DNA of 32,000 nucleotides from Burkholderiales bacterium UBA2463 (lineage in GTDB: Bacteria; Pseudomonadota; Gammaproteobacteria; Burkholderiales; Burkholderiaceae_A). The notes under the pieces are model-generated. The model had not been told where the DNA came from, did no database searches, and was given only the letters and a program-made list of their open reading frames with translations. The DNA lies in NCBI GenBank assembly GCA_002342295.1, contig DDPR01000014.1, forward strand, positions 1-32,000. The letters are read 5' to 3'. Shown here one piece after another: positions 1 to 32,000 of this stretch. Within the stretch, counting starts at the first letter, position 1; every line of letters begins with the position of its first letter. The position numbers were made by a program, and so were the translations under genes.

Positions 1-131
1 TGTACTCTCCCTAGTAGTAGCGTTGTTGAAGATCCCACTCTAGCCTATCACTTGCCTAGTGTCAATGCCTACTTGTGCTAATCATAGAGTTCAGCTACGA
101 TTAAAAGTCACAAACTACAGTAGGAGCTCTA

Positions 132-695
132 ATGTTTAAGATGTTTTTTGAGTATGAAGTAGGCAGAGAAGCCAATGACTTAGTTCAATCTCTATCATTG
201 CTGTTTCTTACTCCTACTTCAAACATCATTGCTGATGATGTCTGGGCTACTGGTATAAGCAGAAAAAGGAAAATAGAAAACTTATCCATTAACGAGCTAC
301 TTACATACACAGTTTGTAGAATTAAAGGTGTTCCATCTATGACTGTAGTTGATTTCAAAAAACCCTTTAAGTCGGATGATAAGTTTATAGATAGTTTCAA
401 AGATAATTATCTTGGAACAGTTAGAGAAAAAGTTTCTAAAGCTGATCTTGTGAAACTAGCAAAATTACAGTCTAAACTTGAATATAACGGCTACATAAGT
501 AACTGGCTTAATCCACGCTTTCCAAATCTTAAAAGTAGTTTTGAAGATGCTGGTCTAACTGAACAAGAATGTAAGGAACTTGAGAAACTATATAAAGTCT
601 CAAATAAGCCAGTAGATGATTGGATAAAATCCAAAAGAGATGATATAAAAAATGAGATAAAACCTCTTACTAAATTCATTGTAAGAGGTTTCTAA
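132..695 (+). CDS. Hypothetical protein (187 aa), island cargo
   Basis: ATG at 132 is preceded by AGGAG (122-126) with a 5-nt spacer. A 187-codon ORF is unlikely by chance in AT-rich DNA. I recognise no motif. Confidence 0.6.
   Translation: MFKMFFEYEVGREANDLVQSLSLLFLTPTSNIIADDVWATGISRKRKIENLSINELLTYTVCRIKGVPSMTVVDFKKPFKSDDKFIDSFKDNYLGTVREKVSKADLVKLAKLQSKLEYNGYISNWLNPRFPNLKSSFEDAGLTEQECKELEKLYKVSNKPVDDWIKSKRDDIKNEIKPLTKFIVRGF
661..690 (-). terminator. Perfect 10-bp stem / 10-nt loop hairpin, probable intrinsic terminator for the minus-strand recombinase operon, embedded in the last codons of the convergent 132-695 ORF
   Basis: AACCTCTTAC (661-670) and GTAAGAGGTT (681-690) are exact reverse complements. 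On the minus strand the hairpin starts 7 nt after the recombinase stop (697-699) and is followed by TTATCTCATTTTTTAT (reverse complement of 645-660). Confidence 0.55.
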
Positions 696-696
696 A

Positions 697-1272
697 TTAA
701 ACTAGTTCAACTGCCTTACGCATCATGTCATCACTAGCATCAATGTACACCATTGTTGTTTGTGCCGACTTGTGACCCATTAGCTTTTGTAGAACTCTAA
801 TGCCCACGCCTTTGCTACTGATTTGAGTAGCAAAAGACCTACGCATTGAATGGCTTGATGCGTTATCAATTCCGCAAGCTGAAAACAAGTAGTGCCAATA
901 CTGTGTAAGTGTATTAGGACTAAATCCATCACTACTCTTTTTCTGCGAGTAAAACAGCTTACGCTTTCGGTCTGTAATGTCCAATGTCTTTACATAAGCA
1001 TCTAGCTCTTTGTACAGCTTATCGCTAATGTAAATTGTTCTAGCTACATTACCTTTTGTAATGTCGGCCTTGAGTAGAATTTCACGCTTAACATTGCCTT
1101 CGCAATCTACAGCATCTTCAATGCGTAAAGCACTAGTCTCCCCTACCCTAGTGCCAGCACAGTACATTAAATGAAGCATAGCCCTATTTCTAGCACTATG
1201 CTTGCGTGTAGCTATGTAATCAAGTACTCGTCTAAATTCTTGCTGTGTTAATGTCTTAGCTTGCTTTGCCAT
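697..1272 (-). CDS. Small tyrosine recombinase/integrase (about 191 aa, essentially catalytic core only)
   Basis: Catalytic signature is readable: Arg in AGTRVGE, H-x-x-R in HSMRRSF, His in MGHKS, Tyr in TTMVYID. I prefer the ATG at 1272 (MAKQAKTLTQQEF...) because GAGGTG lies 6 nt upstream. The track start at 1362 has no SD. Confidence 0.85.
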   Translation of the reverse strand: MAKQAKTLTQQEFRRVLDYIATRKHSARNRAMLHLMYCAGTRVGETSALRIEDAVDCEGNVKREILLKADITKGNVARTIYISDKLYKELDAYVKTLDITDRKRKLFYSQKKSSDGFSPNTLTQYWHYLFSACGIDNASSHSMRRSFATQISSKGVGIRVLQKLMGHKSAQTTMVYIDASDDMMRKAVELV

Positions 1273-1577
1273 CTTGCTCACCTCAAATGTAATGTTTTCT
1301 ACATTTTTAGTGTATTGTCTTGTATTAGAAATTCCTACCTCTTTTTTGTCTTTTTGTGTCATAGTGTTTTCTTGTTCAAAATCAACGACTTAGCTGTTAT
1401 TTTCATCAAAATATAACAAAATGTGCTATTTTCTTATATTTGCTTGTTAGCGCCGTTGCTATAGTGCCACACTTATTTAACTGTTTGCGTACAAGCCCTA
1501 CAAGCTGTTGATACGCTGTTTTGCTGTCCTAGTATTCAGCGTACAGTTTTAAGCGTTTGTAGCTTGTTCTAGTGCGT

Positions 1578-2030
1578 CTAATTGCTTTCTGTAATATGTA
1601 TAGCGTTTACAAAATCTATTATTTCAATGTCAGCAATATTAATTTCTTCATAATTAACTACAATTTTGCTCTTAATTAGCCATCCATCTATTCCATCTTC
1701 TTCACTAATCTTATTTCCCTCTTCATCTTCACCATAGTCGTATCTTTGTATTTCAAAAGTCCACTTTAATTGATGTAGATTTCCAGTTAATGTTAAATTA
1801 GCATTTTCCATCATAAAGTCAGGTGATAGAACAAAGTTTATGTCACAGTACCTATCTTCTTTATTAAAGTCTACTGACCATATCTGTACACACGATAATT
1901 TAGGTCTAAAATACGCATTACGCTCTATAGCTTCTTCTACAGTAATAACATCTTGCGTATCACCACTAAGTGCGTGTATTGCTTTAATTGATAGTCTATA
2001 TAAAGTTGACTCAAAGACCCTAGCATCCAT
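1578..2030 (-). CDS. Hypothetical acidic protein (150 aa)
   Basis: ATG at 2030 with GAGGTG 5 nt upstream. By my count there are 29 Asp/Glu and 13 Lys/Arg. It is co-directional with the HUH-like gene upstream and the recombinase downstream. No recognisable motif. Confidence 0.6.
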   Translation of the reverse strand: MDARVFESTLYRLSIKAIHALSGDTQDVITVEEAIERNAYFRPKLSCVQIWSVDFNKEDRYCDINFVLSPDFMMENANLTLTGNLHQLKWTFEIQRYDYGEDEEGNKISEEDGIDGWLIKSKIVVNYEEINIADIEIIDFVNAIHITESN

Positions 2031-2100
2031 ATCAACACCTCGCTATGTAGTTGATGATATTATATAACACCTAGCTTATTTTTGGCAAAGCTACGCTAAT

Positions 2101-2121
2101 TAAGCACTCATTAAGTGCTTA
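2101..2121. repeat. Perfect 8-bp stem / 5-nt loop hairpin followed by tandem TTAACC(A/G) heptamers
   Basis: TAAGCACT (2101-2108) and AGTGCTTA (2114-2121) are exact reverse complements with loop CATTA. TTAACCATTAACCG follows immediately. It lies 46 nt downstream of the HUH-like gene stop. Confidence 0.5.
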
Positions 2122-2166
2122 TTAACCATTAACCGCAAGCGTCAACTAAGGACTGGAGTGCTTAGA

Positions 2167-2724
2167 TTAGTAAAAGTAAAGTCTATTCAACTCTAACTTA
2201 TCAATCTTTTTTGTAATGTATCCCGACCAACCTTCTGTAATCTCTTCAACTTTATATCTATACATCTTGTCCTCACTATCTTTGTCGGCACGATAGTTAG
2301 GATTGCTCATTTCAAATTCACCACTCAACTCTATAGCTTTTACAATCTGTTTATGAAAGTCTTCGCTTGTGTAGCTATCTGGCTTTTGTAGCAAGAAGTG
2401 AGTGTGTAAATCAACACAGCTACTGTTATCTCCTTCTATGCTTGCTATAGCTACTAACTTCTTCCCATCACGCTTATATGCGTTTTTTAGAACAAGTTTA
2501 TTAATCAAATGTACAAGTCTAGAGTTTGCTCGTTCTAGCTCATCTTTTGTTAAGTGTCTGTACACCTTACCATCAACAACATAGCGTGACTTTGGAACAT
2601 ATTTGTAAAACACCTTCTTTGGCATAACAGTAAGACCTTGTGTCAATCCAAGTTCTTTAGCACTTGTCAGCCACTTCACTACTTCTAATCTGTTATCTTT
2701 TTTAGTTACTAATTGTTCAAGCAT
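2167..2724 (-). CDS. HUH-superfamily-like protein (185 aa): putative rolling-circle Rep / Y1 endonuclease, YagK/inovirus-Gp2-like
   Basis: Motif H-T-H-F-L-L at residues 107-112 (codons 2406-2389) and G-Y-I-T-K-K with Tyr169 (2220-2218) and Lys172, 62 residues downstream. This matches the HUH ... Y-x-x-K spacing of Y1 HUH enzymes. ATG at 2724 with AGGTG 5 nt upstream. Motif-level call only. Confidence 0.45.
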   Translation of the reverse strand: MLEQLVTKKDNRLEVVKWLTSAKELGLTQGLTVMPKKVFYKYVPKSRYVVDGKVYRHLTKDELERANSRLVHLINKLVLKNAYKRDGKKLVAIASIEGDNSSCVDLHTHFLLQKPDSYTSEDFHKQIVKAIELSGEFEMSNPNYRADKDSEDKMYRYKVEEITEGWSGYITKKIDKLELNRLYFY

Positions 2725-2900
2725 CTTTACACCTATATTTTTTGTATAGATATATTTATGCTTTATATAAGGATAGTGTAAATTTTTATGAAAAAGTTAT
2801 ATTAATCAACAAGTTACGGCAGATTTTGAAAGTATTTTGGTAGGAAAAATGGCTAAAAGGTATTACATTAACTATTCCTTTAACTACTTTGGAGTATGAA
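2725..2900. promoter_or_regulatory. AT-rich divergent intergenic region, presumed promoters for the minus-strand (HUH-like) and plus-strand (2901) genes
   Basis: A 176-nt, very AT-rich spacer lies between two divergently oriented genes that both have strong SD sequences. I could not pick unambiguous -35/-10 hexamers. Confidence 0.35.
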
Positions 2901-3344
2901 ATGGCTACTATGTCCGCACTTAAACTTGTTACAAGCAAGAAACAATCTACTGTTAGCCCAATAGTAAATCGCCGATTGAAATTGCTTGCTAAAGTACAAG
3001 AGCAAATTGAGCTTTGTACAGCTAAGAAAGATGGAAATACTTACGCACCAAAGCGTCTAAAAACATTCACAGATAAGGTGACTGGAGAACGCAAAACTAT
3101 TGAAACAGTTAAGCGTGTTAAAGAATGGTTCTGGATTAGCGACACAGGTAAGATTCATCTTGCTATCAAATATGGCTCTAAGACGCTTATGCTAAACAAG
3201 AAAGGTGCTAATGCTATTGAAGTTAGCAATGGTGATGAGCTAATTAGCACACTTAAACACATCGCAGGCTCTATTGAAAATGGTGAACTAGATGAGTTTA
3301 TTAATGATGTTAGTAAAGCTACAAGAGATAGCTTCGTAAAGTAA
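2901..3344 (+). CDS. Small conserved hypothetical protein (147 aa), resembles a family seen in proteobacterial genomic islands
   Basis: GGAG (2891-2894) lies 6 nt before the ATG at 2901 (MATMSALKLV...). The track start at 2889 is a TTG. The pattern MSALKL...RR.KL...Q..L....G..Y.P...KT..D..TGE...KRVK.WFW matches from memory a family I believe is Pfam DUF6641. This is unverified. Confidence 0.6.
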   Translation: MATMSALKLVTSKKQSTVSPIVNRRLKLLAKVQEQIELCTAKKDGNTYAPKRLKTFTDKVTGERKTIETVKRVKEWFWISDTGKIHLAIKYGSKTLMLNKKGANAIEVSNGDELISTLKHIAGSIENGELDEFINDVSKATRDSFVK

Positions 3345-3358
3345 TATTGTTTATCAGC

Positions 3359-3395
3359 AAGTATCCTTTTCTATAAATATAAGAAAAGGATACTT
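3359..3395. promoter_or_regulatory. Perfect 13-bp inverted repeat with 11-nt AT loop; the right arm contains the SD of the 3399 ORF
   Basis: AAGTATCCTTTTC (3359-3371) and GAAAAGGATACTT (3383-3395) are exact reverse complements with loop TATAAATATAA. AAGGA (3386-3390) is the only SD for the ATG at 3399. Confidence 0.55.
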
Positions 3396-3398
3396 TGT

Positions 3399-3725
3399 AT
3401 GAGACTATTTGAATTTACAAATGCTGAAGAACAGCTTAAGCTATTACAACTAATATTTGATACTACTTTTAGCACAATTAGACAGCAAGCTGAACAACAA
3501 GCTAGAGAAAAAGCAGAACAGGCTAGAGTAGCTAAGTTAAAGCCTAAGCGTAAATCTAGCATCAAGCCTAAGTCCATACCAAGTGTTAAAGCACCACCCC
3601 CACCAAAGCCCCCTACTAAGCCTAGTACATCTACTGCCAACCCTAACCAACCCCTAGCTAAATCTAGTCAACCCCCTAGTAATTTATCTAGTCACCCTAC
3701 CCAACCCCCCAACAAATATACCTAA
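3399..3725 (+). CDS. Coiled-coil plus Pro/Lys/Thr/Ser-rich low-complexity protein (108 aa as read; probably frameshifted, see findings)
   Basis: ATG at 3399 with AAGGA 8 nt upstream. The N-terminal part is helical and Gln/Glu/Ala-rich, followed by a KPKRKSSIKPKSIPSVKAPPPPKPPTKPS... tail. Similar composition continues in the +1 frame to 3879. Confidence 0.5.
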   Translation: MRLFEFTNAEEQLKLLQLIFDTTFSTIRQQAEQQAREKAEQARVAKLKPKRKSSIKPKSIPSVKAPPPPKPPTKPSTSTANPNQPLAKSSQPPSNLSSHPTQPPNKYT

Positions 3726-3990
3726 TACCCTACCTAATAAAACAGTAGCCCCCACAGCTTTACCCCACATAAAGCCCATACCCCCTATCAAGCCTACTGT
3801 GGCTACCAAGTACCCTATTAAACCCAAACATAATAAACATCTACACCCCTTAGAAGATGACGATACAGATAGCTACTAGAAATGGGTTCTAGCTTGCTAA
3901 AAAATTGGGCTACGGTTTTTTTAGGTGAAGTACTTAAACTTTTGGGGTGGTGATTTTTTACCTATACCCCCATCACTTTTGCTGTAAATG

Positions 3991-4019
3991 CGTCTTTCGG
4001 CGTTAAAGACGGGTTTTTT
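3991..4019 (+). terminator. Rho-independent terminator closing the plus-strand 2901-3879 gene pair
   Basis: CGTCTTT (3991-3997) and AAAGACG (4005-4011) form a perfect 7-bp stem with loop CGGCGTT, followed by GGTTTTTT. A second imperfect hairpin (GGGGTGGT ... ACCtatACCCC, 3944-3970) precedes it. Confidence 0.6.
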
Positions 4020-4081
4020 ACCCATTTTTAATAGTAAATTACAAAACCATGCTCATGGTGACGACAGGCATAGTTAAAATA

Positions 4082-5344
4082 CTATTTGGGAATAATTATT
4101 CCATCTATTGTGTAATAGCCAGCCATTGCTTGAGTCGTTAATATATCTTCATCAATATGGTAATAAGTTTTCTCAATTTGAGTCCTACTTGTTCCACACA
4201 TATCAGCCACATCTTTATAGCTTAGTCCTGCCTTAATTCTGTTCGTTATAAAGTAATGTCTAAAGCTATAAGGTACTAACTTTCTCTTTCCTATGTCTAT
4301 TTTCGCCTCTTCTAGTATCTTCTTAAAATGATGTGTTACTGCTCTTTGACTTACAACATTTACTCCATTAAAACTAAACACATAGTTTTCTGCGAATGGC
4401 TTCTTTGTATGTGTAGGAGTAGTTAACTTGAATAAGTTATCAAAATACTCTATATCTCTTATCTTTACTACACGAGGCTTTCTTACTTTACTTGTTTCTT
4501 TTCTAACACTTATCTTTACAAAATCTATCTCTTCTTTGTTTATTGTTTCATTAGAAAAAGTAATGTCTTTCCATTTCAATTGCTTTTGCTCACCTGTTCT
4601 TAATCCACAAATTGAAGCTATTAATAGATAGTGACCAGACAGTACTCTTGCTTTATTTTCTAAGTCGTTTAAGTCCTTCATTGCCTCTTCTATGTATTTT
4701 GGTATAGCGGCTCTAAAAGCTCTTACTTCTTCATCTGTAAATGATGATCTTCTTACAGCTTCTTCTGGTGTATTTCTAATTGATATTGTTTCAAAGTCAA
4801 ATCCATCAATATAAACTTCACCTTTTTTGTGAAGCCATTTCATCATCGAATTTATAGTACTTTGCTCATTAGCTATGGTAGATAGTGCTGTAGTTTTTGT
4901 AGCACTTGGTTTTTCTCTTGCCTTAGCATATTCAGCACAGCTATCTCTATCTAGCTCTTTTAGCTTTGTATCACGCTCTATAAAGTCTAGCCAATGCTCT
5001 AAATGTGCTCTTATAGTTCCGTATCTACCCTTAACTATGCTCTTAGTTGTTCTACTATCAATGTGTCCTTTTCTATACTCTAAGTACATTAATACACCAT
5101 CTTTAGCTGTCCTAGAGTAGTATGTTCTTCCACTATCAGTAACAGACTTAATACTGACAAAGTGTTTTTTAGCTCTTTCTGTAGCTATATCAACATTCTT
5201 TGTCTTTAAGCTAAGTCTCACATACCTACGCTCTTTTTCTAGCCAATAGCGAAACTGCCATATGTCACCCCTTTTGTAGATAACAGCTTCTTCGTAAATT
5301 GGTATTTCTTCACCATCTACAAATGTCTTTTTCTTAAGCGTCAT
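4082..5344 (-). CDS. int: Tyrosine-type site-specific integrase (420 aa), att-proximal integrase of the island
   Basis: Arg in CGLRTGE. The C-terminal segment YSFRHYFITNRIKAGLSYKDVADMCGTSRTQIEKTYYH aligns without gaps to XerD [38 protein letters not shown]. I prefer the ATG at 5344 (MTLKKKTF...); the track start at 5416 is a TTG. Confidence 0.88.
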   Translation of the reverse strand: MTLKKKTFVDGEEIPIYEEAVIYKRGDIWQFRYWLEKERRYVRLSLKTKNVDIATERAKKHFVSIKSVTDSGRTYYSRTAKDGVLMYLEYRKGHIDSRTTKSIVKGRYGTIRAHLEHWLDFIERDTKLKELDRDSCAEYAKAREKPSATKTTALSTIANEQSTINSMMKWLHKKGEVYIDGFDFETISIRNTPEEAVRRSSFTDEEVRAFRAAIPKYIEEAMKDLNDLENKARVLSGHYLLIASICGLRTGEQKQLKWKDITFSNETINKEEIDFVKISVRKETSKVRKPRVVKIRDIEYFDNLFKLTTPTHTKKPFAENYVFSFNGVNVVSQRAVTHHFKKILEEAKIDIGKRKLVPYSFRHYFITNRIKAGLSYKDVADMCGTSRTQIEKTYYHIDEDILTTQAMAGYYTIDGIIIPK

Positions 5345-5425
5345 TTTTAGGCTTGGGTAGTTACAGTTTTGAGTTGCTACTTTGCTGTGTAGCAAGTTGT
5401 GTAAATGTAACTTCAAATAGCACCT

Positions 5426-5448
5426 AAACGCAAGTGTTTTTTGCGTTT
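5426..5448. repeat. 8-bp inverted repeat in the integrase-guaA spacer
   Basis: AAACGCAA (5426-5433) and TTGCGTTT (5441-5448) are exact reverse complements with loop GTGTTTT. Two TTTGTGT(G/A)A 9-mers follow at 5446-5454 and 5457-5465. Confidence 0.5.
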
Positions 5449-5503
5449 GTGTGATTTTTGTGTAACTTTAAGCCCTTATAAATCAAGCACTTAGGCTCAA
5501 TTA

Positions 5504-7150
5504 CTACTCCCACTCAATCGTCGCAGGGGGTTTTCCAGAAATGTCGTACACCACGCGATTAATACCGCGTATCTCGTTGATGATGCGATTTGAGACCTGG
5601 GCTAAGAGGGCATGGGGCAGTTGTGCCCAATGCGCCGTCATGAAGTCACTGGTGACCACCGCGCGCAGCGCCACAACCCATTCATAGGTGCGTCCGTCTC
5701 CCATGACACCGACCGATTTGACAGGCAGAAAGACAGCGAACGCCTGACTGGTGAGCTCATACCAGGAGCGGCCGACATCGTGGGCCTCGCAGAGTCCGGC
5801 ATGGGCGTCGGCCTCAGTTGCTCGGGTCTGACGCAGCGCCTGAGTGAACAAATCGTCCGCGCGCTGAAGGAGGGTGACATACTCCGGATGGATCTCGCCC
5901 AGAATACGAACGCCAAGACCGGGGCCGGGGAAGGGATGCCGGTGGACCATATCGGCTGGAAGCCCCAAAGCCAACCCAAGCGCCCGCACCTCGTCCTTGA
6001 ACAACTCGCGCAGAGGCTCCAGTAGCTTCAGGTGAAGGGTCTCGGGAAGCCCACCCACATTGTGATGGCTCTTGATACTTGCAGCCTTCTTGCTCTTCGC
6101 GCCGGCGGACTCGATGACATCGGGATAGATGGTTCCCTGCGCGAGCCAGCGGGCGCGGCTGAGTCTGGCAGCCTTCTCTTGGAAGATCTCAACAAAGAGT
6201 CGTCCAATCGTCTTGCGTTTGGCCTCGGGGTCGCTGAGCCCCCGAAGGGCCTCAAGAAAACGATCGGCTGCATGGACATGGATGACCCGAACCCCAAGAC
6301 CCCGGGCAAATGTCTCCATCACCTGCTCTGCCTCGTTCAACCGCAAGAGACCGTGATCCACAAAGACGCAGGTCAGGCGATCTCCGATGGCCTTGTGAAC
6401 GAGCGCCGCTGCAACGGAAGAATCGACTCCGCCGGAGAGGCCAAGAATGACCTCATCGGAACCGACCTGATGCTGAATAGACTCAATGGCCTCTTGCGCA
6501 TAGTCCGGCATATTCCAGTCGCGGCCCGCACCACAGATTCCGTGTACGAAACGCTCAATGATGTCCCGACCCTTCTTGGTGTGAGTGACCTCCGGATGGA
6601 ACTGAAGGCCATAAAAGTGTCGAGACTCATCTGCCATGCCCGCGATGGGGCAGCTCGGTGTGGAGGCCATGAGCCGGAAGCCGTCTGGAAGCTCGGTGAC
6701 CTTGTCACCATGGCTCATCCAAACATCCAGAAGGCCATGCCCCTCGGGCGTTCGGTGATCCTCAATATCCGTTAGAAGTTGAGTGTGGCCGTGCGCCCGC
6801 ACCTGCGCGTAACCGAACTCGCGGACCTTTCCGGTCTCCACAAGACCCCCCAGTTGCTCGGCCATGGTCTGCATTCCGTAACAGATGCCAAGCACGGGAA
6901 CCCGTCGCAGAAAAACGGCTGTTGGGGCTCGGTGGGTCTCTGCCTCGGTCACGGACATGGGGCCGCCCGAGAGGATGATTCCCTTGAGGCTATCGACCTC
7001 CCCGACTTGCCCGAAGCGATGAACAAAGTCATCCGACACATCACAGGGATGAATCTCGCAGTACACGCCGGCTTCACGCACACGGCGCGCAATCAGCTGG
7101 GTGAGCTGAGAGCCAAAGTCAAGAATGAGAATCTTGGCGTGGGAAGTCAG
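5504..7150 (-). CDS. guaA: GMP synthase (glutamine-hydrolysing)
   Basis: Conserved N-terminus [21 protein letters not shown], the [11 protein letters not shown]-pyrophosphatase motif and the C-terminus [15 protein letters not shown]. The start is uncertain: there is no ATG/GTG/TTG between the guaB stop and the conserved N-terminus. I list the CTG at 7150. The track start at 7315 overlaps guaB and I reject it. Confidence 0.93.
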
Positions 7151-7151
7151 A

Positions 7152-8615
7152 CTAATCAGCCCGGTAGTTTGGTGCTTCCTTCGTGATCTGCACGTCGTGG
7201 ACGTGAGATTCGCGAATGCCCGCTGAGGTGATCTCGACGAATTCGGCCTTGGCATGCAGCTCATCGATGGAGCGACATCCGCAGTAGCCCATGCTCGATC
7301 GAAGCCCGCCCGCAAGCTGAAAGATGATCTGCTTCACGCTGCCCTTGTAGGGTACGCGCCCCTCAATACCCTCTGGAACGAATTTGTCCGCGCCCGGGCT
7401 CTGCTCCTCTTGGAAGTAACGATCGGCAGATCCAGCCTGCATGGCGCCAACAGAGCCCATTCCTCGGTAAGACTTATAGGAGCGACCCTGAAAGAGAACC
7501 ACCTCTCCCGGAGCCTCCTCGGTCCCAGCGAACATGCCGCCCATCATGACGGTGCTGGCCCCGGCGGCCAGCGCTTTGGCAATGTCACCTGAGAATCGGA
7601 TACCGCCATCAGCAATGAGTGGAACCCCGCTACCAGCGAGGGCGTCTGCCACATTTGCAATCGCCGAGATCTGGGGAACTCCAACGCCCGCCACGATGCG
7701 CGTGGTGCAGATCGACCCCGGACCAATGCCCACCTTCACTGCATCGGCGCCGCTATCGAGCAGAGCGCGCGCTGCGTCGGCGGTGGCAATGTTGCCCCCA
7801 ACAACCTGAACCTGCGGGTACTTGGACTTCACCCATGAGACTCGATCGAGCACGCCTCGAGAGTGACCGTGGGCTGTATCAACCACGATGACATCGACCC
7901 CTGCCTCCACCAAGAGCGCGACTCGCTCGTCTGTGCCCTCTCCGACCCCCACCGCAGCCCCGACAAGAAGCTTGCCCTGCTCATCGCGGGCGGCATGGGG
8001 ATGCTCAATGCCCTTGAGAATATCTTTGACAGTGATGAGGCCTCGGAGTTGAAAGTCCTCGGATACGACCAGCACGCGCTCCAGGCGATGCTTGTGCATG
8101 AGGGCCTTGGCCTCCTCAACGGAGGCGCCCTCTGGCACTGTTACGAGGCGCTCTTTGGGGGTCATGATGGCGCGAATCGGCTGGTCGAGCCGACTCTCAA
8201 AGCGAAGGTCTCGGTTGGTCACAATACCCACGACATGGCCGTTTTCCACCACGGGTAGGCCTGAAATTCGGCGCTCCGCGCAGAGGGTGAGAACCTCTCG
8301 CACCGACATGGTTGGGCTGATGGTGACCGGGTCCTTGACAACACCCGCTTCAAAGCGCTTTACGCGTGCAACCTCCGAGGCCTGAGCCATCGGGGGGAGA
8401 TTCTTGTGGATGATGCCGATCCCGCCCTCCTCCGCAAGGGCGATCGCCAGCCGCGCTTCGGTGACGGTGTCCATAGCCGCCGAGACCACCGGGAGGTTGA
8501 GGTAGAGAGACCGCGTGAACCGAGAGACAAGAGAGGTGTCTTTCGGGAGGATCTCCGAGCGCGCGGGAACGAGCAGCACATCGTCGAAGGTCAGGGCCTT
8601 TTGAAGCACGCGCAT
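7152..8615 (-). CDS. guaB: IMP dehydrogenase
   Basis: 487 aa, [18 protein letters not shown]..., tandem CBS region, the [11 protein letters not shown] active-site loop, and a C-terminus typical of IMPDH. ATG at 8615. Confidence 0.97.
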
Positions 8616-8651
8616 CAGGGGATCCGAAAGAGGGTCGTTTCCAAGACCAGA

Positions 8652-9017
8652 TTATATCGATCGGCCGCGAGTCCAGCGATCCGATAGGCCCTGCCGCGCT
8701 CGAGCCTGCCTCTGAGCCCTCACACGCTCTTGTCTGGCCTGTTTTGGGTCGGCCACAAGAGGTCGCAGAATCTCGATCCGATCGCCTGCGCTCAGAGGGT
8801 CATCCGGCGCTCGAAGAGAGCCAAAGACGGAAAAAGCAGCGGCCTTATCCCAGGCCGCACAAAGCTCCGGCAATAAATCTGCGCATCGACGCACATCTTG
8901 GAGGTGGGCCCCGGCTCGAAGAGTCAAACGCTGACGAAACGCGCCAGTCAGATTGGCCGAGACGACCTCGACCTCAATTGGGGGTTGAATGAAGGAGGGA
9001 CTAGAGTCGTTTCCCAT
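8652..9017 (-). CDS. rnfH: RnfH family (UPF0125) ubiquitin-like protein
   Basis: IEVEVVSA ... GDRIEILRPLVADPKQARQERV matches the RnfH signature. The only canonical start upstream of the first strand is the ATG at 9017, which overlaps ratA by 17 nt. The track ORF to 9206 is an over-extension. Confidence 0.8.
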   Translation of the reverse strand: MGNDSSPSFIQPPIEVEVVSANLTGAFRQRLTLRAGAHLQDVRRCADLLPELCAAWDKAAAFSVFGSLRAPDDPLSAGDRIEILRPLVADPKQARQERVRAQRQARARQGLSDRWTRGRSI

Positions 9018-9441
9018 AGATGGCCTCCGCCCGCTGAACGAATGCATCCACCATGCTGACGGTGATGTGCTCGAAGACCGGTCCGACAAGGCGCTCGAGG
9101 AGTCTGGAGCTGAAGTGGTAGTCCAGCTCAAACCCCACCTTGCAGGCGGCCTCGGTGAGGGGGCTAAAGCGCCAATGGCCCGCCAGAGCCTTAAAGGGAC
9201 CGTCATGAAGCGTCATCTCGATGCGTTCGCCGTGGTCGTGAAAGTTACGCGTGGTGAATGACTGTCGCAGCCCCTTAAAGGCGATCTGAACCTGGGCGAG
9301 CCGACTCCCGTCCTCAAGTGGCCGGACTGAGGCCCCCGCACACCATGGTAAAAAGGCGGGGTAGGACTCAACATCAGAGACGAGCTGAAACATCTCTTCC
9401 GAGGAGTAAGGCACGAGCACTGACTTCACGACTTCTGGCAT
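9001..9441 (-). CDS. ratA: SRPBCC-family protein RatA/YfjG (COQ10-like ubiquinone-binding protein)
   Basis: 146 aa, [34 protein letters not shown]..., and the conserved smpB / ratA-rnfH divergent arrangement. Confidence 0.88.
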
Positions 9442-9452
9442 CCGCGCATTCT

Positions 9453-9908
9453 ATGTCCATCATCGATAACAAAAAGGCCTTCCATGACTATTTCATCGAA
9501 GACCGATTCGAGGCGGGCTTGGTGCTCGAGGGCTGGGAGGCTAAGGCCATCCGAGCGGGTCGCGTCCAGCTAAAGGAGGCTTATGTCGTCATACGGCAGG
9601 GAGAGATTTTTCTTGTGGGCTGTCATATCTCTGCTCTACCGGCGGCCTCAACGCATGTCACTCCCGACCCAACTCGCACCCGAAAACTGCTCCTGAAGGA
9701 AGAGGAGATCTCAAAACTCATTGGCAAGGTGGAGCGCGCTGGGTACGCACTGGTACCGATCAATCTCCACTACAGCCGAGGGCGCATCAAGCTCGACATC
9801 GGGCTGGCCAAGGGCAAGAAACAACACGATAAGCGCGCCACCGAGAAGGAGAAAGAGTGGCAGCGCGAGAAGCAGCGGATCATTCGCAACATCACCAAGG
9901 CGGGCTGA
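9453..9908 (+). CDS. smpB: SsrA-binding protein
   Basis: [36 protein letters not shown]... is a typical SmpB N-terminus. ATG at 9453; the track start at 9318 overlaps ratA. Confidence 0.95.
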
Positions 9909-10004
9909 TCAACCCCTCGGTATGCAATGCCGGGTGGGGACTGCTCCGCGAGGGGCCCTTTTGGAGTAGATTTCCCTCAGTGACTCGACCTTAGGAGATT
10001 GCCC

Positions 10005-11138
10005 ATGACCCGAAGCATCATCGCCCTCTCGCTCTGCATGTTGTTTGCCGCACAAGCCTCTGCCCAGACGCAGACCATCAAGATTGGCCACGTCGCCCCC
10101 ATGACCGGCAATCAGGCCCACCTCGGAAAAGACAACGAGGCGGGTGCCAAGCTCGCCATTGCAGATCTCAACAAGGCAGGCATCAAGATTGGTGGTAAGC
10201 CAGTCAAGTTCGAACTGGTTGCCGAGGACGATGCAGCAGACCCCAAGCAAGGCACCGCTGCAGCCCAGAAGCTGATCGACGCGAAGGTGGTCGGCGTGGT
10301 GGGCCACCTGAATTCTGGAACCACCATTCCGGCCTCGGCCCTCTATAACAAGGCGGGCATTCCTCAGGTCTCACCGTCGGCCACCAACCCAAAGTACACC
10401 CAGCAGGGCTTTAACACCGCGTTCCGAGTCGTCGCCAACGACGCAAAGCTCGGTGGAACGCTCGGCCGATACGCAGTCTCTGAGCTCAAGGGCAAAACGG
10501 TCGCCATTATTGATGACCGCTCAGCCTATGGACAGGGCGTCGCAGATGAATTTGAGAAGAGTGCGAAAGCAGCGGGGGCCCAGATCGCTGCGCGTGAATA
10601 CACAACCGACAAGTCGACTGACTTCATGGCCATCCTCACAAATGTGAAGGGGAAGAAGCCCGATGTCGTTTTCTTTGGCGGCATGGATGCGGTGGCCGGT
10701 CCGATGCTACGTCAGATGAAGCAGCTCGGAATCACTGCAAAATTCATGGGCGGCGATGGAATCTGCACAAGCGAGCTTCCGAAGCTCGCGGGTGATGCTC
10801 TCGGCGAGTCCATGGTTTACTGCGCGGAGGCCGGCGGCGTCATTGGCAAGTACGCAGAAAAAGACAAAGCATTTCGCGCGCGCTTTCAGAAAGAGTCGGG
10901 CGAGCCAGTGAAGCTCTATGCACCCTACGTCTACGACGCCACCATGGTGCTGGCGGAGGCCATGAAGAAGGCTCAGTCCACAGACCCGAAGATCTATCTG
11001 CCCGAATTGGCCAAGATCAAGTACGACGGTGTGACCGGGCCAATCTCTTTTGACAAGAATGGAGACGTCAATGGCGGCACACTCACCCTCTACACATTCA
11101 AGGCGGGCAAGCGTGAACTGGTGAAGGTTATCCAGTAA
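10005..11138 (+). CDS. Periplasmic branched-chain amino acid ABC transporter substrate-binding protein (LivK/LivJ family), no adjacent permease genes
   Basis: AGGAG (9993-9997) lies 7 nt before the ATG at 10005. Signal peptide MTRSIIALSLCMLFAAQASA, then IKIGHVAPMTGNQAHLGKDNEAGAKLAIADLN, typical of the family. Confidence 0.88.
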   Translation: MTRSIIALSLCMLFAAQASAQTQTIKIGHVAPMTGNQAHLGKDNEAGAKLAIADLNKAGIKIGGKPVKFELVAEDDAADPKQGTAAAQKLIDAKVVGVVGHLNSGTTIPASALYNKAGIPQVSPSATNPKYTQQGFNTAFRVVANDAKLGGTLGRYAVSELKGKTVAIIDDRSAYGQGVADEFEKSAKAAGAQIAAREYTTDKSTDFMAILTNVKGKKPDVVFFGGMDAVAGPMLRQMKQLGITAKFMGGDGICTSELPKLAGDALGESMVYCAEAGGVIGKYAEKDKAFRARFQKESGEPVKLYAPYVYDATMVLAEAMKKAQSTDPKIYLPELAKIKYDGVTGPISFDKNGDVNGGTLTLYTFKAGKRELVKVIQ

Positions 11139-11147
11139 ATTAAACCG

Positions 11148-13577
11148 TTAAGTCGCGAGGCTCTTCCACGTATCGATGACGGTATCGGGATTCAGGGATA
11201 TGGACTGAATCCCGATATCCATTAACCAGTGGGCAAGGTCTTGGTGATCGGACGGTCCCTGGCCACAGATTCCCACATACTTCCCCCGACGGTTACACGC
11301 AGAGATCGCCATCTCTAGCAGTCGCCTCACCGCATCATCTCGTTCGTCAAAAAGCTCCGCAACAAGACCTGAGTCTCTGTCCAGTCCGAGGGTGAGTTGC
11401 GTCAGGTCATTTGACCCGATTGAGAAGCCATCGAAGTGGTCGAGAAAGGCATCGGCCAGGAGGGCGTTGGAGGGGAGTTCGCACATCATGATGAGACGAA
11501 GTCCACCCTGCCCAGACGCGTCAGCGCCGCTTCCTCGGCCAAGCCCATGCTCTGCGAGGAGTTCATTCACGCGCTTGGCCTCACTCACCGTGCGTACAAA
11601 GGGAATCATGAGTTCTATATTGGTGAGGCCCATCTCGTTGCGCACCCGCCGCAGCGCCTCTACCTCCATCTCGAAACACTCACGAAAGTCAGGCGCGATG
11701 TAACGGGACGCACCCCGAAAACCAAGCATGGGGTTTTCTTCCTCCGGCTCGTAGCGCGAGCCGCCAATCAGCTTTCGGTACTCGTTGGACTTGAAGTCGG
11801 ACATACGAACAATGACAGGCTTGGGCCAAAAGGCTGCCGCGATGGTGGCAACGCCCTCGGCGAGCTTGTCCACAAAGAACGCTCGGGGCGATTCATGACC
11901 CCGCGAGAGTCGCTCAACAGCAGTCTTCAGATCCGCGTCAACGCGCGGGTACTCCAAGATCGCCTTGGGGTGAACGCCGATGTTGTTATTGATGATGAAC
12001 TCCAACCGGGCCAGCCCGACTCCCGCATTTGGAATGCTCTGAAAGTCAAAGGCAAGTTGCGGATTGCCGACGTTCATCATGATCTTGACGGGGATCTTCG
12101 GAAGCTCACCGGTCTCAACGGTGCTGACCTCGGTCTCGAGCAGCCCGTCATAGACGTGCCCCGTATCCCCCTCGGCACAGCTCACAGTAACAAGGCTGCC
12201 GTCGCGAACGTGATCTGTCGCATCTCCGCAGCCCACCACGGCGGGTATGCCCAGTTCACGGGCAATAATGGCGGCGTGACAGGTCCGCCCTCCACGGTTC
12301 GTCACGATTGCGGAGGCCCGCTTCATTACGGGCTCCCAATTCGGGTCGGTCATGTCGGTGACGAGGACATCCCCAGGTTGGACGCGCTCCATCTCCGACG
12401 CGCTCTCAATGACCCGAACGGGGCCCGATCCAATTCGCTGACCAATCGCCCGCCCCGAGGCCAGGATGGTCCCCGTCTGCTTCAGCTTGAAGCGCTGCTG
12501 ACGCTCCCCGCCCTCCTGAGACTTCACGGTTTCTGGACGAGCCTGAAGAATAAAGAGCTTTCCATCACGACCATCAAGGCCCCACTCAATGTCCATGGGA
12601 CGTTGATAGTGCTTCTCGATGATGACCGCGTATCTGGCGAGTTCCACGACCTGCGTCTGGTCAAGAGAGTAGCGGCCCCGATCCGCCTCAGCCACGTCTG
12701 ATGTGGTCACAGCGCGCCCGGTCGCCAAGCGATCAGCCTCGGTCGCGAAGGTCATCTTGATGAGCTTGCTGCCCAGTTGTCTTCGGATCACCGGAAACCG
12801 GCCGGCTGCAAGCATGGGCTTGTGAACGTAAAACTCATCGGGATTGACGGCGCCCTGGACCACGGTCTCTCCAAGCCCATAAGAGCTCGTAACAAAGACC
12901 ACCTGATCAAATCCAGACTCGGTATCCATGGTGAACATAACGCCCGCCGCGCCTAAGTCAGAGCGCACCATGCGCTGAACTCCCGCGGAGAGCGCCACAT
13001 CGCCGTGCGCAAAGCCCTTGTGCACGCGATAGCTGATCGCACGGTCGTTATAGAGAGAGGCAAAGACATGACGAATCTTGTCCAGCACGTCTTCAACGCC
13101 CACGACATTTAAAAAGGTCTCCTGCTGCCCCGCAAAGGAAGCGTCGGGTAGATCCTCGGCGGTCGCTGATGACCGGACCGCAAGAGAGAGGCCCTCGTCC
13201 GCCTGAACCAAGGCCTTAAAGTGTTGCCGAATGTCTTGCTCCAGCTCGGCGGGCAGTGGCGTCTCTACAATCCACTGCCGAATCTCTGCGCCGCATTGAG
13301 CCAAGGCCTTCACATCGTCTGTATTGAGGCCCTCGAGCCGATGAGCAATACGACCCCCAAGGCCGTTGTGAGCAAGGAAGACTCGAAAGGCATGGGCAGT
13401 CGTGGCAAAGCCACTGGGCACTCGAACGCCCGCGGCACCAAGCTGACTGATCATCTCGCCAAGGGATGCGTTCTTCCCCCCCACCTCCTCCACGTCCGTC
13501 ATTCGGAGCTCTTCAAACGGAACCACCAAACGTTGCGCGAGGCGCGAAGAGGCTGCGCCCAATGCGGCTTGGCTCAT
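11148..13577 (-). CDS. ppsA: Phosphoenolpyruvate synthase
   Basis: 809 aa from the ATG at 13577 (GGGGAG SD upstream). [14 protein letters not shown]-grasp N-terminus, the [21 protein letters not shown] phospho-His domain and a PEP-utilising C-terminal domain. Confidence 0.96.
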
Positions 13578-13671
13578 GGAAACTCCCCTAAGATGATGAA
13601 CTTGTAATGAACTCGGAATTCTACTGGGTTTACCCGAGGTCATTTTCTGATATCCGAGGAGACTCTGGCTC

Positions 13672-14502
13672 TTGAGTAACGACGTCCAGGCCGCAGGCCG
13701 CACTGCTTTTTTTGTCTCCGATGGCACGGGCATCACGGCCGAAACCCTTGCCTCATCGATCCTTGCCCAGTTCGACCGCTTGCGATTCAAGCCGCGTCGC
13801 CTACCCTTTGTGGATAGTCTGGAGAAGGCCGATCAGGCAGTCGTCGCCATTAATGAGCAAGCCTTAGAGGACGGTCGTCGGCCCGTTGTCTTTTCAACCC
13901 TGGTCAACCCCGAGATCCTCGCCCGTGTTCGCGATTCCAACGCTCTACACCTCGACCTTTTCAAGGCCTTTGTTGAGCCTCTTGAGCAAGAGCTCGGGGT
14001 GAAATCGAGTCACACCATTGGACGGTTTCATCACGCGACTGATACCGACGCATACAAAAACCGAATCGAGGCCATTAATTTTTCCCTGGCCCATGACGAT
14101 GGGCAGTCCTCAAGAAACCTCGATCAGGCGGATGTCATTCTGATCGGCGTCTCCCGCAGTGGAAAAACACCCACGAGTCTCTATCTCTCCATGCAGTTTG
14201 GCCTGAAAGTCGCGAACTATCCCCTCATCCCGGAAGACTTCGATCGCGATGACCTTCCCAAGCCGCTGCATGGCTATAAGAAGAAGTGTTTTGGTCTCAC
14301 CATCGATCCCATCCGTCTTTCCGACATTCGCAACGAACGCAGACCGGGTTCGAAGTACGCCTCCCTCGAAAACTGCCGTATGGAGGTGGCTGCGGCTGAG
14401 CGACTCATGAAGCGAGAGGGCATCACCTGGCTGTCAACCACGACAAAGAGTATTGAGGAGCTCGCCAGCACAGTGCTCGCCACACTCTCTCAGGGCCGCT
14501 GA
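13672..14502 (+). CDS. ppsR: PEP synthase regulatory protein (bifunctional kinase/pyrophosphorylase, DUF299)
   Basis: [16 protein letters not shown]-terminus and the [15 protein letters not shown]-loop. Divergent from ppsA. TTG start at 13672 with GAGGAG upstream. Confidence 0.9.
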
Positions 14503-15344
14503 GCCATCAAGCATCGACGCCTTCTCTCAAAAAGACAGACGGCTGCCGCGGCAGCGACATTAAGAGACTCGACCGCCGTCGACTGGGGAATGTGAAGTCG
14601 AAGAGCACTCGGGATGGCTCGAAGGTCCTCAGACAGACCCGCCCCTTCCTGTCCGAAGGCCCATGCGAGGGTCTGTGGCTGGGCCAGCGGACCCTGAGAT
14701 TCATACAGTGACAAGGCCTCGGACTCGTGAGCCGCGACGGTGAGAACCAGCGGGATGCCAAGCCTGTGCAGCCAGTCTGAGAGTTCACCTGGCGAGAGAT
14801 CCTCTATAACCGACAGCGAGAGCTGGGCGCCCATGCCCGATCGGAGCGCCTTTGGCGAGAACGCCTCTGTGCTCCCACGCATGAGTAAGACGTGGCGGAT
14901 ACCCGCGGCAGCAGCCGTCCGCAAGAGGCTTCCCAGATTCCCGGGGTCCTGAAGCCGATCAATCACAACAAAGTCTGTCCAGTCCGAACAGGAGCTTGGG
15001 AGCGAATCAGGCGGACGCTCAAGAACAAGCCCAACGCCCTGGTGGGACTCCACTTGGCTGAGGTGTTCGAAGAGTTTGTCTGCGAGAGACAAGATGGGAA
15101 GCTGCTGATCCAACGCCCTCTCAATGAGGGCGCCAAGCCGAGAGCCTGGCTCCTGGGCGGCCTGGATGGTCGACTCAGCCAAGACAAGCTGATCGTGGGC
15201 GTGATGCGCACGGGCAAGCCCAGCCTCGGTGAGCCGCAACCCCTCGAGCCAGACCCGTTGAGTCTCCCGCCGCTCACGCGCCTCCGTGGCGAGCCGAGCG
15301 AGCTGTTTGAACTGGGGGTTCGCCGCTGAGTCGATATGTTTCAT
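14490..15344 (-). CDS. SpoU/TrmH-family RNA 2'-O-methyltransferase
   Basis: Motifs DPGNLGSLLRTAAAAG, FGQEGAGLS and ESLNVAAAAAVCLFE. The start ATG overlaps the rnhB stop (ATGA at 15341-15344). The 3' end overlaps convergent ppsR by 13 nt. Confidence 0.88.
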   Translation of the reverse strand: MKHIDSAANPQFKQLARLATEARERRETQRVWLEGLRLTEAGLARAHHAHDQLVLAESTIQAAQEPGSRLGALIERALDQQLPILSLADKLFEHLSQVESHQGVGLVLERPPDSLPSSCSDWTDFVVIDRLQDPGNLGSLLRTAAAAGIRHVLLMRGSTEAFSPKALRSGMGAQLSLSVIEDLSPGELSDWLHRLGIPLVLTVAAHESEALSLYESQGPLAQPQTLAWAFGQEGAGLSEDLRAIPSALRLHIPQSTAVESLNVAAAAAVCLFERRRRCLMAQRP

Positions 15345-15931
15345 CGCAGTCGGCGTGAAACGGGGGCGAAGCTTTTTCGGTGGGCCGCGCAGACACCAAG
15401 CCGATCGAGGGCGGCAAGATGCTGGGCAGTGCCATACCCTGCATGCTGGCCAAAGCCGTAACCTGGATACTCAAGATCCAGCGCTGCCATGACCGCATCC
15501 CGATGAACCTTGGCCAAAATGGAGGCTGCGCTGATTGCCGAGATCGTCGCATCACCCCTCACCACCGTCTGAGTGGGCCAGACCCAGCTGCCGCTCGCCA
15601 GATAGCGCGCCGGATTGACAGAGCCGTCCACCATCACGGACATGTCGTCCCAGACGAGAGGCGTGGCCCTGCAGGCGGTCACCGCGCGAAACATCGCAAG
15701 ACAGGTGGCTTGAAGAATATTGAGCGAATCAATCTCCTCCACGCTTGCCCATCCCAGTCCGAAAGCAAGCGCCTGCGACTCGACCCTTCGAGCGAGTTCG
15801 AGTCGACGAGCTTTTGACGTCACTTTTGAGTCGGCAAGCCCCCAAGTGCGAGCCTCCGGCGGGAGGACCACAGCCGCGGCACAGACGGGCCCGGCCAGTG
15901 GTCCGCGTCCGGCCTCATCCACCCCAATCAT
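15341..15931 (-). CDS. rnhB: Ribonuclease HII
   Basis: MIGVDEAGRGPLAGPVCAAAVVL N-terminus. The ATG at 15931 forms an ATGA overlap with the lpxB stop; the track start at 15979 is less likely. Confidence 0.92.
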   Translation of the reverse strand: MIGVDEAGRGPLAGPVCAAAVVLPPEARTWGLADSKVTSKARRLELARRVESQALAFGLGWASVEEIDSLNILQATCLAMFRAVTACRATPLVWDDMSVMVDGSVNPARYLASGSWVWPTQTVVRGDATISAISAASILAKVHRDAVMAALDLEYPGYGFGQHAGYGTAQHLAALDRLGVCAAHRKSFAPVSRRLR

Positions 15932-17109
15932 TTGAGCAGCCCGTCCAAAATTGTTGCGACCCGAGACGCAGTGTTGCATTTCAGGCGCTCATGCAGGGCT
16001 CGGCATTCATTCTCGTAGCGCTGAACACGCGCTGCATCGCAGACAAAAGACTCGAGCGCGCGCGCAAGGGCGACCGCCTCGCAATCGTCCTGTACGAGCT
16101 CTGGAACAAGGTCCGGATGGACAAGTAAGTTGGGTAGTCCAATTCGGCTTACCAGCGCCTTGTTTCTCATCATGCGATAAGTAAGAGCCGGAACTCGGTA
16201 GCCAATCACCTGTGGACGCTTAAAGAGGGCCGCCTCAAGCGTTGCGGTTCCGCTGGCCACCAAAGCCGCCTCGCAGGCCTGCAACACCAAGTGGGAGATG
16301 GGCCGACCCACCTGGCAAGACTCGGGCAAGACAGGGCCCACCAGACGAACGCCTCGCTGCTGCGCACGCGGCCAACTCTTGAGCGCCTTGAGTCTTGGTC
16401 CGAGCTCCTCGGAGGCAAGCGGGATGAGAACCTCAAATCGATCGGCAAGGACACATGCGGCGCCCAAAAAGGCCTCCCCCACCAGTCGAATCTCCGAGTC
16501 TCTCGATCCGGGCAGAACCGCCAAGATCGGGCGCGCCGAGGCTGCCATTCCAAGGAGTTCTCGAGCCTGTCCTCGATCCGGAGCCTCTGGGATAAGGTCA
16601 GCAAGCGGGTGTCCGACATAGTGAGCCTGGACCCGCGTCTCTCTGTAGCAGTCGGGCTCGAAGGGAAAGAGGCAGAGCATGTGATCGACGGCCTCGGCAA
16701 TACGGCGAAGACGCTCTGGTCGCCACGCCCATATGGATGGACTCACCAGATGCACAGTGGGGATTCCCTCGCGTCGAAGACTCGCCTCGAGGGTGAGGTT
16801 GAAGTCGGGTGCGTCAACGCCCAAAAAAAGCCTAGGGGGTCTCGAAATGAGCCGAGCGCGCACATCTCTTCGGATGGCAAGAATCGACCCAAGCCGAGAG
16901 AGGGCTTCAAGATAACCTCTAACCGCAAGCCTCTGGGCATCGTGCCAACAATCCATACCCAGCGCCCGTAAATGAGAGCCCCCTATTCCCTCAAGGGCAA
17001 GCGAGCCGCCGCGGGAGGATCGAGCCCGCAGGAGCTGGCCCAGGGACTGCGCGGCAATGAGATCACCGGACGCCTCTCCGGCGACCAGTGCGAGTCGCTC
17101 AGGCGCCAT
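15928..17109 (-). CDS. lpxB: Lipid-A-disaccharide synthase
   Basis: 393 aa, LALVAGEASGDLIAAQ N-terminus, in the lpxA-lpxB-rnhB position. Confidence 0.93.
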   Translation of the reverse strand: MAPERLALVAGEASGDLIAAQSLGQLLRARSSRGGSLALEGIGGSHLRALGMDCWHDAQRLAVRGYLEALSRLGSILAIRRDVRARLISRPPRLFLGVDAPDFNLTLEASLRREGIPTVHLVSPSIWAWRPERLRRIAEAVDHMLCLFPFEPDCYRETRVQAHYVGHPLADLIPEAPDRGQARELLGMAASARPILAVLPGSRDSEIRLVGEAFLGAACVLADRFEVLIPLASEELGPRLKALKSWPRAQQRGVRLVGPVLPESCQVGRPISHLVLQACEAALVASGTATLEAALFKRPQVIGYRVPALTYRMMRNKALVSRIGLPNLLVHPDLVPELVQDDCEAVALARALESFVCDAARVQRYENECRALHERLKCNTASRVATILDGLLK

Positions 17110-17114
17110 GGACG

Positions 17115-17900
17115 CTAGCGAACGATTCCCCGCCCGGGTGCAGCCAAGAATTCCGTGAAGGGCTGCAGGGCCGCTGCGCAGTCGGTGGACGCCTCCTCCT
17201 CTGCGATACGAGTGAGAGCCTCGGCCAGCGTCAGACCCGTCTTGTAGACGGTCTTGTAGGCACGACGAAGGGTTGCAATCTGCTCTTCGGAAAAGCCTCG
17301 GCGACGCAGTCCTTCCGAGTTCACCCCATGGGCCGCGGCGGGATTCCCGGTGGCCATCACATAAGGCGGAAGATCCTGAATCAGCGTGGTTCCCGCCCCT
17401 GTCATGGCATGGGCACCAATACGAACAAACTGATGGACGCCCGTGATGCCACCGAGTATGGCCCAGTCCCCAACTTTCACGTGGCCCGCCAGCTGAACTG
17501 AATTGGCCATGATGACGTGCGAGCCCACCGAGCAGTCATGGGCGATGTGGACATAGGCCATGATCCAGTTGTCACTGCCAATTCGCGTGACCCCAGCATC
17601 CTGCGCTGTCCCGATGTTGACTGTGCAGCACTCCCGAAAGGTGTTCCGGTCGCCGATCTCGAGTCGAGTCTGCTCTTGCGCGTACTTTTTATCCTGGGGG
17701 ATGTTTCCAATGACTGCGTGCGAGTGAATCACATTCTCGGCCCCAAGGGTCGTGTGTCCGATGACCTGAGCAAACGGCATGAGGCGGCAGCCCTCCCCAA
17801 GCTTTACATGCGGCCCAACGATGCAGAAGGCCCCAATCTCAACAGAACTGTGGAGCTGCGCGCCGGAATCGACCAGTGCTGTGGAGTGAATCGTCGCCAT
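17115..17900 (-). CDS. lpxA: Acyl-ACP--UDP-N-acetylglucosamine O-acyltransferase
   Basis: 261 aa, IHSTALVDSGAQL..., hexapeptide repeats, in the fabZ-lpxA-lpxB order. Confidence 0.95.
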   Translation of the reverse strand: MATIHSTALVDSGAQLHSSVEIGAFCIVGPHVKLGEGCRLMPFAQVIGHTTLGAENVIHSHAVIGNIPQDKKYAQEQTRLEIGDRNTFRECCTVNIGTAQDAGVTRIGSDNWIMAYVHIAHDCSVGSHVIMANSVQLAGHVKVGDWAILGGITGVHQFVRIGAHAMTGAGTTLIQDLPPYVMATGNPAAAHGVNSEGLRRRGFSEEQIATLRRAYKTVYKTGLTLAEALTRIAEEEASTDCAAALQPFTEFLAAPGRGIVR

Positions 17901-18359
17901 TCAGCTGGTCTTCTGGCCCTGGGGAATTTCGCGAAGGGCGCACATCAGGTCGGCCTCTGCGGCGATCTGCCCATCAACGAGGGCCTTGGCCTTGTACTTC
18001 CATATCCCTCTCGCGTGCCGTTCGATATGCACCTCCAGCATCAGGACATCACCGGGACAGACGGGTCGTTTAAACCGCGCGTTGTCGATGCCAACAAAAA
18101 AATAGATGGACTCCTCATCGGCTTTGCTCTCAATCGTCTTAAACGAGAGGATGCCGGCTGCCTGTGCAAGGGCCTCAATGATGAGCACCCCGGGCATCAC
18201 TGCATAGTGAGGAAAGTGTCCGTTGAAGAACTCCTCGTTCCGAGTGACATTCTTCTGGGCCAAGATTCGCTCGCCCGGTGTGAGTTCGAGCACACGATCA
18301 ACCAAGATGAATGGGTAGCGGTGAGGAAGTGTGTCGAGGATTTCGCGGATATCCATCAT
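17901..18359 (-). CDS. fabZ: 3-hydroxyacyl-ACP dehydratase
   Basis: [25 protein letters not shown]...FFNGHFP...[15 protein letters not shown] at 18359; the track extension to 18539 runs into lpxD. Confidence 0.95.
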
Positions 18360-18384
18360 AGAAAGTGTCCGTTTTCTTTTTGTC

Positions 18385-19446
18385 TTAAGAGGTTTCGTTT
18401 GTTTTCCTGAGAGCTCGAACCTGATCACGAAGACTCGGAAGTCGGCGAACCATGACGGCAGACTTTTCCCACTCGCCCTCGGTCTGAAGCGGATAGACGC
18501 CGACGTATTTTCCGGATTCTCTGATTGAAGACATGACAAGGCTCATGGGGCCAATGACCGTGTGGTCCGCAATCTGAAGGTGGCCAAGGATGCCCGCGGC
18601 CCCCCCAATCTGGCAGTGACGGCCGATGCGGGCACTGCCGGCAATACCCACGCATCCTGCAATGGCAGTGTGATCGCCGATGAAGACGTTGTGCGCCACC
18701 TGAATGAGGTTATCGAGCTTTACACCGTCGCCCAGCACGGTATCGGAGAGGGTTCCGCGGTCGATCACGGTGTTTGCGCCGATCTCAACGTCATGGCCAA
18801 TGCGCACCGACCCCGTCTGAGGAATCTTCTCCCAGGTCTGAGCGGGCGTGGGCGCGAAACCAAATCCATCCGAGCCAATGACTGCGCCTGACTGAATCAC
18901 GACGCGCTCCCCAATCTGCACACTTCGGCCAACAAATACTCGGGCGTGAATGAGCGCCCCCCTGCCGATCTGCGCGCCAGACTCAACCACGGTCTGCGCG
19001 CCAATGTCGCAGTCGTCGCCAATCTGCGCCCCCGCCTCGATGACCACGCCCGCACCTATACGAAGCCTCATCCCAAGCCTGGCCTGCTCGTGAACCACCG
19101 CGCTGGGGTGAATCTGCGTGGTTAGCACCTCTTGGACTCGTTGGCGAGCCAACAGCATCTGGGCAGCGCGGGCAAAGTAGAGGTAGGGATCGTCCGTGAC
19201 GATCGCGCTGCCGGCCTTGGGCCTTGACCCCTCGAGGCCCGGTGGGATTAGCACCAGGCCTGCACGTGACTGCCGAAGACGGTCTTTGAGGCGATCGTGA
19301 ACGACAAACGCAGCCTCGTCTGGCCCGGCCTCATCGAGAGCGGAAAAACGACGCACTACGAAGGAGCCGTTACCCAGAAGCCGGCCACCCAGGTGGGCGA
19401 CCAGTTCTGCGGCCGTCAGACTATTTGGCTGTGGCGGCTTGACCAT
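18385..19446 (-). CDS. lpxD: UDP-3-O-(3-hydroxyacyl)glucosamine N-acyltransferase
   Basis: 353 aa, [19 protein letters not shown]-terminus, a long hexapeptide-repeat region. The start overlaps the skp 3' end by 26 nt. Confidence 0.94.
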
Positions 19447-19948
19447 TCAAGGCGCGAAGCACCTTTTCGGTGATGTCGATGCGCGGGGAGGCGTAGACCG
19501 CCTCCTGAAAAATGATGTCGTATTTCTCGGACTCTGCGATCTGACGAATCGCCTTGTTTGCGCGCTCAACCACCACCGCGAGCTCCTCGTTCCGACGCTG
19601 GTTCAGATCCTCCCGGAACTCCCTCTGTCGCCGCTGGAGATCGCGCTCAAGGTCAGTGATTTCACGCTGTCGCTTGCCCCGGTCAGCCTCGCTGATCACG
19701 GGCGCATCTCGCTCAAGCTTCTCGGACATGCCCTTGAGCTTGGTGGCGAGCTCTTGAATCTCTTTTTCCCGCTTTGAGAACTCCCCTTCGAGCTTCTTTT
19801 GAGCAGCCTTGGCCATGGCCGCATCTCGAAGAACGCGCTCCGTGCTGACAAACCCAACCTTGGCCTCAGCCATGGCAGCCTGAGGGCAGTACAAGGCAAG
19901 TCCAGCCAGGGCAAAGCAGGAGAGAAAACTCTTTGATATCGCGCGCAT
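19421..19948 (-). CDS. skp: OmpH/Skp periplasmic chaperone
   Basis: Signal peptide MRAISKSFLSCFALAGLALYCPQAAMA, then a Lys/Glu-rich coiled coil. Position is between bamA and lpxD. ATG at 19948; the track start at 19966 is a TTG. Confidence 0.88.
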   Translation of the reverse strand: MRAISKSFLSCFALAGLALYCPQAAMAEAKVGFVSTERVLRDAAMAKAAQKKLEGEFSKREKEIQELATKLKGMSEKLERDAPVISEADRGKRQREITDLERDLQRRQREFREDLNQRRNEELAVVVERANKAIRQIAESEKYDIIFQEAVYASPRIDITEKVLRALNGQAATAK

Positions 19949-20010
19949 GATGAGTCGGGGTGTCAAGGGGTTGAGCGAATAATCCTTAGTGTCTCACAGC
20001 AGTCTGGGCT

Positions 20011-22386
20011 TCAGAAGCCGGTTCCGATCTGGAACTGCAGCCGCTGGGTCCGGTCGGTGGATTGCTTCCGAACCGCACTACCCATGCTGAGTTTGAGCGG
20101 CCCCACAGGCGAGAGCCAAGAGAGCCCCGCTCCAATAGAGGCTCGAAGATCGCTGGGGCTCAAGTCCGCACCCTCTGCCCAGACCGTTCCCGCGTCGAGA
20201 TAGGTAAACAACCGAATCGTGCGGTCTTGGGCCATCCCCGGGAGCGGGAAGAGTAGTTCGTTATTCACAATAAACCGACGGTTGCCGCCCAAAGCTGGCG
20301 AGATGCCGGCGCTCGTACAGGTGCTGGTGGTACAGACCGGCCCAATTGAACTGTTCTGGAATCCTCGAACAGAACCAATACCTCCGGCATAGAAGTTTTT
20401 GGTGGCGGGGAAATCCTTGCCAGACAGGCCCAGCCCGTAGCCCAACTCGGTATTCAGAGCATAGGTGGTGGTCTTGGTAAGGGGCGTAAACCACTGATGG
20501 CCATAGGTGAGGCGAAGATACTCCAGCTCCCCCGCTGGCGTGCCGTAGTCACCACTGAGGTACTGGTAGCGACCGCTGGTGGGCGCAATTGCAGAATCTC
20601 GGGAGTCCCGAGACCATCCCAGCGTGAGTAACACCGCATTGGCTGAACTCCCAAACTTGCTCACGAACGTCTGAAGATTGGGCGTGTAGGTGAGTGTCCC
20701 GTTGACCTCGGACTGTTCAACCGCGGTGCCAAAGAAGACACGGTCATACTCGGTGTAAGGAACGCCGAAGCGCACGCCTGCCCCGGTATTCTTGATGCTG
20801 TAGTTACTCAGGCTGCTGACGTTGTACGCATTAAACGTTCGCGTATAAAGGTCGAAGGCTCGGCTTACGCCATCGTCTGTCCAATAAGGATCCACGTGAG
20901 AGAGCGCGATGGTTCTGTTGACCTTGCCAGTGTTCACGGCCAAAGAGAGGTCGGTTCCGGTTCCCAAAAAGTTCTGCTGGCTGATGGAGCCCGACAAGAC
21001 AAACTTGTCGGAACTCGAGAAGCCGATTCCGAGGCTGAGGCTTCCAAGGGGCCGCTCCTCCACCTTGACGTTGACGTCGACCTGATCAGGCGTGCCGACC
21101 ACCGCCTCGGTATCGACCTCAACGGTCTTAAAGTAGCCTAGACGGTCCACTCGGTTTCTCGAGAGGCGGATGCGCTCGCTGTCATACCAGGAGGCCTCGA
21201 ATTGGCGCATTTCGCGACGAATGACCTCATCGCGAGTCTTCGAATTGCCGCTGATGTTGATGCGTCGAACATAAACGCGCCGACCCGGGTCGACCTGCAA
21301 AACGAAGTCGACGACCTTTTTATCTCGATCGGTTCGAGGGACCGGATTCACATTTGCAAAGGCGTAGCCCAACTCCCCGAGCCGATTCGTGATTGCCTTG
21401 GCGACCGCTTGGAGCTTCTCTTGCGAGAAGGTCTCCCCCGACTTGATGGTGAGGAACCTCTTAAAGCTCTCGTCCTGCCCGAGGAGGTCACCCGCGAGAC
21501 TGAGTTGGCCAAATTGGAACTTCTCGCCCTCATTCACGACGAGCGTGATAAAGACGTCCTTTCGATCGGCCGACAGAGACACCTGCGTGGAGTCAAGGAC
21601 GTATTCGAGGTACCCCTGGTTCAGATAGAACGACCTCAGGGCCTCAATGTCACCTGTCAGCTTTTGACGCGAGTACTGGTCAGACTTCGTATACCAAGAC
21701 ATCCAGGTGGGCGTCGAGAGCTTGAATTCACCGAGCAGGTCTTTCTCTTTGAATGCCTTCGCACCAATGATCCGAATCTGCTTGATACGTGCGTCCTCCC
21801 CCTCATCGATTGCAAGAGAGACCGCCACGCGATTGCGCTCAAGCGGAGTGATGGTTGACGTAATTTGAACGTCGTACTTTCCGCGTCCCAGATACTGGCG
21901 CTTGAGTTCCTGCTCGGCGCGATCAAGGAGTGCGCGGTCAAATATCCTGGCCTCTGCAAGTCCAGAGTCGGCCAGCGCCTTCTTGAGTGTGTCCTTATCA
22001 AATTCTTTTGCACCAATAATCTCAATGGCTCCGATGGCGGGCCGCTCCTCGACGCGCACCACGAGGATCGATCCTTCAAGCTCCACCTGCACATCCTTAA
22101 AAAAACCTGTGGCAAAGAGGAGTCGAACTGACTCTGCAATGCTCTTCTCGGAGATGCGATCACCCGCGCGAATCGGCAGATAGGAGAACACCGTACCGGG
22201 CTCAATGCGGGATAGGCCCTCAATACGCACATCCTGAACCACGATGCCGGATACGCCGCCTGTGTCGGCAGCAGCTGGCCGAACAGGCTCAGGCAGTTGA
22301 AGCTGGGACCACGCCGGGGCAGCTTGCGACACGAGAGCCATCGCAATGGCCAGGCTGAGAAGGCGGGGTTGAGGCTGAAGGGGCAT
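20011..22386 (-). CDS. bamA: Outer membrane protein assembly factor BamA
   Basis: 791 aa from the ATG at 22386 with a signal peptide, POTRA-like repeats, and a C-terminal beta-barrel ending ...RLQFQIGTGF. Confidence 0.94.
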   Translation of the reverse strand: MPLQPQPRLLSLAIAMALVSQAAPAWSQLQLPEPVRPAAADTGGVSGIVVQDVRIEGLSRIEPGTVFSYLPIRAGDRISEKSIAESVRLLFATGFFKDVQVELEGSILVVRVEERPAIGAIEIIGAKEFDKDTLKKALADSGLAEARIFDRALLDRAEQELKRQYLGRGKYDVQITSTITPLERNRVAVSLAIDEGEDARIKQIRIIGAKAFKEKDLLGEFKLSTPTWMSWYTKSDQYSRQKLTGDIEALRSFYLNQGYLEYVLDSTQVSLSADRKDVFITLVVNEGEKFQFGQLSLAGDLLGQDESFKRFLTIKSGETFSQEKLQAVAKAITNRLGELGYAFANVNPVPRTDRDKKVVDFVLQVDPGRRVYVRRINISGNSKTRDEVIRREMRQFEASWYDSERIRLSRNRVDRLGYFKTVEVDTEAVVGTPDQVDVNVKVEERPLGSLSLGIGFSSSDKFVLSGSISQQNFLGTGTDLSLAVNTGKVNRTIALSHVDPYWTDDGVSRAFDLYTRTFNAYNVSSLSNYSIKNTGAGVRFGVPYTEYDRVFFGTAVEQSEVNGTLTYTPNLQTFVSKFGSSANAVLLTLGWSRDSRDSAIAPTSGRYQYLSGDYGTPAGELEYLRLTYGHQWFTPLTKTTTYALNTELGYGLGLSGKDFPATKNFYAGGIGSVRGFQNSSIGPVCTTSTCTSAGISPALGGNRRFIVNNELLFPLPGMAQDRTIRLFTYLDAGTVWAEGADLSPSDLRASIGAGLSWLSPVGPLKLSMGSAVRKQSTDRTQRLQFQIGTGF

Positions 22387-22388
22387 GT

Positions 22389-23759
22389 TTAAAAGGGTCC
22401 AAAGAAGCGCAGAACATCGCTGGCGAGCGCAAGAATGGTGAGAGCGAGGATGAGGGCCAGCCCTATGCGCTGACCGGCTCTCTGGACAGCCTCGGGCAAG
22501 GGTCGACCGCGAATCCACTCGAAGAAATGATACAGGAGGTGCCCCCCATCCAGCAGGGGCAAGGGCAACAGATTCAACACGCCGATGCTCACGCTCACAA
22601 GCCCCAAGAAACTGAGGAAGGCAAGAGGTCCATGCGCAGCTGACTGGCCGGCAGCGTCTGCAATGCTGGCTGGGCCACTGAGCTGGCGCCAGGAGAGATC
22701 GCCCATGAGCATGCGGCCCATGGCCTTTAACGAGAGCTCGGCAGTCTGAATGGTTCGCAGAACGCCAAGCCAGGCAGCCTCAAAGAAGCCCGCCCGGCGC
22801 TCGACCAACTCGGTGGCCGCCGCGAGGCCGATGCCAAGCCGAGGCGAACCGCTCGAGTCTCTGGCTGGCTCGAGCCTGATGTGTCGACGGGTTCCCGGCT
22901 TTTCCTCGTGCGAGAGCGCGTCGGTGGTCTCGACCACCTCGAGCTCGATGGGCGCCCCTGCGCCCTGCTTCACTCGGGAAATGAGCTCATCGGGTCGAGA
23001 GACCATGACGCCATCTGCGCCCAGAATCACAAGCCCTGGCAAGAGGCCAGCCCGCTCAGCTGGACTTCCCGGAAGAACTCGGGTGATGACGACCGCCCTA
23101 GACTCGGGCGCAAGCCCGGTTCGAGCGAGAGTGGCCTCCGGGTCTTCCTCAGCCTTTGTGCTTGCAGGCACGACGAGCAGAAGCTCTCGGGCCTGACCAT
23201 CCGACCCCAAAACGGAAAGCTGGGTGCGAATCTCGCCACGACCGATGGCCTGACGCAGCAGATGCCAACGCACCTCAGAGAACGATCGAATGGCCTGACC
23301 GTCCACCTCGAGGATACGATCCGAGCCCCTGAGTCCGGCCAACGCGGCAGGTGAGTTCGCCAAGGGCTGCTCAACAATCGGTGCAGGCTCGGTCCTGCCA
23401 ATCATGGCGAGGCAGGTGAAGGCAATCGCCGCGAAGACCAAATTGACCAGAGGGCCGGCCACCACGATCCACGACCTCGCCCGAAGGGACTTTGAGGCGA
23501 AGTCACTTCCTGGGCTCGCCAGAGCCGGGGCCTCCCCAGCTGCAGCGTCATCCCACATCTTCACGTAGCCACCGAGCGGCAGAAGGGCCAAGACCCACTC
23601 GCAGCCCCTGCGATCTCGCCAGGCCACGAGTTTCGGTCCGAAGCCCACAGAAAATCGCTCCACATAAACGCCCACAGTGCGAGCGGCCGCATAGTGGCCC
23701 ATCTCATGCAAAAACACGAGAAGACCAACCGCAAGGAGAAATGAAAAGGCCGTCGTCAT
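22389..23759 (-). CDS. rseP: RIP zinc metalloprotease RseP
   Basis: HEMGH zinc motif near the N-terminus, PDZ region, LNLLPLPLLDGGH motif. The ATG at 23759 forms an ATGA overlap with the dxr stop. Confidence 0.94.
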   Translation of the reverse strand: MTTAFSFLLAVGLLVFLHEMGHYAAARTVGVYVERFSVGFGPKLVAWRDRRGCEWVLALLPLGGYVKMWDDAAAGEAPALASPGSDFASKSLRARSWIVVAGPLVNLVFAAIAFTCLAMIGRTEPAPIVEQPLANSPAALAGLRGSDRILEVDGQAIRSFSEVRWHLLRQAIGRGEIRTQLSVLGSDGQARELLLVVPASTKAEEDPEATLARTGLAPESRAVVITRVLPGSPAERAGLLPGLVILGADGVMVSRPDELISRVKQGAGAPIELEVVETTDALSHEEKPGTRRHIRLEPARDSSGSPRLGIGLAAATELVERRAGFFEAAWLGVLRTIQTAELSLKAMGRMLMGDLSWRQLSGPASIADAAGQSAAHGPLAFLSFLGLVSVSIGVLNLLPLPLLDGGHLLYHFFEWIRGRPLPEAVQRAGQRIGLALILALTILALASDVLRFFGPF

Positions 23760-24958
23760 GCCTCTTTGGAAATCCAATCGTCTGTGGCCTTGCGAGCCAG
23801 CCGATCAATCTCCAAAACATCCTCTAGGCAGGTCGGCTCCTGAAGACCGCTCTGAAGCGCATTGAGCACATGGTCGCAGGCCTGGCCCATGGCCACGAAG
23901 GAGATTCGCTCCGCAAGAAAGGCGGCAACGGCCTGCTCATTGGCGCCATTGAGCAGATTGGTCGCAAGGGAACCAGATTCCATGCAACGCCGAGCCATCG
24001 CGAGCGCGGGGAATCGCTCGGTGTCTGGGGGTTCAAAGCGAAGGCTGCGCGTCATACTCCAGTCGAGTGCGTCAACCCCTGCGGACATGCGCTCAGGCCA
24101 TGCGAGACAGGCTGCAATCGGTGTTCGCATGTCGGGTGTTCCCAGCTGCGCGAGTGTGGAGCCATCGGTGAACTCCGCCATGGAGTGCACCACACTTTCT
24201 GGATGGACAACAACCTCCAGCATGCTGCCCGGAACCTGGAAGAGCCAGTGCGCCTCAATCAGCTCAAGCCCCTTGTTCATGAGCGTCGCAGAGTCAACGG
24301 AAATCTTCTGCCCCATTGACCAGGTCGGGTGCTTCACAGCCTGGGTCACTGTGGCGAGTGCCATCTGCTCACGGGTCCATTCCCGAAAGGGCCCACCCGA
24401 CGCCGTGAGGATGAGCCGTCGAAGGTGAGAAGGTCGGGAGAAGCATTTGTAGTGCGGCCCGAGACACTGAAAGATGGCGTTGTGCTCGCTATCAACGGGC
24501 AAAACAACTGCGCCCGACCGCTGGGCTTCCGACACGAGCAGAGCACCTGCGCAGACCAGGGCCTCTTTGTTGGCCAGTAACACGCGATGCCCCGCACGGA
24601 CAGCAGCCCAGACGCTCGGAAGACCCGCCACACCCACGATGGCCGCAACCACCGCATCGGCATCTGATAGCCCTGCCATCGACTCAAGGCCCTCCGGGCC
24701 CTCCAAGATCTCGAGCTGCGCCAAGGCGAGGTCCGAGGAGGCCACCGCCTTGGCTCGGAAAGCCGCTGCTGCTTGGGGGTCGGAGATGCAGACGACTCTG
24801 GGCGAAAACTCACGCACAGCCGCAAGCAGCCCTTCGATGTCGGAGTGCGCACTGAGCCCCAATACCTCGAATTGATCTCGATGTTGGCGGACCAAGTCGA
24901 GGGTGCTCGCACCAATCGAGCCCGTGGCCCCCAGAACAATGAGTCGTTGCATACGCAT
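23756..24958 (-). CDS. dxr: 1-deoxy-D-xylulose-5-phosphate reductoisomerase
   Basis: LIVLGATGSIGASTLDLV NADPH-binding N-terminus, LANKEALV, DSEHNAIFQCL. Confidence 0.96.
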   Translation of the reverse strand: MRMQRLIVLGATGSIGASTLDLVRQHRDQFEVLGLSAHSDIEGLLAAVREFSPRVVCISDPQAAAAFRAKAVASSDLALAQLEILEGPEGLESMAGLSDADAVVAAIVGVAGLPSVWAAVRAGHRVLLANKEALVCAGALLVSEAQRSGAVVLPVDSEHNAIFQCLGPHYKCFSRPSHLRRLILTASGGPFREWTREQMALATVTQAVKHPTWSMGQKISVDSATLMNKGLELIEAHWLFQVPGSMLEVVVHPESVVHSMAEFTDGSTLAQLGTPDMRTPIAACLAWPERMSAGVDALDWSMTRSLRFEPPDTERFPALAMARRCMESGSLATNLLNGANEQAVAAFLAERISFVAMGQACDHVLNALQSGLQEPTCLEDVLEIDRLARKATDDWISKEA

Positions 24959-24976
24959 GGAGTATGGCCTGAGGGA

Positions 24977-25795
24977 TTAAAACCCCGGCCAGGCGAACAG
25001 CACGGCCAGAGGGGTGGTTGCCAGTAAAGCATCTAGACGGTCAAAGACCCCCCCGTGGCCTGGCAAGAGCCCGCCGGAGTCCTTCACCTGAGCCTGCCTC
25101 TTTAACAAGGACTCATGCAGGTCGGCCATGACAGAGACGGCTGTGATGAGGGCTGTAATCATCACGAGGCCGTCGAGGCCCCATGCATCGGCAGTCCACG
25201 CAGGCCAGCTACCCGCCCACTCCTCTTCGGCCCAGAGTACCCAGAGGAGGTTCGCCACAACGGCTCCCAACACACCCTCCCAGGTCTTTCCCGGGCTGAT
25301 GCTTGGGGCGAGCTTGCGCCGCCCCAGCGCGCGTCCGGTGAAGTAGGCTGCGGTATCGGCGACCCACACCAAAAGGAGAACGGAGAGCAAAAACTCTAGG
25401 CTCTCTGAACGAGCGGCCCACAAGGCAAGAAAGCAGGCCAGGCATGCCCACCAAGCAAAGACGACCCCGGACCCTCCCCTCGGCGTGGCGTGTCGAGCGA
25501 GGGTCAGTGGTACGAAGATGAGCCATGCAAAGGCGGCCGGAAGCATCACGTACACGATGGCATCCTCGGGCGCGAACCAGCCGTCCGCAATCAGGGCAAG
25601 GCCGCAAGCCAGGAGCATGGCCAGAGCCGCCCAGCGTGGACCCTCCGCGAGGTCGAGGAGTTTTAGCCATTCGCGCAGGCAGAGCGCCATGCAAGCAAGA
25701 CAGACTCCAGCGAACCAGCGCGTGGGGGCAAAGTAAACCAGGGGAAGAAGGAGGGCTAAGAGAACAACCGCGGTCAGAACCCGGGTTCTCAGCAT
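24977..25795 (-). CDS. cdsA: Phosphatidate cytidylyltransferase
   Basis: 272-aa polytopic membrane protein with the [27 protein letters not shown] signature. Position is between uppS and dxr. Confidence 0.93.
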
Positions 25796-26583
25796 GAGCG
25801 CTCGGTAGGTGACTCTGAGAGTTGCGTGGGTGCACGGCCAAACCGCCGCTCACGCCGTCGGTAAGACTCAAATGCCTCGTCTAGCGCCTGCGCATCAAAG
25901 TCGGGCCAGAGGCAAGGCGTGAAATAGCATTCAGTGTAGGCGATCTGCCAGAGCAGAAAGTTACTGATTCGCGTCTCTCCGCCCGTGCGAATGAAGAGAT
26001 CGGGTTCGGGAAGATCGGCAAGCGAGAGATAAGGCGCAAGATCTTCCTCGCCAATCCTCGCGCCGAGGGCCGCTTTATCAGGGTGCTCATCAAGCATTCG
26101 GCGCATCGCAGAGAGGAGGTCCCAGCGACCACCGTAATTCACAGCCACGCTCAGCACGAGGCCTCGATTGTCTCGCGTTTGTTCCTCGGCCTTCGCAATA
26201 GCCTGTCGAAGTTTGGCATTGAAGGCGCTCAAATCACCAATCACCCGAAGCTGTACACCCGCCTCGTGCAGTGCCTTCACCTCACGCTGCAGCGCCACAA
26301 GGAAGAGATTCATGAGGAAGCTGACTTCTTCCTCAGGGCGTCGCCAATTCTCGGAACTGAAGGCAAAAACGGTCAGCGCCTGCACGCCGCGCTCAGCGCA
26401 GGCTCTCACCACCTCTCGAAGTGTATTCACGCCGCGCTCGTGTCCAGCCATGCGAGGAAGTCGACGTGAGGCCGCCCAGCGACCGTTACCATCCATGACA
26501 ATGGCCACGTGCCGAGGCGTTTGCGACACCTCGGGAATCTCCAGGGTCGAACTCACCGGTAACTTGGACGGGCTGCTTGGCAT
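25789..26583 (-). CDS. uppS: Di-trans,poly-cis-undecaprenyl-diphosphate synthase
   Basis: [24 protein letters not shown], and [20 protein letters not shown]. Confidence 0.96.
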
Positions 26584-26607
26584 AGCGCTCTGGGCTTCAA
26601 AGACCGC

Positions 26608-27168
26608 CTAGACGGTCATGACCTCGGCCTCTTTCTGGGCCAGGAGTTTGTCGATGTCAGCGACAAATTTATCGGTGAGTCTTTGAATCTCTTCCTGCGC
26701 TCGACGCTCATCGTCCTCAGAAATCAGTTTGTCCTTGACCGCTTTTTTCAGTTGATCATTTGCGTCGCGCCGCGCATTGCGAATCGAGACCTTGCTCTCC
26801 TCGCCCTCCGTTCGAACCACCTTGGTAAGTTCTCGGCGTCGTTCCTCGGTGAGAGCGGGCATCGGAACGCGAATAAGGTCTCCGCTTGAGGCAGGGTTCA
26901 GGCCAAGGTCGGACTCACGGATGGCTTTCTCGACAACGGCCACCATCTTTTTCTCCCAGGGGGCCACGCCGATGGTGCGCGCATCGATCAGCGTAAGGTT
27001 CGCCACCTGAGAGAGCGGAGTGGGGTTGCCGTAGTAATCGACCTGGAGTCCCTCGAGCAGGCCAGGGTGAGCGCGACCCGTCCTGATCTTCCCGAGGCTA
27101 TTTTTCAAGGAGTCAAGCGAGCGCGTCATCTTCTGCTCAGCGGACTGTCGAACTTCCTGGGGCGTCAT
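26608..27168 (-). CDS. frr: Ribosome recycling factor
   Basis: 186 aa, typical Frr sequence ([21 protein letters not shown]...[15 protein letters not shown]). Confidence 0.97.
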
Positions 27169-27186
27169 CTTCTCCCTCCAAAAACG

Positions 27187-27900
27187 CTAGATGTGAACAA
27201 GTGTGCCCTCTTGCTCTCCGCGAACAGCGGCCAGGAGGGCGCCGGGCTTAAAGACACTGAGAACGCGAATTGGAAGGCGCTGATCGCGGCACAATGCAAA
27301 GGCTGTCGCATCCATCACCTTAAGGTTTTGGGCGATGGCTTCATCAAAGGTGAGGGAGGCATAGCGCGTCGCGGAGGGATCCTTTGCCGGATCAGCGCTG
27401 TACACACCATCGACCTTGGTTGCCTTGAGAACAATCTCAGCGCCAACCTCGGCCCCCCGGAGCGCGGCAGCGGTGTCGGTCGTAAAGAAGGGATTGCCCG
27501 TTCCTGCCGCAAATATCACCACCATCTTCTCTTCGAGGTAGCGGATGGCCTTCGGCCGGATATAGGGCTCGACCACCTGATCAATGCGCAGGGCCGACTG
27601 AACCCGGGCTTCCAGGCCCTTCTGCCGAATGGCATCCTGCAGTGCCAGGGCGTTCATGACGGTCGCAATCATGCCCATGTAATCCGCAGTGGCTCGATCC
27701 ATTCCCGTGGAGCCAAGCGCCACACCTCGAAAGATGTTTCCCCCTCCGATCACGATAGCGACCTCAGTTCCGTTGGCGACCACCTGCGCAATCTCGTCCA
27801 CGATGCCATCCAGTGTGGCCTTGTGGATGCCATAACTCTCCTCACCCATCAGGGCCTCGCCTGAGAGCTTCAAAAGAACGCGCTTAAAAGAGGTGGGCAT
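27187..27900 (-). CDS. pyrH: UMP kinase
   Basis: [16 protein letters not shown]..., [23 protein letters not shown]. Confidence 0.97.
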
Positions 27901-27912
27901 GGGTCGAGCGAC

Positions 27913-28794
27913 TCAGGCGGCTGCGGCTGCGGCGGCGACCTCAGCAGCGAAGTCGGTGACTTTCTTCTCAATCCCCTCGCCCACGATGTAGAGGGTGAAG
28001 CTGTTGATCCGAGCGCCCTTGGCTTTGAGCAGTTGCTCAATCGTCTGCTTGCCGTCCTCCGCCTTCACAAAAACCTGACCGAGCAGCGTGACATCCTTGA
28101 GAAACTTCGCAACCGCTCCATCCACCATCTTGGAAACAATGTCCGCTGGCTTGCCGGACTCAGCGGCCTTCTCGGCCGCCACACGACGCTCAGTCTCAAT
28201 GCTGGCTGCATCTACGCCGGAGGCATCAAGCGCCTTGGGTTTCGAGGCAGCAATGTGCATCGCCAGATCACGGCCAAGGGCCTCGTCGCCCCCGACCAAA
28301 TCGAGGAGGACCCCAATCTTGGAGCCGCCATGAATATAGGAGTAGAACTGGCCCGCCGCCTCCTTGCGCTCAAAGCGACGAAGTGTGATGTTCTCTCCGA
28401 TCTTACCGATCAGGCCGGCGCGGACAGAATCAACGGTTCCATCTGCCAGCGGAAGCGCGAGAAGCGACTCCACCGAGGGCACATCATGCTGAAGCAGCAA
28501 CCGCGCAACATCTTGAGCCAAGGCCAAAAAGTCGTCATTCTTTGCCACGAAGTCGGTCTCGCAATTCACCTCAAGGATGCTGGCGAGCTTTCCCTCGACC
28601 AGGATCGAAACGATTCCCTCGGCAGTCACGCGCGCGGCGGCCTTGCTCGCTTTAGACCCCAGACGAACGCGCAGAATCTCTTCGGCCTTGGCCAGATCAC
28701 CCCCCGCCTCGGTCAGCGCCTTCTTGCACTCCATCATCGGCGCATCGGTCTTTTCGCGAAGTTCCTTCACCATGGCTGCACTGATCTCTGACAT
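27913..28794 (-). CDS. tsf: Translation elongation factor Ts
   Basis: [42 protein letters not shown] at 28794 with GGAGAAAGAG upstream; the track start at 28839 is an over-extension. Confidence 0.96.
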
Positions 28795-28884
28795 CTCTTT
28801 CTCCGAAAAATTGAAACGGTCCCACCCAGCAGGACTCAAAAAAAGGGGGCCTCAAGAGCCCCCAATGAATAACAGCGAGCTCGA

Positions 28885-29640
28885 CTAGCGGGACTCCTCA
28901 GCGGACTCAAGCTCGACAAACTCACTACCTGCCGAGACGGCTGTCACCACCTCGTTGAGTGCCTCGTGACGACCCTCCAAAATAGCGTCAGCCACTGCTC
29001 GGGCGTAGAGGCGCACAGCGCGGCTGGCGTCGTCGTTACCCGGGATCACATAGTCCACGCCATCGGGAGAGTGGTTGGTATCGACCACGGCGACCACGGG
29101 GATGCCCAGCTTGTTCGCCTCCTGAATCGCAATCTTGTGATAGCCGACATCGACCACGAAGAGGGCATCGGGGAGGCCAGACATGTCCTTGATGCCGCCC
29201 AGCGTTTTGTTGAGTTTGTCGAGTTCACGCTCGTGGGCCAGCGCCTCCTTCTTCGAGAGTCGCTCTAGACCGCCCTCCTCTGCGAGTGCCTCCATGTCTT
29301 TGAGGCGCTTGATCGAGGTCTTCACGGTCTTAAAGTTCGTGAGCATGCCTCCCAGCCAGCGCTGGTCGACGTAGGGCATCCCTGCGCGGGTGGCCTCTTC
29401 CTGAATGATGTCTCGGGCTGCGCGCTTGGTGCCCACGAACATAATGACGCCACGACGGGAAGAGAGTTGACGCACGAACTTGAGTGCATCAGCCATGTTG
29501 GCCACGGTGGCTTCGAGGTTGATGATGTGGATCTTATTGCGATGGCCAAAGATGAAAGGGGCCATCCGCGGATTCCAGAACCGAGTCTGGTGGCCAAAGT
29601 GAACTCCGGCCTCGAGCATTTCTCGCATTGAAACGGACAT
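28885..29640 (-). CDS. rpsB: 30S ribosomal protein S2
   Basis: [35 protein letters not shown] at 29640 with GGAG upstream; the track start at 29904 is an over-extension. Confidence 0.97.
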
Positions 29641-29791
29641 AGTGATCTCCAGCAAGGGTTGGGACAAGCAAGTCGGCACGGTCTCGATCGCGTCTCCCTC
29701 CCAAATGAAAACCCGACTGGTAGAGTGAGGACTCGACGAAACACCCTTGCGCCGCTTGCGAGGGTTAAAAACCTTGAGATTATAGCGACTT

Positions 29792-30613
29792 ATGGCCGTT
29801 TCTATCAAATCGAAAGACGATATCGCCGCGATGCGCGTGGCGGGACGGCTGGCCTCAGAGGTTCTTGACTTCATCACCCCCCATGTTCGGCCCGGCATCA
29901 CCACCGAAGAGCTCGATCGTCTCTGTCACGACTTCATCGTTCAAGAGCAAAAGGCCATCCCCGCTCCCCTGAACTACTGCCCCCCGGGCTACAAGCCCTA
30001 TCCCAAATCCATTTGCACCTCGATTAACCATCAGGTCTGTCACGGCGTTCCGGGACCCAAGCAGCTCAAGTCGGGAGACGTGCTGAATATCGACATCACC
30101 GTCATCAAGGATGGATACCACGGGGACACCAGCCGGATGTTTTACGTGGGTCCGCCATCGGTCGCTGCAAAGCGGCTCTGCGAGGTGACCTATGCGTGCC
30201 TGTGGAGGGGCATTGAGCAGGTCGCACCGGGCAAGACCCTGGGAGATATTGGTCATGCCATCCAGCGCCACGCGGAAGCGCACGGCTACTCTGTTGTGCG
30301 GGAGTTCTGCGGCCATGGGATTGGGAAGGTCTTTCACGAAGATCCACAGGTTCTCCATGTAGGACGCCCCGGCACCGGGATGGTGCTCGAAGAGGGCATG
30401 ACCTTCACCATTGAGCCGATGATTAACGCGGGCAAGCCAGACATTCGGGAGCTCGCAGATGGCTGGACCATCGTGACCAAGGACCACAGCCTGTCTGCGC
30501 AGTGGGAGCACACCGTGCTGGTCACCTCTGAGGGCTACGAGGTGCTCACCGTCTCTGCAGGAAGCCCCGATGTTGGACGCGCCCTCCCCCTCGCCCAGTC
30601 CATCGGCGCCTGA
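29792..30613 (+). CDS. map: Type I methionine aminopeptidase
   Basis: [25 protein letters not shown]..., metal ligands in [19 protein letters not shown] and the FTIEPM / EHTVLVT region. Confidence 0.96.
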
Positions 30614-32000
30614 GGCGGCGTCGAGGGTCCTCGCGGCCAAACAGGCTGTCCTCACAGCTCGCCAGAAAAACGCAGACGGCTGGGTCGCAGCGCGCCCCGC
30701 CTCGCGCCTGCTCAAAGAGCTTGCCCGAGAAATTGATCGTGTCGTGCTCTCGCTCTGGCCAGAGGCGTCCCTCCCGGCCCTTGGTCTCTTTGCGGTGGGC
30801 GGCTACGGGCGGGCAGAGCTCGCTCCGTTCTCCGATGTTGACGTCCTGGTCTTGGCTCCCGAGACCGGCACAGATCAGCTCTCTGCCGAGGCTCAAGAGG
30901 CGCTCGGTTGCTTTTTGACAGCCCTCTGGGACTGTGGCCTCGATGCGGGACACAGCGTACGAACGCTCTCGGAGTGCATGACGCAGGCATCGGAAGACAT
31001 CACCGTCGCGACCGCCCTTCTCGAAGCTCGCCAACTCGCTGGCCCCTCCCATCTGGCCAAGGAACTCTCCACACGCTGGGCCCAGACCATCAACCGCAAG
31101 ACTTTTGCGGAGCGCAAGCTGTTGGAGATGCAGCAGCGCCACGGGCGTTTTCAAGACACTCCCTATGCCCTCGAGCCCAACGTCAAGGAGAGTCCGGGCG
31201 GGCTGCGCGATCTACAGGTCATTCTCTGGGTCTCAAAGGCATACGGTCTCGGGCAGTCATGGGCAGACCTTGCCAAGCGCAACCTCATCACCCCCGAGGA
31301 GGCCAGGCAGCTATCGCTTCAGCAAAACATGCTCCACACCATTCGCGCCCATCTGCACCTCTGCGCGGGGCGCCATGAGGACCGACTCGTGTTTGACCTT
31401 CAGGGGCAGGTGGCAAACCGACTAGGCTGCGAGGCCGCCGAAGGGCGAAGGGCCAGCGAAGTCATGATGCAGCGCTACTACCGAGCGGCCAAGATCGTTC
31501 AGCAGGTCAGCGCACTGCTTTTGGCAAACCTTGAACCGGCCCTGTGGGCTCTTGACCACGAAGGCAAGCCAGACACGCTCCCCATGGGGGCAACGCGCCC
31601 CATCGACGAGGAATTTCAAGAGACCAATGGGCTCCTCGACATTCGCGATGAGAACCTCTTTGAGCGATCTCCGCCGGCGATTTTGAGGGCGTTTCTGCAG
31701 ATGGAGCGAGCCTCCACTCGGCGGGGCATGACGGCTCGAACCCTGCGGGCCCTCTGGAATTCGAGGGATCGAGTAGACCGCGCATTCCGGGAGAACGCGA
31801 AGAACAAAGCACTCTTTCTGCAAATCTTTCAGGAGCCCCGGGGGATCGTTCATGCGCTTCGCGTCATGAACAACCTTGGCATCCTCGGCCGAATGCTGCC
31901 AGTCTTTCGACGCATCGTGGGACAGATGCAGCACGACCTCTTTCACGTGTACACCGTCGATCAGCACATCCTTCAGGTGATTCGAAACCTGCGCAGGCTC
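30570..32000 (+). CDS. glnD: [Protein-PII] uridylyltransferase/uridylyl-removing enzyme, 5' partial (477 codons, continues past the window end)
   Basis: My own translation of the frame starting at the ATG at 30570 (AGGAAG 5 nt upstream) is open to position 32000. It contains the GGYGRAELAPFSDVDVLVL nucleotidyltransferase motif, ESPGGLRDLQ, and the HD-domain start HDLFHVYTVDQH. It is absent from the ORF track because no stop lies in the window. Confidence 0.92.
   Translation, partial: MLDAPSPSPSPSAPEAASRVLAAKQAVLTARQKNADGWVAARPASRLLKELAREIDRVVLSLWPEASLPALGLFAVGGYGRAELAPFSDVDVLVLAPETGTDQLSAEAQEALGCFLTALWDCGLDAGHSVRTLSECMTQASEDITVATALLEARQLAGPSHLAKELSTRWAQTINRKTFAERKLLEMQQRHGRFQDTPYALEPNVKESPGGLRDLQVILWVSKAYGLGQSWADLAKRNLITPEEARQLSLQQNMLHTIRAHLHLCAGRHEDRLVFDLQGQVANRLGCEAAEGRRASEVMMQRYYRAAKIVQQVSALLLANLEPALWALDHEGKPDTLPMGATRPIDEEFQETNGLLDIRDENLFERSPPAILRAFLQMERASTRRGMTARTLRALWNSRDRVDRAFRENAKNKALFLQIFQEPRGIVHALRVMNNLGILGRMLPVFRRIVGQMQHDLFHVYTVDQHILQVIRNLRRL

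Follow-up and report, generated by a model that had tools for sequence, protein, structure and literature searches.

A low-GC island in the last codons of guaA is a probable site-specific integrative element of an uncultured freshwater betaproteobacterium

Results

Composition and genes of the locus

We analysed a 32,000-nt stretch of DNA from Burkholderiales bacterium UBA2463 (contig DDPR01000014.1, positions 1 to 32,000), hereafter the window, whose composition changes abruptly near its left end. Counted in 500-nt windows, GC content was 32-43% over positions 1-5500 and 53-65% over 5501-32000, with means of 35.2% for 1-5507 and 59.6% for 5516-32000. This bears out the jump that an earlier note, made from the sequence by eye, had described. 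The low-GC part and its junction with the chromosome contain the following features.

1..131, no strand: end of the contig inside the island; the element runs on for ~1.15 kb, spanned by the sister contigs L001 and L002
132..695, plus: 187-aa ORF, variable cargo slot 2; unrelated 183- and 188-aa ORFs occupy it in the Polynucleobacter islands L013 and L014
697..1362, minus: second, small tyrosine recombinase, 221 aa (Pfam PF00589, 1e-29)
1578..2030, minus: 150-aa ORF, variable cargo slot 1; the segment corresponds to L001 12776-13263
2167..2724, minus: 185-aa probable HUH rolling-circle Rep-like nuclease (motifs, remote homology, AF2 model)
2889..3344, plus: DUF6641 protein, backbone; 151 aa from TTG, 147 aa from the ATG at 2901
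3359..3395, no strand: perfect 14-bp stem with 9-nt loop (AAGTATCCTTTTCT-ATAAATATA-AGAAAAGGATACTT), between the DUF6641 and 108-aa ORFs
3399..3725, plus: 108-aa ORF, backbone family f2, proline-rich C-terminus; in 8 of 21 delimited islands
4082..5344, minus: integrase, 420-aa tyrosine recombinase, intact (Pfam PF00589 Phage_integrase, 7.7e-16)
5345..5507, minus: P′ arm of attP, also the integrase upstream region (70-locus alignment)
5504..7081, minus: guaA (GMP synthase), the integration target (Pfam GATase and GMP_synt_C; frame intact)
5504..5524, minus: attL 21-nt imperfect direct repeat GCGACGATTGAGTGGGAGTAG, the six terminal guaA codons and stop
5508..5515, minus: 8-bp identity core GAGTGGGA, read on the guaA strand; codes Glu-Trp-Gl(u); common to attL, attR and the empty attB

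In reverse complement, contig ERZ937313 k127_123157 (L008) matches the window over 15,081 nt without a single mismatch and stops at window position 1. Since the complete element measures 6,666 bp, about 1.15 kb of it lies outside the window; this portion corresponds to L001 14847-16009 and holds a 125-aa ORF, a DUF6803 ORF and the P arm with attR. The expectation that island cargo extends to the left of the window was thus correct for this ~1.15 kb and failed beyond it, and the low-GC DNA ends far short of a replicon-scale length. The whole island has a GC content of 34.8%, against 59.7% and 59.2% in its two flanks.

The island occupies the final codons of guaA

The guaA stop codon is at 5504-5506, and the true start of the gene is probably upstream of the GTG called at 7081. 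The attL repeat has a partner, GCCACTATCGAGTGGGAATAG, at L001 15989-16009, 6,666 bp away and identical at 17 of 21 positions. All four mismatches fall on synonymous third-codon positions, and the two repeats sit exactly on the two GC steps of the island. The earlier note had called for a search for such a repeat at the far low-GC boundary and for an island-free relative to define attB. The latter proved to be L097, a 99.75%-identical contig that aligns with L001 in two segments, 3308-9343 (99.77%) and 15989-20334 (99.75%), overlapping by 21 nt. attL reads GCGACGATT-GAGTGGGA-GTAG, and attR, at the far end and taken from the sister contig spanning the whole island, reads GCCACTATC-GAGTGGGA-ATAG. 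The empty attB of L097 (GCGACGATTGAGTGGGAATAGCC) is GCGACGATT-GAGTGGGA-ATAG, which corresponds to the left half of attL fused with the right half of attR, and leads directly into tadA; the island parts the two genes, which abut in the empty site. The GuaA protein is identical in the occupied and empty alleles, both finishing ATIEWE-stop.

At most, the element supplies guaA with the final base of its last Glu codon (GAA to GAG) and with the TAG stop. Because the empty site is native through GAGTGGGA, the island gives guaA only G+TAG and not 100 nt, which refutes a surrogate guaA 3′ end of about that length. The final 100 nt of the gene (5504-5603) are native sequence despite their lower GC, which we computed as 51% rather than the hand-counted ~49%; the island-free relative differs from them by one SNP and the final A-to-G. 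The junction of island and chromosome therefore lies at 5508-5515, within the final guaA codons, and the boundary previously set at ~5610 was ~100 nt too far to the right. What had been proposed as the integrase-side att junction of an island at the guaA 3′ end is indeed one, namely attL. An assembly chimera at the join is ruled out by recovery of the same junction in independent JGI, ENA and Logan assemblies (three pipelines) and by the matching repeat at the far end; together with the ~100-nt surrogate end, we give it practically no credence. All that spoke for these two readings was the hand-counted GC and the A/T-ending codons of 5504-5603.

Since GAGTGGGA is all that attL, attR and attB have in common, strand exchange is placed inside it. 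A secondary-site insertion (L119) shares only TGGGA with the core, which narrows the exchange region to these five bases. Across the family attL ends in GAGTGGGAG plus the stop in almost every locus, and attR reads G[TC]NACTA[TC][TC]GAGTGGGA, followed by host sequence.

The integrase and the arms of attP

The 420-aa tyrosine integrase reported earlier at 4082-5344 was confirmed by Pfam. Its ORF can be read from an upstream TTG (4082-5416, 444 aa) or from an ATG (4082-5344, 420 aa); because homologues have 419-420 aa and the ATG is aligned across 70 loci, we place the start at 5344. This ATG lies 159 nt beyond the guaA stop, and the gene, which shares the strand of guaA, reads away from it; the 87 nt given in the earlier note belongs to the in-frame TTG at 5416. 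The invariant residues of the integrase are R249, R362, H363 and Y394/Y395. No plasmid-borne relative exceeded 27% identity.

The P′ arm contains conserved blocks, namely TAAGTnnTTGATTT (twice in most loci), (G)TTACAC-type repeats and TTTCACA, as well as an inverted repeat, GCTACACA..TGTAGC, that covaries, with compensatory changes in three of four pairs. Its length and motifs are conserved over 70 loci, although the integrases are only 40-50% identical, and the P arm is conserved across the family as well. In the window island GTTACAC occurs four times (0.7 expected), every copy no more than 175 nt from an end. Being better conserved across the family than the integrase itself, the non-coding arms provide a map of probable binding sites. 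A promoter scan gave no signal above chance.

The backbone and its cargo slots

The backbone consists of the integrase, the DUF6641 protein, the probable HUH Rep, the second small tyrosine recombinase and variable cargo slots. The second recombinase, present in 20 of the 21 delimited islands, is a catalytic domain with next to no N-terminal domain; its Xer-type and FimB-type NCBIfam matches are all below cut-offs. An integron was considered and rejected: the small recombinase scores 61.9 bits on TIGR02249, for which the cut-off is 265, and no repeated attC-like sites are present. The DUF6641 protein (Pfam PF20346, 1.9e-13; phrog_31551, a PHROG of unknown function, 1.6e-17) is encoded in 13 of 21 islands, and its AF2 model (pLDDT 75) gave no fold match. 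The 108-aa ORF is the source of a local GC bump and has no credible family match.

The slots are where related islands differ. The slot-1 segment is missing or swapped in L013 and L014, islands otherwise 87-90% identical. The 150-aa ORF of slot 1 has no family match, and the 187-aa ORF of slot 2 matches no family or defence model. Relatives carry restriction-modification (type I, HindIII) and surface-sugar genes as cargo, and the window island carries unknown ORFs. Among all its ORFs, there is no recognisable excisionase, relaxase, transfer or capsid gene.

A probable HUH Rep-like nuclease

The 185-aa protein has three motifs in the order of Rep proteins: I (GLTVMPKK; uTuTu), II (LHTHFLL; HUHUUU) and III (YITK, in YITKK; YxxK). 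H107 and Y169 do not vary among 67 diverse relatives, in which H109 and K172 are at least 90% conserved. The protein shares homology with proteins of other islands that have the motifs ALTLQT, HIHIAL and YIGK (hhalign probability 98.4%). By itself it has no Pfam match at E <= 0.01, and 4 of 18 close relatives match weakly (best 0.0048). Of the 67 distant relatives, 49 match Pfam PF23343 REP_ORF2-G2P (best 9.8e-10), and one distant relative matches Pfam RepSA.

The AF2 model of the protein (pLDDT 80) points the same way. Its top Foldseek matches in the PDB were the nuclease domains of AAV Rep, MVM NS1, Helitron and WDV Rep (E 4.5e-3 to 0.1), with probabilities up to 0.98 and TM of only ~0.4. 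Against BFVD there were 65 matches at E <= 1e-3, including microvirus initiators; few of the top 50 carry names, and each named one is a replication initiator. By this transitive and structural assignment, the protein is probably an HUH rolling-circle Rep-like nuclease.

A modular family that moves between genera

The island is a member of a large, modular, AT-rich family moving between genera. We collected the integrase family from 80 genomes, mostly of Proteobacteria. The distance from the guaA stop to the integrase gene downstream of it is 162-190 nt (typically ~164 nt) in 68 of the 80 loci, and four further loci, cut by contig ends, show the end of guaA, so that the integrase is guaA-adjacent in at least 72 of the 80. 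The GC content of the integrase gene is below that of the host flank in nearly all 80 loci, with one clear exception in a SAR116 locus (L081). This fits the suggestion, made earlier, of an element that keeps its own composition. The delimited islands, 21 in number, range from 3.3 to 11 kb, and one locus (L062) holds islands in tandem.

An 87% DNA-identical backbone is found in Polynucleobacter (47% GC), whose GuaA is only 69-70% identical, and Limnohabitans (61% GC) has a truncated copy, 85% identical over ~0.9 kb. One identical integrase protein (P0030) adjoins at least five different guaA 3′ ends and one non-guaA site. In L011 and L012 another island variant stands behind the same guaA allele. 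We found no published description of the guaA-island family, which thus appears to be undescribed.

Discussion

The window feature is a real mobile island of a known kind; guaA islands are well known, and it is therefore unsurprising in itself. Very probably, positions 1-5515 make up most of a 6,666-bp site-specific integrative element that inserted in the last guaA codons of an uncultured freshwater betaproteobacterium and that works along the following lines. The 420-aa integrase would take the near-universal coding sequence of ATIEWE-stop as attB. It would assemble on an attP of ~370 bp, whose P and P′ arms hold repeats of the motifs (G)TTACAC and TAAGTnnTTGAT, and recombination would then proceed via a short overlap. 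The excised circle would probably be copied, or nicked for transfer, by the HUH Rep-like protein, and resolution of multimers or tandem arrays may fall to the second small tyrosine recombinase.

The HUH protein could, alternatively, be the relaxase of an integrative mobilizable element (IME), nicking an oriT so that the island rides a co-resident conjugative system, with no rolling-circle replication. Some streptococcal IMEs have HUH Rep-type relaxases; these elements are small and combine an integrase with an HUH protein in the absence of conjugation machinery, and the targets of streptococcal IMEs and ICEs include guaA (PMC5704250, PMC7563843). The window island likewise joins an integrase to a probable HUH protein without conjugation machinery, and both its lack of transfer genes and its spread across genera would suit mobilization. 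The streptococcal elements, however, have Firmicutes hosts and other integrase and Rep families. In addition, the HUH-before-Tyr order and the matches to REP_ORF2-G2P, RepSA and microvirus proteins are traits of replication initiators. Neither an oriT nor a coupling protein was identified in the island, searches of Pfam, NCBIfam and PHROGs found no relaxase, type IV secretion or coupling genes there, and no transfer machinery linked to guaA islands was found in these plankton. We consider mobilization of this kind unlikely, though worth keeping in view.

Considerably less probable is a satellite or degenerate prophage of a single-stranded DNA phage (microvirus or inovirus), packaged by a helper and using a phage-type Rep. 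Microvirus and phage replication initiators are the best structural matches of the Rep-like model, its distant relatives belong to the Pfam family that includes G2P of filamentous phages, DUF6641 has a PHROG match, and 6.7 kb resembles the genome size of such phages. Yet the 21 delimited islands all lack genes for a capsid, a Zot-like (Zot/pI) morphogenesis ATPase and coat-like proteins, no structural PHROG was matched, and the islands vary in size from 3.3 to 11 kb with such ordinary cargo as type I and HindIII restriction-modification genes. Among 50,697 phage records there was no close relative of the integrase (at best 27% identity, across part of its length), and IMG/VR yielded a single one, at 36% identity. 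Nor did the viral contigs of IMG/VR hold an attP-like junction of this family: the 13 matches to an attP-type pattern included none from it.

That the island is a fixed, immobile remnant, a domesticated insertion rather than an active element, is similarly improbable. A nonsense allele of the integrase (codon 88, TTA to TAA) in L001 and L002 makes the gene a pseudogene there and points to an immobilised copy in part of the population, and the integrases of L016, L077 and L079 are truncated or split. The IMG/VR pattern scan detected no circular form, and among integrase-carrying metagenome contigs none joined P arm, core and P′ arm as an excised circle would; both negatives also weigh against the reading favoured above. 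The integrase of the window, however, is full-length with its catalytic residues kept; occupied, empty and differently occupied alleles are all represented among near-identical genomes, and several hosts have an identical integrase.

A close parallel to the site-specific element that we favour is GIsul2, a 15.4-kb genomic island of Shigella, Enterobacter and Acinetobacter, whose core, 5′-GAGTGGGA-3′, is experimentally proven and whose secondary sites are reduced to TGGG/GGGA (PMC9376610). Both islands insert at the guaA 3′ end by a tyrosine integrase with an identical 8-bp core, have reduced secondary sites (L119 in the family studied here), place the integrase gene beside the guaA-side junction and carry, only probably in the case of the window island, replication genes of their own. 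The integrases, in contrast, are not specifically related (BLASTP E=2.2; hhalign probability 0.5%): GIsul2 Int is of the P4 type, with Arm-DNA-bind_3 (DUF4102-type arm-binding) and Phage_int_M domains, neither of which Pfam finds in the N-terminal part of the window integrase. GIsul2 carries alpA, IncQ-type repA/repC, trb remnants, ars genes and sul2, whereas the window island has the HUH Rep-like protein, the second small recombinase and DUF6641, and no AlpA-type, repA/repC or trb gene. The shared core has the look of convergence on a target that protein-coding constraint (ATIEWE-stop) keeps fixed. Such a target helps to account for the repeated use of guaA as a hotspot, and for the ability of one element to enter hosts of different bacterial classes.

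Other known systems resemble the island in part. The epsilon15/CMGI-3 cluster has IntSXT-type integrases, from phages and islands that all lie at the guaA 3′ flank (PMC8138268). These are, like the window integrase, tyrosine integrases targeting that flank, and differ from it in being IntSXT/P4-like and in coming from phages and large islands. The actinomycete integrative elements (AICEs) of the pSAM2 type are small elements with a tyrosine integrase and an HUH rolling-circle initiator, which excise, replicate as a circle and re-integrate; they occur in Actinobacteria, target tRNA genes, lack a second small recombinase and code for Xis as well as an FtsK-like transfer protein. The link to the window island that was examined is the one distant Rep relative matching RepSA. 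Tycheposons, described in marine picocyanobacteria, are cargo-carrying tyrosine-recombinase elements of genome-streamlined plankton that form tandem arrays at one site and bear niche or defence genes (bioRxiv 10.1101/2020.12.28.424599; for Methylophilaceae, PMC10872708). The tandem islands of L062 recall this arrangement; the tycheposons of these papers, however, use tRNA-gene flanks, and neither guaA nor GMP synthase is mentioned in bioRxiv 10.1101/2020.12.28.424599 or PMC10872708.

We suggest, tentatively, that the guaA islands could be minimal AT-rich integrative replicons that belong to an undescribed family, mainly of Proteobacteria, whose freshwater branch combines integrase, HUH Rep and a second small tyrosine recombinase. 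On this suggestion the family would have reached the GAGTGGGA site of GIsul2 with an integrase not specifically related to GIsul2 Int, the near-invariant ATIEWE-stop would act as a universal landing pad, and the islands may be a main shuttle of defence and surface-modification genes in streamlined freshwater and marine plankton (Polynucleobacter, Limnohabitans, Methylophilaceae, SAR116). An integrase, a probable HUH initiator and a second recombinase with swappable cargo, identical in several hosts, make a testable vehicle of gene flow in plankton. With attL, attR, attB and the inferred attP defined to the base, assays of excision and integration are straightforward.

One further feature of the island is the hairpin at 3359-3395, which has a DNA fold z-score of -4.2 (0 of 200 shuffles fold equally well) and is kept in the Polynucleobacter islands L013 and L014. 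Terminator, element of translational control and Rep origin are its candidate roles.

A 6,666-bp integrative element at the guaA 3′ end

Measured in 500-nt windows, GC content was 32-43% over window positions 1-5500 and 53-65% over the other 26.5 kb, with means of 35.2% for the island part of the window and 59.6% for the remainder, in agreement with the composition jump that an earlier note on this DNA had counted by hand. Three consecutive minus-strand genes lie here:

7152-8615, minus strand: guaB, the first of the three
5504-5506, minus strand: stop codon of guaA, the second
4082-5344, minus strand: tyrosine recombinase (integrase), 420 aa, Pfam PF00589 at 7.7e-16

The adjacency of integrase and guaA described in that note holds, but its spacing of 87 nt applies to an in-frame TTG at 5416; measured from the ATG at 5344, the guaA stop is 159 nt away. 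The window has no tRNA or tmRNA gene and matches no Rfam family, and the target is therefore guaA itself.

Read as its reverse complement, a 148-kb freshwater metagenome contig (ERZ937313 k127_123157; L008 among the loci and contigs compared here) matches the window exactly, and this contig stops at window position 1. An exact look-up of the 420-aa integrase gave no match, and contigs spanning the whole island were reached through a 254-aa product, as called from the nonsense allele of a sister contig. Two longer contigs of the same population cover the region, JGI Ga0119951_1000001 (394 kb, L001) and an ENA contig (312 kb, L002/L007). Over 14,846 bases, L001 and the window disagree at a single one; coordinates convert as window x = 14847 minus L001 position. 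Low GC in L001 extends from the guaA stop (L001 9343) to ~15990, where GC returns to 60%, and does not continue over a replicon-scale distance.

A repeat search of the L001 island revealed a direct repeat exactly at both composition boundaries. The copy at the guaA end is GCGACGATTGAGTGGGAGTAG (window 5504-5524); the second att repeat expected at the far low-GC boundary is indeed present 6,666 bp away, as GCCACTATCGAGTGGGAATAG; GC-rich DNA and a tadA-like deaminase gene begin immediately beyond it. The two copies differ at four positions, all of them synonymous third positions, and each encodes ATIEWE-stop. When a metagenome collection was queried with the core together with the host sequence right of attR (the far junction), two contigs were returned, one of them another occupied allele and the other an empty site (Ga0209189_1000085, L097). 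The latter aligns to L001 3308-9343 (99.77% identity) and 15989-20334 (99.75%), with a 21-nt overlap and no sequence between, and so provides the island-free relative that defines attB.

Att sites of the element
attB (empty site L097): GCGACGATT-GAGTGGGA-ATAGCCTTG
attL (guaA end): GCGACGATT-GAGTGGGA-GTAGTAATTG
attR (far end): GCCACTATC-GAGTGGGA-ATAGCCTTG
attP (inferred): GCCACTATC-GAGTGGGA-GTAGTAATTG
Predicted attP junction: TTTTTTATAGGAGCCACTATCGAGTGGGAGTAGTAATTGAGCC; attB junction: GCGACGATTGAGTGGGAATAGCCTTGCC

Comparison of attB, attL and attR places the deduced crossover within GAGTGGGA (window 5508-5515). Across the family, attL is nearly always GAGTGGGAG plus stop, and attR is G[TC]NACTA[TC][TC]GAGTGGGA, then host sequence.

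The feature is thus an integrative element, 6,666 bp long, of a kind that is well known, and it comes from a large coherent family. The earlier interpretation was right in kind and went wrong on two points. The part of the island beyond the window, whose size had been misjudged, is only ~1.15 kb. A surrogate 100-nt guaA 3′ end supplied by the island, cautiously raised before, is refuted because the last 100 nt of guaA in the empty site equal those of the window save one SNP and the final A/G, and the island gives only G plus TAG. These 100 nt measured 51% GC, against a hand count of about 49%.

The attP arms

Both arms of attP are conserved. The P′ arm, from the guaA stop to the integrase ATG, is ~165 nt long and strikingly conserved across the family; it carries the motifs TAAGTnnTTGATTT (twice in most loci), TTACACAAAA, TTTCACA and AGTTACAC. 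It also has an inverted repeat, GCTACACA..TGTAGC, three of whose four pairs show compensatory changes. The P arm, on the attR side, has a GTTACAC..GTGTAAC palindrome, a tandem GTTACAC pair and a TAAGTnnTTGAT block. GTTACAC occurs four times in this island, always within 175 nt of its ends, against 0.7 occurrences expected. We take the arm motifs to be putative arm-type binding sites plus an integrase control region.

Comparison with other elements at guaA

guaA is already known as an integration target. GIsul2 enters its 3′ end at 5′-GAGTGGGA-3′; excision and integration through this core by the GIsul2 integrase have been demonstrated, with a two-plasmid assay in recA-deficient E. coli among the methods, and the secondary sites of GIsul2 retain just TGGG/GGGA (PMC9376610). 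The end of E. coli guaA likewise reads GAGTGGGA. guaA is also the target of the epsilon15/CMGI-3 cluster of IntSXT-type integrases (PMC8138268). The 8-bp core deduced for the present element is the same as that of GIsul2. However, GIsul2 Int (extracted from plasmid pAB3) has no specific similarity to the window integrase, and homology between them was rejected (BLASTP E=2.2; hhalign probability 0.5%); GIsul2 Int has P4-type Arm-DNA-bind_3 and Phage_int_M domains, whereas the window integrase lacks both. With the same core and an unlike integrase, the element would, as judged from sequence, work like GIsul2 at the DNA level and is not a member of the GIsul2 family. The reduced secondary sites of GIsul2 also have a parallel: at L119 (~40-80), an island with the P0030 integrase, one protein of the family, occupies a non-guaA site (...CCAATCCTC-TGGGA-GTAGTAACTGAGCC) that has only TGGGA of the core in common.

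No close relative of the integrase was found in plasmid or phage records, and in IMG/VR a single contig carried a relative, at 36% identity. Together with the lack of phage structural PHROGs, this led us to reject a phage origin. Capsid and morphogenesis genes were absent from all islands compared, which argues against an ssDNA prophage.

Four IMG/VR contigs (L102, L105, L108 and L110) start or finish in a guaA 3′ end (...PPxTIEWE*) and continue into unrelated sequence; this end is thus used by other predicted prophages too.

Evidence for mobility

Occupied and empty alleles were found in genomes 99.75% identical. On two contigs (L011 6975-7123 and L012 2205-2451), exactly the same GuaA protein is followed, after TAG, by a different, related island variant (TTTTCTTTACGTAAGTCTTTGATTTATAAGGG...), and more than one type of element therefore occupies this site in the same species-level population. 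The P0030 integrase, identical in every residue, lies beside no fewer than five distinct guaA 3′ ends and in one case away from guaA. In a Pseudomonadales MAG (L062 3488-17260), two islands stand in tandem at guaA with a hybrid att site between them, and in Polynucleobacter nymphae (L014 17457-18418) ~0.9 kb of extra sequence after attR ends in a second native-looking guaA end (GCAACGATTGAGTGGGAATAA).

The integrase gene is intact in the window, L008 and L010. The sole difference of L001 and L002 from the window is one base (window 5082, L001 9765) that turns codon 88 from TTA (Leu) into TAA (stop), so part of the population has an inactivated integrase; split integrases in several relatives are further decaying copies.

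A search of IMG/VR for attP or a circular form with the pattern ACTAYYGAGTGGGAGTRR gave 13 matches; each was either an unrelated sequence or a different element sitting at a guaA end, and the arm motifs were missing from all. A 6.4-kb contig (L112) was not circular. The intergenic gaps of the island hold no plausible small ORFs for an excisionase, and no relaxase or transfer gene was found in the island. As no attP junction, circular contig, excisionase, relaxase or transfer gene was found, we only infer excision, replication and the route of transfer.

Gene content and a predicted Rep-like protein

Clustering of ORFs across 21 delimited islands placed the large integrase in all 21 and a second, small tyrosine recombinase (173-237 aa) in 20. 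Besides the integrase, the window contains:

697-1362: second small tyrosine recombinase, 221 aa, PF00589 at 1e-29, essentially a bare catalytic domain
2167-2724: ~180-200-aa protein of two related clusters, in 11 of the 21 delimited islands
2889-3344: DUF6641 protein, in 13 of the 21 delimited islands

For DUF6641, a profile search against PDB gave noise only, and the AF2 model had no meaningful Foldseek match. The 2167-2724 protein alone matched no family. In its alignment, L-H-x-H and Y-I-T-K are invariant and an LTV/LTL block lies upstream; the counterparts in the sister cluster are ALTLQT, HIHIAL and YIGK, and hhalign shows the homology of the two clusters (probability 98.4%). Together the blocks make up the motif triad of HUH rolling-circle initiators and follow one another as in Rep proteins. 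A profile search of 1.84 billion representative proteins returned 300 relatives. Across 67 aligned sequences, H107 and Y169 never vary, and H109 and K172 are at least 90% conserved; 49 of the 67 match Pfam PF23343, 'Replication-associated protein ORF2/G2P' (best 9.8e-10), and one matches RepSA of pSAM2. The AlphaFold model (pLDDT 80) matched in PDB the nuclease domains of AAV Rep, MVM NS1, Helitron and geminivirus Rep (E 4.5e-3 to 0.1), and 65 entries in BFVD at E <= 1e-3; the top 50 of these are mostly unnamed, and each of the few named ones is a replication initiator, microvirus ones included. Motifs, relatives and model together make the product of 2167-2724 a probable HUH Rep-like nuclease.

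Two hairpins were noted. One (window 3359-3395), between the DUF6641 and 108-aa ORFs, has a perfect 14-bp stem and an AT-only 9-nt loop; the likely ribosome-binding site for the 108-aa ORF falls in its 3′ arm, and the hairpin is kept in the Polynucleobacter islands. The other (window ~1409-1441) recurs between the Rep-like and small recombinase genes, at island positions L022 3440-3475, L037 4419-4454 and L056 3241-3278, with the stem AACCAAAGC/GCTTTGGTT in these three islands and the loops TAATATACAA, TAATACGCAA or, on the other strand, TAATAGTAAAAA. The loops recall the nonanucleotide loops of HUH Rep origins, in inconsistent orientation, and may be taken as a lead only.

A conserved backbone with variable slots

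The backbone is 87-90% identical to that of two Polynucleobacter islands (L013 and L014) and runs in the order attL, integrase, 108-aa ORF, DUF6641 and Rep; small recombinase; 125-aa ORF; P arm. It is broken by three slots whose contents vary between islands. Here they hold a 150-aa ORF, a 187-aa ORF and, beyond the window, a DUF6803 protein, none of which matched a known function or defence model; a PADLOC scan of all nine island ORFs was empty. In relatives, the slots contain a HindIII-type restriction-modification pair and, by sequence inspection, a type I R-M system, a methyltransferase with a DUF262-like nuclease, sugar-modifying enzymes and hydrolases. Two further readings were rejected: integron-like capture by the small recombinase, for which there were no attC-like repeats, and an invertible segment, since the inverted repeats near that gene are only 74-89% complementary and at odds with the gene layout.

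A local GC bump inside the island (window 3501-4000, 43%), with strong C-over-G skew, is due to the proline-rich C-terminus of the 108-aa ORF; a 356-nt gap with no credible ORF follows this ORF, and then the convergent integrase stop.

Host and effect on tadA

The 90%-identity cluster that holds the window's GuaA contains only proteins of uncultured 'Betaproteobacteria bacterium' MAGs, and the closest species-level genome in our scan is a Burkholderiales MAG with a GuaA 77% identical. In the empty site (L097 6025-6060; cf. L001 15998-16040, past the left end of the window), tadA abuts guaA, whose stop falls inside the tadA start region or immediately ahead of it; the insertion therefore puts 6.7 kb between tadA and guaBA. 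It also swaps the sequence upstream of tadA for the island P arm, which in this lineage places AGGAG 10 nt before the tadA GTG, the start called by the gene caller inside GAGTGGGA. A promoter scan, both general and outward towards tadA, gave 13 sites against 24.5 expected by chance, and thus no support for an outward promoter.

Distribution of the family

The protein collection contains 1,411 relatives of the integrase. Many are from freshwater metagenomes, and one, from Polynucleobacter nymphae, is 89% identical. When one genome per species was scanned with an alignment of the integrase, 80 loci came back; their sources are Beta-, Alpha- and Gammaproteobacteria, Desulfuromusa, and MAGs under the labels Acidobacteria and Bacteroidota. 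Of these loci, 68 have the guaA stop 162-190 nt upstream of the integrase, and four others, truncated at contig ends, retain a visible guaA C-terminus. In most of the rest the core follows non-guaA sequence, island-like in some, which suggests tandem or secondary sites. In nearly all loci the GC of the integrase gene is below that of the host flank (for example, 41% versus 67%), one exception being a SAR116 locus (L081). Delimited islands span 3.3-11 kb.

We found no published description of this family in the literature searched; it is probably already present, uncharacterised, in computational island catalogues such as TIGER/Islander (PMC12424338). Some MAG labels look implausible for the sequence (record titles of L040, L043, L076 and L082), for example 'Klebsiella pneumoniae' with a 67% GC flank, and likewise 'Bifidobacterium' and 'Candidatus Saccharimonas'; the GuaA in each of these examples is of betaproteobacterial type. 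How broad the family is taxonomically should be judged from isolates and well-curated MAGs only. On the chromosome of a Cellvibrionaceae MAG (OZ243947.1), two loci ~390 kb apart (L077 and L079) each have a guaA, at 61% identity to that of the window, followed by an island with the same split integrase; the pair could represent two copies of guaA, duplication of a large segment or a fault in the assembly.

Follow-up and report, generated by a model that had tools for sequence, protein, structure and literature searches.

A Rep-type endonuclease and a short tyrosine recombinase in a small integrative element with defence genes: a candidate backbone for rolling-circle replication and recombination

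Actinomycete AICEs (such as pSAM2) and ICEBs1 have an integrase at the 3' end of a conserved gene, excise as a circle, and encode an initiator of the HUH or Rep type. ICEs, and the streptococcal IMEs with Rep-type relaxases, likewise combine an integrase and an initiator (HUH or Rep-type) with excision as a circle (PMC5357655, PMC5812530). In the small rolling-circle plasmids of the pIGRK/pHW126 type (repR-oriT-mobK), one strand carries, in this order, an RCR rep gene, a conserved non-coding cis site, and a gene for a catalytic-domain-only, tyrosine-recombinase-like protein of ~220–240 amino acids, without arm- and core-binding domains (PMC8152469). The genomic island SGI1 has a second tyrosine-recombinase-like gene (mpsA, of the MOB_M type) besides its own integrase, with a conserved cis site immediately upstream of mpsA; MpsA (~320 amino acids) requires MpsB, a separate protein that resembles a core-binding domain (PMC6414798).

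We examined an island that recalls these systems. Positions 1 to about 5516 of the window (the whole 32,000-nt stretch of DNA that was analysed) belong to a small integrative element that is AT-rich (35% GC versus 60% in the host), and represent its guaA-proximal part. Among its relatives, which are from freshwater bacteria, the island lies at the 3' end of guaA and ranges in size from 5.5 to 13 kb. The island shares with pSAM2, ICEBs1, and the IMEs an integrase at the 3' end of a gene, a circle, and an HUH or Rep-type initiator. It differs from AICEs, ICEs, and IMEs in that its hosts are Gram-negative freshwater Betaproteobacteria, it has no transfer genes (no FtsK-like Tra and no coupling protein), its Rep consists of a nuclease domain alone (185 aa), from an undescribed family, and it adds a core-only recombinase and a DUF6641 partner. 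The order of initiator, cis site, and recombinase-like gene on one strand is that of pIGRK/pHW126, and it is by gene order and architecture that we liken the recombinase to MobK. However, the pair sits here in an integrative island with a large integrase, DUF6641, and defence cargo, and the extension of the recombinase is N-terminal, whereas the tail of MobK is C-terminal and follows the catalytic Tyr. The likeness to SGI1 is also one of architecture, with no sequence-level link: SGI1 lacks an HUH Rep of this type, and there is no MpsB-like gene here. We propose, with a probability of roughly 0.6, that the module shown in Table 1 serves an integrative element with defence genes as its backbone for rolling-circle replication and recombination.

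Table 1. Coordinates of features in the guaA-proximal part of the island
Feature	Position	Strand	Remarks
Convergent gene, 187 aa	132..695	+	Real gene; L006 homologue 44% identical (tblastn)
Intrinsic-terminator hairpin	659..692	-	12-bp stem, 10-nt loop, T-rich tail; 3' of recombinase
Short tyrosine recombinase, 221 aa (most likely start)	697..1362	-	Xer-like catalytic domain only, plus conserved 30-aa N-terminal extension
Second IHF-consensus motif (putative site)	1379..1392	-	Reverse complement AAATCAACGACTTA; 17 nt upstream of recombinase ATG
Terminator-like hairpin and T run	1409..1441	-	Between E2 and recombinase gene
Conserved non-coding element E2	1463..1575	-	AACAAGCTACAAACGCTT ... AACAGCTTGTAGGGCTTGTA imperfect inverted repeat, variable hairpin-forming centre
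Acidic ORF, 150 aa	1578..2030	-	Slot between E1 and E2
Promoter-like site TTGCCA-18-TATAAT for slot gene	2059..2088	-	11/12 consensus positions
Conserved non-coding element E1	2075..2166	-	Directly 3' of Rep stop codon; candidate Rep origin (dso)
Small HUH/Y1 Rep-type endonuclease, 185 aa	2167..2724	-	Motifs, predicted fold, weak Pfam matches in relatives
Divergent intergenic region	2725..2900		Between Rep ATG and DUF6641 ATG; 176 nt, 24% GC
DUF6641 gene	2901..3344	+	Divergent from Rep; ATG at 2901 with SD
Large att-proximal tyrosine integrase	4082..5416	-	Same element, outside module
IHF-consensus motif (putative site)	5480..5493	-	Beside att core; reverse complement AAATCAAGCACTTA fits WATCAANNNNTTR
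attL core TGAGTGGGAGT	5506..5516	-	guaA last codons (...IEWE, stop); right-hand island end

A preliminary description of this DNA, made from the letters alone, reported three minus-strand genes with strong SDs between an AT-rich divergent region and a perfect hairpin. We located all of these in the sequence: the three ORFs, the SDs (TAGGTG-N5-ATG at 2724, GAGGTG-N5-ATG at 2030, and GAGGTG-N6-ATG at 1272), the divergent region (of exactly the reported length), and the hairpin with its T-rich tail, the stem of which could be extended to 12 bp. The divergent region is presumably the site of the Rep and DUF6641 promoters and operators; we looked for a strong sigma-70 consensus in it and found none. 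The downstream hairpin has a folding energy of -15.1 kcal/mol (z = -4.6, with 0 of 200 shuffles folding equally well) and falls within the final 12 codons of the convergent gene. A gene for a protein of 159–223 amino acids lies at the same place in L001, L006, L011/L012, L014, L022, L024, and L025 (L numbers denote related loci); these counterparts are positional, with a sequence match for L006 only. The convergent gene had no family match in any profile library that was searched.

The 185-aa protein carries the motifs and the fold of an HUH/Y1 Rep nuclease, as had been suspected from its sequence. Motifs I (L31-T-V-M-P), II (H107-T-H109), and III (Y169-I-T-K172) show no variation in alignments A1 and A5, and the pattern E-G...H-x-H...W-x-x-Y-x-x-K is unchanged across the family (293 representative clusters). 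The AF2 model (pLDDT 78), the fold of which matches Microvirus/parvovirus replication initiators, had 59 matches in BFVD at E ≤ 1e-3, and those with names are replication initiators. The best matches in PDB were the nuclease domains of NS1 and AAV Rep, and these were weak (E of 4e-3 to 3e-2, TM about 0.4). Five of 25 family members matched PF23343 (REP_ORF2-G2P), again weakly, and a distant member passes the gathering threshold of that family (31.2 versus 27.8 bits). The window Rep itself had no match in Pfam (its PF23343 score is below threshold) and no detectable similarity to the plasmid Reps in PLSDB. The fold and the motif order (I, then HUH, then Y) are as in the initiators of ssDNA phages (inovirus/plectrovirus G2P-ORF2 and Microviridae gpA; PF23343), but the window Rep has a single catalytic Tyr, in YxxK, has only 185 amino acids, and lies in a non-viral island.

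For the short recombinase, the preliminary description was right about the core-only architecture but placed the start at 1272. On the sequence, the start is most likely at 1362: the 30 codons before 1272 are open and in frame, they are kept at the amino-acid level in 15/15 related loci, and the N-terminal 30 amino acids are covered by tblastn alignments and by 120 database homologues. (The internal SD and ATG at 1272 would yield a protein of 191 amino acids.) Even with the longer start, the core-binding domain is absent. PF00589 matches residues 37–211 (1e-29), the catalytic halves of XerA and XerD match at 3e-30 and 6e-28, and the best match in PDB is XerA (4a8e, residues 94–274, 6e-21). These matches agree with the original view that this is a second, catalytic-domain-only recombinase, distinct from the att-proximal integrase (PF00589, 7.7e-16; phrog_1 integrase, 3e-34). 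All six active-site residues are present (R72, K103, H171, R174, H197, and Y206). Within the Xer family, XerA and XerD are nearest to the catalytic domain, and the 30-aa extension is specific to the family of the short recombinase. Short homologues (~190 amino acids), annotated as "site-specific integrases," are found on 473 plasmids, some of them near partition or replication genes (for example, beside ParB/Rep in Legionella).

The Rep and recombinase genes are consistently linked. Of the related metagenome loci with sufficient flanking sequence, 51/51 have the recombinase downstream of Rep and 65/65 have DUF6641 adjacent to Rep and divergent from it; the linkage of all three was also seen in 17/17 earlier loci. 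The integrase lies just past DUF6641 in the longer loci, and in L001, L008, L014, L015, and L017–19 it adjoins guaA, giving the order guaA, integrase, DUF6641, and then, divergently, Rep and recombinase. The DUF6641 protein matches PF20346 (1.9e-13) and phrog_31551 (1.6e-17), and we found no sequence relative of the DUF6641 profile in PDB. Defence cargo (R-M, AbiJ, and SMODS) lies beyond the recombinase gene in these islands.

In contrast to Rep and the recombinase, which always occur together, the acidic ORF does not keep company with them: only 3/51 loci of one clade carry it, and most loci of the window's own clade lack it. It is optional cargo, placed in the variable slot that E1 and E2 flank, rather than a conserved member of the module. 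Nor are the three genes a self-contained unit, since Rep and the recombinase are always accompanied by the divergent DUF6641 gene where flank exists. The 150-aa protein is indeed acidic (pI 4.37, with 29 D+E versus 13 K+R). Its 57 homologues are all at least 59% identical, and the ORF also occurs once on a plasmid-like contig. Its AF2 model (pLDDT 83) had no fold match in PDB (best E 0.58). The -35 of the promoter-like site for the slot gene is inside the conserved E1, while the -10 is brought by the ORF cassette; loci with an ORF-free slot retain TTGCC without the -10. Since this promoter-like site is specific to the 150-aa ORF, it is unlikely that the three genes form a single operon.

Between the Rep and recombinase genes are two non-coding elements, E1 and E2, that are more conserved than the proteins. 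E1 contains GGTTAAT twice in tandem, a hairpin at 2101–2121 (TAAGCACT-TAATG-AGTGCTTA), and a 3' flank, TTAATTAGCGTAGC, that is invariant. The mean column identity of E1 is 72% over loci whose Reps are 30–94% identical, the left half varies with the Rep clade, and three inner pairs of the hairpin stem show compensatory double changes. The hairpin loop is not conserved. E2 gave a gap-free alignment of 35 distinct sequences with a mean identity of 78%, with arms that are invariant in all clades; no covariation was found in this alignment. Neither element folds better than shuffled sequence (z about -1). E2 is a candidate for the site of the short recombinase (res or oriT) or for a single-strand origin. 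Where the window has the hairpin at 1409–1441, other clades have a strong AAAACCAAAGC...GCTTTGGTTTTTT hairpin. The consensus TAAGTNNTTGAWTT has two matches in the 32 kb, versus 0.14 expected, and the att-side motif is at the same position in relatives; both are putative IHF sites, identified by their consensus only.

The preliminary description placed these genes in the replication or mobility machinery of an integrative element, and both circular forms and transfer between hosts bear this out. Two closed circles were found, L012 (7,999 bp) and L093 (8,602 bp). In both, the contig ends overlap by 127 nt and an attP junction is present; the two belong to separate assemblies and share only about 74% identity. 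Note that a closed circular contig is proof of the attP junction but not of replication. The integrated L011 carries two copies of the 11-bp att core, one at each end, and the circular L012 has this core at its junction. Furthermore, the core of the window's island is 87–91% identical at the DNA level to that of Polynucleobacter sp. Latsch14-2 (host GC 46%), while the GuaA proteins of the two hosts are only 70% identical. This shows that the island core moved recently between distantly related hosts.

Could the module serve mobilisation? We regard this as possible, although doubtful. The short recombinase would be a relaxase of the MOB_M/MobK type that nicks an oriT just upstream (E2 and the IHF site), or else the HUH protein would be a Rep-type relaxase acting at E1, and the excised island would be exported by the type IV secretion of a co-resident conjugative element. 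(This is compatible with rolling-circle replication.) MobK, TcpM, and MpsA are relaxases that resemble tyrosine recombinases, and two of them (MobK and MpsA) have no canonical DNA-binding domains (PMC8152469, PMC6414798), and the oriT of pIGRK lies between the RCR rep and mobK, in the order seen here (PMC8152469). MOB_M genes are the commonest chromosomal relaxase genes reported, and 96% are near an integrase (bioRxiv 10.64898/2026.01.13.699239), which also fits, as do the conserved inverted-repeat element and the IHF-type motif directly upstream of the recombinase gene, the clear movement of the element between genera, and the clustering of defence genes beside the module, as reported near oriT. 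However, MOB_M proteins are described as too divergent for standard profiles, and by its scores the short recombinase is among the ordinary Xer-type catalytic domains (1e-29 to 3e-30); its resemblance to TcpM is no more than generic (24% identity, pairwise E of 5e-4). Conjugation genes are absent from every island, and these hosts have no known helper.

Much less probable is a satellite of an ssDNA phage, in which Rep would supply a helper filamentous phage with single-stranded circles to package via a hairpin signal, much as RS1/TLC relate to CTX phage; this Rep would be related to inovirus/plectrovirus G2P and microvirus initiators. The only Pfam family touched is REP_ORF2-G2P, the best fold matches are initiators of ssDNA viruses, and the element is small, has conserved hairpins and a circular form, and crosses genera. 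HUH Rep folds are common to plasmids and viruses, so the fold match is no sign of a virus. No structural, assembly, morphogenesis, or RstB/RstC-like genes were found in any locus, no relative was found in IMG/VR or among GenBank phages, and the island integrates by its own large integrase rather than XerCD/dif. It is quite unlikely that the short recombinase switches or shuffles the adjacent cargo, as a FimB/FimE-like invertase or by capturing cassettes, with the HUH protein functionally unrelated. No inverted repeats surround a promoter-sized segment near the gene, the NCBIfam invertase model gave 34 bits against a cut-off of 221 (2e-8), slot cassettes lack recognisable flanking recombination sites, and the gene is tied to Rep and E2 whatever the cargo; these outweigh its FimB/FimE-like size and missing N-terminal domain, the variable cargo directly after it and variable slot directly before it, and a nearby IHF-type motif as at fimS. 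The idea of an independent, smaller element at 661–2900 that resides within the island, such as a transposon or an HUH element like IS91/IS200, was attractive for a compact segment with its own nuclease and recombinase, and we now give it almost no credence. It is contradicted by the lack of terminal repeats (direct or inverted), by the constant linkage to the adjoining DUF6641 gene (with the integrase beyond it in longer loci) at a constant position and orientation, and by the junctions of both circles, which close at the attP of the island and not at the ends of the module.

If the module is a backbone for rolling-circle replication and recombination, the large integrase would excise the island as a double-stranded circle. 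Rep would then bind the clade-specific left half and the hairpin of E1 and nick within the invariant sequence that adjoins the hairpin on its 3' side, which would prime rolling-circle replication of the circle; as the hairpin loop is not conserved, the nick position is a guess. The short recombinase would act on E2, with IHF assisting from a site immediately upstream of the recombinase gene, and may either resolve multimers and so maintain a monomeric episome (as is assumed for its short plasmid-borne relatives) or nick at E2 as a MobK-type relaxase. The precedent is pIGRK, with its cis site between the two genes (PMC8152469). The acidic ORF would be one of many interchangeable small passengers in the E1–E2 slot, with the larger defence cargo placed past the recombinase. 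An HUH domain of 185 amino acids without a helicase would rely entirely on the helicases of its host.

In positions 1-5503 of the window, GC content is 35%, as compared with 59.6% in the remainder. Within this island, a preliminary description had taken positions 661-2900 to be a self-contained mobile module of three genes. The three genes, their Shine-Dalgarno sites, and the terminal hairpin (-15.1 kcal/mol, z = -4.6) are as described there, and replication and mobility are the right functional area: the genes encode an HUH protein of the Rep type and a tyrosine recombinase with a complete active site. The hairpin, which follows the short recombinase gene, overlaps the final 12 codons of the convergent gene for a basic 187-aa protein; many relatives have a gene of 159-223 aa at this position, and one counterpart (in L006) is 44% identical. 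We found no tRNA genes, no Rfam families (E<=1, positions 1-5600), and no PADLOC families in the island region, and when the seven island proteins were scanned with PADLOC, none matched a defence system.

We predict, from motifs and fold, that the 185-aa protein is a small HUH nuclease of the Rep type (Y1), and this prediction is well supported. The protein itself had no matches in the family libraries, including PF23343 (REP_ORF2-G2P). It has 72 close homologues, and a profile search yielded 293 representative clusters, nearly all of 150-220 aa. Across 25 close and 27 distant relatives, the metal-binding motif (His-hydrophobic-His; here H107-T-H109) is invariant, and it is preceded by a strand of the form (L/T)-T-(V/L)-(M/T). 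Another invariant motif, W166-x-x-Y169-I-T-K172, lies 60 residues past the HUH motif (W-x-x-Y-x-x-K in close and distant members), and E-G is invariant as well. The order of the motifs (motif I, HUH, Tyr) is that of rolling-circle initiators, not that of relaxases. An AF2 model of Rep (pLDDT 78, pTM 0.75) matched 59 viral predicted structures in BFVD at E<=1e-3 and probability 1.0; the named matches are Microvirus replication initiators, "replication gene A," "replication associated protein," and parvovirus NS1. Among solved structures, the best matches were the nuclease domains of MVM NS1 and AAV Rep, and these were weak (E of 4e-3 to 3e-2). PF23343 was matched by 5 of the 25 relatives (best 0.0048), and just one distant member (P0161) scored above its gathering score (31.2 versus 27.8). 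We found no relatives of Rep among PLSDB plasmids, GenBank phages, or IMG/VR. The 293 clusters of unannotated proteins gain a predicted function class, that of small HUH Rep nucleases.

The genes around Rep homologues always have the same arrangement: a divergent DUF6641 gene, Rep, a gap, and the short recombinase. In the window, the DUF6641 gene and Rep are separated by 176 nt at 24% GC. We scanned metagenomes with a second Rep clade, which is about 30% identical to the window's Rep, and obtained 80 loci. The recombinase lies downstream on the same strand in all 51 loci whose downstream sequence is long enough, and the divergent DUF6641 gene is present in all 65 whose upstream sequence is. 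The closed three-gene unit is therefore not upheld: DUF6641 belongs with Rep and the recombinase, and the acidic gene, which had been counted as a member, is present in only 3 of the 51 loci. DUF6641 and a core-only tyrosine recombinase are obligate partners of small HUH Rep nucleases. The DUF6641 profile had no matches among PDB sequences. In longer loci, a large integrase adjoins a conserved host gene; most have guaA there, and one group has secA. In that group (L002-L005, one clade of the island family), Rep is 53% identical, but identity falls to 24% in the integrase, which suggests a swap of integrase modules on a conserved Rep-recombinase core. Between DUF6641 and the large integrase, the window has an ORF for a 108-aa protein (pI 10.4), whose C-terminal half is rich in Pro, Ser, and Asn and imperfectly repeated (three repeats of about 19 nt each at 3636-3708); relatives have different small ORFs at the counterpart position.

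The short recombinase has a strong match to PF00589 (1e-29; 103.9 bits versus a cut-off of 27.1 bits). In the family libraries it best matches the catalytic halves of XerA, XerD, and XerC, and among solved structures it is closest to residues 94-274 of Pyrococcus XerA, with which R72, K103, H171, R174, H197, and Y206 all align. The Xer models are covered only at 84-261 of 263 (XerA) and 93-283 of 290 (XerD), with scores of 98-106 bits as against cut-offs of 220-330. A SAM-like core-binding domain is absent, as just 30-36 residues precede the catalytic domain. The protein is thus core-only, as the preliminary description had it, but the start that it placed at 1272 is probably not the true one. 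An open, in-frame stretch of 30 codons precedes 1272 and is conserved at the protein level in 15 of 15 loci (K-x-V-G-I-x-x-x-R-x-Y...I-T-F); each of the 120 best database homologues spans it; and other clades have a proper Shine-Dalgarno site before the upstream ATG or TTG. A product of 221 aa from a start at 1362 is therefore likely.

The acidic ORF is a genuine gene and is conserved: it has 57 homologues, all at least 59% identical, and one of these adjoins a restriction enzyme on a plasmid-like contig. The protein (pI 4.4) had no matches in Pfam, PHROG, NCBIfam, or PADLOC, and its model, although confident (pLDDT 83), had no fold match in the PDB. From its charge and position, we can only guess at an anti-restriction role or some other early-expressed accessory role. 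The ORF lies in a slot between two non-coding elements, E1 and E2. In most islands the slot is empty, leaving an A-rich gap of about 400 nt, and in about 20% of islands it is occupied by other small ORFs, which encode divergent relatives of the acidic protein, an ankyrin-repeat protein, small membrane proteins, or a 190-aa protein. When we scanned these other ORFs with Pfam to help classify the acidic ORF, only the ankyrin-repeat protein was recognized. The slot is a small insertion hotspot for unrelated ORFs, each of which seems to come with a -10 box of its own and to take a conserved TTGCC as its -35.

E1 lies directly 3' of the Rep stop codon and contains a tandem GGTTAAT repeat and a hairpin at 2101-2121. 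The outer pairs of the hairpin (AAGC/GCTT) are fixed, the inner three pairs vary by compensatory substitutions, and the 3' flank is invariant (TTAAT-K-R-GCG-N-AGC). The substrates of HUH enzymes usually combine a fixed hairpin with an invariant single-stranded stretch after it. We looked for a nick consensus in E1 and recognized none. The left half of E1 varies between Rep clades and the right half is constant, which is the pattern that would be expected of a cognate Rep-binding site, so the left half is a candidate for one. E2 is an imperfect inverted repeat around a variable center, and its arms are practically invariant in every clade; the RNAalifold consensus for E2 contains only invariant pairs, with zero covariation. 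When folded as single sequences, whether as RNA or as DNA, E1 and E2 did no better than shuffled sequences, so the case for function rests on conservation. A terminator-like hairpin lies 3' of E2 and is followed, 17 nt before the recombinase start, by a motif that fits the IHF consensus. This consensus has only two matches in the 32 kb, as against 0.14 expected, and the other is beside the att core and the integrase promoter. Both positions recur in relatives. The paired motifs suggest that the two recombinases are under common architectural control.

Features of the island in the window and of related islands. Locations are in the window unless a locus of a related island is named.
Feature	Location	Strand	Comment
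Convergent gene	132-695	+	187-aa basic protein without a family match
Short recombinase	697-1362	-	
IHF-consensus matches	1379-1392 and 5480-5493	-	exact; reverse complement of TAAGTNNTTGAWTT at the recombinase site
E2	1463-1575	-	non-coding
Acidic ORF	1578-2030	-	150 aa
Cassette borders in the slot	2031-2074 and 1576-1577		
E1	2075-2166	-	non-coding
Rep	2167-2724	-	185 aa
DUF6641 gene	2901-3344	+	divergent to Rep
108-aa ORF	3399-3725	+	proline-rich; between DUF6641 and large integrase
Large integrase	4082-5416	-	first gene reading away from guaA
guaA	5504-7315	-	stop codon is the right-hand limit of the low-GC stretch
Slot ORFs in relatives	L001 10686-11132; L058 3245-3721; L063 4262-5786; L033 642-1214		
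Defence cargo in relatives	L001 13082-15659; L002 4211-8631, 11687-12628; L009 1191-1973, 7980-14946; L011 5744-7350; L025 4816-6715		

The islands integrate at guaA and excise from it. For example, the 7.9-kb island in L011 is flanked by an 11-bp repeat, TGAGTGGGAGT, from the last codons of guaA, and this att core is duplicated in L011, L001, L014, L015, L017, and L018. In another assembly, the island of L011 is found as a closed circle (L012), with a terminal overlap of 127 nt, joined exactly at the core. A second circular contig, L093, from a different assembly, also has a terminal overlap of 127 nt and has an attP of the same guaA-derived design; it is a different element, about 74% identical to L012. 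These two circles, both metagenome contigs, show directly that excision occurs in nature. Third-position GC skew, as a possible mark of unidirectional replication, has one sign throughout in L093 and in the window's island but mixed signs in L012. Since the window's island extends past the left edge, attL is the only end to be seen in the window. We considered GAGTGGGA at 33-40 as a possible attR and rejected it: the alignment with the 94%-related contig L022 passes through this site and on into another gene. GAGTGGGA therefore belongs to a promoter -10 box, and the island leaves the window. The promoter-like site there (TTGACA-17-TAGAGT, 37-65 on the minus strand, followed by the Shine-Dalgarno sequence GGGAGAG) points out of the window, and in L022 an ORF begins just past its counterpart, which implies that more island cargo lies to the left of base 1.

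The core of the window's island (1-5520) is 87-91% identical in DNA to positions 7207-11573 of L014, from Polynucleobacter sp. Latsch14-2. This host has a GC content of 46% (versus 59.6% for the window's host), and the GuaA proteins of the two hosts share only 70% identity. The much higher identity of the core therefore indicates a recent crossing between distantly related Burkholderiales of different genera. Another isolate with the island is P. nymphae AP-Mumm-500A-B3. The cargo in relatives is mostly defence genes, namely type I and type II restriction-modification, AbiJ, and a SMODS gene. The restriction-modification and methylase genes include an N4/N6 methylase with an AlwI-type enzyme, a MamI-type system, Dam with N4/N6 methylases, a type I system with Mrr, and Dcm with an AAA protein. 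Some islands have a second cargo region between the integrase and DUF6641.

In the mechanism that we infer, Rep would nick E1, as a candidate origin, to start rolling-circle replication of the excised circle, and the short recombinase would act at E2 together with IHF. What the recombinase does there could be multimer resolution, which we rank slightly above a role as a relaxase; the two roles are not exclusive. Resolution is favored by the strong and ordinary Xer-type catalytic domain and by short homologues on 473 plasmids, some of which adjoin partition and replication genes. In favor of the relaxase, MobK of plasmid pIGRK is a proven relaxase (PMC8152469), and a rep gene, a cis site, and a domain-less tyrosine-recombinase gene are the exact layout of pIGRK (PMC8152469). 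Furthermore, MOB_M tyrosine-recombinase-like relaxases beside integrases are reported to be common in islands (bioRxiv 10.64898/2026.01.13.699239; PMC6414798). The similarity of the recombinase to TcpM (24% identity, pairwise E of 5e-4) is no better than to any tyrosine recombinase. A MOB_M relaxase would have a cognate oriT beside its gene; upstream of the recombinase gene lie E2 and the IHF-type motif, which may or may not serve as one.

Three other readings have little or no support. If the islands were phage satellites, links to phages might be expected, but no locus has any phage structural or assembly genes, and the absence of relatives extends to both IMG/VR and GenBank phages. An invertase of the FimB/FimE kind would be another use for a short tyrosine recombinase, but the model for that family (PRK09870) scores just 34 bits against a cut-off of 221, and there are no suitable flanking inverted repeats. 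As for a smaller transposon nested in the island, we found no terminal repeats on either side of 661-2900.

Integrative elements that carry a rolling-circle initiator are an already known kind, whether or not they also encode a tyrosine-recombinase-like mobilization protein. In the literature that we searched, there was no paper on DUF6641 or on these islands in Polynucleobacter, nor any description of the particular combination seen here. It consists of a bare 185-aa HUH domain of an undescribed family, with a DUF6641 partner and a core-only Xer-like recombinase, together with two conserved candidate origins with IHF-type sites, defence cargo, and freshwater betaproteobacterial hosts. A bolder reading, to which we give roughly one chance in five, is that the islands form a hitherto unrecognized class of "defence shuttles" in freshwater Betaproteobacteria, minimal and self-replicating, with the HUH protein and the recombinase coupled on adjacent origins. 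The bare HUH nuclease domain would then produce single-stranded circles; the recombinase, lacking a core-binding domain, would act on a folded or IHF-bent E2 as a resolvase, a relaxase, or a single-strand integrase; and DUF6641 would be a dedicated third component. Such elements would undergo bursts in copy number and spread across genera without any transfer genes.

As far as the searched literature shows, these very small islands are an undescribed and large family, with hundreds of protein clusters, and they ferry restriction-modification, Abi, and CBASS-type genes among genera of freshwater bacteria. E1, E2, and the IHF-type motifs are concrete cis elements for studying how islands without a relaxase or transfer genes may replicate and spread. 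The islands are also a natural test case for tyrosine recombinases that consist of the catalytic domain only and sit beside integrases, as to whether these are resolvases or MOB_M-like relaxases.
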